A DNA stretch of 64,000 bases from a candidate division FCPU426 bacterium (GCA_963719085.1 CAVRAL010000001.1:576001-640000); one strand, 5' to 3'; positions 1 to 64,000 are shown, numbered from the stretch's first letter. The notes: generated from the letters alone by a model not told the origin. Program-made: numbers and translations.

Positions 1-459
1 GTCGCCGCGGCTTAAACGTTGGGCCTCCAAGCCCGGATCGAGGGCTCGGCGCTTAACATTTTTGTTCCAATGGACCAATCTGGTCGCACAAAAGAGTAGA
101 AAACCATCGCGGCCCCGGAATGGTTTGGAACGGCTTCCAAGCCCGCTTGGATCAGTAAAAATCTCCCGCTAAAAGCCCGGTTAAGTCCTGTCCTGAAACC
201 CAATGTTGTGACAACGTAAAAAAGCCCCTCCGGACCCAACTGGTATGAAGTTTGCTTGAAAAACCTCACCATATCTTGTAATTTAGCACACCAACCGACG
301 CCTCTTTAAGTTAAGGCGGCCCCTCGCCGGGCTGCTTTTTTTGCCCTCGGTTTTGCTCAAATGGGAAGTGAAAAACAAGGGAAAATGGGGAACGACACCC
401 CAACGCGCGCTAGGCCCGCCTAAAGGCGAGGCCCCAGATGGACTTCAAGGAGCTACTCC

Positions 460-3400
460 ATGCCGGAACAACCGATTCAAGCGAACCCGAATGAAAACTT
501 GATGACCCCTTTTGACGCGGGCAAGGATTCCTGCGGGGTGGGTTTCGTGGCCCACCTGAAGAACAAAAAAACACATGAAATTGTCGAACAGGGCATTGAG
601 ATTCTTTATAACCTCTCCCACCGCGGCGCCTGCGGATGCGAAACCAACACGGGGGACGGCGCGGGCATTCTTCTTCAGATCCCGGATAAGTTTTTCCGGA
701 AAAACGCTTCCAGCTTTAATGTCAGCTTGCCGCCGGAGGGCGAGTATGGTGTGGGGGCGGTCTTTCTTCCTAAAGATCACGAACAGATCAAGGCTTGCGA
801 GGACATGCTGACCGCGATTGTCCAAGAAGAGGGTCAAACCCTCTTGGGCTGGCGCGTGACCCCCACGGACAATACCGAAATCGGACTGACGGCGAGGGCC
901 AGTGAGCCCATTATGAAGCACGTTTTTATCGGCAAGTCCAAAGACCTAAAAGATCAGGACGCTTTCGAGCGTAAATTATTCCTCATCCGTAAACGTATTG
1001 AAAACCAAGTGGCCGCCTCGAAATTGTCGGAAAAAAGCCTGTTTTATATCGCCAGTTTTTCTTGCCGGACCATCGTTTATAAGGGCATGTTGACGCCGGG
1101 ACAGGTCAATTCTTATTTCAGGGACCTGCGCGACAAGGATACCGAATCGGCCTTGGCCCTGGTGCATTCGCGCTTTTCCACCAACACCTTCCCTTCTTGG
1201 GATTTAGCGCATCCGTTCCGTTACATCGCCCATAACGGTGAAATCAACACCTTGCGCGGCAACATCAACTGGATGCACGCCCGCCAGGCCTTATTCGAGA
1301 CGGAGTATTTCTCGAAAGACGAAGTGAAAAAACTGCTTCCCATCATCCGGGAAGGCCAGTCGGACTCCGCTTCCTTTGATAACGCACTGGAAATCCTCGT
1401 GATGACCGGCCGTTCTTTGCCTCATTCAATGATGATGTTGGTTCCCGAGGCTTGGACGGGCCACGCCACCATGCCCCAATATAAGAAAGACTTTTATCAC
1501 TATCATTCCTGCTTGATGGAGCCCTGGGACGGACCGGCGTCCATCGCTTTTACCGATGGACGTATGATTGGCGCCCTTTTGGACCGCAACGGTTTGCGCC
1601 CCTCGCGCTATTACATCACCCAGGACGACTTGGTCGTGATGGCCTCTGAAGTCGGGGTTTTGGATATTGATAACCAGCGGGTCCTGCAAAAAGGCCGCCT
1701 GGAACCGGGAAAAATGTTCCTCATCGATTTGATCGAAGGCCGGATCGTGGATGACGCTGAAATTAAAGAAAAAATCGCCAAGGCCCAGCCTTATGGCGAT
1801 TGGTTGAAAGACAACTTGACCGCTTTGGATAAATTACCCGAAGCCCCGCATGTCCCCGAGCCGGATCATGACACGGTTTTGAAGCGCCAAAGGGCCTATG
1901 GCTATACCCATGAGGATTTAAAAATACTGATGGCCCCCATGGCCACCAACGGGGAAGAAGCAATTGGGTCGATGGGCGATGATACGCCGATCGGCATCTT
2001 GTCGAACCTCAATCAACCGCTCTTTAATTATTTCAAACAGTTATTCGCCCAAGTCACCAACCCGCCGCTCGACGCCATCCGCGAGGAATTGGTCACCTCG
2101 GTCAATACCACGGTGGGCCCCGAGGGAAATCTTTTGGTTCCCAAAGCGGAAAACTGCCGGCAAATCGAGCTCAAAAGCCCCGTGTTGGACAATGATGAGT
2201 TGGCCAAGTTCACCCATATTTCCTACAAGGGCTTCAAAGCGGTCACGATCCCGATCCTTTATAAGGTCGCCGAGGGCGGAAAAGGCTTGGCTAAGGCCGT
2301 CGAGGAAGTCTGCGCTAAGGCTGAAAAAGCCGTGAAGGAAGGCTATCAAATTGTGATCCTTTCGGATCGGGGCCTCGACCATGACCACGCGCCTATCCCG
2401 AGCCTTTTGGCCACCGCCGGCGTGCATCATCATTTGATCCGCCAGGGTCTTCGGACCAAGGCAGGGCTCATCATTGAAAGCGGGGAACCCCGCGAGGTGC
2501 ATCACTTTGGACTGCTCTTGGGATATGGCGCCAACGCCATTAATCCCTATTTGGCCTTTGAGTCGCTGGATGACATGATCCGCCGCAAGGTTTTGCCGGC
2601 CGATATCGACCATAAAACCGCCGTGAAAAAATATATCAAGGCGGCCAACAAGGGCATCGTGAAAATTATGTCCAAGATGGGGATTTCCACCATTCAAAGC
2701 TACCGGGGCGCCCAGATATTTGAGGCGGTGGGGCTGAACCGGGAGTTTGTGGATAAATACTTTACCTGGACCGCTACCCGCATCCAGGGAATCGGGATTG
2801 AGGAAGTGGCGGTCGAGACCGAGCATCGTCACCGGGGGGCGTTCCCGGAACGCCCGGCCCGGGATTTGGACTTGGATTGGGGTGGCCGCTACCAATGGCG
2901 CCGGGACGGGGAAAAGCATCTTTTTAACCCCGACACGGTCCACAAACTTCAAACCGCCGTCCGCACCAGCAATTACAAGGCGTTTAAAGAATATTCCAAA
3001 GACGTGAACGACCAATCCAAAAGCTTGGCCACGATTCGGGGTTTGTTTCAATTTAAAAAAGGCACGCCCATTCCGTTGGACCAGGTGGAACCGGTCAGCG
3101 AAATCGTCAAACGTTTCGTCACCGGTGCCATGTCCTATGGATCGATCAGCAAAGAGGCGCACCAAAACCTGGCCATCGCGATGAACCGGCTGGGGGGCAA
3201 GTCGAATACGGGCGAGGGCGGCGAGGATGAGGATCGCTATGTCCCTGAGGCGAACGGGGATTCCCGTAACTCGGCCATCAAACAGGTGGCTTCGGGCCGT
3301 TTCGGCGTGACGAGCTATTACATGGTCAACGCGAAGGAAATCCAGATCAAGATGGCGCAGGGCGCCAAGCCGGGCGAAGGCGGTCAATTGCCGGGAAAGA

Positions 3401-5007
3401 AAGTTTATCCTTGGATCGCCAAGACCCGCTTTGCCACGCCTTTCGTGGGGCTCATCTCGCCCCCGCCGCACCATGATATTTATTCCATCGAGGATTTGGC
3501 CCAGCTTATCCACGACCTCAAGAACGCCAACAAGCACGCCCGCGTCTCCGTGAAGCTGGTTTCCGAAGTGGGCGTGGGAACGGTGGCCGCCGGGGTTTGC
3601 AAAGCGCACGCCGATCATGTGCTCATCAGCGGGCATGATGGCGGAACCGGAGCTTCCCCTTTAACCTCGATCAAGCACGCGGGCATTCCCTGGGAAATGG
3701 GGTTGGCCGAGACGCATCAAATTTTGGTCAAGAACCGTTTGCGCGACCGCATTGTGGTCCAGGCCGATGGCCAGTTGAAGACGGGACGGGACGTGGCCAT
3801 CGCTTGTTTGCTGGGCGCTGAGGAATTTGGATTCGCCACCGCAGCCCTGGTGGCCGAGGGCTGCATCATGATGCGGGTCTGCCATTTGGATACCTGTCCG
3901 GTGGGGATCGCCACCCAAAATCCGGAACTTCGTAAAAAGTTCACCGGTAAACCGGAGCACGTGGTTAATTTTATGACCTATATCGCCGAGGAAGTCCGGG
4001 AGATTATGGCGGAACTCGGATTCAAAACCATTTTGGATATGGTGGGTCATTCTGAATTGTTGGAGATGAACAAGGCCACTTCCTATTGGAAGGCCAAGGG
4101 TTTGGACTTTTCAGCTATCTTCGCCAAACCGGAAGAGTCGAAATTGGGCCCGGTCTATTGCGTGCAAAAACAGGACCATGGTCTCGATAAGGCGCTGGAT
4201 AACGAAGTCCTGATCGAGCGTTGCATGCCGGCCTTGAACGACAAAAAACCGGTCAAGTTTGAGGTCCCCATCCGTAATATCAACCGAACCGTGGGAACCA
4301 TGCTGGGCGCTGAGATTTCCCGGAAGCACGGCTTGAAGGGTTTGCCGGACGACACGATTCAAATTACCTTTCAAGGCTCGGCGGGGCAAAGCTTTGGGGC
4401 TTTCTTGCCCCGAGGAGTCACCCTTCGTCTCGAAGGCGACGCCAACGATTACGTGGGCAAGGGACTTTGCGGCGGAAAAATCGCGGTTTATCCGCAGAAG
4501 AACATCCAGTTCGTGCCCGAGGATAATATCATCGCGGGCAACGTGCTTCTTTACGGCGCCACCAGCGGCGAGGCTTATTTCCGGGGTAAGACCGGGGAGC
4601 GTTTTGGCGTGCGCAATAGCGGCGTTTACGCCGTGGTGGAAGGCGTGGGAGATCATGGATGCGAATACATGACCGGCGGCCGGGTGGTGGTCCTGGGCGA
4701 GACGGGCCGCAATTTCGCGGCCGGAATGAGCGGCGGGATCGCTTACGTGTGGAACAAGGCGGGCGATTTCGAGGTGCGTTGCAACAAGGAAATGGTGGAA
4801 CTGGACAGCTTGGACGCGGATGACGTGAAGACAATCCAGGACATGCTGCGCAAACATCAAAGTTTTACCGGCAGCACGGTGGCCGAACAGGTCCTTAAAA
4901 ACTGGGATAAGCTGGAAAAGCAATTCGTGAAGGTCATGCCGGTCGACTATAAGAAGGCCTTGCAGGCCCAAAAAGACGCCGCCGCCCAACCGGCGTCGGT
5001 AGCTTAG
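460..5007 (+). CDS. gltB: Glutamate synthase large subunit
   Basis: 1515 aa; Ntn-amidotransferase start CGVGF after a short propeptide, [35 protein letters not shown], 3Fe-4S cysteines [14 protein letters not shown]-terminal GXGXG repeats; AAGGAG RBS. Confidence 0.98.
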
Positions 5008-5011
5008 CAAA

Positions 5012-5185
5012 GGCAATTGACATTGATGGACGCCGATAAACGCCGATAGCGAAAAAATCACATAGGCGTTAAAGCCGATAGGGTAACGAAGATGTGCTTG
5101 GGGCCGGAAGTTTTATTGTCCAATGTGAAAAAAGTTTGGGTTTTATCGGCGTTAATCTGCGTGCATTATGGTTAATGGGTTTGCC
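5012..5185. repeat. Imperfect inverted repeat made of decamer subunits in the gltB-gltD spacer
   Basis: Arm 5017-5048 (TTGACATTGATGGACGCCGATAAACGCCGATA) matches the reverse complement of arm 5144-5175 at 25/32 positions; outer GGCAA/TTGCC also pair; 95-nt interior. Confidence 0.7.
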
Positions 5186-5216
5186 GTGGATTTTTTAAAT
5201 TAAGGAATAGGTCGAA

Positions 5217-6662
5217 ATGGGAAAACCAACCGGATTTATGGAAGCGGGGCGCGAACTGCCCCACAAGCGGCCCGTGGCCGAGCGCATCAAGGATTGGAAG
5301 GAATATTACCTTCCCATGCACCCGGATCACTTGAAGACGCAGGCCGCCCGCTGCATGGACTGCGGCGTTCCTTTTTGCCATCAGGGCTGTCCCTTGGGCA
5401 ATATTATTCCCGATTGGAACGATTTGGTTTACCGCGACCGGTGGAAGGAAGCCATTGAGCGCCTTCACGCCACTAATAATTTTCCCGAGTTCACCGGCCG
5501 GCTTTGCCCGGCGCCTTGCGAGAATTCTTGTGTGCTCGGTATGGATTCCTATACCCAGCCCGTGACGATTAAACAAATGGAAGTTTCCATCATCGACCAC
5601 GCTTGGGAGCAGGGGTGGGTGAAACCCCAAATCGCGCATAAAAAGACGGGAAAGAAAGTGGCCGTGGTGGGTTCGGGCCCGGCGGGTCTGGCCTGCGCCC
5701 AGCAATTGGCCCGGGCGGGCCACGCGGTTACCGTATACGAACGGGCGGACCGCATCGGCGGGCTTCTGCGTTACGGTATCCCTGAATTTAAAATGGAAAA
5801 ACGCCATATCAACCGGCGCATGGAACAAATGCAGGCCGAAGGCGTGACCTTTGTGACCAACGCCAACATTGGCGTGACGATCCCCATTGAGGATTTGCGC
5901 AAGAATTTCGACGCCATCGTGCTTTGCGGCGGCGCCACGCAAGCCCGTAATCTGGATGTTCCGGGCCGTGAATTAAAAGGAACTTATTTCGCCATGGAAT
6001 ACCTGCCCCAATCCAATAAGGTGCAGGAAGGCGACAAGGTGGAGAACCAAATCAACGCCAAGGATAAGAATGTGGTGATCCTGGGCGGCGGGGACACGGG
6101 CGCGGATTGCATCGGCACCGCCGTTCGACAGGGCTGCAAGAGCCTGGTCTCGTTTGAATTGCTGCCCCAGCCTCCCGACACCCGTCCGGGGGATAATCCC
6201 TGGCCCCAATGGGCCCGCATTTTCAGGACCGCGCCGGCCCACGACGAGGGCGGTGAGCGGATTTTCAGCGTGATGACCAAAAAGCTGACCGGCGAGAACG
6301 GCGTTTTGAAAAAACTCCATGGCGTGAAGCTGGAATGGATTCCCCAGCCGTCGGGTCCGCCGAAGATGCAGGAGATTCCGGGAAGCGAATTTGAGATTCC
6401 GGCGGATTTGGTTTTTCTGGCCATGGGATTCCTTGGGCCTGAAAAAAACCCCTTGTTCGAAAAACTGGGCATCGAATTGGATCCCCGGTCCAACGTCAAG
6501 GCGGACGCCAACAAGATGACCAATGTTCCCGGGGTTTTCGTGGCGGGGGACATGACCCGCGGCCAGTCACTGATTGTGTGGGCCATCTCGGAGGGCCGCA
6601 AAGCCGCCCAAGGCGTGGATAAGTGGCTCATGGGCGAGACCCTTTTGGAATCCGTCCTGTAA
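5217..6662 (+). CDS. gltD: Glutamate synthase small subunit
   Basis: MGKPTGF start, RCMDCGVPFCHQGCP and GRLCPAPCE Fe-S motifs, GSGPAG and GGGDTG dinucleotide folds; directly after gltB. Confidence 0.97.
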   Translation: MGKPTGFMEAGRELPHKRPVAERIKDWKEYYLPMHPDHLKTQAARCMDCGVPFCHQGCPLGNIIPDWNDLVYRDRWKEAIERLHATNNFPEFTGRLCPAPCENSCVLGMDSYTQPVTIKQMEVSIIDHAWEQGWVKPQIAHKKTGKKVAVVGSGPAGLACAQQLARAGHAVTVYERADRIGGLLRYGIPEFKMEKRHINRRMEQMQAEGVTFVTNANIGVTIPIEDLRKNFDAIVLCGGATQARNLDVPGRELKGTYFAMEYLPQSNKVQEGDKVENQINAKDKNVVILGGGDTGADCIGTAVRQGCKSLVSFELLPQPPDTRPGDNPWPQWARIFRTAPAHDEGGERIFSVMTKKLTGENGVLKKLHGVKLEWIPQPSGPPKMQEIPGSEFEIPADLVFLAMGFLGPEKNPLFEKLGIELDPRSNVKADANKMTNVPGVFVAGDMTRGQSLIVWAISEGRKAAQGVDKWLMGETLLESVL

Positions 6663-6726
6663 TATCAGGCGATCGCCGGGTTGATGGTCCATTCCGTCGC
6701 ACTCCTTTGAAAGCGGGGAAGTCTTC

Positions 6727-9036
6727 GTGGTGAAATACTTCCCATCGGTCCGAGGGTGTCATTTGATTTTGTTCTTCCTGGCATTATCCTTTTTGCTTTA
6801 TCAAAACATCCCCGCTTTTTCAGAAACCATTACGGTTGGGGATACCAACGTTTCCTTAAGCATGGACGGCCACCTTCAAGATTGGCCCGATTGTCGAATG
6901 ATTAATCTGGACAACGCTGATCAGGTGGTTGAGGGGAAGTTTTTTTGGAAAGGGCCGGATGATTTCAACGGCCGTATTTTTATCACCTACGACCAAGAAT
7001 TTCTCTATTTGGCGGCGGTCGTGACCCGCAACGGGACCCCGACTAACGCCAACGCCCCCGCGATCCTTTGGAACGGGGATTGCCTGGAGGTCTATCTTTC
7101 GACCGATCCCGATCCCGCCGACCATCGGCGGTTGACCCGGGGTGATTACCATATCGGCATTTCGCCCGGGACCAAGTGCGCGAATTCCCAAGTCTGGTGT
7201 TTCAACCAGGGGAAAGCCGTGCCGGGAGCGCGGGTAAAAGCCAAGAACTCAAAAAAAGGTTATGTGCTTGAGGCAGCCTTGCCGCTAAAATTTTTCTCGG
7301 GCTTGAATATCGGGCCTCGTCAAACTTGCGGTTTCAATGTGGCTTTGGATGAAGGGGGGGCGGTGAGCGGAAATCGATTGGTTCAAATGGATCTTTCGGG
7401 ACACGCCAACAGTTGGCAAAACCCCTCGGTTTGGAACCGGATCGAATGGATCGGCGCGACCCAGGTTGCGGTGCCCCCGGCTGACGAAGAGGATGAAAAT
7501 TCGATTTTGGTCAAAGACGGAACCCAAGGCGCCATCTTTTTGGGTGTTAAAACTCTCGCCGGAGTTGTTTTGGATAGCGGGGGGAAGCCGCTCGCGGGCG
7601 CGAAAGTGAGCACTTGGCCCGCCACGGAGCCGGTAACCACCGACGCCGCCGGAAAATTCACCCTTGCTCAGGTGAAGGTTTACCGCCAGACGGTCATTTA
7701 TGGGCGGCAAGACGGCTATTACACCTCGCTGGGAGTTCCCAATCCGGCTTCCTGGGCCACCACGATCCGGTTATCGGCCATGCCGGTCTCCGTTTTGGAT
7801 TCCCATCATGGGTTGAATCCTGTTTTTTGGGGGGCGAATATTTCATTGGCTCCGGGTGGTTTGAATCTGCCGACGGATTTGCCGGTGAGTTTGGTCAAGA
7901 CCTTAGGGTTGGGGATTCTCTGGCTCAAAGCGGATGGACTTGAGAATAGGGATCCGGCCGCCCAAAAGGATATCTTGGACCAATGGGTCGCCTATGCCCA
8001 GGCGATCGGGGCCGAGCCGGCGGTTGAGGTCCCGATTGGGCCCAACGCTTCCGATTTGGGAACCGAATGGGCGGGGATGGCCGGGGGTAAAATTCATTAT
8101 TGGACTCTGGGAAACGAACCGGACCGTCCGGCCCCCTCATTGTCCGTTTCTTTTCAAAATTACAACGCGTATGACTACATCAATGATTTTCGGGAATTTT
8201 ACAATTCGGTTAAAAGGGTTGATCCTTCGTTAATCGTTTTAGGGCCGAATTTGGCTTTCCCCGAGGCGGAAGACGCAAAAGACTGGCTGACTCCCTTTCT
8301 GCGGTTTGACGGGGACATCGTTAATCTTGTCTCAGCGGCCCATTACGCGGGTGATTCCCGGGCCCAGGCTTCCGCTTCGAATTTGGCGGAAGACGCCCGG
8401 GTATTCGCGCCGGATTTTCAAACACTCCAGAGCAAGGTTTCTCAAAACTCCGACATTTATATTCCGGTTGTCATCTCCAATGTCGGGCTTTATCCCGCGC
8501 CGGTCTCGATGTCCGCCCTGGGCGCCGCCGGTAGCGATCCGGTGACGGATTTCACGGACGCGCTTTGGGAAGCGGAAGTGGCGGGGACGCTGCTTCAAGC
8601 GGGGGCCTGTATGGGCGCTTTCGGCGACTTGGAAAGGCCGGATGGTTTGGGTCTCATTTCCAAGGGAAACCTAAATCCGGCGGCTTGGGTTTTGAAGATT
8701 TTCGCCGGCCGTTGGAAAGGGGTTCCTGTGACAGCCCAAGTTTTGAAACCATTGATCAGTGTTTACGCGGCGCAGGATCCCCAAACCAAGGATCTGTCGC
8801 TTTTTATTCTCAATCGAAGCCATCAATATTATTGGCTCAACATTTCCCTGAACGGACAAAGCGATGATTTGGCCGTGGACGCGGGCCTTGATTCCCATTT
8901 TCGCTTCGAGGTTCCGGATCAAGCGGTGGCTTCTTTAAGGATTAAGGCCGACCATTCGCCGGGGGACGCCGAGATTTATACGGCGAAGATGGCCGAGGCG
9001 GAACAAGCGCCTTCGGTCCAAGCCTTAAAACCTTGA
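6727..9036 (+). CDS. Secreted modular carbohydrate-active-like protein (CBM9/DOMON-like, carboxypeptidase-regulatory-like, clan GH-A-like barrel)
   Basis: Signal-like N-terminus; DGHLQDW, YDQEFLYLA, WNGDCLEVY and GYVLEAALP resemble CBM9-like sugar-binding domains; GVVLDSGGKPLAGAKV..TDAAGKF; YWTLGNEPD acid/base motif. Confidence 0.6.
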   Translation: MVKYFPSVRGCHLILFFLALSFLLYQNIPAFSETITVGDTNVSLSMDGHLQDWPDCRMINLDNADQVVEGKFFWKGPDDFNGRIFITYDQEFLYLAAVVTRNGTPTNANAPAILWNGDCLEVYLSTDPDPADHRRLTRGDYHIGISPGTKCANSQVWCFNQGKAVPGARVKAKNSKKGYVLEAALPLKFFSGLNIGPRQTCGFNVALDEGGAVSGNRLVQMDLSGHANSWQNPSVWNRIEWIGATQVAVPPADEEDENSILVKDGTQGAIFLGVKTLAGVVLDSGGKPLAGAKVSTWPATEPVTTDAAGKFTLAQVKVYRQTVIYGRQDGYYTSLGVPNPASWATTIRLSAMPVSVLDSHHGLNPVFWGANISLAPGGLNLPTDLPVSLVKTLGLGILWLKADGLENRDPAAQKDILDQWVAYAQAIGAEPAVEVPIGPNASDLGTEWAGMAGGKIHYWTLGNEPDRPAPSLSVSFQNYNAYDYINDFREFYNSVKRVDPSLIVLGPNLAFPEAEDAKDWLTPFLRFDGDIVNLVSAAHYAGDSRAQASASNLAEDARVFAPDFQTLQSKVSQNSDIYIPVVISNVGLYPAPVSMSALGAAGSDPVTDFTDALWEAEVAGTLLQAGACMGAFGDLERPDGLGLISKGNLNPAAWVLKIFAGRWKGVPVTAQVLKPLISVYAAQDPQTKDLSLFILNRSHQYYWLNISLNGQSDDLAVDAGLDSHFRFEVPDQAVASLRIKADHSPGDAEIYTAKMAEAEQAPSVQALKP

Positions 9037-9992
9037 GCCAGGGACAGGCGCGAATGCGGGAAGGAAAACCGGAGCCGGGAATGATTCAAGTGAATCCTCT
9101 GGACTCGCTTGTTTTTTGCTATCAGGCGGTTATCTCGCTGGTCATTCTTTTTTCAAAAATTCCCGATGAGGACAAGACTCGTTTATTGGTTGAGCATCTT
9201 ATCTTTTTTGCCGGTCTTGTTTTGTTTTTGAAGGTGGTTCAGGCTTTTGACAACCCGGCGGCCCGGTTTTTCCGGGAAATGTACCCTTTGATCTTGATGC
9301 TTTTCTTTTACAAGGAAGTGGGCTTGCTGATCCACGGCTATTTTGATTGGAGCCTGGATGACTGGCTTTTGAGCAAGGACTATCAATTGGGGCATATCGC
9401 CCTGTCGGTTTGGCATTTACAGCAGTTTCATCCGCCGTCCCGATTTTTAAACGAGATTTTCAGTTTGGGATACGGCTTTTACCTGGTACTTATCCCGGGG
9501 GCGGCTTTCATCCTCTATTTCCGGGCGTCGCTGGCGGTTTTCAGGACATTTCTATTTTCGATCAGCTTCACTTATTATCTATGTTACTTATTGTTCATTT
9601 TTTTTCCGGCGGAAAGCCCCCGGTTTTATATCCCCGGCCTTCGGGAGTCCCTTCAGGGCTATTACATTTCCGATTGGGTTCATACGGTGGTGGAAGGGAA
9701 CGCCTTTCCCGGCGGATCGTTTCCCAGTTCCCATATCGCCGCCTCGGTCATCTGCCTTCGCGCTTTTCCTTATTTAGGCCGGTTTCGCTACCTGGCGGGT
9801 TTTTTCATGTTGCTTTTGGTTTTGGGGACCATTTACGGACGTTATCATTATTTCATTGATGTGACAGCCGGTTTAGTAGTAGGTTTAGCTTGTTACGCAT
9901 TAGCGCCTTGGCTTCAAAAACGCTGGCCACTCGTCTTGAATTGGAAACAGGAACCCTATGGAAGACCCCAAGAAACCGCTCACGGAGGCTGA
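9033..9992 (+). CDS. PAP2-superfamily membrane enzyme, AUR1/inositol-phosphorylceramide-synthase-like subfamily
   Basis: Multiple TM helices; motifs FPAESPRF, SFPSSH, GRYHYFID; true start may be a downstream ATG (e.g. 9081). Confidence 0.8.
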   Translation: MSQGQARMREGKPEPGMIQVNPLDSLVFCYQAVISLVILFSKIPDEDKTRLLVEHLIFFAGLVLFLKVVQAFDNPAARFFREMYPLILMLFFYKEVGLLIHGYFDWSLDDWLLSKDYQLGHIALSVWHLQQFHPPSRFLNEIFSLGYGFYLVLIPGAAFILYFRASLAVFRTFLFSISFTYYLCYLLFIFFPAESPRFYIPGLRESLQGYYISDWVHTVVEGNAFPGGSFPSSHIAASVICLRAFPYLGRFRYLAGFFMLLLVLGTIYGRYHYFIDVTAGLVVGLACYALAPWLQKRWPLVLNWKQEPYGRPQETAHGG

Positions 9993-10368
9993 AAAACAGA
10001 TTTTGCGCCTGGAATCCCTGCGCGCGAGGCGGGAAGAGGATTCCAAACAGTCGGTGGAAAAGGCTTTTATGCCGCCCCGAACCGTGGTGGAACAAACTAT
10101 TGAGAAGCTGAACGCCATGAAGGCCCAGGCCCGGAAGCCCGCCACTGCCCGCCGTCCCAAAATGGAGGGGAAACAAAAGAGCGCGAAAATTCATACCCTC
10201 CAATTGACTGTGTTGGAGCAATTGCTGGCGAAGGACAAGCGGTTGAAGAGCAGCCGGATTATCCGGATCGCCGTCAGCCGGCTTTTGGAGCTTGATTTAA
10301 CGGCCGAGGAAGTGGAGTTGGAAACCCGGATCGGAGAAATCCTCCGCCAAATTAAAAATCGTCCCTGA
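9958..10368 (+). CDS. Hypothetical basic helical protein (possible ribbon-helix-helix-like C-terminus)
   Basis: 136 aa ORF filling the gap before thiS; charged helical composition; SRIIRIAVSRLL segment. Confidence 0.55.
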   Translation: MEDPKKPLTEAEKQILRLESLRARREEDSKQSVEKAFMPPRTVVEQTIEKLNAMKAQARKPATARRPKMEGKQKSAKIHTLQLTVLEQLLAKDKRLKSSRIIRIAVSRLLELDLTAEEVELETRIGEILRQIKNRP

Positions 10369-10433
10369 TTTTCCCGCCGAAACAGCGCCCCTGATTTTAT
10401 CTTATTCCTATTCGAAACACCCTGGAGATTGAC

Positions 10434-10634
10434 TTGAAGGTTTGGATCAATGGAGAATTAAAGGATCTGGCGGAAGGCGCGCATATGGCCGATTTGATTA
10501 AGTCCCTGGGCATCCGGCCTGAAACCGTGGTTTCGGAATTAAATCTTAAAATTATCCAGGCGGCCGAACGGTCCCAAACCCGCTTGTCGGAGGGGGACCG
10601 GGTGGAGCTGATTCAATTCGTGGGCGGAGGCTGA
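10434..10634 (+). CDS. thiS: Sulfur carrier protein ThiS
   Basis: 66 aa, MKVWING...[15 protein letters not shown]-terminal Gly-Gly; adjacent to thiG; TTG start with GGAG RBS. Confidence 0.95.
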
Positions 10635-10636
10635 GC

Positions 10637-11431
10637 ATGGCGGCGACTTTGAACAAAATACAATCGGAAGATACCTATCAGATTAACGGCCGGACCTTCA
10701 CGTCCCGGCTTTTGGTGGGAACCGGTAAATACGCGACGAATGAGTTGATGGCCGATTGTTTGGAAGCGACCGGGACCGAGATGGTCACTGTGGCGCTTCG
10801 GCGGATTCCGCTGAATCAAAAGAACGAAAAAAACCTGCTGGACTTTATCGATCTCAAAAAGTGCACCCTTTTGCCGAACACGGCGGGTTGTTACAGCGCG
10901 GAGGAAGCGATTCGGGTGGCCCACTTGGCCCGGGCCGCCGGATTGTCGGAGTTTATCAAGCTGGAAGTGCTTTTTGACGAAAAGACCCTCTTGCCTGATC
11001 CCATCGCCACCTTGGAAGCCACTAAAATTTTAGTCCAAGAAGGTTTCACCGTCATGACCTATACCTCGGACGATCCTGTGATGGCCCAAAAGCTGGAGCA
11101 GGCCGGCGCCCACGCGGTCATGCCGGCGGGTTCGCCCATTGGATCGGGTCAGGGCGTGCTCAATCCCAATAACATCCGCATCATCTTGGAAAAATTAAAG
11201 TGCCCCGTTTTAATCGACGCGGGAGTGGGTTCGGCTTCGGACGTGGCTTTTGCCATGGAGCTGGGCGTGGTGGCGGTTCTTTTAAACACGGCCATCGCCC
11301 ACGCGAAAGACCCTTTGCGGATGGCTTACGCCATGAAGAACGCCTGCGAGGCGGGCCGCCTGTCCTACTTAGCGGGCCGCATTCCTAAAAAGCTGTACGC
11401 CCAAGCCTCCACTCCGGATAAGGATTTTTAA
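10637..11431 (+). CDS. thiG: Thiazole synthase
   Basis: [40 protein letters not shown] motifs. Confidence 0.97.
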
Positions 11432-11434
11432 AGT

Positions 11435-12073
11435 TTGAACGAACTTCAGTCTCGGTTATCGAAGGCCCGGCTTTACTTTATCAGCGGCCTCTCCCCGGGA
11501 TTGCCCGCGTTGGAGGCGGCCCTCGAGGGCGGCGTCCAAATCCTCCAATTGCGCGATTATAATTTGGCGGACGCGGAACTTTTGGAAGCGGCCAAAACCC
11601 TGCGGGCTTTGACCCTTAAAACTAAAACCCTTTTCATCGTCAATAACCGGCCGGATATCGCGGTTTTATCCGAGGCGGATGGCGCTCATGTGGGCCAGGG
11701 CGATATGCCGGTGGCGCAAGCCCGCAAAATTTTGGGTCCGGATAAGATTTTGGGTGTTTCCACCCACGCCCTTGACCAAGCGAAGAGGGCATTGGCCGAG
11801 GGGGCCGATTACATTGGCGTGGGCCCGGTTTACGCCACTCCCACCAAGGCGGGCCGGGAGCCGGTGGGACTGGATTATGTGCGGCAAGTGGCTTCGTTGA
11901 AATCCGCGGTTCCTTTTTTCGCCATTGGGGGAATTGACGCGCAAAACTTAACCCCGGTGCTGGAGGCGGGCGGCCGCCGAATCGCCGTGGTCCGGGCCCT
12001 GGGAGAAGCGAAGCGGCCCGAAGCGGCCGCTCAGACTTTGCTTCAAACCCTGGAAAAATACCCGCTTTCATAA
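11435..12073 (+). CDS. thiE: Thiamine-phosphate synthase
   Basis: QLRD, GAHVGQGD, GVSTH, ADYIGVGPVYATPTK, AIGGI motifs. Confidence 0.95.
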   Translation: MNELQSRLSKARLYFISGLSPGLPALEAALEGGVQILQLRDYNLADAELLEAAKTLRALTLKTKTLFIVNNRPDIAVLSEADGAHVGQGDMPVAQARKILGPDKILGVSTHALDQAKRALAEGADYIGVGPVYATPTKAGREPVGLDYVRQVASLKSAVPFFAIGGIDAQNLTPVLEAGGRRIAVVRALGEAKRPEAAAQTLLQTLEKYPLS

Positions 12074-12095
12074 GCTTTTGGACCCTTTCACGCCC

Positions 12096-12125
12096 TTGAG
12101 TTTGGCACCGACCCAAGCCTATAAT
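12096..12125 (+). promoter_or_regulatory. Putative sigma70 promoter for def-fmt-rsmB
   Basis: TTGAGT-18 nt-TATAAT ending about 30 nt before def. Confidence 0.45.
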
Positions 12126-12154
12126 TACGAATAAGTTAAATAAGTGAGGTTTTC

Positions 12155-12679
12155 ATGCTGCGCCCGATCGTCCTTTATCCTGACCCCCGGCTCCAACTCA
12201 AGAGCAAGCCGGTGACCCAATTCGACGAGTCCTTAAAGGTTTTGGCCGCTGATATGACCGAAACCATGCGGGACGCCTTTGGCGTGGGGCTGGCGGCGAT
12301 TCAAATCGGCGAGCCGATCCGGATGATGGTCATGGATGTCCATTACGATCAGGAAGACAAAGGGGAAGCCTTGGCCCTGTGCAATCCGGTTCTTTTGGAA
12401 GAAGAAGGGACCGATCTTTCCGAGGAAGGGTGCCTCTCCATCCCGGATTTGCGCGAGGAAGTGGAGCGCGCGCTGAAGGTTAAAATCAAAGCCCAAACCC
12501 TGGACGGCGTCGAGCAGACCTTCGAGTTTGAGGGGTTGCTGGCCCGCTGCGTCCTGCATGAGATCGACCACATGAACGGACAGCTTTTCATCCAAAAAAT
12601 TCCGGCCGTGAAGCGCCTGTTTCTAAAACGCCAGTTGGATCAGTTGAAGAAGAATTACAAAGAATCCGTTCGACTCTGA
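12155..12679 (+). CDS. def: Peptide deformylase
   Basis: GVGLAAIQ, EGCLS, HEIDH motifs. Confidence 0.97.
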   Translation: MLRPIVLYPDPRLQLKSKPVTQFDESLKVLAADMTETMRDAFGVGLAAIQIGEPIRMMVMDVHYDQEDKGEALALCNPVLLEEEGTDLSEEGCLSIPDLREEVERALKVKIKAQTLDGVEQTFEFEGLLARCVLHEIDHMNGQLFIQKIPAVKRLFLKRQLDQLKKNYKESVRL

Positions 12680-12713
12680 TTTTCCCCCACCTTCCGCGCA
12701 CAAGGCCCTTTCG

Positions 12714-13664
12714 GTGAATCCATTCAAGATTGTTTTTATGGGGACATCGGAATTCGCCGTGCCCATCCTAAAAGCCCTCCGGTTTTCCAGCGACCTGATC
12801 GCGTTGGTGGTGACCCAGCCCGATCGGCCGGCGGGCCGGGGTTTAGAGCTGCGGGCCTCCCCGGTCAAAACCGAGGCCTTGAAATTGGGCCTTTCGATTT
12901 TTCAGCCAGAAAAAATTAAGGAACCGGAAGCGGTTGAGAATATTAAACAGCTGAACCCGGATCTTTTAATTGTGGCGGCTTATGGGCAGATCCTTCCCAA
13001 GACGGTTCTGGAGATTCCGAAAATCGCCTGTTTGAATATTCATGGATCGCTCCTTCCCAAATATCGGGGCGCCGCGCCGATTCATTACGCGGTGATGGCG
13101 GGTGAAACCGAAACGGGCGTCACGGTTATTTACATGAACGAGAAAATGGATGAGGGGGACATTCTTCTGAGCGAAAAAATCCCGGTGGGTGCCGATGAGA
13201 CGACGGGCCGGCTCCATGACCGCTTGTCCGAATTGGGCGCCAAGGCCATTTTGAAATCCATCGAGCTTTTGGCCCAAGGGAAGGCAAAGCGGATTCCCCA
13301 GGAGGTTTCCCAGGCCACTTACGCCCCGAGCCTGAAGCGGGAACAGTGTAAAATTCAGTGGGACAAGACCTCCGCGCAAATCGTGAATCAGGTCCGGGGC
13401 CTTTCGCCCTGGCCTTCGGCCGAAACCGGCTGGAACGGGAAGCAACTGAAGGTTTTCGCGGCTCAAATAGCCGCCGCGGAGGGCTCGGGAAAGGCGCCCC
13501 TTACGGGACAAGTGCTCTCCATCGAAAAAGAGGGTATAACAGTGGCCGCGCTTCAAGGCCGGGTTTTATTGAAAGAAGTGCAGCCTCCGGGTAAACGCCG
13601 GATGAGCGCTTACGACTTTTCATTGGGCCATCCTGATTTCAAGATAGGTGAAACACTCGCATGA
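12714..13664 (+). CDS. fmt: Methionyl-tRNA formyltransferase
   Basis: FMGTSEFA, VVTQPDRPAGRG, NIHGSLLPKYRGAAPI; follows def. Confidence 0.97.
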   Translation: MNPFKIVFMGTSEFAVPILKALRFSSDLIALVVTQPDRPAGRGLELRASPVKTEALKLGLSIFQPEKIKEPEAVENIKQLNPDLLIVAAYGQILPKTVLEIPKIACLNIHGSLLPKYRGAAPIHYAVMAGETETGVTVIYMNEKMDEGDILLSEKIPVGADETTGRLHDRLSELGAKAILKSIELLAQGKAKRIPQEVSQATYAPSLKREQCKIQWDKTSAQIVNQVRGLSPWPSAETGWNGKQLKVFAAQIAAAEGSGKAPLTGQVLSIEKEGITVAALQGRVLLKEVQPPGKRRMSAYDFSLGHPDFKIGETLA

Positions 13665-15214
13665 CCGACTCACCGAAGTCCAACTCGCCGATTCTCCCGA
13701 AAAAGTCCGGCAAACCATTTTCTAAAAATCCGGGAGCTGGAGCCCGCCCCTTGAAGGCGCGGCCGTTCAAGGGAAAATCCTCAAAAGGCCCCGGCGGTTC
13801 CGGGCCTCGCCGGCCTGGTTCGTCCGACGCGCGCCGCCCCCGTGATTTTTCCAAGCGGCCTTCCGGTCCCCGGGAAGAAAAAACGGCCCGCCGGGATACG
13901 GTATCCCCCTCCCGTTGGTACGCGGCGGACGCGCTTTTGAAGATTGAAAAGGGTTCCAAGGTGGCGGATGTTTTTAAGGGATTGGGGGAGTTGAAACCGG
14001 AGGACCAATCCTTGAGCCGGGAACTCATTTATGGCTGCACCCGGCAAAAAAGGCTTTTAGACTACTACCTGGCCTCTTTTTGCTCAAAACCCTATCAAAA
14101 ACTGCCGTTTGAGATCCGGATTGCCCTGCGGCTGGGTCTTTACCAACTGATGTTTTTGGACCGGATTCCGGCCCACGCGGCGGTGAATGAATCGGTGGGG
14201 CTGGTCAAAAAAACCCCCTTTCCGGACTTGGCGGGATTAGTGAACGCCTTGCTTCGCGGTGCCGAGACCAAGAAAAATGAGCTGGCGGTCAAAGGCAATG
14301 ACGACATCCAAACCCTGGCGATCCGCTATTCCCATCCCGATTGGATGGTTCATCGTTGGGGCGCGAGACTTTCGCCGAAAAAACTGGAAGCGCTTTTAAA
14401 GTCCAATAACCTGCCGCATCCGGTCTTTCTGCGGATGAATCCGGAACATCCTGAAAAGATTTTAGAAAGCCTTGCCCAGCAGAACTTCAAGGTCGAGCCC
14501 CTGGCCTGGCCGCCCCATACGGCCCAGGTCATGGATAAAGGAATCGGGCTTTTTGAGACGGACAGTTTTCACCAAGGGGATTGGATCGTTCAGGACTGGG
14601 TCCCCCAAGCCATGCTGGAATTGGTGCCGGTGGAGCCGGGACAAAAAATCTGGGACGTTTGCGCGGCCCCGGGTGGAAAAACAATTGGATTGGCTTGGCG
14701 GGTGGGGGCCAGGGGACAAGTCGTTGCCAGTGACGCGGCGCCGGAGCGGCTTCGCAAGCTTCAGGAAAACTTGAGGCGGATTCAAATGAACCAAATTCGG
14801 GTCAATGAAAGCCCTATCGCGAAGCTGCCGCCTTCCCAAAAGTTTGACCTGGTTTGGGTCGACGCGCCTTGCAGCGGAACGGGCGTACTTTCGCGCCGGG
14901 CGGACTTGCGCTGGAAACTGGAGCAAAGAGAAATCGCGGTCCAAGCCACCCGCCAAGTGGAGCTGTTGAATGAGGCTCAGGGACATATTTACGCCAATGG
15001 CTTGCTGGTTTACAGTACCTGTTCCTTGGAACCGGAAGAGAACGACCAAGTGATCGAAACCTTTATCGCCGGGCATCCGGAATACGAGGCTTACTTTCCC
15101 GCGGTCCCGGTGGACCGGCTGGAAATCGAGAAGCAGAAGCATGGGTTTTTATTTTGGCCTCAAGCCGATCACGACGGCGGTTATTTGGCCCTGCTTCGAA
15201 AAAAGATGGTTTGA
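13661..15214 (+). CDS. rsmB: 16S rRNA m5C967 methyltransferase RsmB/Sun with basic N-terminal extension
   Basis: NusB-like domain (IPAHAAVNESV), DVCAAPGGKT, DAPCSGTG, YSTCS; def-fmt-rsmB synteny. Confidence 0.92.
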   Translation: MTDSPKSNSPILPKKSGKPFSKNPGAGARPLKARPFKGKSSKGPGGSGPRRPGSSDARRPRDFSKRPSGPREEKTARRDTVSPSRWYAADALLKIEKGSKVADVFKGLGELKPEDQSLSRELIYGCTRQKRLLDYYLASFCSKPYQKLPFEIRIALRLGLYQLMFLDRIPAHAAVNESVGLVKKTPFPDLAGLVNALLRGAETKKNELAVKGNDDIQTLAIRYSHPDWMVHRWGARLSPKKLEALLKSNNLPHPVFLRMNPEHPEKILESLAQQNFKVEPLAWPPHTAQVMDKGIGLFETDSFHQGDWIVQDWVPQAMLELVPVEPGQKIWDVCAAPGGKTIGLAWRVGARGQVVASDAAPERLRKLQENLRRIQMNQIRVNESPIAKLPPSQKFDLVWVDAPCSGTGVLSRRADLRWKLEQREIAVQATRQVELLNEAQGHIYANGLLVYSTCSLEPEENDQVIETFIAGHPEYEAYFPAVPVDRLEIEKQKHGFLFWPQADHDGGYLALLRKKMV

Positions 15215-16806
15215 ATCGAATCAAAGGATATTTTTTGAGGAAACAAGTTCTTTTTTTATTTTTTATTTTTCTTGTGGTTTTCCCGGGCCTGTCCACGTTC
15301 GGGGAAGAGGCCGTCTTTTATGATTTGATGCTCAAAGGCGGGTTGGTGGTGGATGGCAGCGGGTTGCCGCCTTACCGGGCGGACGTGGCTTTTAAAGACG
15401 GCCGGGTGGCCGCCATCGGCCATTTGGACGAGTCTCAAGCCGGCCAGGTTATCGACGCCACGGGCCAAGTGGTGGCCCCGGGTTTTATCGACATTTTAAG
15501 GCACAATGACATCCTTTGGTCCCGGGAGGAACAGGAGCGGGCGATCCGGGAAGGGATCACCTTGGCCTTATCGGGCAATTGTGGTTTTTCCGTTTTGGAT
15601 GTTCAAAAAAACCTTGAAAAGCTTGATCGAAACCCGGGACTTTTAAATTTGGCGACGCTGATCGGCCAGGGAAGCGTCCGGGATTGGTTCGTAAAGGGCA
15701 ATCGCCAGAAGCCGGCCACGGCGGCCCAAATGGTTTTGATGAAGGATTTTGTGGCCAAGGCCTTGGACCAGGGCGCGTTTGGACTTTCCAGTGGGCTAGG
15801 TTATGAGCCGGGCGAGTGGTGTCAACCGGACGAATTGGAAGCTTTGGGCTCGGTCTTGACCCGTTATCCGCACGCGGTTTATTACACCCACATCCGCAAT
15901 TACCGCTCCAATGTTTTATCGGCCATCCAGGAAGCCATTCAATTGGGTAAAGACGACCAAGTTCCAGTCGTCATCCAGCATTTACTATTTAAATTGCCCA
16001 GCAACTGGGACCAGACCGAGAGCGGCTTGCGGCTTTTAGAGGACGCCCGGGCCCAAGGGCAGTCGGTTTACGCCAGCGTCTATCCTTATGATTTCTGGGG
16101 AAACGAAGTCCAGATTCCGCTCACCCAATTTCTTTACCTAACGCCTGAAACCTACCGCTGGTCTTACTACAACAGCCCCGACCGATTGACCGGGACTTTA
16201 TCCCTGATTCATCGGCGGTTGATGGAATATGGCGGAGGGGACAAGGTTGAAATCACCCGGACCGGCCATAAAAAAGAAGCGGATTGGATTGGTTTGACGA
16301 TCAAAGATTTGGCCAAGCTCCGGGGACTGACTGAGGACGAGACGGTTTTGGCCCTCATCTTGGAAAATGGGAAAGATCTAAAAATCTGCTATCACGGGCT
16401 TTCGGAAGCGGGACTCATTAAAAAAATACAGGCGCCCTACATTTTGTTCGGGTCCGACTCCACCGGCAATATCCCGCATCCCCGGGATGTGGGGGCTTTT
16501 CCCCGGCTGATTGGAACCTATGTCCGTGACAAGCGGGTGGTTCGTTTATCCGAAATTATCGAGCGGTTGACCCGGGAACCCGCGCTTTTGATGGGTTTGA
16601 AGGACCGGGGCTTATTGAAAGACGGCTATTGGGGCGACGCGGTGGTTTTTAATTTTAATACGATCGCCGATAAAGCCAGCGCTTCCGCGCCCTGGGAAAG
16701 GCCCGTGGGCGTCAATACGGTGGTGGTGAATGGCCAGGTCGTCATGCAGAACGGGGAGATGACGGGTAAAATTCCCGGTAAGGTTTTAAGGCGAAGCAAT
16801 CAGTAA
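15211..16806 (+). CDS. N-acyl-D-amino-acid deacylase-like amidohydrolase, probably exported
   Basis: DATGQVVAPGFID, GNCG, THIR, GSD, HPRDVGAFPR, DRGLLKDGYWGD; hydrophobic signal-like N-terminus; start placed at the TTG overlapping the rsmB stop (track start 15154). Confidence 0.82.
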   Translation: MNRIKGYFLRKQVLFLFFIFLVVFPGLSTFGEEAVFYDLMLKGGLVVDGSGLPPYRADVAFKDGRVAAIGHLDESQAGQVIDATGQVVAPGFIDILRHNDILWSREEQERAIREGITLALSGNCGFSVLDVQKNLEKLDRNPGLLNLATLIGQGSVRDWFVKGNRQKPATAAQMVLMKDFVAKALDQGAFGLSSGLGYEPGEWCQPDELEALGSVLTRYPHAVYYTHIRNYRSNVLSAIQEAIQLGKDDQVPVVIQHLLFKLPSNWDQTESGLRLLEDARAQGQSVYASVYPYDFWGNEVQIPLTQFLYLTPETYRWSYYNSPDRLTGTLSLIHRRLMEYGGGDKVEITRTGHKKEADWIGLTIKDLAKLRGLTEDETVLALILENGKDLKICYHGLSEAGLIKKIQAPYILFGSDSTGNIPHPRDVGAFPRLIGTYVRDKRVVRLSEIIERLTREPALLMGLKDRGLLKDGYWGDAVVFNFNTIADKASASAPWERPVGVNTVVVNGQVVMQNGEMTGKIPGKVLRRSNQ

Positions 16807-16818
16807 AGAGGCGGCAAG

Positions 16819-17661
16819 ATGAAAATCCCTTTTTGGATCGGTTTTTTGGGATGGGCGGTTGCCCCTGTGGTTTGGGGGGGAGATAGTTTCAAGGTCCCGC
16901 TTTATGATCCGGCGACCCACCAGGACATTCCGGCTCCCGGCCAACCGGCGTTCACCGCGACGCCCACGGCCGTCTTTTCTCCCGTGCCGACCGAGCCGCC
17001 GCAATCCTCCCTGACCCCGGTTTCGACCCGGGCTGGTTCCTTGCCCGGGCCTTTGAGCGCTCCCCAGTGGAATGAGGTGAAGACGGTTCCCGGAAACATT
17101 TCGACGGCTAAAAAAATGACGCCTTGGATGTCCTCGCTTGGAATTGGGCTCGATATACCGGCCGGCGCCCATGTTCAAAAGGGTTATGCCGTGGGGTTTG
17201 ACCTGAATTTGGGAACCGGGTATCGGCTCAACAGCCAGTGGTCGTTTTGGCTTAATTTGGCTTTAGGACAATTCAGCTCCCGGGACGACACGTTGACCCA
17301 AAACAATAACTTCATGATGATTGAGGCGGCTTTTTGGGCGCGTTATCGGATCAGCGAGGGTGATTTCAGCCCTTATCTTTTCGCCGGGCCGGGGTTGGCT
17401 TATAACGAAAATCGAAACGATCAGGCGGCTCAATACGACCCGGGGACGGGCACTTATTATGTTCCCATCGACCAATATGAAGTCGATTTTTTAGCTGAGG
17501 GCGGTTTGGGATTGGATGTGCGGGCGGGGGATGGTTTCCATGTTTTCCTGCAAGGCAAAATAATTTGTGACTTCACCTCAAGGCCATTTGGCAATTACGC
17601 CTCGATGGACAGCCCGGTCCTATTGGTGCCGGTTGATCTCGGGGTCCTGTTCGGCTATTAA
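16819..17661 (+). CDS. Putative outer-membrane beta-barrel protein with Pro/Thr-rich N-terminal segment
   Basis: Signal peptide, alternating hydrophobic strands (FSPYLFAGPGLAY, GGLGLDVR), C-terminal aromatic residue (GVLFGY). Confidence 0.6.
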   Translation: MKIPFWIGFLGWAVAPVVWGGDSFKVPLYDPATHQDIPAPGQPAFTATPTAVFSPVPTEPPQSSLTPVSTRAGSLPGPLSAPQWNEVKTVPGNISTAKKMTPWMSSLGIGLDIPAGAHVQKGYAVGFDLNLGTGYRLNSQWSFWLNLALGQFSSRDDTLTQNNNFMMIEAAFWARYRISEGDFSPYLFAGPGLAYNENRNDQAAQYDPGTGTYYVPIDQYEVDFLAEGGLGLDVRAGDGFHVFLQGKIICDFTSRPFGNYASMDSPVLLVPVDLGVLFGY

Positions 17662-17734
17662 ACGGAAGCGATTCCTGTTTCACGCGGGATTCAGTGTCAG
17701 ATGAGGCGACTCTCCGCTCAAAATTCCTCGATTT

Positions 17735-19372
17735 GTGAACTTGTCGGCCTCATTTCCTTGGTTCTTCACTTCATCATTCCTGAAAAATGACGTTATGCAA
17801 GGGGTGTCCTTGTATTCAAAAGGGCGGTTATGGGGGAATCGGGTGGATAAGTTGGATTTGAGAAAATTTCGATCGGTTTTAATAGTTGGATTTTTATTCA
17901 TCCCCGGTTGGGGATTGGCCCAAATGACCGATACCCCGACTGAAACGCCTGTTTTTACCGATACGCCGTCAAGTACCCCGTCCTGGACCGGTACTTTCAC
18001 GTCTACGGCCACGGTTTTTTTATCCCCCACTCCAACCCCGACCGCCACTTTGGTTTTGACGCCTCCTTGCGGAACCGTGAACATATTTGGAAACTCGTCC
18101 ACGGCTAATACCGCCGGAGGGGCCGCTTCGTACAATCCGGGCGAGCGGGCCAGTGTTTTTCCCTTAGCGGGCGGGGGAGTGGTTTACAGTATTTCGCTTT
18201 ACGCCCAAGCCAGCGACGTGGGGATTCCGGTGGTGGCGGCTATTTTTAGCGGTGTGCCGGGCGTGATCGGCGGTTTGATTGTCCAATCGGCGCCTCAAAC
18301 CCTGGTGTTGGGCTGGAATGTCATTCCGGTTCAACCAACTTACTTGAACGCGAATTATTATTGGTTAGCCTATATGTTTGGAGGCTCCAGCTATCATGTG
18401 ACGGCCCAAACCGCCGCCGCGAACAGCGGCGTTTATACGACTTCCACGGTTACTTTCGGGTCTTTCTCCTCCTCCTTTACGGCGCCAACCACTATTTCGG
18501 TTTCAGACGCGATCTATGCCAACTATTGCCTGGCTACGGCAACCCCGACTTATTCTCCAACGATCACCTGGACTCCCACGGTGACCTTGAGCCCGAGCTT
18601 TACCCCGACGCCGACTTTGACGGATACCTTTACACCCAGCTTGACCCCAACCCCCAGCGTGACCGATACGCCGTCCCTAAGTCCGACCATGACGGCCAGC
18701 GAAACGCCTTCGGAGACTTCGACTTTAACCCTCACGGTCACTTTGACGCCGCAGGCTACCGATACGCCGACTTCCACTTGGACGGCCAGTTTGACGCCCT
18801 CTCAAACCTTGACGCAAAGCCCTACCGTGACGGATATCCCAACCGCGACAACGACCAGCGGCCTATCACCCACGGTGACTTTCACCGTAACTGTAACTGA
18901 AACGCCAACCGCTTCCGCGACTTTTAGCCCTTCCTCGACCCCCAGTCCCCTCGAAACCCAGACCTTGAGCCCCACGTTAACGCCCACGGTTTTGTCCACG
19001 ACTACCTTTACCGAGACGCCGACCGCGACCGTTTCGGCGACTTCAACGGCAACCGCGCTTTTGCCCAGTCCGACTTCTACGGCCACCGTCGGAGGGCCGT
19101 CTTCGCCCATCCTTTATCCCAATCCGATCCGTGGAAACGGCCCGGTTCAGTTTCAAGTCGACTTTGGGTCACCCCACGATTACGTGACGGTCCGGGTTTT
19201 TACGACGGCTTTCCGGAAAATTTACGAGACCCAAGACAAAAACGTTCCGGCGGGCGTCTATACAAAGGATCTAACTGGTTTTCAGCTCTCGGATACGGCG
19301 AATGGAATTTATTACGTGGTGATCACAACACCGACCGAGCGGTGGATGGATAAGCTTTTGATTCTTCGTTGA
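17735..19372 (+). CDS. Secreted Thr/Pro-rich (mucin-like) protein with T9SS-type-A/FlgD-Ig-like C-terminal domain
   Basis: Signal peptide ending WGLA-Q; about 185 aa of TxTPT repeats; C-terminal LYPNP...ANGIYYVVI...KLLILR; true start probably further downstream (GTG/TTG near 17843-17857). Confidence 0.75.
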   Translation: MNLSASFPWFFTSSFLKNDVMQGVSLYSKGRLWGNRVDKLDLRKFRSVLIVGFLFIPGWGLAQMTDTPTETPVFTDTPSSTPSWTGTFTSTATVFLSPTPTPTATLVLTPPCGTVNIFGNSSTANTAGGAASYNPGERASVFPLAGGGVVYSISLYAQASDVGIPVVAAIFSGVPGVIGGLIVQSAPQTLVLGWNVIPVQPTYLNANYYWLAYMFGGSSYHVTAQTAAANSGVYTTSTVTFGSFSSSFTAPTTISVSDAIYANYCLATATPTYSPTITWTPTVTLSPSFTPTPTLTDTFTPSLTPTPSVTDTPSLSPTMTASETPSETSTLTLTVTLTPQATDTPTSTWTASLTPSQTLTQSPTVTDIPTATTTSGLSPTVTFTVTVTETPTASATFSPSSTPSPLETQTLSPTLTPTVLSTTTFTETPTATVSATSTATALLPSPTSTATVGGPSSPILYPNPIRGNGPVQFQVDFGSPHDYVTVRVFTTAFRKIYETQDKNVPAGVYTKDLTGFQLSDTANGIYYVVITTPTERWMDKLLILR

Positions 19373-19384
19373 AACGCGGCGGGA

Positions 19385-19723
19385 GTGGAAGCGATGCATA
19401 TTCATAACGACAATAATTACTTGAGAATGCTCGCGCAAAGCCAAGCCCTGGCCCAGGCGGCCGCGGAGTCGGGAAAAGACCGCCAGGTGGACCGGGCGAG
19501 GGCCCAAGCGGCCGAAGCGGTTCAAAAGTTGAATGAAGCGGCGAAAGAAGCCGAAAAGAAAAAAATGGCCCTGGAAGGGGAGCGCGCCGGGGACGGGAAC
19601 CAGCAAAGCGCCCCGGGCTATCGTCCCGCGGGCTATTCGAAAGATGGGAAATTGAGCGAGGAAGGGGAAGGTGATTCGCCCAAGCCTCCGCCAAGTCAGG
19701 GGCGGATTGACATCCGAATTTAA
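19385..19723 (+). CDS. Hypothetical protein, Ala/Glu-rich, C-terminal GRIDIRI
   Basis: 112 aa ORF after GGGAG, followed by a terminator; ATG at 19394 is an alternative start. Confidence 0.6.
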   Translation: MEAMHIHNDNNYLRMLAQSQALAQAAAESGKDRQVDRARAQAAEAVQKLNEAAKEAEKKKMALEGERAGDGNQQSAPGYRPAGYSKDGKLSEEGEGDSPKPPPSQGRIDIRI

Positions 19724-19796
19724 CTATTTTCAATCTGAGGCGGAGTTTTTGATTGAATGGGTTTGCCGGATGGGGCGGAAAACGGGTCCGAAAATA

Positions 19797-19827
19797 AAAA
19801 GGACAACCGCTTGAAGCGGTTGTCCTT
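19797..19827. terminator. Intrinsic terminator hairpin between convergent genes
   Basis: AAAAGGACAACCGC-TTGAA-GCGGTTGTCCTT. Confidence 0.75.
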
Positions 19828-19842
19828 GAACTTTGGAAAAGT

Positions 19843-20097
19843 TTACTTTCTTTTTTTAACGATTCGGACCACATAGAGCAAAAGCAACGCGCCGATGACG
19901 GCTAGAATAATGGAACCCAGAAGCCCATAGCTTCCGATCCCCAGCATGCCGAATAGCCACCAGCCCACAATCGCTCCCAACACGCCGACGACCAGGTCTC
20001 CCCCCAAGCCGAAACCTTTTCCCTTCATTATCTTCCCGGCCAAAAAGCCGGCGATTAAACCGACGAATAAAATATAAACAAGATCATTGATGTACAT
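19843..20097 (-). CDS. GlsB/YeaQ/YmgE (transglycosylase-associated) small membrane protein
   Basis: 84 aa, VGLIAGFLAGKIMKGKGFGLGGDLVVGVLGAIVG...AVIGALLLL; AAGGAG RBS. Confidence 0.88.
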   Translation of the reverse strand: MYINDLVYILFVGLIAGFLAGKIMKGKGFGLGGDLVVGVLGAIVGWWLFGMLGIGSYGLLGSIILAVIGALLLLYVVRIVKKRK

Positions 20098-20343
20098 GGA
20101 ACTCTCCTTTTCGAAAATGTTGATGGCAGTTTGGGCCTAGTTGAAACTTATAGCAATCGATAGCGGAAGAATCTTTGGGGCGCAAAGCCGCCGGCGGACA
20201 AAAATATCAAAATGATGCCCCGCGTTATCATCTTGATTGTCCCGCCGTTTTCAAGGAAAGGAATTGACCAGTATTTCACGGCCCGCTTCTTGCTTTAAAG
20301 GCGGGGAGGGTGGATGAAATTTAAATCATAAAGGATGTTCAAA

Positions 20344-20490
20344 ATGCTTTATACGATTGCCGTGGTATTGTTGATTCTCTGGCTTTTAGGTTTGGTGAGT
20401 TCTTACACGATGGGCGGTTTTATCCATGTGTTTCTGGTTGTGGCGCTGATTATTGTGGTCATTGGATTTTTGCAAGGCCGTAAATCCTGA
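20344..20490 (+). CDS. Small two-TM membrane protein, lmo0937/DUF5670-like (absent from ORF track)
   Basis: Hand translation MLYTIAVVLLILWLLGLVSSYTMGGFIHVFLVVALIIVVIGFLQGRKS*; AAGGA RBS; followed by terminator. Confidence 0.85.
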   Translation: MLYTIAVVLLILWLLGLVSSYTMGGFIHVFLVVALIIVVIGFLQGRKS

Positions 20491-20512
20491 TTTTGAGGCC
20501 GAAGGCGTAATG

Positions 20513-20542
20513 AAAAAGGCGGCGGTGGTTCCGCCGCCTTTT
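20513..20542. terminator. Bidirectional intrinsic terminator
   Basis: AAAAAGGCGGCGG-TGGTT-CCGCCGCCTTTT between convergent genes. Confidence 0.85.
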
Positions 20543-20572
20543 AACAAAAATCTTGAGTTGGAAGCTCGTCTT

Positions 20573-21724
20573 TTAAGCGAGTGGTTTCTCGTAGATGCGG
20601 TATTTCTTGATGATTTTCCCGCCCATGGCCGCGATGCCGTTGTTGATGCCCTCGTTATCTTCCAAGGTCCAGGACAACTCGCCGCCCTTGATTTTGCGCT
20701 TATTGCCGGTCTTTAAGGCTTCCAAGTAAAGCACGGCTTCCAGGCCTTTTTTGCGGTATTCGGGGAGCACGCCCATGGCCATTTCCCGGGTATCGTCAAA
20801 CTTACAGGTGAGGAATTTCACTAGGGCGAAGGGATCGTGCCAGGAAAAAAGTTCCCCGTCCATCTTGATGAGCGCTTGGTTGACATCCGGAACCACCAAG
20901 TTAAAACCGATGGCCTTGCCTTCCACTTCGGCAAACACCACAAAGTCGGGCCAGACGATGTCCTTAAGTTTTTTGACCTGGTAATTAAACTCTTCGTCCG
21001 TCATCGGGACAAAGCCCCAGTTTTTCTCCCAAATTTTGTTGTAAAGCTCTTTCAAAATGGCGGCGTCTTCGTAAAGCTTTTTCATGTTGAGCGGACGAAT
21101 AGTGATTTTTTCCCGCTGTTTCGTGCGCTCGGCGATTTTGACGATGCGTTCGGGCAGCTCAATCTGGGCGCTGAGATACCAGGCGTAAAGATCCTTGGCT
21201 TTGGTCAAGCCCGCTTTTTGGGACAGGTCGTGGTAATAAGGCGGGTTATAGGTCATGGCGATGCGGGCGGGGGAGTCATAACCTTCCAAAAGAAACCCGA
21301 AATAATCGTCGTTCGAGGTAAAGCTGGCGGGGCCGCGCATGCTGGTCATTCCTTCGGCCTTGAGAAATTTTCCGGCTTCTTGGAACAAAGCTTGGGCCGC
21401 CGATAGGTCGTTGACACATTCAAACCAACCGAAGAAACCTACCTTCTCGTTCCAAAACTTGATGAAATTGTCGTCCACGCTGGCTGAGATGCGGCCCACC
21501 ATTTCGTTTTTATCGTCGTAAGCGGCGAAGAGGGCCACCTTGGCGTGCTTCCAGAAGGGGTTTTTGTTGGGGTTTAACAGGCTTCGTTGATCATCCAGAA
21601 AGGGAGGGACCCAGTTGGGATCTTTTTTACCGTCGGCGGTTTTATAGATTTTCCAAGGGAGATGAAGAAAGGCTTCCAATTCTTTTTTGTTTTCGACATG
21701 GATCGGCTTAACCGTGACGGCCAT
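20573..21724 (-). CDS. GNAT-family N-acyltransferase (YghO-like), candidate bacterial ceramide synthase bCerS
   Basis: DPNWVPP, VGRISA, GFFGWFEC, RGPASF, YNPPYY, NWGFVP, GVLPEYRKKG, LSWTLEDN; co-oriented downstream of spt-like gene; start set at ATG 21724 with AAGGAG RBS (track start 21739). Confidence 0.75.
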   Translation of the reverse strand: MAVTVKPIHVENKKELEAFLHLPWKIYKTADGKKDPNWVPPFLDDQRSLLNPNKNPFWKHAKVALFAAYDDKNEMVGRISASVDDNFIKFWNEKVGFFGWFECVNDLSAAQALFQEAGKFLKAEGMTSMRGPASFTSNDDYFGFLLEGYDSPARIAMTYNPPYYHDLSQKAGLTKAKDLYAWYLSAQIELPERIVKIAERTKQREKITIRPLNMKKLYEDAAILKELYNKIWEKNWGFVPMTDEEFNYQVKKLKDIVWPDFVVFAEVEGKAIGFNLVVPDVNQALIKMDGELFSWHDPFALVKFLTCKFDDTREMAMGVLPEYRKKGLEAVLYLEALKTGNKRKIKGGELSWTLEDNEGINNGIAAMGGKIIKKYRIYEKPLA

Positions 21725-21774
21725 GGCAAGCTCCTTCAAGAGAATGAGGTTTTATTTGATTCAAAAACCAGGGA

Positions 21775-22956
21775 TCAGGGAATCAATCCGTATTTTTTTC
21801 CAACTTTTTGAAAGCTTTCCAACACGTGGGTGAGTTGGGCGTCGGTATGGGTGGAAGTGTAGGACGTGCGGATCAAAGTTTTTTCGGACGGAACGGCCGG
21901 CGAGACGATGGGCGTCGCGAAGACACCCATTTCGCCCAGTTCCTTCGTGATGGCGAAGGTTTTCATGTTGTCGCCGATCATCAAAGGAATGATGGCTGAA
22001 TCGGTATTAAGCGTGTTCCAGCCCATGGCCTTAAATTCCGAGCGCATGCGCTTGATGATTTCCCAAAGACGCGTGCGGCGTTCGGGCTCCCGTTTGATGA
22101 TTTCCAGGCTTTTTAAAGCCGCGGCCGTATCGGCGGGGGACAGGCTTGCGGTAAAGATAAGTGGACGGCTGTTGTGCCGCAAATAATCGATCACTTTGTG
22201 GGTGGAGGCGATGAAGCCCCCGATGGAAACGAGGGATTTGGAGAAGGTTCCCATGACCATATCCACGTCTTTTTGGACCCCGAAATGGGCGCCGACGCCT
22301 TCGCCTTGCGGACCCAAGACTCCGATCGAATGGGCCTCGTCGACCATGAGCCGGGCGTTGTACTTTTTCTTTAATTCCACGATTTTGGGCAAGTTGCAAA
22401 TATCGCCCCCCATGGAAAAGACGCCGTCGGTCACGATCAGTTTGGGATCATCGGCATGGTTGGCCAAGACCCGTTCAAGCTCTTCCATGTTGCTATGCTC
22501 ATATTTGACTGTTTTGGCGAAGGAGAGTTTTTGGCCGTCCACAATGGAGGCGTGATTCTCCCGGTCGGAGATGATGTAGTCGCCCCGGTTGGCGATGGTG
22601 GAAAGCGCGCCCAGATTGGCCAAAAAACCCGTGGAATAAACCAGGGCTGATTCCATATGGACGTAATCGGCCAGTTTTTCCTCAAGTTCCACCCGAATAT
22701 CCAAGGTGCCGTTTAAGAAGGGGGAACCGGTGCAGGCGGAGCCGTATTTACGAACCGCCTGGACCATGGCTTCCAAGACTTCGGGGTGGGTGACCAGCCC
22801 CAGGTAGTTGTTGGAGCCGACCATGATCATTTTTTTGCCGCCGATGGTCACTTCGGTTCCCATTTGGGAGGTGTTAGGGCGGAAATAAGGATAGACGCCC
22901 GCCTTGCGGACATCGTCCGCGGCCGTCCAATTGTTCGCCTTGTCAAAAATGTCCAT
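21775..22956 (-). CDS. spt: PLP-dependent alpha-oxoamine synthase, probable serine palmitoyltransferase
   Basis: GVYPYFR, GSNNYLGL, GSPFLNGT, NHASIVDG, DEAHSIG, GTFSKS (PLP lysine); context with bCerS-like GNAT; start at ATG 22956 with GAGGTG RBS (track start 23013). BioF or Kbl not formally excluded. Confidence 0.75.
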   Translation of the reverse strand: MDIFDKANNWTAADDVRKAGVYPYFRPNTSQMGTEVTIGGKKMIMVGSNNYLGLVTHPEVLEAMVQAVRKYGSACTGSPFLNGTLDIRVELEEKLADYVHMESALVYSTGFLANLGALSTIANRGDYIISDRENHASIVDGQKLSFAKTVKYEHSNMEELERVLANHADDPKLIVTDGVFSMGGDICNLPKIVELKKKYNARLMVDEAHSIGVLGPQGEGVGAHFGVQKDVDMVMGTFSKSLVSIGGFIASTHKVIDYLRHNSRPLIFTASLSPADTAAALKSLEIIKREPERRTRLWEIIKRMRSEFKAMGWNTLNTDSAIIPLMIGDNMKTFAITKELGEMGVFATPIVSPAVPSEKTLIRTSYTSTHTDAQLTHVLESFQKVGKKYGLIP

Positions 22957-23024
22957 GACACCTCTTTTTTGAGTTGTGATCGTTTCGGGTTCCACGCTGT
23001 TTCCTTGCTTCAAAAGGTGCGGGC

Positions 23025-23054
23025 ATTATAAGATAGCGCCGCTATGTTAATCAA
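23025..23054 (-). promoter_or_regulatory. Putative sigma70 promoter for spt operon with a palindrome in the spacer
   Basis: Minus strand TTGATT-18 nt-TATAAT; palindrome ATAGCG-C-CGCTAT at 23033-23045. Confidence 0.5.
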
Positions 23055-23084
23055 ATTATTTACCCCCCAATTCCCTTAGTTTCC

Positions 23085-24068
23085 ATGAACTTTCCTATCC
23101 TTGTGACCGGCGCCAGCGGATTTGTGGGAGGCCATTTGGTCGAGGCGCTCACCCGTCAAAAAAAGAAAGTCAAACTGCTCGTCCGCTCTTCCAGCCGGCT
23201 GATTTTTAAACGTACCGCGAATCTTGAACTATGCGAGGGGGATGTCACCGACAAGCCGTCCGTCGAAAAAGCCATGCGAGGGGTTGAGACGGTCTATCAT
23301 TTGGCGGGTCTTTTGCGGGGGGCGAATTACGCCGATTACGAAAAGGTCAATGTCGATGGCACGCGGAATATTTGCGAGGCCTTCGCCCGCCAAAAGAAAA
23401 AGAACCGGTTGATTTACGTTAGCTCGCTTTCGGCCGCCGGACCCTCTGAAAAGAATGGCGCGTTGACCGAAGAAATGGCCCCCCGGCCCGTCAGTTTTTA
23501 TGGTCAAACCAAACTCGGCGGGGAAGAAGTGGTGCGGTCTTACCGGCGACGGATGAAAATAGTCATCCTTCGTCCGGGTGCGGTTTACGGTCCCCGGGAA
23601 AAAGACATTCTCGAATATTTTAAAATGGTGAGGCAAGGGTGGGTTTTGATTCCCGGCAAAGGGTCTTTGGAAGTCAGCTTTGTTTATGTGGCGGACTTGG
23701 TCCAGGCGATCCTTTTGGCCGGGAAATCCCCGAAGGCCCCGGGAAACACCTTTTTTGTCTCTGATGGGAAAAGTTACACTTGGGAAGATTACTCAGCGGT
23801 GATCGGGAAGGCCCTCCACCGCCCCTTCCGTGTTTTGCATGTGCCCATGGTTTTAGTCAAAGGTACGGGCTATTTGGCCGATTTAAAGGCCCGTCTTACC
23901 GGAAAGGCGTCCATTGTCAGTACGGATAAGATTAAAGAAGCGCCGGGCCCGGGATGGGTCTGCAGTAACGAAAAAATTGTAAGGAAATTGGGGTTTAGGC
24001 CCCGCTATGATATCGAGCAAGGCATCCGCCAATCGGTCGATTTCTATTTAAAAGCCGGGTGGATCTAA
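23085..24068 (+). CDS. NAD(P)-dependent epimerase/dehydratase-family (extended SDR) oxidoreductase, candidate ceramide reductase
   Basis: TGASGFVG, VYHLAG, YVSS, YGQTK (YxxxK), RPGAVYGP; divergent from spt. Confidence 0.8.
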   Translation: MNFPILVTGASGFVGGHLVEALTRQKKKVKLLVRSSSRLIFKRTANLELCEGDVTDKPSVEKAMRGVETVYHLAGLLRGANYADYEKVNVDGTRNICEAFARQKKKNRLIYVSSLSAAGPSEKNGALTEEMAPRPVSFYGQTKLGGEEVVRSYRRRMKIVILRPGAVYGPREKDILEYFKMVRQGWVLIPGKGSLEVSFVYVADLVQAILLAGKSPKAPGNTFFVSDGKSYTWEDYSAVIGKALHRPFRVLHVPMVLVKGTGYLADLKARLTGKASIVSTDKIKEAPGPGWVCSNEKIVRKLGFRPRYDIEQGIRQSVDFYLKAGWI

Positions 24069-24093
24069 GCCGAAAAATTTGGGGGAGACGACG

Positions 24094-25206
24094 ATGAAAT
24101 ATTTTCTTTTGGCTTTTTGCTTGTTGATGACGAGTTTCACCAAGGGTTGGGCCCAAGAGGGCTCCGTGGATTCGCTGCTTCCCCCCGACCACATTTTGGA
24201 GGATGTTCCCTGGCTGGACGATGGCGGCAAAGTGGAACAAAAGGGTCTTTTCAGCTTTGAGGATATCCGGGCGGTTGACTCAAAAGATTTACTTCTGATC
24301 TACCGCTCCTCGGACTCTTCCGAGGATTTGACCCAGCCTCATTCCCAAACCCTGGTGGTTTGTTTTTATAACCCGACCCAAAAAAAATATGAAAAAGCTT
24401 ATTCGGAAGAAGGACAGGAAATTCAATGGGTGAAAGTGGTGTCCGATATTTCGCTGAAAAAAAGCTTTCTTTTCGTGGACCGCTTGAACGCGGACGGACA
24501 GCAGGTTTTAAAGGCCTACGCCTGTTTGAATAATGTCATTCAGCCGGTTTTGGAAGCGCAAACAGCCCACGTTTACGCCGGCTTTTTGAACGATGCGAAG
24601 GGATTCTCGGTTCTCTGCTCCGACAAGGTCATCCCTCAAAGCGAGGCGGACGCGGAGCATTTGTTTAAGTGGAATGACGGGAAATCCCTTTTTGTGGAAG
24701 CGGCTTCCACGCCGGCGGATGGATGGATGGGTTCCTCGATCGCGGGCGCCGGATCGGTTGTGGCGGTGGCGACACCCGTCGCCTCAACTCCCCAGCCGGT
24801 CGCGGCCGCTGTAACGCCGCCATCAGCCGCGGCGACTCCGGTGGCCGTGATTTCAACTCCGGCCCCCGTGGCGGCTTCCACGGTGTCCAAGGATTGGTGG
24901 GGAACGCCTTTCGACGCCGCCGGCGCGTCGGCTAAGTTGGATAATGAAATTGTGCCGCAAGCCGTGAAGGCCGGACAAATGGCGGTCTTGGGCAAGAAGG
25001 CCAACGGCTTCTTCCAAAAGGCGCGCGAACAGGGCGTCAACGCGCCGGCGTTGGCCAAGATGAGGGCCGGTTACTACTTGGCGGTGGCCTCCACCCTTTC
25101 GGGGATGAGCCAGGATAAAGACGCGGCTTACTATTTGGATTTGGCTTTGAAGCTTGACCCGACTAATGCCCAGGCTCTGGATTTAAAAACGAAATTAAAA
25201 TCCTGA
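24094..25206 (+). CDS. Exported hypothetical protein with Ala/Thr/Pro linker and C-terminal TPR-like repeat
   Basis: Signal peptide [25 protein letters not shown] repeats; [25 protein letters not shown] before ATG 24094. Confidence 0.7.
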
Positions 25207-25229
25207 GGGTTCTGGCTTCGGCGCGCAAT

Positions 25230-25260
25230 AAAAAAGCCGCAGACTTTGGGTCTGCGGCTT
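25230..25260. terminator. Intrinsic terminator (U-tract on minus strand, after tRNA-Leu)
   Basis: AAAAAAGCCGCAGAC-TTTGG-GTCTGCGGCTT. Confidence 0.8.
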
Positions 25261-25267
25261 AACATAA

Positions 25268-25351
25268 TGGTGCCCGAGGCGGGACTCGAACCCGCACGGG
25301 TTTCCCCATACGCACCTCAAGCGTACGTGTCTGCCATTTCACCACCCGGGC
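25268..25351 (-). tRNA. tRNA-Leu(GAG)
   Basis: 84-nt cloverleaf GCCCGGG...CTCGGGC-ACCA; anticodon arm TACGC-TTGAGGT-GCGTA; long variable arm; GGTTCGAGTCC T-arm. Confidence 0.97.
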
Positions 25352-25386
25352 CTGTCAATCAAGAAATCAGAGGTTGAGGGGAAGTC

Positions 25387-25414
25387 ATTATACTTAGCGA
25401 CTTTTGATTGTCAA
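25387..25414 (-). promoter_or_regulatory. Consensus sigma70 promoter for tRNA-Leu
   Basis: Minus strand TTGACA-16 nt-TATAAT, about 35 nt upstream of the tRNA. Confidence 0.85.
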
Positions 25415-25456
25415 CCAAGCCGGTTTTAGGTTTGATTTTTTGTTGAAGAGGTCTTC

Positions 25457-27796
25457 TTGGTCCTGAATGGTTTGTTATTTCTTATTTTGGCCGCGCTTGC
25501 CGCCGGAACGGGCTTTTCGGCGCTTCTTCCCTCACTCGGCGCTTTTTTCGACATTCCCTGGACACTGGATGTTTTTTCGAAAACTTGGGAATTGAAACTG
25601 GCCGCTCTTTTTTGGAGCGGGGGGATCGTATTGGGGCTGGCGGGTTGGACTGAAAGTTTTCGGATTTTTTTATTCGGGCATGACCGTTCTGCGGAAATAG
25701 GTCCCCTTTGTTTTGGCATCAGCTTGGCCGGGTTTTCCCTTTTTGTTTTCGGGTTAGGGGTGAGTGGAATCTTCTTTTCGCCCTTGGTGGTAATTTTCTT
25801 TTTTGTCCGCGTTCCGGCGGGCATGAGACTGCTGTCCGGACCCTGGTTTCACTCCTGGACGCCCGCGCAAAAAGGACTTCTTTTGGCGGGCTTGCTGCCC
25901 TGGTTTTTCGAGTACGCGTCCCCGCCCATCCTGTTTGACGCGGTTTTAGACCATTTTCGGTTCGCCGAAGAAGTCGCTCGCCTTCATCAAATCCCATTTC
26001 ATTGGATCAATCACACGGGTGATATCCCCAAAGGCGCGGAGTTAATCTGGGCGGGTTTTTGGGCCTTGGGCGGTGAAACGCTTGCCCATTTATTAAGCGC
26101 GCTTCCTTTCGCCGGACTTATCTATCTTGGGATGAGTCTGGCCCGTCGTCTTCAGCTTCCCGAATGGCCCGGTGTTTTTATTTTGGTGGCTTGTCCCTTT
26201 TGGATGGCGCTTTTTAGCTGGGGTTACGATGAAGGCTTGCTGGCTTTTTATGAGGTGTTGGCGCTTGTCGGTTTGATGATCGGGTTTGGGAAAAATAAGT
26301 CACCGGCGGGCTTGGGACTTTGTTTCTTTTTTCTCGGCGCGGCCCTGGGAGTGAAATACACGGCTCTATTCGCCTGGGCGGGAATCACGGCGGTATTCAT
26401 ATATCAGACGTTTTTTGAAAAGGACCGGGTCCGGTTTGACCTCCGATGGGTTCTTTTCGCGCTGATCCCTTGCCTGCCTTGGCTTTCGCGCGATGCGCTG
26501 GCCAATGGAAATCCCTTTTACCCCATGGCGTCCGCTTGGTTTGGGGGACCGCCGGGATACAATTCGTCCCTCGAGGCGGACCTCTGGCAGGATACGGGCC
26601 GGGGAAGCGCCGGACTGACTTGGATGGGTGCGCTCAAAACCCTTTGGGTTGATTTTGGTACCGGGCGAAACCAAGTGGGGGCGGTTTTATCCCCCCTTCT
26701 TTTAATGGCGGTTCCGCTTTGGGGAAGGCTTCGAAAATTTTCAACAGCGAGGTTTTTGTTTTTATTCGCAGTTGTTTTTTTTGGCGGCTGGATTGTTTTT
26801 TGCACCAACCTTCGCCATGCCGCCGGCGGGTTGTTGGCGCTCGCCCTTTTGTCCGGGTTAGCTTGGGCTTCGGTTTTTAAAAGTTCCCCCAAACTTCTGC
26901 GATGGGTTTTTGGTTTGGGTTTGATCGTTTCATTTTGGATGGTCTGGGTCGCCCAAATCAACACGACCCTGCCTTATGGATGCGCGCTGGGATTTCAAGA
27001 CCCCTTGACGCGGCTCAAAAGAAACTATGTCATGGATTTCGACACCTTTTCGGCTTATGAGGCGATTGAAAAGTCCTCCGCGGCCGTTGATAAGTCGATG
27101 GCTTTCGCCGTTTATCAAACCTATCCTTTGCGGCGGACCGCCTTTGTTGATTTTTTCTGGAAGCAGCCTATTTTTTTCAATTGGGTTTCCCAATGCCAAA
27201 CCGCGGGACAATTGGCCGAGAAATTAAAGCGGGAAGGGGTCGTTTGTTTTCTTTATCAAAGGTCGGAATCGGCTTTTATGTCGAAAAAAGAAAAAGATTT
27301 TCATTGGAGCGGAATGCCGATCGATGAATATACTCGCTTTTGGGAATATTACACCGAACCCATCGAGATTTTTGAGAACTCCTCGGTTTATCGGATCCTC
27401 GCGACGCCGCTCCCGGAGCCGCGGAAACTAACCGACTTGCCGGGACTGGAGGAAGCGGAAGGGGCGGCCTTGTTCGCGGACCAGCAGAAGGGGCAATGGC
27501 AAGCGGCCTACCAGACAGCGGCGGATTTGACCCGCCAGCGGCCCGAAATTGGATTTGGCTGGGAAAGACGGGCCTATTACGCGGGACGGTTAGGCGATTG
27601 GAAAGAGGCGGTGAAATCGGGTGATCGGGCGGAAGGGTTGGGGAGCGAAACTTTGGATTTGTGCGATACAATGACCTTGAGTTGGGTTCAATTGGGGCAA
27701 CCGAAGCTTGCGGTTTCCTGGAATGAAAAGCGCGAGGCTCGTTCTCGCTGGTTGGAGGGATTAAAGCTTGAATCCTTATCTTTTGAAGAGGAATAA
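25457..27796 (+). CDS. Polytopic membrane protein, GT-C/PMT-like glycosyltransferase candidate with C-terminal TPR-like region
   Basis: Many TM helices; PPILFDAVLDH loop, GVKYTA, GNPFYP motifs; helical C-terminus. Confidence 0.55.
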   Translation: MVLNGLLFLILAALAAGTGFSALLPSLGAFFDIPWTLDVFSKTWELKLAALFWSGGIVLGLAGWTESFRIFLFGHDRSAEIGPLCFGISLAGFSLFVFGLGVSGIFFSPLVVIFFFVRVPAGMRLLSGPWFHSWTPAQKGLLLAGLLPWFFEYASPPILFDAVLDHFRFAEEVARLHQIPFHWINHTGDIPKGAELIWAGFWALGGETLAHLLSALPFAGLIYLGMSLARRLQLPEWPGVFILVACPFWMALFSWGYDEGLLAFYEVLALVGLMIGFGKNKSPAGLGLCFFFLGAALGVKYTALFAWAGITAVFIYQTFFEKDRVRFDLRWVLFALIPCLPWLSRDALANGNPFYPMASAWFGGPPGYNSSLEADLWQDTGRGSAGLTWMGALKTLWVDFGTGRNQVGAVLSPLLLMAVPLWGRLRKFSTARFLFLFAVVFFGGWIVFCTNLRHAAGGLLALALLSGLAWASVFKSSPKLLRWVFGLGLIVSFWMVWVAQINTTLPYGCALGFQDPLTRLKRNYVMDFDTFSAYEAIEKSSAAVDKSMAFAVYQTYPLRRTAFVDFFWKQPIFFNWVSQCQTAGQLAEKLKREGVVCFLYQRSESAFMSKKEKDFHWSGMPIDEYTRFWEYYTEPIEIFENSSVYRILATPLPEPRKLTDLPGLEEAEGAALFADQQKGQWQAAYQTAADLTRQRPEIGFGWERRAYYAGRLGDWKEAVKSGDRAEGLGSETLDLCDTMTLSWVQLGQPKLAVSWNEKREARSRWLEGLKLESLSFEEE

Positions 27797-28160
27797 TTTG
27801 ATCAAGAGTCTTCTCCTTTCATTGTTTGTAGGCTTGTTCGCTCTTCCGCTGCGGGCGCAAACGGCGAGCTTTGCTTTGGATCATAATATTTTTCTGGCCG
27901 TCCCGGGCGCGGCCGTGACGACCACCTTTACCGCCAGTTATTCGGGCAAGGGAACCTTGGCGGTCTATAACACGGCGGGTGAAATCATCCAGACCTTGTT
28001 TCCGGCCAGTTCGGGAAACCAAGTGAACGCCAATCAAATTTATTCTGTGAGTTGGGACGGTAAAAACACAGCCGGTAAAAGTGTGGCGTCCGGAATTTAT
28101 ATTTTTCGCTTGAATTTAAACTTAGGCAGCTACGAAAAAAGGTTGATTGTTCTGCAATAG
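27768..28160 (+). CDS. Small secreted FlgD-Ig-like domain protein
   Basis: Signal peptide, then VYNTAGEIIQTL, WDGKNTAGKSVASGIYIFRL, KRLIVLQ; likely start TTG 27798. Confidence 0.75.
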   Translation: MNPYLLKRNNLIKSLLLSLFVGLFALPLRAQTASFALDHNIFLAVPGAAVTTTFTASYSGKGTLAVYNTAGEIIQTLFPASSGNQVNANQIYSVSWDGKNTAGKSVASGIYIFRLNLNLGSYEKRLIVLQ

Positions 28161-28162
28161 GC

Positions 28163-29488
28163 TCACTTTCTAAAACGGCCGTACCGCAGCGGGTTGGCCG
28201 GGATTCGGCACTCCTCGGCGATCCGCATGACGCCGATTTTTCCTTTTTTCCTCAATTCCAAAAGTTTGGCCGCCATCTGGGTTCGAAGTGCTTCGGGCGA
28301 GAGGGGATTAATGTAAATTTTGGTTCCCCCCTCAAAACCGGCTTGGTTGATCGTCCGCCATTTAATTAAAACGTGCCAGGGAATGGCCTGTTTTGAGTCC
28401 CGCGGCGAATAGTACCATTCCTCATTGCAGGGAATCAGATTGCCGGTGGCGGCGTGACAGGCATGGACTAAATCGGAAAAACCCCGTAATTCTTTGGGAG
28501 TGTGTTTTTCCGGCCTGACTTGGGCGCTTTTGGAATAAACCGCCAAGGTGGGATAGCGGTGCCCCAATTCACAAAGCGCCACCGCTTGCTTGTTTTCAGC
28601 CAGAATCAGGCCATGGTCCCTTGAAAAATTGACGATCAAATCGTTGTAAATGTTCGGCCTTTTTTTCACCGCTTCCAACTCGCGTTGAATGGAGGGCCCC
28701 CACTCATCCATGCCCACCAGTTGCTTATGAAGGTGATTGAGCGAGGCCCCCGCGGGTTGCAGCCAGTTTTGAAAAACGGATATATATCGGATCATGGGGT
28801 TCTGAGCGTAAAGGTCCGTCAAGGCGTCAAGGGTGAAACGGAAAAATTGAGCGTGTTCTTCCGGGGACATCTCGCCCGATGAATAGTATTGGTTGTCATT
28901 TCGAGCGTTGGGGATGTAGTGCCGGCCGGCGATGATGAGGTCGTGGGATCCGTAAAAAAACGCGTCCGCGCGGAAAAGTTTTTCTTTTTCGCTTAGCTGG
29001 GACAAATCCGCGGGTGAGTAGCCGGAGAAGGTGAGTTTGGTTTCGACGATTTTTAAGGCGTGGGCCAAGCCCACCGAGTCTTCGAGATAGGCTTTTTTGC
29101 GCCGGATTTGGGCGGGGGATGGCCGAAAACCGTGGTTTTTCATCCAGTAGTCATAGGTCACGATCTCAAAAAGATTCGCCACCCGTCGAAATACCGCCCG
29201 CGAGCCCTCATAAAGGCCGGGATTCAGATGGTCGATTTTTTTGTAGGAGCGATTTTTATTTTGAATCAGGCGGCTTTTTTCCGGCGGGGTTTTCAAATAA
29301 GACGAGCAACAAAAGTCGCAATAGTTTTCCTTTTTGACCGGACGAAGGGGTTGGGCGGGGGCCGCGGCGCGGCGAATGGGACGATGCGCCCGGGAAGGAA
29401 CGGTCCAGACTTCAGTCCCGCTCAGTGGATTGCGGTGTTTTAGCGTTCCATCGGGCAAGGTGTGATAAAAGTTTTGATTTTGGGTCAT
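28163..29488 (-). CDS. DUF4921-like / GalT-HIT-superfamily nucleotidyltransferase-like protein
   Basis: DGTLKHRNPLSGTEVWTVPSRAHRP, CDFC, FQNWLQPAGASLNHLHKQ (GalT-like HxH), AGFEGGTKIY. Confidence 0.7.
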   Translation of the reverse strand: MTQNQNFYHTLPDGTLKHRNPLSGTEVWTVPSRAHRPIRRAAAPAQPLRPVKKENYCDFCCSSYLKTPPEKSRLIQNKNRSYKKIDHLNPGLYEGSRAVFRRVANLFEIVTYDYWMKNHGFRPSPAQIRRKKAYLEDSVGLAHALKIVETKLTFSGYSPADLSQLSEKEKLFRADAFFYGSHDLIIAGRHYIPNARNDNQYYSSGEMSPEEHAQFFRFTLDALTDLYAQNPMIRYISVFQNWLQPAGASLNHLHKQLVGMDEWGPSIQRELEAVKKRPNIYNDLIVNFSRDHGLILAENKQAVALCELGHRYPTLAVYSKSAQVRPEKHTPKELRGFSDLVHACHAATGNLIPCNEEWYYSPRDSKQAIPWHVLIKWRTINQAGFEGGTKIYINPLSPEALRTQMAAKLLELRKKGKIGVMRIAEECRIPANPLRYGRFRK

Positions 29489-29618
29489 GTGTTGAAACCA
29501 TTGGATTCAAAGGCTTTGGGACGTTAGGATAGGATTGTAGCCAAACCTTGTCCAAGCCGCAACGGCCATCAAACCCAAGCCGGGCAGGGTCGGGATTTAT
29601 TCCGCCGGGAGCGCCGCA

Positions 29619-30386
29619 TTGAAACTACTTTGTATGACCGATTATTCCGGCGCCGAAGAAATTTTGTCCTCGATTCCCACCCTGATCCAAGAAGAAGATC
29701 CCGACTTTATTTTTTATTGCGGCGGTTCCATGAAGGGCGAGCTCCGCTTGGCCGAATACCAGATGGCCCACCGGTTTCACAGCAAACCCAGTTTGGATAA
29801 CCCGGAAATTCAAAAAGAGATGAAGGCGGACACTGAGCACCTTCGCCAGTTTATTTTGGCTTTGGCCGACAGCCGGAAATCGGTTTATATGGTCCCCGGA
29901 TATAATGACGCGCCCGAGTCCGCTTATTTCAAGACGGCTTATGATTTCGCCCGGATTTATCCCAATCTTTACCCGGCGCATGAAATGCTTTACCGGGAAG
30001 ATTCTTTCATGGTGGCGGGTTTTGGGGGCGAAATGAGCGAGTCCGAGGATGAACGTGAGTTTATCCTGCAATATTCTAGGCCTTGGATCGAGTTCGCTTC
30101 CCGGCGGCTTCAATATTTTACCGGCGACAAGATCCTGCTTTTTCATTCGCCTCCGGTTTGCCGTTTGGATGTTTCCGATGGGGAGCATTGCGGGGTTCTT
30201 TTGATCAATCAAATGATTGAAAAGCTTTCGCCCAAACTGGTTTTATGCGGCCGGGCGACTTCGGGCCAGGGAACGGTCAAGATGGGCGGCGCGGTGGTGG
30301 TGAATCCAGGGCCGGTTTCCAAAGGTCATTACGCGATCATCGATTACCCTTCGCTGGCTGTTGAGTTTAAGAATTTTTTTAATTGA
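29619..30386 (+). CDS. Metallophosphoesterase-fold protein with degenerate metal ligands
   Basis: Calcineurin-like layout (MTDYSG, YCGGS, VPGYND, FHSPP, LCGR, VVVNPGP). Confidence 0.65.
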   Translation: MKLLCMTDYSGAEEILSSIPTLIQEEDPDFIFYCGGSMKGELRLAEYQMAHRFHSKPSLDNPEIQKEMKADTEHLRQFILALADSRKSVYMVPGYNDAPESAYFKTAYDFARIYPNLYPAHEMLYREDSFMVAGFGGEMSESEDEREFILQYSRPWIEFASRRLQYFTGDKILLFHSPPVCRLDVSDGEHCGVLLINQMIEKLSPKLVLCGRATSGQGTVKMGGAVVVNPGPVSKGHYAIIDYPSLAVEFKNFFN

Positions 30387-30446
30387 GGACGTGGTGGATT
30401 CACCCAACCCTCAATTGATCGCTCATCCCATTTAAAAGAGCCCGTA

Positions 30447-31424
30447 GTGTCCTCTCTACTTTCCGTGAAAAATCTAAAAGTCTCCATTCGTAATAAAGAA
30501 ACCGGAAAGTCCGGCTGGGTTTTGCGGGGGATTGATTTTGATTTGGCCTCCGGCGACCGGGTAGCTCTGGTGGGAGAATCGGGCTGCGGTAAAAGCGTAA
30601 CCGCTTTGACCCTGATGGATCTCTTGCCCGCGCCGCCGATGGTTTGGGCGCAGGGCGAAGTTCGCTTTAAAGAGCGTGATTTAAGAGCTTTTTCGCCCGA
30701 GCAATGGCGGTTGATTCGTGGCGCCGAGCTTTCGATGATTTTTCAAGATCCTTTCAGTTCCTTAAATCCGGTTTTCAAGGTCGGGGATCAAATGCTGGAA
30801 ACCATTCAAGCCCATAAAAAAATTCCACGGGAAGAAGCGGTTCGGCAAATTCTTGAGCTGTTCCGGGAAGTGGGATTGCCGGACCCGGATAGGATTTATC
30901 ATCAGTTTCCCCACCAATTATCGGGCGGGATGTGCCAAAGGGTAATGATCGCGATGGCCGTTTCTTGCGGGCCTTCTTTGCTGATCGCCGATGAACCGAC
31001 GACCGCGTTGGATGTGACGGTTCAATCGCAAATACTGGACATGCTTTTTCGAATGACCCGGGACCATGGATTAGGGCTTTTGTTTATTACCCATAATTTA
31101 CCGATCATCCGTGACTACGCCCATCGGATCATTATTCTTTACGCCGGACAAATCGTGGAAGAGGGAACCCCCGAACAAATTTTCGGGCATCCTCAACATC
31201 CCTATACGGAAGGTTTGTTGGCGGCTCTGCCGGACTTAAAGCAAAAGGGAAAAGCGCTTGCCAATATTCCCGGTCAAGTGCCATCGCCGTTTGAGGCGCA
31301 AGAAGGATGCTGTTTTAGCGCCCGTTGTTTAAAGGTTCAAGCGCGCTGCCGAGCGGAAAATCCGGAGTTGATAAAAAATAAAAAAGGCCATGGTTTTCGA
31401 TGCTTTTATCCGTCCGAAAAGTAG
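30447..31424 (+). CDS. Oligopeptide/dipeptide ABC transporter ATP-binding subunit (OppD/DppD-like)
   Basis: [35 protein letters not shown]-terminal Cys cluster. Confidence 0.92.
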
Positions 31425-32338
31425 TTAAATCTTTTGTCCAAAAGAAAAGCTTTTGGGGCAAGCCCAAGGGTTTGGTGCGGGCGGTGGACGGGGTTTCCTT
31501 TGATGTGCAGGCCGGTGAAATCGTGGGTTTGGTGGGGGAGTCGGGTTGCGGTAAAAGCACCCTGGTCCGGGGAGCCTTAGCCTTGATGTCTTTTACCGAA
31601 GGGAATGTGTTTTGGGACGAGGTGGATATCGCGGCCTTGAGCGGCGATGAATTGCGGAAAAAGAGAAAAGATTTTCAAATGGTTTTTCAAAATCCTCAAA
31701 CCGCTTTAAACCCCAGGCGAAAAATCATAAAAAGCTTGATAGAGCCCTTGGAAATTCACGGAATCTCCACCGGCTCGAATAAAAGACAAGGCGCGGTTGA
31801 AATGTTGGAGCGGGTGGGACTTTCGGAAAGCGACTTGGATAAGTACCCCCATGAATTTTCCGGCGGGCAAAGGCAGCGCATTGGATTGGCGAGGGCCATG
31901 ATGTCGAGGCCGAAATTGATTGTTTTGGATGAGCCCGTGTCCTCTTTGGACGTTTCGGTTCAGGCTTCTATCTTAAACCTGTTGGTCAATTTAAATCGGG
32001 AAGTTAAAACAGCCTATTTTTTCATTTCTCATGATTTGAATGTGGTGGGTTACCTTAGCCAGAGGATTTTGGTCATGTATTTGGGCCGGATCATTGAATC
32101 GGGTGAAACGGAAAGGGTTCTCAAAAATCCCAAGCATCCCTATACCCAAGCGCTTTTGCAAATCGGTCAAACCAAAGGGGAGAAATTAAAAGGGGAAGCG
32201 CCAAGCCCGGTGCTCAGGCCTTCGGGATGCGCTTTTCATCTTCGCTGTCCTTACGCGGAAGAACGTTGCCGGCAAGAAGAACAGACATTAAAGGATTCGG
32301 CGCCGGGATGGAAAGTAGCCTGTTGGAAGGCTCAATAA
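31400..32338 (+). CDS. Oligopeptide/dipeptide ABC transporter ATP-binding subunit (OppF/DppF-like)
   Basis: [50 protein letters not shown]. Confidence 0.92.
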   Translation: MLLSVRKVVKSFVQKKSFWGKPKGLVRAVDGVSFDVQAGEIVGLVGESGCGKSTLVRGALALMSFTEGNVFWDEVDIAALSGDELRKKRKDFQMVFQNPQTALNPRRKIIKSLIEPLEIHGISTGSNKRQGAVEMLERVGLSESDLDKYPHEFSGGQRQRIGLARAMMSRPKLIVLDEPVSSLDVSVQASILNLLVNLNREVKTAYFFISHDLNVVGYLSQRILVMYLGRIIESGETERVLKNPKHPYTQALLQIGQTKGEKLKGEAPSPVLRPSGCAFHLRCPYAEERCRQEEQTLKDSAPGWKVACWKAQ

Positions 32339-32522
32339 CCCTTATAAAAGCCTGAAAGTTCAGCGGGGACGTTAAAACGGCCGATTTTTATAGTATAATT
32401 TTCTAGATATAGGGCCTGCCCGTCCATTGAAAACCTAAATTTATTACTGAACTGACATTGTTATCGTAAGCGCCATAAGTCTTCCCATTCATTTTTGGGG
32501 TAACCGCATTTGGAGGTGTTTT

Positions 32523-34007
32523 GTGAAAGTTATGATCGTTAATCCGCCCACCTGTACCGGAATGAAATATATCCGGGAAGGCCGTTGTGAGCAAAGGCTG
32601 AGTTCTTTTCAATACGTGATGGTGCCCATCTCGCTTCCGATGATCGCGGGCGCCTTGGAGGCCAAAAAGCACGACGTGAAATTATTGGACTGTATTGCCA
32701 ATGATGTTGACATCGAGGGGCTTAAGGCCGAAATCGGCAAATATGAACCCTCTCTGGTTATTTTTAATATGTCCACCGCCACTTCGGCCAGCGACATGAC
32801 CGTCATTGATCAAATGCGTGAGGTGAGCAAGGCCCACTTTACGGTCATTGGAAACCATGCCACTTCTTTGCCCGAGGAAGTATTGCGGGGAAGCCAGTTG
32901 GATTCGGTGATACGCCGGGAGCCCGAATTGACGGCTCAAGACTTGGTGGACGCGATTGAAAATAAAAGGGAGCTCCAGGAAGTTTTAGGCATTTCGTTCA
33001 AAAACGCCGCGGCCATCGTCAACAATTTGGACAGGCCTTTCAACGAAAATTTGGACGATTTACCCTTCGCGGCCAGGCATTTGCTCGATAATGCCAAATA
33101 TACTTTGCCGGTCATTAATGAGCCTTATACCCTAATTATAACCAGCCGGGGATGCCCCCATTCCTGTATTTATTGCACGGCTTATCAATATTACGGAAAA
33201 AAACTGCGGCTTCGCAGCGCCGTGAATGTGGTGGATGAGATGCAGGAATGTCTGGAAAAGCACAATCTGCGCAATTTTACCATGTGGTCCGATACCTTTA
33301 ACCAGAACAAAAAATTCGTTATGGATGTGTGCGGCGAAATCAAAAAACGTGGATTGGAAAAAAAGATCCGTTGGATGTCCAACAGCCGGGTCGATCATAT
33401 GGACGCCGAGGTTTTGAAGGAGATGCGTTCGGCGAATTGCATCGGTGTTTCTTACGGAGTTGAGTCGGGCGTTGAGGAAATTTTGAAGAACATGAAAAAG
33501 GGCGCCACTGCTGAACAAGCGCGGGTGGCCGTGCGTTTGACCAAGGAAGCGGGAATTGAAGTTCTGACCCATATCATTTTTGGATTGCCCGGCGAAACCT
33601 TGGAAACAATCAATGAGACGATTAAATACGTGAAAGAATTGGATCCGGATTACGCTCAGTTTTATTGCGCCATTCCTTTTCCCAAGACTGAATTGGAGGC
33701 AATGGGGAAAAAGAATGGGTGGATCACCACAGAGGATTACGCTAAGTATGAGCTCAACCAGCCCATCCTCAATATGCCGGGATTGTCGGTTGAGGATCTC
33801 CAAAAGGCTCGGACCAGGGCCTATAAAGAGTTCTATTTGCGCCCCAGCTATATCTTCAAAAGACTGCGTAAAATAAGGGGAATTAAGGATTTGGTGACCA
33901 ATTACCGCCAGGCCAAGGACTTTATTTCGAGCTGGATTTCGGATACTTCCACTGAAAAGACCCCTGTTTCTAAGGGGGCGGATATGGCGACGGCTCCTTC
34001 CCGCTAA
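32523..34007 (+). CDS. B12-binding domain radical SAM protein (class B methyltransferase / HpnJ-like)
   Basis: N-terminal cobalamin-binding-like domain, SRGCPHSCIYC (CxxxCxxC), GVESG, FGLPGET; GGAGGTG RBS. Confidence 0.88.
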   Translation: MKVMIVNPPTCTGMKYIREGRCEQRLSSFQYVMVPISLPMIAGALEAKKHDVKLLDCIANDVDIEGLKAEIGKYEPSLVIFNMSTATSASDMTVIDQMREVSKAHFTVIGNHATSLPEEVLRGSQLDSVIRREPELTAQDLVDAIENKRELQEVLGISFKNAAAIVNNLDRPFNENLDDLPFAARHLLDNAKYTLPVINEPYTLIITSRGCPHSCIYCTAYQYYGKKLRLRSAVNVVDEMQECLEKHNLRNFTMWSDTFNQNKKFVMDVCGEIKKRGLEKKIRWMSNSRVDHMDAEVLKEMRSANCIGVSYGVESGVEEILKNMKKGATAEQARVAVRLTKEAGIEVLTHIIFGLPGETLETINETIKYVKELDPDYAQFYCAIPFPKTELEAMGKKNGWITTEDYAKYELNQPILNMPGLSVEDLQKARTRAYKEFYLRPSYIFKRLRKIRGIKDLVTNYRQAKDFISSWISDTSTEKTPVSKGADMATAPSR

Positions 34008-34049
34008 GGGGAGGGTGGGGATAAAATTAGATTTATATTAAAATATCGC

Positions 34050-34078
34050 TTGACGAAAAATGACTGTTTGAGTATAAA
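34050..34078 (+). promoter_or_regulatory. rRNA operon promoter
   Basis: TTGACG-17 nt-TATAAA with AT-rich UP-like segment upstream; boxA-like GTTCTTTAAAAA near 34138 and GGTCTTTGAAAA near 34274. Confidence 0.8.
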
Positions 34079-34360
34079 TACTCCCCCAGGCCAAGAGGCT
34101 TTGGCCACCCCTTCTCCTTGAGGCGGGGCGCAAAGTGGTTCTTTAAAAAGTTTAAAACCCATGACAATCGGAAGTTAAAAGTCTTCTACGATTGCGGTGC
34201 TCATCGCAGCGATGAGTTTTGTTGTCTCTTGTCATCGCTGAGATGCGCATCGAATGGATGTGCGTCTGTAATTGGTCTTTGAAAACTAAATAGTGCATAC
34301 GAAATAAGTTTGGGTGCAAGTCAATAGTTGTTGAGTTTTGAGAGCCTTTAAAAGCTCTTT

Positions 34361-35920
<1,560 letters not shown>

Positions 35921-36097
35921 TGGAGAACATGGTAGAGGAACCCTTTTGAGGGTGCGCTCATACCGTAACTCCAAGTGGATACCCAAACGAGTTATGCACT
36001 ATTTAGTTTTAAAGGACCAATTCGGATTTGGTTCTTTCGTATGTCGAGTTTAAACTTTTGGGTATGGTTGTTTTCATGCCCTGCGCCGACCTGGAAT

Positions 36098-36174
<77 letters not shown>

Positions 36175-36208
36175 TTTTTGGAGTGGGCCGACTGGTGATG
36201 ATGGCGGA

Positions 36209-36284
36209 GGGGATGTAGCTCAGTTGGGAGAGCACCTGCTTTGCAAGCAGGGGGTCACCGGTTCGATCCCGGTCATCTCCACCA
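36209..36284 (+). tRNA. tRNA-Ala(TGC)
   Basis: GGGGATG...CATCTCC-ACCA, anticodon loop TTTGCAA, G3:U70 pair. Confidence 0.98.
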
Positions 36285-36516
36285 ATTTGAGGGCAACGGA
36301 TGCCCGGCAAAAGTTTAAGGTTGCTTGAAGATCTTGCCTGTTGCGGGGAATTCAAGGAGCTTTTCATCTTCGGATGAAGGCTTGTCGGCCAGACTGACCG
36401 AGCCGTTTCCTTTGGGGGGCGGACCAGTTCTTTGAAAAACGATAGAAATACTACTATGTAAGCTGAACCGAGTGCATTAGTGATTTGATTCTTTATGCGG
36501 TGGCAAAGATTCATGT

Positions 36517-39543
<3,027 letters not shown>

Positions 39544-39651
39544 TATGTATCATTTCCGCCGCATCTTCACTAATGCCTCTAGTTCAAGAAGTGGTATTTC
39601 TATCGTTAACTAAAATGTCCAGTATTGGTTTTCAATATTGTGATTGATGTT

Positions 39652-39768
<117 letters not shown>

Positions 39769-39776
39769 TTTACCTG

Positions 39777-39813
39777 AACCCAGTTTCCTGAAAAGGGAAC
39801 TGGGTTTTTTTTT
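39777..39813 (+). terminator. rRNA operon intrinsic terminator
   Basis: AACCCAGTTTCCT-GAAA-AGGGAACTGGGTT plus T tract. Confidence 0.9.
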
Positions 39814-39879
39814 GCCGAAATGGTGAAATTCAATGAATTATGGGCCGGTCGAGCGCAGAATAACGGTGGGGTGATCAGC

Positions 39880-40035
39880 GTGAAGGCGAAAAACAAGCTC
39901 AAAATAAAGATTTCGGCCAGCGCGGCCCAAATCCGAAAAGTCTGGAAGCTCAAGCCGGTGGCTCGAGTGAAACCTTCAGATAAGGTCAAGCTTCGCGATC
40001 GGATCCGGGCCAAAGAGCTGCGGGACGAGCGCTAG
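39880..40035 (+). CDS. Small highly basic hypothetical protein
   Basis: GTG start after GGGGTG; KAKNKLKIKISASAAQIRKVWKLKPVARVKPSDKVKLRDRIR; fills the gap before korA (track start 39820). Confidence 0.45.
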   Translation: MKAKNKLKIKISASAAQIRKVWKLKPVARVKPSDKVKLRDRIRAKELRDER

Positions 40036-40150
40036 AACGTCCGCCACGGTACTTATTCAATGGAATTGTTTTTTAAAGTAGAAACTCGTATATTTACAAC
40101 GAAGAATAACGTTTTCATCAGAGAATTTTTAAGGGCGGGAGCGGTCTAAA

Positions 40151-42019
40151 ATGAGAGTGGTTAATAATTTTTCCTGGATGATCGGGGGCCCCCAAGGCAC
40201 CGGAGTGGATTCCTCGGCGAATCTTTTCGCGCAGGCTTGCGCGACGGCGGGTGTTTGGGTTTTTGGGAAGCGGGAATATCATTCCAACATCAAGGGCAAG
40301 CATAGCTATTTTCAAGTGAGGGTTTCGGACGAACCGATCCATAGCCATGTGGACGATGTTCACATTTTGGCGACCTTCGAGGATTCCACGGCCCGGCTTC
40401 ACGCTCATGAGGTCGTGAAGAGCGGGGCGATTATTTATGACCCCACGAAAATTATGCTGGATGACCTGAATTTGAAATCCGGCGTCATTACGCTTCCCAT
40501 CGATTTCAATATGGTGCTTCGCCATGTGGCTGAAGTCACGGGCGAGGAATATGGAAAACTGGCCATCATGAAGAACGTGATCGCGGTGGCGGCTTCCATG
40601 GCTTTGCTGCGGCTTGATATTTCCCATATGGAAGAAACACTTTCCCGTTTGTTCACGGGTAAAAAAGCGAAACTGGTGCCCACCAACATGGCCGCGGTTA
40701 AAAAAGCTTATGAGGCCGTGGACGCTTTGCCGGACGAGATGCACGATCAATTTCCTTATCATCTGGAACCTCACAAAAACATGCCCAAACGTTTTCTTAT
40801 CAACGGCGCCCAAGCCGCCGCTTTGGGGAAATTGAAGGCGGGCTGCCGGTACCAAACCTATTACCCGATCAGCCCGGCTACGGACGAGAGCAATTATTTG
40901 GAAAGCCATCCCGAATATGGAATCGCGGTGGTGCAATGCGAGGATGAGATCGCGGCCATCGATATGGCTTTGGGCGCAGCCACTACAGGCGTGCGGGCCT
41001 CCACGGCCACCTCGGGCCCGGGATTTTGCCTGATGACCGAAGGAATGGGATGGGGCGGAATGAACGAAGTGCCGATCGTTGTTTTTAACTATCAACGCGG
41101 CGGGCCTTCCACGGGACTTCCGACCCGGCATGAACAAGGCGATCTTCTTTTTTCCGTTTTCGGCGGCCACGGAGAATATCCCCGCTTGGTGATGGCGCCG
41201 GCGACCATTGACGATCATTTTCACTTAGCTTTTGAGTCTTTTAATTACGCGGATAAATTTCAAACTCCGGTCGTTATTTTGAACGATAAGTTTTTGACCC
41301 ACAGCATTCAAACGATCACGCCATTTAAAGAAAGCGACCTGGTCATTGATCGGGGACGCTTGGCCACTACGCAGGAGCTGGAATCGGCAATCGCGGATGG
41401 AAAAGGTTTCCCGCGCTTTAGACCGGATCCCAAGGTCGGTGTTTCTCCTCGTCCTTATCCGGGCCAGGAGGGGAGCCCCTACTGGATGACCGGCGATGAG
41501 CACGATGATTACGGCCATATCACCGAAAATCCGGAAACCCGTAAAAAGATGCACGAAAAGCGGATGAATAAATACAAGCTGATGCTGGAACAGATCCCCG
41601 AAGACCGGCAGTATTTTATGCAGGGGGATCCGAACGCCGACGTCACCTTGGTTTGCTGGGGAACGACCTCGGGGGTTTTGCTCGACACGCTTTCGCCGCT
41701 GAAAGAAAAGGGAATTAAGGCCAATGTGTTGACCTACCGGATGTTGCATCCTTTCCCGATGGCAACTGAGAAATTGCTGAAGAAGGCGAAAAAGCTGATC
41801 TTGGTTGAAAGCAACCTGGGCGCGCAGCTGGGCGCCTTGATCCGCATGAGAACCGGTATTTTTATTTCGTCCCAGATTGTGAAGTACACGGGACGGCCAA
41901 TGTCGCTCAACGAAATCGTGGACGCGGTGGAGAAAATTCAAAAAAAAGAAGTGGCATCGGAGATCGATGGCATGATGGGAATGTCCGTGGAAAAGGTGGT
42001 GCTTACTTATGGTCTCTAA
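40151..42019 (+). CDS. korA: 2-oxoacid:ferredoxin oxidoreductase alpha subunit (gamma-alpha fusion)
   Basis: [50 protein letters not shown]; substrate not determinable. Confidence 0.92.
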
Positions 42020-42992
42020 ACTACAAACGCCGTTAACTGTCGCGGCTTATAAAAGCGATGTCCATAACGATTGGTGTCCGGGTTGCGGCGATTTCGGTGT
42101 TCTTCAGGCGGTTCAACAGGCCTGCGCTGAGCTAACTTTGCCGCCATGGGAAACCATGGTGTTTTCGGGGATCGGTTGTTCGGGCAAGGTCTTCAACTAT
42201 ATGGCCACCCATGGGGTGCATACCCTGCATGGCCGGGTATTGCCTTTCGCCACGGGCGCCAAACTCGCCAATCCCGACCTGGAAGTGGTGGCGGTGGGCG
42301 GGGATGGGGATGGCTATGGTATCGGCGCCGGGCATTTCGTGCACGCGGGCCGTCGTAACGTGGATATGGCTTATATCGTCATGACCAATGAAGTTTATGG
42401 ATTGACCAAGGGACAGGCCTCTCCCACGCTGGGCCGGGGCCAACAGACCAAATCCTTGCCGCTTCCAAACACCAACGACGCGATTCAGCCCTTGGCTCTC
42501 GCTTTAAGCGCCGGATATACCTGGATCGGACGCAGCTACGCTTTCGACGGCAAGCACTTAAAAGAGATGATCAAGCGCGCGATCGAGCACAAGGGTATGG
42601 CGCTCTTGGATGTGCTCCAACCATGCCCCACTTTCAACGATATCCATACCACCGAATGGTTCAACAAAAAGGTCAAGGTGGAAGGCGAGATCAACGTGTT
42701 GCCCCGGGTTTTCAACATCAACGAGGCGGGACACGATGGCGCGGTGAAAGATCCGACGAACATTGACGAAGTGAATGAGAAAAAAAAGAAGGCCTTCGAG
42801 TGGACCCAGTTCAAAGGGGATCGGATTCCGGTCGGCGTTTTTTATGAAATCAAGCTTCCGACCTATGTGGAGCGCATGCAAGCGCAAGCGCCCATGCTTA
42901 AAAAATATGTCCCGGCGAAGGCGCCCTATCAGGACGCCAGTCATTTGCCGACGACCGATTTGACCCAAGCTTACGAAGAATTTTTGTTCTAA
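42009..42992 (+). CDS. korB: 2-oxoacid:ferredoxin oxidoreductase beta subunit (TPP-binding)
   Basis: [41 protein letters not shown]. Confidence 0.93.
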
Positions 42993-43004
42993 CGAAATTT
43001 TGAG

Positions 43005-43046
43005 AGCCCGAATCCTCCCGCAGGGAGGGATTCGGGCTTTTTTTTT
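43005..43046 (+). terminator. Intrinsic terminator after korB
   Basis: AGCCCGAATCCTCCC-GCA-GGGAGGGATTCGGGCT plus T tract. Confidence 0.9.
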
Positions 43047-43063
43047 ACCATCGTGAGGATCCT

Positions 43064-43846
43064 TTGACGCGATTAATCGCCGTTGTGCCCGTTTTCAATG
43101 AGCAGAAGACATTGGAAAACGTTTTGCCGAGGATTCATCGACAAGTCGATCTTTTGGTTTGCGTGAATGACGGGTCAGATGATTCTTCCCTGAAAATGCT
43201 TCGGGAGTTCAGCCGAAAATACAAAAAAACCTTTATCGTCGATTTACCCGCGAATGTCGGAATGGCGGGCGCTTTAAAAAAAGGCTTTTTGTTCGTGCTT
43301 TACCTGCGGCGCCGAAAACTGGTCAATGACAACGATGTGGTTGTCACGATTGACGCCGATGGGCAGCATAAACCTGAATACATTCGTCGTTTGGCCCTTT
43401 ATATGAAACGCCAAAAGGTCGACGTGGTTTTGACCCGCCGAAATTTTTCGGTTTATCCCCGCTACAAAATCCTGGGCAACCAGTTTTTGACCTGGACGAA
43501 TTCCCGGCTGGCCGGGTTTCAGTACCAGGATGTGGAGTCGGGTCTAAGGCTTTTGCGGGTCCGGGTTTTGGAAAAGATATTGGCTTATTACACGGGCGTG
43601 AAATATTCCTGCGCTCAGGAGATCGCCCTCATCTGCGCGCGGACGGGATGCCGGATCGATAACGATTATCGGGTGGATATCGCTTATTACCGGGCGGGGA
43701 CCACGGTCTGGGACGGTTTTATTGTTTTGGCCTTGAGCTTTTATACTTATATTCGTTTGCTTTTTCAGATGAAAGAAGGCCGAAATGAGGATTTGGCTTT
43801 AATGAAAACTTCTTTTGAACGCTCCAAGAAAAACTGGCGGAAATAA
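43064..43846 (+). CDS. GT2 family glycosyltransferase (DPM/DPG-synthase-like)
   Basis: VVPVFNE, VNDGSDD, TIDADGQH, DVESG. Confidence 0.88.
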   Translation: MTRLIAVVPVFNEQKTLENVLPRIHRQVDLLVCVNDGSDDSSLKMLREFSRKYKKTFIVDLPANVGMAGALKKGFLFVLYLRRRKLVNDNDVVVTIDADGQHKPEYIRRLALYMKRQKVDVVLTRRNFSVYPRYKILGNQFLTWTNSRLAGFQYQDVESGLRLLRVRVLEKILAYYTGVKYSCAQEIALICARTGCRIDNDYRVDIAYYRAGTTVWDGFIVLALSFYTYIRLLFQMKEGRNEDLALMKTSFERSKKNWRK

Positions 43847-43976
43847 AAGTCCGTTTTCAATAGGCCGGCGGGTCAAGGAGCCCTAAAAGTTTGAATTTTT
43901 TTGGAGAAAGATGGGATATACTATTTAACGCTTTTTTATTATTGATCCACTTTATTCTTCCCAAGGAATCGTTTTC

Positions 43977-46900
43977 GTGAAAACAAAGAGAAACCCGTTG
44001 GGGGCGGAAGGTTTTTGGCGCAAACCCGTTTTGGGCTTAATGTTGTCTCTTTTAGTGGGCGGCCTTTTTCGTTTCTATAACCCGAATTGGGACTATGAGC
44101 ATTCTTTTCATCCCGATGAACGCAATATTCTGGGGCAAACGGCCGGCATTCAAGCTTCCAATGGTTTTAGAGTCCAGTTTTTCGCCTACGGCCAGCTTCC
44201 CGTGTTTCTGTACCGGGCGACGGGTGAATTGTTATCGACGCCGCAAGTTTTAGCGCAGGCCTTCGGGGCTCATCAAGGTTTTGCCCAGAGTTTCTATTGG
44301 CTTATTATTTTGGGGTTTTCAAGCCTTGGGTTTTGGTTTTTTAAAAAGGAAAAATATAAGATAGCCGCTTTTGGTTTGTCGGTTCTCTTATTTTCCCTGG
44401 CTTTGTTGTTGAAGTTTTTTCCTGTTTTCGCTATTTGGTTTAACGCCTTACAGGATTGGCCGGCAAGATTGTCCTGTTTTGGCTGGGTCACGGTCACAGC
44501 CTTTGTGGTTTCCGCGTTACTTTCGAAAATACTCGAGGCGGATTGGCTCGGAATCCCTTTTTACGCGGCCAGCGGATCAATCTTTTTATTTGGAGTCCTT
44601 CCTCTCTTTTTGCCCGACGCTTGGGGGCACACTTTTGGCGCGACCGCTTTTACCCTTCTCATTTTGGTTTTGGGCGCTTGGCTGGCCTGGGTCACCCGGT
44701 GGGGCAGGGTTCTTTTGGCCTTTTTGGCCTTGTGGACGGTTTTCGCTTCGCTTCAGCACGGCGGCATCCAGTACGTGGATTACGGCAGTTTGATGATTAT
44801 TGGCCGTGTCTGGGCCGCTTTCTTTTCAACCGCAACGATCGCCGCGCTTTATGTCTTGGTCAACCGGCTTTACGGTAAGCCCTGGTTGGCGCTTCTGTCC
44901 GCCGCTTGTTTCGCCTTTTCAGTGGTTAGTATCCAAGTCGCCCATTACTGCATCACGGAATCTCTCATCACGCTGATGCTGGTGGTCGTCGCCACACTTG
45001 CCTGCGACATCCGCGAGAATGGTAGTTGGAAAAGTTATTTACTCACGGGATCCGCTTTTGGCATTTCGATGGCGGCGAAAACCAGCTCCCTTTATTACCT
45101 CTTAATTCTCCTACTGGGGCACATTCTTTTTCTCGCCGCGAAAAGCAAAAAAGATTGGTTGAGGGAAGACCGCAAAAACTCCGATAACAAAGACATTTTC
45201 ACGATTCTGGCGGCGGCGGTTCCGGTGGCCACGTTGGCGGCTTTTGTGGTCGTAGGATACAAGCTCAAGGGCGTCGCCCAAGATCTTTTCTACAACGGCG
45301 ACGGCTCGGTCATCCCCCCGGTTTGGCTGGCTTTTTTTGTTCTGGCTGTCGGGGTGGGTTTGGTTTTGTGTTTTTGGGGTTTTGTTGAATTCAAGGTCGT
45401 GCGCGGACAGGCCCAATACTGGATCAAGCTGGTGGCGGCCGGTGCCTTATCTTTTTTGATGTTTTGTTTGCTATCGCCTTGGTCGCTTCTTGATTTTTCC
45501 GGATTTCAAAATTCGATGAATTATGAATGGCATGTGGTTTCCATCGCGGACGCTTGCTACGTTTTGCAGTTTAAAGATACTTTCCGTTACTTGTTTCATC
45601 TTCAGAACCTAATGTCGGTTGAATTGTGGTGGCCTTTAGGCGTAACGGTGATTTTGGGATCGATTTGGGTGATTGGGCGTTTCGTGCTTTCTTTGTTTCG
45701 GGTGTCCGAGTCTTACGTTTTGCCGGTTCCGTTTTTAGTCCAAAAGGGGATTTCGCCTTTTGTCCCCGATTTGATGCTTTTGATTTGGTTTATTCCTTAT
45801 TTCGGTTTCATCGGGGCGTGGAACACAAAGTTCATTCGATATATGGTTCCCTTGATACCGTTTTTCTGCATTTTTGGCGCCCGCTTATTGACGGAGCTCT
45901 TTGACTGGTTGAAAAAGACTCCGGCCTTGGCCAAAGGTTTTAAAATCGCCCTGCTCTCAATCGTATTAGGCGGAAGCCTATTTTATTCCACGGCCTATAT
46001 GCATGTGTATCGATTCCCGCATCCCTGGCTTGACGCTTCCGTATGGATTTATAAGAACGTCCCGCCGGGCTCGCTGATCTTCAATGAGGCTTGGGGTGAC
46101 GGACTTCCCGTGGATATGACGCCGCAGCAAGACGCCCGGCTCGATCATTTTATGAGCCCGAGCCTTTATCGCTCCCAAGACATCACGCCCTATGAAATGT
46201 TCGGTTATCCCACGGACGACAGTCCGGTGAAGCGAAATTACTACGCCAACACGCTTCAGCAAGGCGATTACATCAGCATTTCGTCCAAAAAGCTTTGGTA
46301 TACGCTGACCAATTGCACGCCCGAATTTAAGCGGACTGGTTTTAATGCTTATCCTATTACGTCCCGCTATTACCGGCTCCTGTGGTCCGGTTTATTGGGC
46401 TACAAAATGGTGGGTGAATTCCATAACTTTCCCTCGCTTTTTGGGTGGGAGCATCCGGACGATATGGCGGAGGAATCTTTCTCGGTTTACGACCATCCCC
46501 GGGTTTATATTTTCAAAAAGTTTGAAACGGTTCCGCCGGATCAAATTTTGAAGTTGTTGGACTCGGATGATTACGTGAAGGGAATCGACCGGGATGTAAT
46601 GCGAACCATCACGCCTGAAAATGTGGACGCCTTTATTGCGGGTCGGCAGAAATATTTATCCGACAACGGTTTATTACAACGGCTGGCCGCGGCGCCCGCT
46701 TCGACGGGTTCTTTGGCGCCGACACCCGTGGCAAAAGATTCCACCCCTCTGCAGAGGATTCTGACGGCAACCGCCCAACCGCCCAAGCCCGCCGTGCAGA
46801 AGCGGCTGGAATCATTGACGCCGATCCCAACGCCCGAACCGACGATCGTGGTTCCTTTGGGAGCGCCGGGACTTCCGCCCGCGGGTACGCTTCAGGTTTT

Positions 46901-49900
46901 AAAAAATTTAACCGATCACCCAGTGACGGAAACCGATTTAGCCGCTTTTGAGCAAAAACAACAATCCGACGAGACGCTGGGTTATCAAATTCGGGCTTGG
47001 CTGAGTTGGTTGTTGCTGATTATTTTCCTGGGCCTATTGGCTTTTCCCTTATCGCTCAAGCTGATGGAATCCATGCCGGCGGCCGCTTACTCCTTGAGCA
47101 AAATTTTAGGGATGATTCTTTTTGCTTGGTTGGTTTGGATTTCCTCGTTCAGTTGGAAGGTGTTTAGCTTCCATTTCAAGATTTTTTATTTTTCGACTTT
47201 CAATTGTTGGGCTTGGATTTTGTTTTTAACGGTTGGCAGCGGCTTGGGTCTGTTTTTTCACGGCAAAGGCTTGAAATCGATCTGGAGCCGGTGGCATAAA
47301 GTTTGGTTGATTCAGGACGTTTTTTTCATCGGGGCTTTCGCCCTTTTCACCTTGGTCCGTGTTTTTAATCCTCATATCCATGATCCCAGCGGTTCTGGCT
47401 ATAACGGCGGTGGGGAAGCGGGAATGGATTTAGGCTTTTTATCCTCCGTGGTTCGCGGGGACAGTTTCCCTCCACAAAACATGTGGATGGCGGGACAGCC
47501 GATCGGATATCCCTATTATTTCGGCCACATCTTGATGGGAATTTTAACCAAGACCCTGGGATTGGCTCCTGCCGTGACCTACAACTTGGCGATCATCACC
47601 CTCTTCGCCCTTATTTTTTCGGCGGCTTTTAGTTTGGCTTATGCCTTATCGGAGAAACTGAGCGGCGGGATCATTGCCGGGCTTCTTTGCGCCACCGCGG
47701 GCAATTTGGACGGCGCCAAACAATATTTGCGCGACATCGGTGATTGCCTATCGCGTAATGATTGGACTTTGAGCGGACTTTGGAACTCCACCTTCGATTA
47801 TTGGGGTCCCTCCCGGGTGATTCCGCACTCGATCAACGAGTTTCCATACTTCAGCGTGCTTTTCGCCGATATGCACGCCCATACCTTGGCCATGCCTTTC
47901 GCCATGCTTTTAGTCGGACTGATCATGTCTTTTTATTTCTCGAATTCCGCTGGAACCAAAATCAGGTTTGAGTGGCCCTTGCTCTTGGGAATGGGTTTTC
48001 TCTTAGGCGGCCTGGCTTTCTTAAACACCTGGGACACCCTGACATGGAGCGCGCTGCTGGTGATCGCGTTGCTGTTAAAGATGCTCGCGTCTTTTCCCCG
48101 TAAGACTTTGGTGGATGGATTTAAGATAACGGCCACTGTTTTTGGGGCGGTTTTTGTTCTTCTGGCCGCTATTAACAAAATCCATCCCTCGGATAATCCC
48201 GCCGTGCTGGGCGGGACGACGACAAACCTTGAAATCGGTCTTCTGGCGGCGAGTTTGATCTCCTGCTCGATTTTGTACTCGCGGAAAATAACCCAGCCCT
48301 TGTCGATTCAATTTTTAATTTGCGGATTGTTTTTGGCCGGTGTGGGTCTTTCGGCGCGGGTGTTATGGGATCCTTTCTTTTCCACTTTTGTTCCGCAACA
48401 AAGCAAAATTTTGTGGGTGTTGCCCTATATCCGAACCGCCTGGGGAAATTATTTCACGATTTACGGCGCGTTTCTCTCGGTCATGGTTTGGGGATTCTTG
48501 CTGGTTTATGCCAAGCCGATAGGAAATTGGATCGGCAAAGGCAAATGGAGAATTTCTTGGGATTTTGAGGGTTTTCTTGGAACTTGCGAGGTGTTTTTTC
48601 AGAGATTTTTTGAACCGCAAAACGCGGTCCAGGGCATGTTTTTCCTGGGGCTGGCTTTGTGCCTTTTCATTATTGGGGGATCTTGGATCCATTGGGTGGA
48701 TCCCCAGAATCGAAGTGTTTGGGCTCTGCTGTTGGCGGCCGTGATTTTTGGATTGTTGATTTTGCCGCTTTATCTGAGAAAAATTCCAGCGTTTGGGGCC
48801 GCGGCTGGGGTTTTAATCCTGGTTTGGGTGGGCCTCATCGTCACCGGTGTTTTCCCTTTATTTCACGACAGCCCGCTTTTTCTGGGTTTGGGACTTTTTT
48901 CCGCCATTTGGATATTGGGTTTCTTGAATCTGGGCTTGGCGGTCCAAGCTCAAAAAGATAAAAAGCTCTCTTTCGCGTTTATCCTCATTGGTCTCTTTTT
49001 CTTGGTGACGGCCACGCTGGAAATTTTCGCCATCAGCGAGTACATGGGCGACGAAAGTATGCGCAATAACACGCTGTTCAAATTCGGCATTGACGCCTGG
49101 ATTTTGGCGTCCATCGCGACCGGCGCCTTGGCGCCAAGACTTTGGAACTTCGCGTCGGAGTTGTTGAAGTCCGTTCGAAAGGAAACCAAACTGTCCGAAA
49201 TGGTTTTGGCCGGATTTTCTTTTGTGGTGATCTCCTGGCTGCTTCATGTTCTTTTGGACGAGATTCTTTTTTCTCGTTCTTCGAATTTGATTTATTTCAT
49301 AAATTTATTTCTTGTGCTGAGCATTTTAGCTTGGATCTTCCTGGAAGATTGGTTGGCGCCCTGGATCGTCTATACCCTCGGGGGCGTTTTATTCCCGGTT
49401 TTGATACTGCCTTTATTGCCCAACGGAGACTATACGTCGCTTTTATACGTGGCTCAGCGTTTTCTGGGGAGCTTTGATACCGGCTTTTTATTCCCGGCGA
49501 GTTTGGTGATTTTTGTTTTGATTGTCCTTCATTTATTTTTGGAAAATAAGAAAAACAAGGGGATGCGAATCGCCGTGGCGAGCTGGAAATCCTTGGCGGT
49601 GGTTTTAAGCGTGATGGTTTTGATTTATCCCTTGGCCGCCACCTTCAGCAAATGCCGGCAAGCCTCGTTTGGCTCATCCGATTCGCCCACCCTCAATGGC
49701 TTGACCTATCTGAAAATGGAAAACCCGGGAGACGCGGCCGCCATTCGTTTCTTAAATGAAACGGTCCCGGGCCAGCCTTGTTTAATCGAGGCGGTCGGGC
49801 TTGGGTATAACACCTGGGGTTCCCGTTATTCCATTTTCACCGGAATCCCGGCTTTAATGGGATGGGACGGGCATGTGCGGGAATGGGTGGGGAGTTGGGA

Positions 49901-50153
49901 AGACGCTGAGATCAGCCAACGCTATTCCACGACCGAGACTATTTTTAATACCCATGACGTCCAGTTGGCGAAAAACCTGATGGATGCCTATGGGGTTCGG
50001 TTGATTGTGATTGGACCCCTGGAGCGGGGCGAGGAGGATCCGCGCAAGCGTTACGATCCGGATGGCTTGGCGAAATTCTCCACCTTTTTACCGCTGATTT
50101 ATAAAAATCCGAAGGTTGAAATTTACTATAATCCACCGGCGGAAAAGTCCTGA
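43977..50153 (+). CDS. Giant polytopic membrane protein: PMT/GT39-like N-terminal half fused to DUF2298 (YYY) C-terminal half
   Basis: 2058 aa; FHPDER, FFAYGQLP, KFIRYMVP, EESFSVYDHP; Pro/Thr linker; then GGEAGMD, YPYYFGH, INEFPYFS..ADMHAH, RNNTLFKF, TLNGL, GWDGH. Confidence 0.8.
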   Translation: MKTKRNPLGAEGFWRKPVLGLMLSLLVGGLFRFYNPNWDYEHSFHPDERNILGQTAGIQASNGFRVQFFAYGQLPVFLYRATGELLSTPQVLAQAFGAHQGFAQSFYWLIILGFSSLGFWFFKKEKYKIAAFGLSVLLFSLALLLKFFPVFAIWFNALQDWPARLSCFGWVTVTAFVVSALLSKILEADWLGIPFYAASGSIFLFGVLPLFLPDAWGHTFGATAFTLLILVLGAWLAWVTRWGRVLLAFLALWTVFASLQHGGIQYVDYGSLMIIGRVWAAFFSTATIAALYVLVNRLYGKPWLALLSAACFAFSVVSIQVAHYCITESLITLMLVVVATLACDIRENGSWKSYLLTGSAFGISMAAKTSSLYYLLILLLGHILFLAAKSKKDWLREDRKNSDNKDIFTILAAAVPVATLAAFVVVGYKLKGVAQDLFYNGDGSVIPPVWLAFFVLAVGVGLVLCFWGFVEFKVVRGQAQYWIKLVAAGALSFLMFCLLSPWSLLDFSGFQNSMNYEWHVVSIADACYVLQFKDTFRYLFHLQNLMSVELWWPLGVTVILGSIWVIGRFVLSLFRVSESYVLPVPFLVQKGISPFVPDLMLLIWFIPYFGFIGAWNTKFIRYMVPLIPFFCIFGARLLTELFDWLKKTPALAKGFKIALLSIVLGGSLFYSTAYMHVYRFPHPWLDASVWIYKNVPPGSLIFNEAWGDGLPVDMTPQQDARLDHFMSPSLYRSQDITPYEMFGYPTDDSPVKRNYYANTLQQGDYISISSKKLWYTLTNCTPEFKRTGFNAYPITSRYYRLLWSGLLGYKMVGEFHNFPSLFGWEHPDDMAEESFSVYDHPRVYIFKKFETVPPDQILKLLDSDDYVKGIDRDVMRTITPENVDAFIAGRQKYLSDNGLLQRLAAAPASTGSLAPTPVAKDSTPLQRILTATAQPPKPAVQKRLESLTPIPTPEPTIVVPLGAPGLPPAGTLQVLKNLTDHPVTETDLAAFEQKQQSDETLGYQIRAWLSWLLLIIFLGLLAFPLSLKLMESMPAAAYSLSKILGMILFAWLVWISSFSWKVFSFHFKIFYFSTFNCWAWILFLTVGSGLGLFFHGKGLKSIWSRWHKVWLIQDVFFIGAFALFTLVRVFNPHIHDPSGSGYNGGGEAGMDLGFLSSVVRGDSFPPQNMWMAGQPIGYPYYFGHILMGILTKTLGLAPAVTYNLAIITLFALIFSAAFSLAYALSEKLSGGIIAGLLCATAGNLDGAKQYLRDIGDCLSRNDWTLSGLWNSTFDYWGPSRVIPHSINEFPYFSVLFADMHAHTLAMPFAMLLVGLIMSFYFSNSAGTKIRFEWPLLLGMGFLLGGLAFLNTWDTLTWSALLVIALLLKMLASFPRKTLVDGFKITATVFGAVFVLLAAINKIHPSDNPAVLGGTTTNLEIGLLAASLISCSILYSRKITQPLSIQFLICGLFLAGVGLSARVLWDPFFSTFVPQQSKILWVLPYIRTAWGNYFTIYGAFLSVMVWGFLLVYAKPIGNWIGKGKWRISWDFEGFLGTCEVFFQRFFEPQNAVQGMFFLGLALCLFIIGGSWIHWVDPQNRSVWALLLAAVIFGLLILPLYLRKIPAFGAAAGVLILVWVGLIVTGVFPLFHDSPLFLGLGLFSAIWILGFLNLGLAVQAQKDKKLSFAFILIGLFFLVTATLEIFAISEYMGDESMRNNTLFKFGIDAWILASIATGALAPRLWNFASELLKSVRKETKLSEMVLAGFSFVVISWLLHVLLDEILFSRSSNLIYFINLFLVLSILAWIFLEDWLAPWIVYTLGGVLFPVLILPLLPNGDYTSLLYVAQRFLGSFDTGFLFPASLVIFVLIVLHLFLENKKNKGMRIAVASWKSLAVVLSVMVLIYPLAATFSKCRQASFGSSDSPTLNGLTYLKMENPGDAAAIRFLNETVPGQPCLIEAVGLGYNTWGSRYSIFTGIPALMGWDGHVREWVGSWEDAEISQRYSTTETIFNTHDVQLAKNLMDAYGVRLIVIGPLERGEEDPRKRYDPDGLAKFSTFLPLIYKNPKVEIYYNPPAEKS

Positions 50154-50191
50154 TTGAGTTTGGGTGTCTATTAATTTTGGAGGTTGAGTGA

Positions 50192-52699
50192 ATGGGTCCG
50201 CTTTTGAGTTGGTGGTTGCTGGTGGTGATCCTCGGATGGCTGCTCTTGCCGGTCACCTTTTTAACGTTTCGGCACCTTCCGGACAAAGGTTATGGCATCA
50301 GTAAAGTTTTGGCGTTGCTTCTTTTGGGCTATTTCACCTGGATATTTGGTTATTTTGGTTTTAGCAGCTTAACAATTTATTTTTCACTCTTAATTCTTTT
50401 ACTCCTTTCGGGCCTGCTCGTTTCAAAAACATGGGGCTCCATTCTCAAATTTTTTAAAGAACGATTGGGATACGCGCTGGTCGTGGAAATGCTTTTTTTT
50501 GTGGGTTTTTTAGCCGCCGGAGCCTACAAAATGCGTACCCACGATATCGTGGGTACCGAAAAGCCGATGGATTTCGCCATGATCAACGGCATATTGGCCT
50601 CGCCTTCCATGCCGCCGCAAGACCCTTGGCTTTCGGGCGGAAGCATCTCTTATTATTATTTTGGATATTTGATCATCTCGGTTTTGTCCCGGTTAACGGG
50701 TGTGTTTTCAGGGGTGGGTTACAATCTAGGCGTGGTTTTAATTTGGGCCTTGGCCGCTGTGGCGGCTTTTTCTTTAGCCTATAACTTAACCCAGCGTTAT
50801 CGTTATTCGGTTTTCTCAGCGGTTTCGGTGACTGTTTTAGGCAATTTGGACTATTGGCACAGGGCCCTTCAAAATTTTAGTTTGGGCGATCTTAGAATTA
50901 CCTATTATAACTTTCCAGCTAATCCGGAGGCCGCGACCGGGTTATCCGGTTTTTTTGGATTTCTATTCAGTCCCATCCAGCATTATTGGGATTACTTTCA
51001 AGCCTCCCGTATTATTCCGGTTCCGCCGACCGACAAGATGATCAATGAATTTCCCTCTTTTAGTTTCTTTTTGTCGGATTTACATCCCCATGTAATGGCC
51101 ATTCCTTTCGGATTATTGGCGCTGTCGGTTTGTTTGAATTTGATGAAGGCTCCTTTACCGAATTTGGGCCTATTTGGCGCCCGCTTCACCGAACAAATCC
51201 CTCAATGGATTTTGGTGGCGGTCATATTTGGCTCGGCCTCTTTCATGAACAGCTGGGATTTTCCCATGCTTCTCTTGTTGCTGGGACTCTGTTTGGCGCT
51301 CCAACAGCGCTGGGCCGCCCCGCGTTCCGAGGCCCAATGGTTTAAAGGTTTGAGTCTGGTGGGTCTTCCCATTGTGGCCGCTTGCTTCATTCTTTTCGCT
51401 CCCTTTTACGCGCGGTTTCAATCCCAGGCCAATGGTTTGGGCTTGGCCAAGGATCGGACCGATCTCTATTATCTACTCGTCATTTTTGGTTTATTTTTCC
51501 TGATTATTTTTCCCGTTTTGATCGCCCGGGCTTTACAGGCCTTTTCCGCTAAAGAGGCTAAAGGTAAGGCGTCCAAAGACGCCGGTTTGGTGTGTTTGGT
51601 TTGCGGACGGGAAAATTTTGGAAAAAAATTTTGTGGGCAGTGCGGAGGGGAATTGGCGTCGGTTTCCAACCAGGATGTCGTCCCGATTCCTTTTGAGCCT
51701 CTGCGCGTTTTTTTTCTGGAAGGATCCGAATGGCTGTCTTCCTTTTCAAAGTGGGGGAGGGGCTGGGTCTTTGCCTGCGGTCTTGTCCTTTTTCTGGGGC
51801 TGTTAAACTTAAGCCCCGTCCGGCTGTCGGTTTTCGCTTTATGTTTGATCGTTTTTATTTTTTCAATGGTTTCCTTGAGCCGCAAGTCGGAAAACCGGGA
51901 GATGATATTCGCCACGCTTTTGATCCTGCTCGCCTTTGGGCTTATCGGTTTTTGCGAGGTTCTGTACATTAAAGATCACTTTTCAGGCAGTTCGCTTTAC
52001 CGGATGAACACCGTATTTAAATTTCATTATCAAGCTTGGATTTTTCTAAGCGTCGCGTCGGCCCCCTGCCTTAAATGGCTGATGGAAAATCAATGGCCCC
52101 ATTGGTCGATCCTGAAGCGGTCGGTTTGGGGCGGGGCCTTTGGCTTGGCCCTGTTGGGGGCGGGACTTTATCCATTTTTAACGCTCTCGGAAAGGCTGGC
52201 GGGGAGCTCCATGGCTTCTTTAACCTTGGATGGAACGGATTATTTCAGCCGTACTTATCCGGGTGATTTTCAAACGGTCGACTGGATTCGAAATAATTTA
52301 AAGCCGGCAGGCAACAAGCTGCCGGTTATTTTAGAGGCTTGGGGTGGCTCCTACAGCGAATACGCGCGGATCGCCACGAATACGGGTTATCCGACTGTTT
52401 TAGGATGGGATTTTCATGAAGCCCAATGGCGGGGGGCCTGGGATAAGGCGGCGGTCCGCGGGGGGGATCCGACGGATACGATCCTGAACCGTCGCCAGGA
52501 TATTGATACAATCTATTCCACCACGGACATCACCCAAGCCAAAACCCTTCTTTTGAAATACGGCGTGAATTATGTTTATGTTGGCGGGTTGGAACGGCAG
52601 AAATACAAAGACCATTTGGACGGTCTGGCGAAGTTTGGTCAGTTGGGTAATCCGGTCTTTGTTTTTGGAGATTCGGCGCTGTACAAGTTGAATCCATAG
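50192..52699 (+). CDS. DUF2298 (Chlor_Arch_YYY-like) membrane protein with inserted zinc ribbon
   Basis: GTEKPMD, PPQDPWLSG, ISYYYFG, INEFPSFS..SDLHPH, RMNTVFKF, TLDG, GWDFHE; CLVC-x9-CGQC insertion. Confidence 0.85.
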   Translation: MGPLLSWWLLVVILGWLLLPVTFLTFRHLPDKGYGISKVLALLLLGYFTWIFGYFGFSSLTIYFSLLILLLLSGLLVSKTWGSILKFFKERLGYALVVEMLFFVGFLAAGAYKMRTHDIVGTEKPMDFAMINGILASPSMPPQDPWLSGGSISYYYFGYLIISVLSRLTGVFSGVGYNLGVVLIWALAAVAAFSLAYNLTQRYRYSVFSAVSVTVLGNLDYWHRALQNFSLGDLRITYYNFPANPEAATGLSGFFGFLFSPIQHYWDYFQASRIIPVPPTDKMINEFPSFSFFLSDLHPHVMAIPFGLLALSVCLNLMKAPLPNLGLFGARFTEQIPQWILVAVIFGSASFMNSWDFPMLLLLLGLCLALQQRWAAPRSEAQWFKGLSLVGLPIVAACFILFAPFYARFQSQANGLGLAKDRTDLYYLLVIFGLFFLIIFPVLIARALQAFSAKEAKGKASKDAGLVCLVCGRENFGKKFCGQCGGELASVSNQDVVPIPFEPLRVFFLEGSEWLSSFSKWGRGWVFACGLVLFLGLLNLSPVRLSVFALCLIVFIFSMVSLSRKSENREMIFATLLILLAFGLIGFCEVLYIKDHFSGSSLYRMNTVFKFHYQAWIFLSVASAPCLKWLMENQWPHWSILKRSVWGGAFGLALLGAGLYPFLTLSERLAGSSMASLTLDGTDYFSRTYPGDFQTVDWIRNNLKPAGNKLPVILEAWGGSYSEYARIATNTGYPTVLGWDFHEAQWRGAWDKAAVRGGDPTDTILNRRQDIDTIYSTTDITQAKTLLLKYGVNYVYVGGLERQKYKDHLDGLAKFGQLGNPVFVFGDSALYKLNP

Positions 52700-52730
52700 G
52701 ATCATTTAATTTTTTGATTGGGAGGCGGGA

Positions 52731-53762
52731 ATGTTTAAGATCGGTGATTACACCATTACCAGTAAAGACCTTGTTTTGGCCTTCATTTTTCTTTTGGTGG
52801 GGGTTCTGGCCATCCTGGCGATGACGGGTTCCAAGCCCAAACCGGTGGTGCTTTCGGCGGCGGCACCGGGCGGTGAAGTTCTGCAATCCGGGGGCCAACC
52901 GGGAAACGGAAGCGGACAATTTAACTATCCGCGTGGAATCGCCCTGGACGCGAACGGTGACATTTATGTCGCGGATAGCCGCAACCACCGAATCCAAAAG
53001 CTGAACGGAAAGACCGGGAAATTCATGCGTGAGTTTGGTGGGTTCGCCAGCGTGAACGGCGACGCTAAAAGTTTGTCGGCGCTTTCTCTGGGAAAATTAA
53101 ATGAGCCCAATGGCGTTATGGTGGGGCCGGATAACCTGGTTTACGTGGTCGATACCTGGAATGAGCGCCTCCAAGTTTTTTCAACCGATGGAAAATTCAA
53201 GAGAGTCATCACGTCGGAAGACGGTTTTTATGGCCCTCGGGAAATTTTGGTGGATTCCAAAGGATCCATTTATGTGTCGGACACCGGCAAGCACCGGATC
53301 GTTAAGTTTGACGCGAAGGGCGCGCGGGCCGGAACCTGGGGCCAAAAGGGCGACAAGCCGGGCGAATTCAACGAGCCGATCGGCCTGGCTTTGGATCAGG
53401 CCGGCAATGTTTATGTGGCGGATCGCCTGAATTTTAGAATCCAAGTTTTCGATCCGAACGGGGTTTTCATCCGGCAGTGGCCGGTTCATGGATGGGTGAA
53501 AGACCAAGTGGATATGGAGCCGCATTTGGCCATTGATAAGGCCAAGGGTATTCTTTACGCCACCGACGGCCGGGGAAGCCAGATTTTATGCTATCAGTTG
53601 GATGGAACCGAACTGCCGACTATCGCCAAGGATGCCAGTGGAAACCCGATCGTTCAAGTCCCCATTGGAATCGCGGTAAACGCGGACGGGGATCTTTATG
53701 TCACCGATGCCAAGGCGGGGAAAATTTTCAAGTTGGCGGGCCAAGGAAAGATCGTCCAGTAA
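52731..53762 (+). CDS. Membrane-anchored NHL-repeat beta-propeller protein
   Basis: N-terminal TM; repeats FNYPRGIALD..IYVADSRNHRIQ, FNEPIGLALD..VYVADRLNFRIQVFD. Confidence 0.9.
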   Translation: MFKIGDYTITSKDLVLAFIFLLVGVLAILAMTGSKPKPVVLSAAAPGGEVLQSGGQPGNGSGQFNYPRGIALDANGDIYVADSRNHRIQKLNGKTGKFMREFGGFASVNGDAKSLSALSLGKLNEPNGVMVGPDNLVYVVDTWNERLQVFSTDGKFKRVITSEDGFYGPREILVDSKGSIYVSDTGKHRIVKFDAKGARAGTWGQKGDKPGEFNEPIGLALDQAGNVYVADRLNFRIQVFDPNGVFIRQWPVHGWVKDQVDMEPHLAIDKAKGILYATDGRGSQILCYQLDGTELPTIAKDASGNPIVQVPIGIAVNADGDLYVTDAKAGKIFKLAGQGKIVQ

Positions 53763-53783
53763 GATCAAAAGCAAGGAGCCGTC

Positions 53784-54770
53784 ATGGCCAAGTCTAAAAA
53801 GAAGAAAAAAAAGGCAAAAGGCAAAAATAAGGGCTTGAAGGTTCTATTTACCTTTTTGGTGATGGCGCTATTGACGATCATCATTTATGTAACGATGAAC
53901 CAGCTCCACAAGGCCTTGTTCTTAGCCAAGACCATTGAGGTTCAGCCGGATTTGTCGGTGGGCGGGCCTGGCAGTTTGCCGGGGCAATTCCAACAGCCTT
54001 GGGATGTGGCTGTTGATTCGCGCGGGAATTTTGTGTCCACTGATTTCGGGAATCACCGCCTTCAGGAGTTCGACTCGACGGGTAAACTCGTTTTCTCAAT
54101 TGGCAAGGAAGGAAAGGGCCAAGGGGAGTTTGAGCAGCCCAGCGGTGTTTATGTCGATCCCCAGGACAACATTTATGTTTGTGACACCTTTAATTACCGG
54201 ATTCAAAAGTTTGACTCCAAAGGTCATTTTTTAAAACTATGGGAACATAGTTTTTACGGTCCCAAGGGAATTATGGGGGATGGCCATGGAACCATTTACG
54301 TGGTGGACACGGGCAATCACAAGGTTCAAGTTTTTGACAATGAGGGTAATTTTTTAAAGGAATGGGGCGGGTTTGGGTCCGAAGACGGAAAATTGAAGGA
54401 GCCCATTGGCGGCGTGGTGGATCCCCAAGGCTCAGTTTACGTGGCGGATACGGATAATTTTAGGGTGCAAAAATTTGATCCCGCTGGAAAGTTTATGGGG
54501 GCCTTTAAAATCCCGACTTGGCGGGGGAAAAACTCTGAGACGCCTTATTTGGCCTTTCAGAATGGGTTTCTTTGGGTCACGAACACGAGTGAAAATTCAG
54601 TCATGAAATTCACCCCTGGCGGGAAATTGATGGCGATCTATAAAGCCAAAGGAAACGGATTTGACAATACCTCGGGCGTCGCGGTGAGCCCGGAGGGTGA
54701 AGTTTACGTGACCGAGCGTAACGCGGGTAAAATCGAGCGTTTTTTACCCCCCCTGGCCCCGGTAAAATAG
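53784..54770 (+). CDS. Membrane-anchored NHL-repeat protein with polybasic N-terminus
   Basis: MAKSKKKKKK plus TM; FQQPWDVAVD, FEQPSGVYVD, VVDTGNHKVQVFD. Confidence 0.9.
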   Translation: MAKSKKKKKKAKGKNKGLKVLFTFLVMALLTIIIYVTMNQLHKALFLAKTIEVQPDLSVGGPGSLPGQFQQPWDVAVDSRGNFVSTDFGNHRLQEFDSTGKLVFSIGKEGKGQGEFEQPSGVYVDPQDNIYVCDTFNYRIQKFDSKGHFLKLWEHSFYGPKGIMGDGHGTIYVVDTGNHKVQVFDNEGNFLKEWGGFGSEDGKLKEPIGGVVDPQGSVYVADTDNFRVQKFDPAGKFMGAFKIPTWRGKNSETPYLAFQNGFLWVTNTSENSVMKFTPGGKLMAIYKAKGNGFDNTSGVAVSPEGEVYVTERNAGKIERFLPPLAPVK

Positions 54771-54814
54771 CCGGCGGTGAAAATCTTTAAACCTATTGGA
54801 GGGTGTAACCTGAT

Positions 54815-55546
54815 TTGAAAAAAAAACTGAAAAATAAAGTCTTGATCGTTATCCCGACCTACAACGAAAAGAAGAACATTCAATCCCTCTATCTTAAAAT
54901 TCGGCAATATGTCCGAGACGCGCAGCTATTGATCGTGGACGACGGGTCTCCGGATGGAACGGGCGCGGTGGCGGATCGGTTGGCCAAAAAAGATTCTTTG
55001 GTCCATGTTTTGCATCGGCCCCGAAAAATGGGCTTGGGTACCGCCTATGTGGCCGGATTTCAATACGCGCTGAAAAAGAAATACCAATATGTCCTGGCCA
55101 TGGACGCCGATCTTTCCCACGACCCCGCCAATATTCCGGTCATGATCGATTTGATGAAAGACTATGATTTGGTGATTGGTTCCCGTTACGTGAAAGACGG
55201 GGGAATGGTGAATTGGGGAATGGGGCGTTTTCTGATCAGCAAATTCGCCAATGGTTTTTTAAAAGCGCTCTTAAACATCCGGCAAAAAGATTGCTCGGGC
55301 GGGTATAAATGTTATCGTTCGGATCTGCTCGAGGGCATCCGCTTGGAGCGGATATTTTCTAAGGGATACGCGTTTCAAGTGGAAATTCTTTACCGGGCTT
55401 TGCGGCTCGAGGCTAAAGTTATCGAGGTTCCCATTATTTTCGTGAACCGGCACGAGGGCGAGAGCAAGTTAAATTTATCCGAGTTGGTCAATTTCGCCAA
55501 GACGGTTTTTAAACTCAGGCTTTTAAGCTGGGTGGGTCGTCTTTGA
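54815..55546 (+). CDS. Polyprenol-monophosphomannose synthase-like GT2 (Ppm1/DPM1-like)
   Basis: IPTYNE, VDDGSPDGTG, KMGLGTAYVAGF, MDADLSHDP, GSRY, GYAFQVE, EVPIIFVNRHEGESK. Confidence 0.9.
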   Translation: MKKKLKNKVLIVIPTYNEKKNIQSLYLKIRQYVRDAQLLIVDDGSPDGTGAVADRLAKKDSLVHVLHRPRKMGLGTAYVAGFQYALKKKYQYVLAMDADLSHDPANIPVMIDLMKDYDLVIGSRYVKDGGMVNWGMGRFLISKFANGFLKALLNIRQKDCSGGYKCYRSDLLEGIRLERIFSKGYAFQVEILYRALRLEAKVIEVPIIFVNRHEGESKLNLSELVNFAKTVFKLRLLSWVGRL

Positions 55547-56367
55547 AACTCCCGATGAAATCCCGTGAAGAGTTTTTCAAATATTACGTTGTTCGGAACC
55601 CGATCGCGCATTCCCTTTGGCGCAGCTTTGAGTGCGAGCGTTTCGCGGAAGAAAAGGTGCTTCATCCGGTTTTAGATGTGGGCTGCGGGGACGGCTTTTT
55701 CACCCAGGCGGTTTTTAAGGAAAAAATCGATATCGGAATTGACCCCGATCCGGCGGAAGTCCGCCGGGCGGTTAAACGGGGGAACTATAAAAGGGTTGTA
55801 AACGCCGGCGTGGGGAAACTCCCTTTATCGGCTTCCAGCGTTCAAACCGTGATCAGTAATTGCGTTTTGGAACATGTGCCGGATATTGATCAGGGCTTGG
55901 CCGAAATCGAGCGGGTTTTAAAGCCCGGCGGGCGCCTTTTGATGACCGTCCCGAGCGAATACTACAATCGGGATTCTTTTTATCAAAAGCTGTTTAAGGC
56001 GGTTGGGTTTAATCAAGCGGCCCAATGGTATAACCGCTCACTGAACCATGTTTTCAAACACTACCATGTTTACGGAAAAAAACTCTGGGAGAAAAAATTC
56101 AAGGCCCATGGGCTCGTCTTGGAAAAAGCGGAATATATCATGTCCCGACGGGCTTTTCGGGTTTATGACCGCTTTTTGATCGCGGCGGTTTGGGGGAAGT
56201 TTTTAAAGGCCTTTTGCGGTCGTTGGGTTCTCATTCCCCGGTTTTGGCTGCCCAAGTTTCTTTTGCCGATTTTTCGGGATACGTTGAATGAGAAGGATCA
56301 AAGGGGAATAGTGTATTTCATGATTGTCCGTAAAAAGCGTCTTATACGACGCCCTAAGAAGGCCTGA
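55543..56367 (+). CDS. Class I SAM-dependent methyltransferase
   Basis: VLDVGCGDG, SNCVLEHVPD, RVLKPGG; alternative ATG at 55555. Confidence 0.88.
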   Translation: MKLPMKSREEFFKYYVVRNPIAHSLWRSFECERFAEEKVLHPVLDVGCGDGFFTQAVFKEKIDIGIDPDPAEVRRAVKRGNYKRVVNAGVGKLPLSASSVQTVISNCVLEHVPDIDQGLAEIERVLKPGGRLLMTVPSEYYNRDSFYQKLFKAVGFNQAAQWYNRSLNHVFKHYHVYGKKLWEKKFKAHGLVLEKAEYIMSRRAFRVYDRFLIAAVWGKFLKAFCGRWVLIPRFWLPKFLLPIFRDTLNEKDQRGIVYFMIVRKKRLIRRPKKA

Positions 56368-56369
56368 GC

Positions 56370-57359
56370 TTATTTTCGGACAATTGAAACCATGGTACCC
56401 AGGGGGTAATTGAAAGTTTTTGAGAATAAATTCAAGAGGTGAAAAGCCAGGCTTAGCAAAAAGGTGGGCAAGGGGAAAGAGGTCAGTTGTTGGAAAAAGT
56501 ACAATTGGATGACCGCTCCGCTGATGCGAGCCTGACTAAAGGAGGTGTTTTCCAAAAGCGCCTTCATGCTATGGGGACTATATTCGTATAAATGATAAGG
56601 CCGATTGAGGATGATCCGGTGATCGGGAATTTTTAAAATAGAAAGAAATTTATTTTTTTTCGGAATAACAAACTTAAACATTCGAGATAACCGGTAGGCG
56701 ATTCGAAAAGTAGGGGTATTGATGTAGGCGGGTGTTTTGATGATGAGGGTGCCGCCGGGTTTTAGGATTCTTTGGGTCTCTTTTAAAAAGGCAACGGGAT
56801 CGGGTACGTGCTCGAACACATCTCCCATCAAGATCGCGTCGAATGTATTGGGTTTGAATCTGGCCGAATAAAGGTCCTTATTAAGGACGTTTAATTTTCT
56901 TTTTTTGGCGAAAGCGACAGCGGCTTTGGAAAGGTCGAGACCCCAAACCTTCCATCCGCTGGCTTTCATGATATCCAGGAAAAAGCCCCCGGCGCACCCG
57001 ATTTCCAAAAAATTACCCCGGGTTCCCAGGCTGTTGAAGATATCCAACGCGTAGCGGTGTCTTTGAAGAATGGATTCCCGGTTCTCGAAATAAGAGCCGC
57101 TGGTGATGCCGCAGTCATAGTCCAATTCAAAATAATCGGGTAAATCATAAAGCTTGGTGATGGTTTTGTTGGAGGGCATGGGATTGACTTGAACCAAGCC
57201 ACAGGAAGCGCACCGAATCAAATCATACTTTTTGTCCTGAAATTGATACATGTTACGGACATAGAGTTTAAAACTTTTGCTTTGACAAGCTTGGCAGATT
57301 CCGGAAATGGGATGGGGTTTGACCGGGATAGCGTGAGGGTTCGTGGGTTGAGATGGCAT
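56370..57359 (-). CDS. Class I SAM-dependent methyltransferase with N-terminal CxxC..CxxC (glycan-cluster type)
   Basis: CQAC..CASC, LEIGCAGG, DVFEHVPDP, RILKPGG, PYHLYEYS; start uncertain (ATG 57359 preferred, track 57437). Confidence 0.85.
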   Translation of the reverse strand: MPSQPTNPHAIPVKPHPISGICQACQSKSFKLYVRNMYQFQDKKYDLIRCASCGLVQVNPMPSNKTITKLYDLPDYFELDYDCGITSGSYFENRESILQRHRYALDIFNSLGTRGNFLEIGCAGGFFLDIMKASGWKVWGLDLSKAAVAFAKKRKLNVLNKDLYSARFKPNTFDAILMGDVFEHVPDPVAFLKETQRILKPGGTLIIKTPAYINTPTFRIAYRLSRMFKFVIPKKNKFLSILKIPDHRIILNRPYHLYEYSPHSMKALLENTSFSQARISGAVIQLYFFQQLTSFPLPTFLLSLAFHLLNLFSKTFNYPLGTMVSIVRK

Positions 57360-57604
57360 TTTCGCTCTTTGGGTGTTTTTAAAACGCAGAAGGTTAAATA
57401 TTACCCCAAAAAAGTCCATTCTGTTGATATTATTCAACGGTAAACGATGGTTTGTTAAGGCGGATAATTGATCGAAGCGGCGCGGTCGGATATAATTCGG
57501 TTTTAATGTTTGGGGATTATATATAGCCTTTTATTCATGGGAATTCACGTTTTTTGGTTTTTTTCCTTAGCTCATAATTTTCAATCGAACTTTTAGGAGG
57601 ATGC

Positions 57605-58660
57605 ATGGCTCGGGGTAATGCGAAGAAACAAAGTAAGAGAAATAATCGGAAAACAAGCGTGGATTCCGCGGCGGCCGTTCCGCCGTCCCAGTCCGCGCCG
57701 GGCGCCCAAGGCGGGGGCTTCTTAAAATGGTTTTTCATTTTAATCGTGGTATTGATCGCCATTGACGCCTTTAATTCTTTCCGGTCGGGCAAAGCGTTGT
57801 TTTCCTTCAAGGGATTTGACAAACATTTTGTGGTTCAACAAGTGCTTCACTTAACCGGAACCGATACGACGGGTAAACCGATGTCAGCTAATGCGGTAGT
57901 GGTCGTAAGCCCCACCGAGTTTGCCGTGGCGGACACGAGCGGTTGCAGGATTTTAATCTATGACTTCAACGGGAAACTGATTCGTCAATGGGGAAAGTAT
58001 GGAAGCAAGGGCCCCTATGAATTGCACGAGCCCTCCTCGATTGTGACCGACCATCAAGGACACATTTTCGTCATGGATACCTGGAATGGGGCCATCAAAG
58101 GCTATGATTTAAACGGGAAAAGCATCGGAACTATCGATTTGAACCATTTCCAGTCTTTTTACGGTCCTAGGAATATTACGTGGGGCGGCAAGTTTTTTCT
58201 GGTTTCGGATGTCGCCAACTATCGCGTCGTAAAGTTGTCCTTGGACGGACAAATTATCGGAGCTTTGAGCGGAAAAGGCACGGGGAAGGGCCAGTTCATG
58301 GGAATCTGCGGGACCATTTTGGACAGCCAAGGCAATTGGTATGTGGCGGATTCGAGCGCCAATAATCGCGTTGAAATATTTGACGATTCCGGGAAAGTCA
58401 TTCGAATCATTAAGACCCATGTGCCGCCAAACGTTTTGGCCATCGACGCTCAAAATAGGTTGTTTGTGGGCTGTTGGGGAGCCGCATCGCAGGTATTTAC
58501 CGTGGATGGCAAGCATTTGGGGGATTTGGAAGACGCGTCCCAACCCGGCGTTCCTCTTAACGGCATTCTTGGTATGGATACGGCCCCTAACGGGCTTCTG
58601 GTGACTTCCGGCGGCGATCAAGTGACCATTTATCGGGTTCAAGACGAAAAGAAAAATTAA
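57605..58660 (+). CDS. Membrane-anchored NHL-repeat protein
   Basis: AGGAGG RBS; basic N-tail plus TM; AVADTSGCRI, FVMDTWNGAI, SFYGPRNI, YVADSSANNRVEIFD. Confidence 0.85.
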   Translation: MARGNAKKQSKRNNRKTSVDSAAAVPPSQSAPGAQGGGFLKWFFILIVVLIAIDAFNSFRSGKALFSFKGFDKHFVVQQVLHLTGTDTTGKPMSANAVVVVSPTEFAVADTSGCRILIYDFNGKLIRQWGKYGSKGPYELHEPSSIVTDHQGHIFVMDTWNGAIKGYDLNGKSIGTIDLNHFQSFYGPRNITWGGKFFLVSDVANYRVVKLSLDGQIIGALSGKGTGKGQFMGICGTILDSQGNWYVADSSANNRVEIFDDSGKVIRIIKTHVPPNVLAIDAQNRLFVGCWGAASQVFTVDGKHLGDLEDASQPGVPLNGILGMDTAPNGLLVTSGGDQVTIYRVQDEKKN

Positions 58661-58704
58661 ATCCCGTAACCTTTCGATTTTCATTTTAAGGAAAACGCTT
58701 TTCT

Positions 58705-61395
58705 ATGCCGCCTTCCAAAAAAATAAAACGGGTTGGAACGGGTAAAGTGAAACGAGTCGGGCCGGAAAACACCCCGGCTCATTCGGTGCTCAAATCCGCC
58801 GCATGGGTGAAACCCGGGCTGGAGAGCCACTGGCTTCCCGGTTGGTCTTGGTTTCTTTTTTTTGTTTTGCTGGCGACCGGCTTGTTTTTTTTGATTCGGC
58901 ATCAATCGGAGACGGCCTCGATTTTTTTAATCCCGGCCGCGGTTCTCGGGGTGTCCTTTTATTTTCCTTTGCGCAGGCTTGACCACGCGCTGGGTCTAAT
59001 CGGCTTCGGTTGGTTGTTGGTTCTTTTCTCTTTGGGAAGTTGGACGAACTTTCGTTACGCTTTTTCCGCCATCGGTGATTACAATTTGCCATCGCCGGTC
59101 TTTCACTTGGCCTTAGGGTTGGGGCTATTGTTGGCCTACTGGCGTTACCTTCCGACTCAAACCGCCCCCGGATTAATCTCGAAAAACTGGGGCCTGATTT
59201 GGTTTTGGGTCATTTTCCTGGCCGCCGTTTTCCTGAGATTTCAAAGAATCCATGAGGAACCGGGTTGTTATTGGGACGACCCCGCGGTTTGTATTGTGGA
59301 TCCTCAAGGCATCTTGAATTTCCATGAGCATCCCATGCTGATGCCCTTGGGGCAGCGGGAGCCCTTTTTCTCTTATTTTCTCGCGGGATTGTGGTCGCTG
59401 GCGCCGACCGCCCACGCCATCTTTATCCAGCGTCTTGGCGGCGCGATCCTTGATTTGACCGCGGTCTGGCTCTTTTATTTTTTGGGTAAAGAAGCCGGGG
59501 GAGTGACCGTGGGTCTGGTCGCGGAAGCCTTGGCGGCATTCAGCAAACCGATGATCATTGAGGATTTAATCGGCATGACCGCGGTGACGGTACCATTGGC
59601 GGTGGCACTGGTGTTGTGGATCACCTTTCGATTGTTTAAAAAACCAGATTGGGGCCGTTTCGCGCAATGGGGGCTGGCGCTGGGATTCGCTCCCTACAAC
59701 TACACGCCGATCCGCACTTGGCTTCCTTTCATAGTGACGAGTGTTTTTGTTTGGATTTGGTTTTATAAACGAAAAGACTCAAAACACAATCAAGGGCGTT
59801 CGGCGGACCAAATTTACGGGTGGGGAATTGTCTTTTTCTGGAATTTGTTATTCTTGAAAGTGAACAATTTTATACCCGTCAACTCGTTTTTGTTTAACTT
59901 GCTCAATTCTTGGTGGTTCTGGATTTCAGTCCTTTTGATTTATTTCATCCTCAGCGGTCTTCTTATTTTCCGGGGAGGGGGAGAAAAAGACGGTTATTTG
60001 AAGATCGCGCCCCGTTTCTTTTTAGGGGTTTTGTTGGCGGTGGCCATCATTTATCCTTTGGCTTCCGACCCTGAGATCGCCGTCCACCCCTCGGGCCTTT
60101 CCATTTTTCATGACCAGCAAACACGGACTTTTCATTACCAAGACACGGTTCCGTTCCTTCTCTTGCACAAGACCTGGGTCAGCATTGAAACCATGTTCTA
60201 CAGCGGACAGGATCGAGGCGATTTGAACCTGCCTTGGGACGCCTTTTTTGAATTTCACTTTGTTCCGCTGTTTGTTTTAGGATTTGTGGCTTTTTTATCA
60301 AGACCTTCATGGTTGAGCGGGTTTCTCTTGGCGGGAGGGTTTGTGGGCATCTCCACCCATGTGTTGTCCATCGATCCGCACAGCGCGAAACTGGTGGCCG
60401 CGATCGCCCCCCTCTCCGTTTTGGCGGGGTTGGGATTCCAACAGTTTTATTCGGCCTTGAAATCGTTAAAAACCAAAAATTACGCGCCTGTCTTTGGGAT
60501 ATTTTGTTTGGTTTATTTTGGCTGGGCGATTTGGGGAACCTACGACCGGGTCTGGACCCATTATTTCCGAGAGGAAAGAATCGATCACATTATTGGCGAT
60601 AAGGTCATCGAGCTGGCCCCCCGGAACCGAATTTATATGGCGGTTTATCCCGATTTTGGTTCCCCGCAAACTTTGGCGCTTCTGGACCAGGGTTTGGATC
60701 TTTATATTCTCGGCAAAGAAAACCCGATTTATTGCGGTGTAGGCCAGGCTCGGAAGGACGTGGTGGTTTTAATGCACATCGGGGATAAAAACACGCAAAA
60801 CTTGGTTCAGGAGCAATTTAAAAATGTTTCTTGGACCGTGGAATCCAGCAATCAAGAGGGCCATCCCGAGGTGTTGAGAATCGCCACGATTCCGGCCGCC
60901 GAAATCGGCGAAAAACCCGGAAAGCTTTTTTATTTTCAACCCGAACAGGGATTGGGGTGGTTTCGAGATTATTTCGCGGGTCGTTATGTGTTGGGGGCGG
61001 GCTTGATTGATCGAGAGGAGTACGTGGATTCCATTTACGCCCCGATTCCCGGTGACATGGGGGGAAGGATGGTACGAATCAGCGGCAATCTTAACCTGGC
61101 CGCGGATGAGACGATTTTGTTTAAAACCAAAGCCGTCAATGATGTCATTTTGAAGGTGGACGGGAAGGACGTTATCAATCTAAGGCCTTTTAACCGAACC
61201 TTGCAGGCGTCAAAAGAAATGACATTGGCCCAAGGGCCCCATTTCATTGAGTATGTTACCTATCTTCAATTTAGCAATGAGATCCCCGAGGTCGCGATGA
61301 CCGTCAATGGCCAGGATCAATTATTGGGCGAGAGTAAGAATCTGACGCCCGCGGCGTTGTCGGCGCTGCACAGTTCTTTCAATCTGGGCCATTGA
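58705..61395 (+). CDS. PMT/GT39-like (GT-C) membrane glycosyltransferase with C-terminal PA14-like domain
   Basis: Many TMs; PGCYWDD acidic loop, REPFFSY, YTPIR; C-terminal VILKVDGKDVI..TLAQGPHFIEY. Confidence 0.75.
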   Translation: MPPSKKIKRVGTGKVKRVGPENTPAHSVLKSAAWVKPGLESHWLPGWSWFLFFVLLATGLFFLIRHQSETASIFLIPAAVLGVSFYFPLRRLDHALGLIGFGWLLVLFSLGSWTNFRYAFSAIGDYNLPSPVFHLALGLGLLLAYWRYLPTQTAPGLISKNWGLIWFWVIFLAAVFLRFQRIHEEPGCYWDDPAVCIVDPQGILNFHEHPMLMPLGQREPFFSYFLAGLWSLAPTAHAIFIQRLGGAILDLTAVWLFYFLGKEAGGVTVGLVAEALAAFSKPMIIEDLIGMTAVTVPLAVALVLWITFRLFKKPDWGRFAQWGLALGFAPYNYTPIRTWLPFIVTSVFVWIWFYKRKDSKHNQGRSADQIYGWGIVFFWNLLFLKVNNFIPVNSFLFNLLNSWWFWISVLLIYFILSGLLIFRGGGEKDGYLKIAPRFFLGVLLAVAIIYPLASDPEIAVHPSGLSIFHDQQTRTFHYQDTVPFLLLHKTWVSIETMFYSGQDRGDLNLPWDAFFEFHFVPLFVLGFVAFLSRPSWLSGFLLAGGFVGISTHVLSIDPHSAKLVAAIAPLSVLAGLGFQQFYSALKSLKTKNYAPVFGIFCLVYFGWAIWGTYDRVWTHYFREERIDHIIGDKVIELAPRNRIYMAVYPDFGSPQTLALLDQGLDLYILGKENPIYCGVGQARKDVVVLMHIGDKNTQNLVQEQFKNVSWTVESSNQEGHPEVLRIATIPAAEIGEKPGKLFYFQPEQGLGWFRDYFAGRYVLGAGLIDREEYVDSIYAPIPGDMGGRMVRISGNLNLAADETILFKTKAVNDVILKVDGKDVINLRPFNRTLQASKEMTLAQGPHFIEYVTYLQFSNEIPEVAMTVNGQDQLLGESKNLTPAALSALHSSFNLGH

Positions 61396-61448
61396 GGGCG
61401 AGGGCCGCATTAACGTTTCGAACAACAGAAATGGGTTCAAGGTGGAAA

Positions 61449-64000
61449 ATGCCAAATCAAAAAAAGAGTAAAAAAACGCCCATTAAAAATAAGCCGTTGA
61501 GATTGAAGGCAAATTCGGGGTTGAGTCCGGGGGACAGGCAAGGCGATCGCTCAAATTTTATCGCTCGGATTTTAGAGGCGGGGTTTCTCGACCGGTTCAT
61601 TTATGGAGTTCTTTTATTTATTTTTTTTCTTTCGGGGTTTTTATCGTGTTGGAAAGGGCTCTATCCAACCGGGATCGGTTTTATCGCCGGCGGATTGACC
61701 TTGGCCTTCGCCAAGTCGATTTTTAAAAATCTTCGAGCGGATATTCAATTCGGTTTGGCGGCTTTGGGCGCTCTTCTCATCGCCGAATCTTTTTCCGCGG
61801 TTCACGATTTCGCCGAAGTCATGCCGCAGGGGCTTCTTTTTAATCTGCCGAATTGGCATGGCTTTCTATTCATTGTTGGCTTTGTTTTAATTCTCATGGG
61901 TTCGCGTTTTTCATCCCGCCCGCCGTTTCAAGAACCGGAAGTGAAGTCTTGGCAAGTGGGATTAATACTTGGTTGCGTCGCGGCGGTGGCCGCTTGGATC
62001 GCTTTGAGCCATTTAAACGACCCTCCGGGTTTTTATTGGGATGACAACGCCACGGTCATTAAGGACATCCGAACCGTCAAGGAATTGCATTTATACGGCA
62101 TCATCATGCCGGCCAGTTTTCGAGAGCCGGCGATCACCTATTGGACGGCCATGCTTTGGTATCTTTTTCCGGACGCCACAGGCATTCAAATGCAAAGAAT
62201 CGGTCCAGTTTTCATGTTTTTGGCCTCGCTGGGGATGATGTACCTGCTGGGAAAGGAAGTCGCCGGGCGGAAGGTGGGTTTGATTTTCGCGGCGATCGGG
62301 GCCGTCAACAAGTGGTTGTTGACTGAAACAGTTTGGGGTTCGGGACTTATTTTGACGATGTTTTCCGTTTCGTGGTCTTTGCTGATGCTTTATCGAATTT
62401 TTAAAAACCCAAGCTGGTTTAATTTCATCTTGTGGGGATTGGCCCTCACGTTTGGGACCTATACCTATGGGGCTTACCGGCCCTATGACTTTTTAATGGT
62501 CTTGGTGGTTGGAATTTGGATATTGGCTGCGAGGAAAAAATGGTCCACTAATTGGGCAGGATGGTTTTTGGCTTTTTGGGTTTCCGGTTTTTGGCTCTCC
62601 TTCTTTTTGGAAAAAAATCATTTGATCCTCAATCGGGCCGGATTCGACCTCTTTTCTCAAAACTGGTTTTTGTGGGTTTATTTCGTCCTTTTCTTTTTGG
62701 CGCTTGTGCTGGCGAGTGTTGGTTTTTTCGAGAAGAAGGGGCAAAACGGGATATTTTTGAAATTAACGGCTGGCCTGTCCCTGGCCGCCATTCTGGTTTA
62801 CCCGTTGGTGACCCATCCCGCTTATGGGATGCGGGTCGCCGAGTTAAACGCGTTTCAAGCTGGGAATGATTTAGGCGCAAAGTTGGCCACTTTTTTAGTT
62901 AAATTCGGGAAAACATTTCGAGAGCTTTTTATGGGCGCCGGTTTCTGGGGAGATTCAGCGTTTGACTTTCAAGGCGCGTGGGTGGTTGTCGTCGGGGTGG
63001 CCGTCTTTTTGGCGAAACCGAGCTGGAAAACCTTTCTTTTGTTTGCGGCTATCGTGGTGGGACTGGTCCCACACGTCTTAACCCATGATGAGTACAACGG
63101 GAGAGCCCTGGCTTCGGTCACGCCTTTTCTTCTTTTGGGCGCTTTAGGAATCGAGGAGATCCGGGTTTGGGGCGGGAATCTTTGGGGCCGTAAAATGTGG
63201 AACCGTTTTTTTACCGCTTTATTTTGCCTTTTTTTGGGTTGGCAGGCCTGGGACAGCTATGAAATTATTTTTCAAAAATGGTTTTATATGACGGGGCCGG
63301 AAGCTTTGGTAAGCCGGGAGGTGGTGGAAGATTCGCCCGCCAACCGGGTGTATTTGACGGTTTTGCCGAATTGCTCCTCTCCCGAATGCCAGGGAGTCTT
63401 GGACGAAGGACACCCCCTCTATGTTTATCGCGACTCCAATCCTATTTATGTGAAGCCGGGTGAGAAGCCAAAAGACGTGGTGCTTATTTTCTTTCCGGGA
63501 GACCCAAAACTGGAAGACCGTTTGAAAAAGGAATTTCCCCTGGCCCAATGGACCAGTATCAACTTCAACACATTCCATTATCCTACGGTCCAACCGGGCG
63601 ATACGGCCACCCGTTTTTACCGAGTGTTTATACCCGCAGATCAAATTTCAACTAACCCGGCTCGGTCGATTTATTTTGCCCCGGGACTGGAAAATGGCTG
63701 GACAAGGGACTTTTACATCGGCTCCTATGGAATGGGGCATGGAGCCATCGCGGCCGAGGATATGGTCAAATCCTTACGACAGCCTTTTCCGGTGAACGAT
63801 ATGCATTCGGCCGGTTTTACGGGAGTTTTTCAAGCGCCGGTGGACGGGGATTATCAATTCTCAATGCGGGATCAAAATTTCGTTCTGCTCTGGATTGACG
63901 GCCATAAGGCGCTCGATGCCCGAGGGGCCAAACCCCAAGGGTTGACGGCGAGTAAAACAATTCATTTAACCAAGGGCGCCCATTCGATATATTTGGTTTC
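61449..64000 (+). CDS. Paralogous PMT/GT39-like membrane glycosyltransferase with PA14-like domain, truncated by window end (absent from ORF track)
   Basis: Hand translation MPNQKKSKKTPIK...PPGFYWDD...FREPAITY...TYGAYRP; the same frame at the window end reads FTGVFQAPVDGDYQF..LWIDG..IHLTKGAHSI. Confidence 0.8.
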   Translation, partial: MPNQKKSKKTPIKNKPLRLKANSGLSPGDRQGDRSNFIARILEAGFLDRFIYGVLLFIFFLSGFLSCWKGLYPTGIGFIAGGLTLAFAKSIFKNLRADIQFGLAALGALLIAESFSAVHDFAEVMPQGLLFNLPNWHGFLFIVGFVLILMGSRFSSRPPFQEPEVKSWQVGLILGCVAAVAAWIALSHLNDPPGFYWDDNATVIKDIRTVKELHLYGIIMPASFREPAITYWTAMLWYLFPDATGIQMQRIGPVFMFLASLGMMYLLGKEVAGRKVGLIFAAIGAVNKWLLTETVWGSGLILTMFSVSWSLLMLYRIFKNPSWFNFILWGLALTFGTYTYGAYRPYDFLMVLVVGIWILAARKKWSTNWAGWFLAFWVSGFWLSFFLEKNHLILNRAGFDLFSQNWFLWVYFVLFFLALVLASVGFFEKKGQNGIFLKLTAGLSLAAILVYPLVTHPAYGMRVAELNAFQAGNDLGAKLATFLVKFGKTFRELFMGAGFWGDSAFDFQGAWVVVVGVAVFLAKPSWKTFLLFAAIVVGLVPHVLTHDEYNGRALASVTPFLLLGALGIEEIRVWGGNLWGRKMWNRFFTALFCLFLGWQAWDSYEIIFQKWFYMTGPEALVSREVVEDSPANRVYLTVLPNCSSPECQGVLDEGHPLYVYRDSNPIYVKPGEKPKDVVLIFFPGDPKLEDRLKKEFPLAQWTSINFNTFHYPTVQPGDTATRFYRVFIPADQISTNPARSIYFAPGLENGWTRDFYIGSYGMGHGAIAAEDMVKSLRQPFPVNDMHSAGFTGVFQAPVDGDYQFSMRDQNFVLLWIDGHKALDARGAKPQGLTASKTIHLTKGAHSIYLV

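Follow-up and report, generated by a model that had tools for sequence, protein, structure and literature searches.

A predicted three-gene ceramide biosynthesis locus in an uncultured soil bacterium

We analysed a window of 64,000 nucleotides of DNA from an uncultured lineage whose source habitat is soil. Within positions 20573–24068, the ORF listing contains three neighbouring genes: a GNAT protein and an alpha-oxoamine synthase on the minus strand, and an extended SDR on the plus strand. Their positions are those given by a first-pass annotation of this DNA, as is their arrangement, in which the GNAT and synthase genes are co-oriented and lie head-to-head with the SDR gene. The region comprises the following features.

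20573..21739, minus strand: tandem-GNAT N-acyltransferase, candidate member of the bCerS / CerS / YghO family, 388 aa from TTG 21739
21775..22956, minus strand: predicted alpha-oxoamine synthase of the Bacteroidota/delta-proteobacterial Spt type, 393 aa from ATG 22956
22957..23084, no strand: divergent spacer between spt and the SDR gene, 128 bp
23085..24068, plus strand: extended SDR, candidate ceramide reductase (CerR), 327 aa
24079-25206, plus strand: 375-aa protein encoded immediately after the SDR gene; its N-terminus is hydrophobic and it has a faint TPR match
25457-27796, plus strand: protein of 779 aa with long hydrophobic stretches and no Pfam family match, second gene downstream of the SDR gene

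The longest ORF of the synthase (21775-23013, minus strand) encodes 412 aa from a TTG start; the form that begins at ATG 22956 encodes 393 aa, and the alignments of its relatives begin at residue 1 of this form. The GNAT gene likely starts at ATG 21724, five codons inside the TTG, which fits the 383 aa of P0001, the recorded gene call for this ORF. The gap between the GNAT and synthase genes is 35 nt by coordinates, or approximately 50 nt if the GNAT ATG start is used. The spt and GNAT genes probably form a single transcript, with the SDR gene read divergently from the common 128-bp spacer. A promoter-like site lies on the minus strand of this spacer (23054-23025, TTGATT-18-TATAAT, 10/12 matches), although it is weak evidence because the scan found four such sites in the region, compared with 4.4 expected by chance. 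A terminator scan of the region was at chance level (15 found, 10.7 expected). Among public runs, no RNA run containing this stretch was listed. The genes at 24079..27796 on the plus strand are possibly co-transcribed with the SDR gene. We considered and rejected them as core members of the pathway proposed below. Among 80 related loci, the order of SDR followed by both downstream genes is kept solely in two loci of the same family (L004 and L005; 38–46% identity), and the pair is absent from the remaining 78; because this order is limited to L004 and L005, we place the two genes outside the pathway.

The synthase matches PF00155 in Pfam (200.4 bits, residues 42-381), and its translation contains all three of the motifs that had been read as Spt-like (GVYPYFR, GSPFLNGT and GTFSKS). 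Its top NCBIfam family is Spt NF047600 (518.9 bits), compared with 390.6 bits for bioF, 384.2 and 321 bits for two Kbl models, 281.2 bits for ALAS and 235.5 bits for the CqsA type; the alpha-proteobacterial Spt model NF047603 gave 319 bits. The NF047600 score is below the curated cut-off of 640 bits, a cut-off that seems tuned to Bacteroidota because the Spt adjoining the GNAT gene in Myxococcus dinghuensis also falls under it (514.2 bits). Among solved chains in the PDB, the top match is the serine palmitoyltransferase (SPT) of Sphingobacterium multivorum (3a2b, 416.8 bits, residues 5-388), ahead of Thermus BioF/Kbl (288.4 bits), E. coli Kbl (270.5 bits) and the cysteate fatty acyltransferase (252.9 bits). 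The lead of Spt over BioF and Kbl is at least 128 bits both by NCBIfam model and by solved structure. The genome encodes a separate BioF, adjoining bioD and bioA.

One alternative, which we regard as highly improbable, is that the synthase is a Kbl and the SDR its threonine dehydrogenase, serving threonine breakdown, with the GNAT gene as an unrelated neighbour. Kbl genes often adjoin an extended-SDR threonine dehydrogenase. No further Kbl candidate was found in the genome, and in pairwise comparison with E. coli proteins the synthase scores slightly higher against Kbl, its top match (270 bits), than against E. coli Spt (253.8 bits; 37% identity to the BL21 protein), but both Kbl models score well below the 519 bits of Spt. 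In a 48-row tree, a quick search whose five reference rows all have long branches and which has no HemA, cysteate-acyltransferase or Sphingobacterium row, a branch with 96% SH-aLRT support holds 43 GNAT-linked synthases, including that of the window, together with E. coli Spt; E. coli Kbl lies outside this branch, as do both BioFs and the synthase of locus L056. In line with the first-pass annotation, the synthase thus groups with Spt, apart from BioF and Kbl, by NCBIfam model, by solved chain and in this tree without HemA. These data support the prediction that it is an Spt of the Bacteroidota/delta-proteobacterial type.

The active site points in the same direction. PMC10196870 lists 15 residues that surround PLP and L-serine in the S. 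multivorum SPT; 13 of them are identical in the synthase (SPT numbering: Asn52, Gly80, Ser81, Phe114, His138, Ser185, Asp210, Ala212, His213, Thr241, Ser243, Lys244 and Ala274), and the PLP lysine, Lys244 of that enzyme, aligns with Lys240 in GTFSKS. The remaining two pocket residues differ (Ile replaces Met271 and Thr replaces Ser273), which favours a second alternative: the same three steps could start from another amino acid and yield a sphingolipid-like lipid, such as a capnine-type sulfonolipid made from cysteate, or a long-chain base that is 1-deoxy or glycine-derived. According to the available text of PMC13692747, alpha-oxoamine synthases of this kind differ chiefly in the substrate pocket. 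S. multivorum SPT also turns over alanine and glycine, with low efficiency (PMC10196870, available part), and 1-deoxysphingolipids are made by Black Sea bacteria (PMC11334938, available part). By contrast, the residues reported to contact the serine hydroxyl via water (Asn52, Gly80 and Ser243) and the carboxylate anchor (His138; PMC10196870) are all conserved in the synthase, and the Met271 and Ser273 positions act in part via main-chain atoms. The cysteate enzymes moreover form a separate clade in the accessible portion of PMC13692747, and the match to the solved cysteate acyltransferase is weaker than that to SPT (252.9 versus 416.8 bits). We therefore consider a substrate other than serine unlikely and retain the assignment of the synthase as a predicted Spt.

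The GNAT protein is recognized less readily by sequence. It matches PF00583 alone in Pfam (22.2 bits, cut-off 20.7) and no family in NCBIfam; a sequence search of the PDB gave no match under E 0.1, and its clusters in the ESM Atlas are generic GNAT clusters only. Its AlphaFold2 model (pLDDT 94.2, pTM 0.91) shows a tandem-GNAT fold, and the best PDB folds found by Foldseek are tandem-GNAT proteins (2wpw, 5kf1, 7q3a and MshD; E 1.5e-13 to 1e-9, TM 0.53–0.61). On the E. coli BL21(DE3) chromosome its sole match is yghO (33% identity, full length, E 2e-65), and E. coli YghO in turn has the window GNAT as its sole match in the window's genome, a reciprocal best hit that bears out the earlier description of the protein as YghO-like. 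The available text of PMC9386255 pairs yghO (ECD_02850) with Caulobacter CC_1154, the N-acyltransferase of dihydroceramide synthesis, and assigns the E. coli role by homology; the link between the GNAT protein and CC_1154 is indirect, by way of this pairing and the reciprocal YghO match. A Caulobacteraceae-labelled LptF/LptG–GNAT fusion also matches the GNAT protein (33% identity over 97% of the query). The GNAT family is broader than the pathway: no Spt-type synthase was found in 8 of the 60 GNAT-bearing genomes of the phylum, and 81 long relatives among the matches listed are GNAT–GNAT duplications. Taken together, the comparisons support the GNAT protein as a candidate bacterial ceramide synthase.

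The SDR matches PF01370 (Epimerase, 135 bits in Pfam) and carries a nucleotide-binding motif, GASGFVG, at residue 9 and the Tyr-x3-Lys pair in YGQTK at residue 139. The E. coli BL21 spt cluster encodes an epimerase-family protein to which the SDR aligns over its full length in BLASTP (E 3e-39, 128 bits, only 25% identity), and the two are reciprocal best hits (100.2 and 101.7 bits, with runners-up at 49.7 and 26 bits). The earlier proposal of this gene as a CerR candidate gains from this result. The BL21 epimerase gene adjoins yghO. The solved threonine dehydrogenases 3a1n and 7cgv reach only 44–53 bits, which argues further against a role in threonine breakdown. We equated the BL21 epimerase gene with ECD_02852 by its position in the cluster. 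ECD_02852 is paired with Caulobacter CC_1164 (CerR) in the available text of PMC9386255, again with the E. coli role assigned by homology, so that the link from the SDR to CC_1164 is indirect, by way of the E. coli gene. Caulobacter CerR is stated to resemble NDUFA9 and is reported to be periplasmic (PMC11087976, available part). The SDR matches mitochondrial NDUFA9 (6g2j_P) with 45.2 bits (E 5.9e-11), and several sugar epimerases score higher, the best at 77 bits. The Rossmann motif of the SDR begins at residue 9, too early to leave space for an N-terminal signal peptide, which is in tension with a periplasmic location; the E. coli epimerase homologue has the same N-terminal start. The reciprocal match to the E. 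coli epimerase supports the SDR as a candidate ceramide reductase. In public records, the two partner proteins of the synthase are named merely 'GNAT family N-acetyltransferase' and 'NAD-dependent epimerase'.

Elsewhere, too, the three genes occur together. Across the 80 related loci, which come from 12 labelled phyla and include Myxococcus, 45 have a synthase in the flank, and in 41 of these it is directly upstream and co-oriented; an SDR is present at 35 of the 80 loci, and all three genes at 33. Two layouts recur, one in which the SDR gene is divergent from spt–GNAT and one in which spt, GNAT and SDR all run in one direction. In genomes with a stand-alone GNAT gene, an Spt-type synthase was found elsewhere in all five tested. 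Within the phylum itself (99 species-level genomes, one member labelled Candidatus Firestonebacteria), the Spt type occurs in 53 genomes; a GNAT match is present in 52 of these 53 and an SDR match in 49. The genome scan for the GNAT ran on a 12-sequence alignment, as a 33-sequence one was too diverse. In sister families, Spt and GNAT are fused in a single ORF, with 25 such clusters among the matches listed. This adjacency at 41 of 80 loci, together with the gene fusion, ties the GNAT protein to this synthase type, in conflict with its being an unrelated neighbour of a Kbl. The predicted pathway occurs in nine related families and takes one of three architectures, with its genes clustered, split or fused. 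The first-pass annotation's claim that the whole pathway is clustered here agrees with the adjacency of the three genes in the window and with their linkage in many phyla and in the phylum itself.

Ceramide forms the backbone of the sphingolipids found in membranes. The ceramide pathway of Caulobacter was reportedly defined by Stankeviciute et al. 2022 and Olea-Ozuna et al. 2021. It consists of Spt (CC_1162), CerS/bCerS (CC_1154) and CerR (CC_1164), as given in the available texts of PMC11087976, PMC11324152 and PMC9386255. The window locus encodes the same three classes of protein, a PLP-dependent alpha-oxoamine synthase, a GNAT-type N-acyltransferase and an epimerase-family SDR, and resembles Caulobacter by way of E. 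coli, in that its GNAT and SDR are the reciprocal best hits of the genes paired with CC_1154 and CC_1164 (PMC9386255, available part). It differs in that the three genes are contiguous, whereas CC_1154 lies several genes away from spt; in that it has no evident gene for a dedicated ACP (acpR) or an acyl-ACP synthetase (aasR) and no adjoining LptF/G paralogue; and in that its Spt belongs to the Bacteroidota/delta-proteobacterial and not the alpha-proteobacterial subgroup (NF047600, 519 bits; NF047603, 319 bits). The E. coli BL21(DE3) cluster (NC_012971 2989282-2994885) contains yghO, a fatty acyl-AMP ligase, an epimerase, an ACP and spt. Similar to the window locus, its acyltransferase gene is divergent from the rest, and its YghO and epimerase match the GNAT and SDR over their full length. 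Unlike the window locus, it adds the acyl-AMP ligase and ACP, followed by lptG/lptF paralogues, and its Spt is of the beta-proteobacterial type (NF047599, 599 bits). Among solved structures, the closest to the synthase remains the S. multivorum SPT (PDB 3a2b and 8guh; PMC10196870), but in Bacteroidota the three genes are reported as unclustered (PMC11334938, available part), unlike those of the window locus. Spt, bCerS and CerR are otherwise often clustered on the genome, and sphingolipid synthesis has been predicted in 38 Black Sea phyla and 40 phyla overall, according to the available text of PMC11334938. That text reaches the same conclusion for Black Sea metagenome-assembled genomes from homology and co-location, and both layouts are co-located; the present locus differs from that set in its soil habitat and its small, uncultured phylum.

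We conclude that the locus very probably encodes the known bacterial route to ceramide (spt, bcerS and cerR), as predicted from gene content and from analogy with the characterised Caulobacter and Sphingobacterium enzymes. By this analogy, the PLP enzyme (21775-22956) would form 3-ketosphinganine by condensing L-serine and a long-chain acyl thioester, probably acyl-CoA, given that neither a dedicated ACP gene nor one for an acyl-ACP synthetase is evident next to the synthase. The tandem-GNAT protein (20573-21739) would then N-acylate the amine of 3-ketosphinganine from a second acyl thioester, and the extended SDR (23085-24068) would reduce the 3-keto group with NAD(P)H, yielding dihydroceramide. 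The order of N-acylation and reduction is disputed in the literature. The Spt–GNAT fusions of the sister families fit acylation directly after condensation. In the literature, we found bCerS and CerR fusions only as experimental tag fusions, and the available text of PMC11334938 makes no mention of fusions; nor did we find a paper connecting Firestonebacteria with sphingolipid.

The first-pass reading of a three-gene ceramide locus is therefore supported by sequence, but its novelty was overstated, as such clusters have been published for approximately 40 phyla (PMC11334938, available part). The locus adds a sound, if ordinary, case to a pathway that dozens of bacterial phyla are already predicted to have, and it leaves the general picture of that pathway unchanged. 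The set of Spt–GNAT fusions is the more useful by-product, as it bears on whether acylation or reduction comes second. More tentatively, the phylum may be a sphingolipid producer not yet listed, with nine families and three architectures, in which the fusions would independently support the order of condensation, N-acylation and reduction. The assignments could help in reading environmental lipid surveys and in annotating genes that are publicly named only by GNAT or epimerase family. Should the genes have the predicted functions, ceramide-based lipids would be part of the envelope in members of this little-known soil phylum, and the lengthening list of sphingolipid-producing bacteria would gain a further lineage.

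All three open reading frames that the first-pass annotation had assigned to a compact ceramide biosynthesis cluster were present in the ORF listing of the window, and every Spt-like motif that it had quoted (GVYPYFR, GSPFLNGT and GTFSKS) occurred in the ORF translations. The cluster consists of the following genes:

20573-21739, minus strand: GNAT, candidate bacterial ceramide synthase (bCerS); 388-aa ORF with a weak PF00583 match (22.2 bits, Pfam)
21775-22956, minus strand: alpha-oxoamine synthase, candidate serine palmitoyltransferase (Spt); 393 aa from ATG, aminotransferase class I/II fold (200.4 bits, Pfam)
23085-24068, plus strand: extended SDR, candidate bacterial ceramide reductase (CerR); 327 aa, NAD-dependent epimerase/dehydratase (135 bits, Pfam)

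The GNAT and synthase genes are co-oriented, with 35 nt between them by coordinates, and 128 bp separate the synthase from the divergently read SDR gene; an alternative TTG start at 23013 would extend the synthase to 412 aa. The host genome, in which the window spans G000:C1:576001-640000, is 3.04 Mb in 5 contigs and 99% complete, and soil metagenome runs contain the window's stretch.

Among NCBIfam models, the Bacteroidota-type Spt model NF047600 gave the top score for the synthase (518.9 bits), followed by bioF (390.6), Kbl (384.2), beta- and alpha-proteobacterial Spt (375.6 and 319.1), ALAS (281.2) and the CqsA type (235.5). This score misses the curated NF047600 cut-off of 640, as does that of a Myxococcus dinghuensis Spt adjoining a GNAT (514.2 bits); the Bacteroidetes/delta-proteobacterial SPT subgroup, as outlined in PMC9386255, includes Myxococcus xanthus. 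Similarly, the closest solved structure was Sphingobacterium multivorum SPT (416.8 bits), ahead of Thermus BioF/Kbl (288.4), Sphingomonas SPT (279.8), E. coli Kbl (270.5) and cysteate fatty acyltransferase (252.9 bits). When the residues named around PLP and L-serine in PMC10196870 were mapped through an alignment to S. multivorum SPT, 13 of 15 were identical in the synthase, including His138, Asp210, His213 and Lys244; the two altered positions were Met271 to Ile and Ser273 to Thr (S. multivorum SPT numbering).

The host genome encodes a separate BioF beside bioD and bioA, divided between two contig ends. Because the genome has its own BioF near these genes, the biotin enzyme was ruled out as the identity of the window synthase. 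This BioF occurs twice, at G000:C5:47345-51355 (L002) and G000:C1:1439478-1441998 (L003), as mostly identical sequences with differing C-terminal tails, and bioD and bioA follow the C1 copy; the pattern suggests an overlap in the assembly or a copy that has been disrupted. One pairwise signal ran contrary to an Spt assignment, in that E. coli Kbl (270 bits) was slightly closer to the synthase than E. coli Spt (253.8 bits), which fits the two distinct SPT subgroups that PMC9386255 describes. A tree from an IQ-TREE quick search had 48 rows: 42 GNAT-neighbouring synthases, the window synthase, that of the related locus L056, the BioF of the host genome, and the Kbl, Spt and BioF of E. coli. A branch supported at 96% (SH-aLRT) separated E. 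coli Spt and the GNAT-linked synthases from Kbl, the two BioFs and the synthase of L056. In this tree, whose rows exclude HemA and cysteate enzymes and in which the five reference and outlier rows (the three from E. coli, the host BioF and the L056 synthase) are all long branches, the window synthase was on the Spt side, apart from BioF and Kbl, in agreement with the first-pass assignment.

The family of the GNAT is large, numbering 6907 representatives at an E cut-off of 0.001. An NCBIfam search with it returned no match, and a PDB sequence search returned nothing below E 0.1. Its AlphaFold2 model, from a 33-sequence alignment, was confident (pLDDT 94.2, pTM 0.91), and the best fold matches were the tandem-GNAT proteins 2wpw, 5kf1, 7q3a, MshD, FemX and N-myristoyltransferase (best E 1.5e-13, TM-scores up to 0.61). 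The sole match of the GNAT on the E. coli BL21(DE3) chromosome was yghO (33% identity, full length, E 2e-65), and in the reverse search YghO matched one gene in the host genome, the window GNAT. As listed in PMC9386255, BL21(DE3) yghO (ECD_02850) is paired with Caulobacter CC_1154 as the N-acyltransferase and the reductase ECD_02852 with CC_1164, and spt is ECD_02854. BL21, which carries this yghO-spt cluster, reportedly produces ceramide-like compounds (PMC9386255). The listing of yghO beside CC_1154 ties the window GNAT to the known ceramide pathway.

The SDR carries the motifs GASGFVG at residue 9 and YGQTK at residue 139. No solved protein scored above 77 bits against it, with threonine dehydrogenases at 44-53 bits and NDUFA9 at 45 bits. 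Its top BL21(DE3) match was the epimerase-family gene within the spt cluster (100.2 bits; runner-up 49.7), and this epimerase in turn best matched the window SDR in the host genome (101.7 bits; runner-up 26). By BLASTP, the two proteins share 25% identity over their full length (128 bits, E 3e-39).

Scanning species-representative genomes yielded 598 GNAT relatives, and we examined the flanks of the best 80 of these 598 loci by tblastn with the window's proteins. A synthase was found in the flank of 45 of the best 80, directly upstream, co-oriented and within 700 bp in 41; the SDR was near the GNAT in 35 and accompanied by the synthase in 33. Synthase-bearing loci span 12 labelled phyla. Two layouts recur: an SDR divergent from spt-GNAT, which the window shares with loci labelled Bacteroidota, Ignavibacteriota and Zixibacteria, and a unidirectional spt-GNAT-SDR order, which occurs in Myxococcota and elsewhere. 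The remaining 35 of the best 80 loci had no synthase in the flank; whole-genome searches for five of them found an Spt-type synthase elsewhere in every case (366-510 bits), outscoring the BioF- or Kbl-like paralogues of those genomes. In Myxococcota (for example, L009 6275-7933), Spt ORFs continue for about 120 aa beyond the synthase domain, a segment for which Pfam gave no match and which occupies a gap of about 440 bp ahead of the GNAT gene; this extension may be genuine, or the frame may be open by chance in DNA of high GC content.

Several other genes in the window were recorded. A 545-aa Thr/Pro-rich repeat protein without a family match (17735-19372, plus strand) adjoins an outer-membrane beta-barrel-like gene (16819-17661), and both recur near the GNAT gene in genomes of the same family. 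About 10.6 kb from the ceramide cluster lies a membrane protein of the PAP2_3 family (58.4 bits; 9033-9992, plus strand). Two neighbouring membrane proteins of the DUF2298 type (2058 and 835 aa; 43977-52699, plus strand) are surrounded by glycosyltransferase, methyltransferase and NHL-repeat genes.

Across 99 species genomes of the window's phylum, the Spt query left a clean gap between the matches in 53 genomes, which scored at least 378 bits, and all further ones, at most 305 bits. GNAT (E up to 1e-20) was present in 52 of the 53 Spt-type genomes, the lone exception being 84% complete, and an SDR match (E up to 1e-25) in 49, the four without it being 66, 84, 92 and 98% complete. All these genomes are confined to families f1 to f9, and the GNAT was absent from all 34 genomes of families f10 to f23. 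Speaking against a strict one-to-one link between Spt and GNAT, 8 of 60 GNAT-bearing genomes lacked an Spt-type match. Families f1 to f3 have the genes side by side. The GNAT of families f4 to f7 is on a separate contig, with the SDR still divergent beside spt. At E up to 1e-25 the SDR was absent from the same-genus genomes G023 (98% complete) and G024 (92% complete); G023 has a fused Spt-GNAT gene, and the Spt and GNAT matches of G024 lie on short separate contigs. The SDR copy of another genome of the phylum, G049, contains three in-frame stops.

Five genomes from f8 and f9 carry Spt and GNAT as a fusion in frames of roughly 800 aa. Two of these fusions are single ORFs (783 and 795 aa; L102 2705-5056 and L103 2385-4772); natural single-ORF fusions of this kind are about 780-850 aa overall. 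A wider protein collection held 112 long GNAT relatives (81 GNAT-GNAT, 25 synthase-GNAT, 3 LptF/G, 1 ketosynthase fusion and 2 other). Two additional fusions, P0309 and P0322, have an Spt-type N-terminal half (539 and 470 bits on NF047600), and at least 27 Spt-GNAT fusion protein clusters (P0480-P0504, P0309 and P0322) lie outside the phylum's five genomes. The 81 GNAT-GNAT proteins (P0399-P0479, about 770-800 aa) are head-to-tail duplications of the entire GNAT protein, the few named ones being labelled Planctomycetota (Pirellulales, Thermoguttaceae). One cluster fuses the GNAT to a beta-ketoacyl synthase; together with the three relatives that carry a fused LptF/LptG permease domain (one labelled Caulobacteraceae), it makes up P0507-P0509 and P0505. 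The LptF/LptG fusions recall the place of CC_1154 beside second LptF/LptG genes in Caulobacter, as noted in PMC11324152.

In the pathway that we propose for the cluster, Spt would condense serine with a long-chain acyl thioester, the GNAT would N-acylate the product and the SDR would reduce the 3-keto group. Two groups disagree on whether acylation or reduction comes second (PMC11087976; PMC11324152); natural Spt-GNAT fusions are circumstantially consistent with acylation right after condensation. ACP or acyl-ACP synthetase genes lie by the E. coli and Caulobacter clusters, whereas none was evident beside the window cluster.

In literature other than the original 2022 publication and the supplement of the Black Sea study, we found nothing linking Firestonebacteria with sphingolipids and no mention of natural Spt-bCerS fusions. 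PMC11334938 states that the three ceramide genes are often clustered and, by predicting that 38 phyla of the Black Sea make sphingolipids, brings the total from 9 to 40. Because such clusters and their wide spread across phyla are already published there, the window locus is a further example of a known cluster type.
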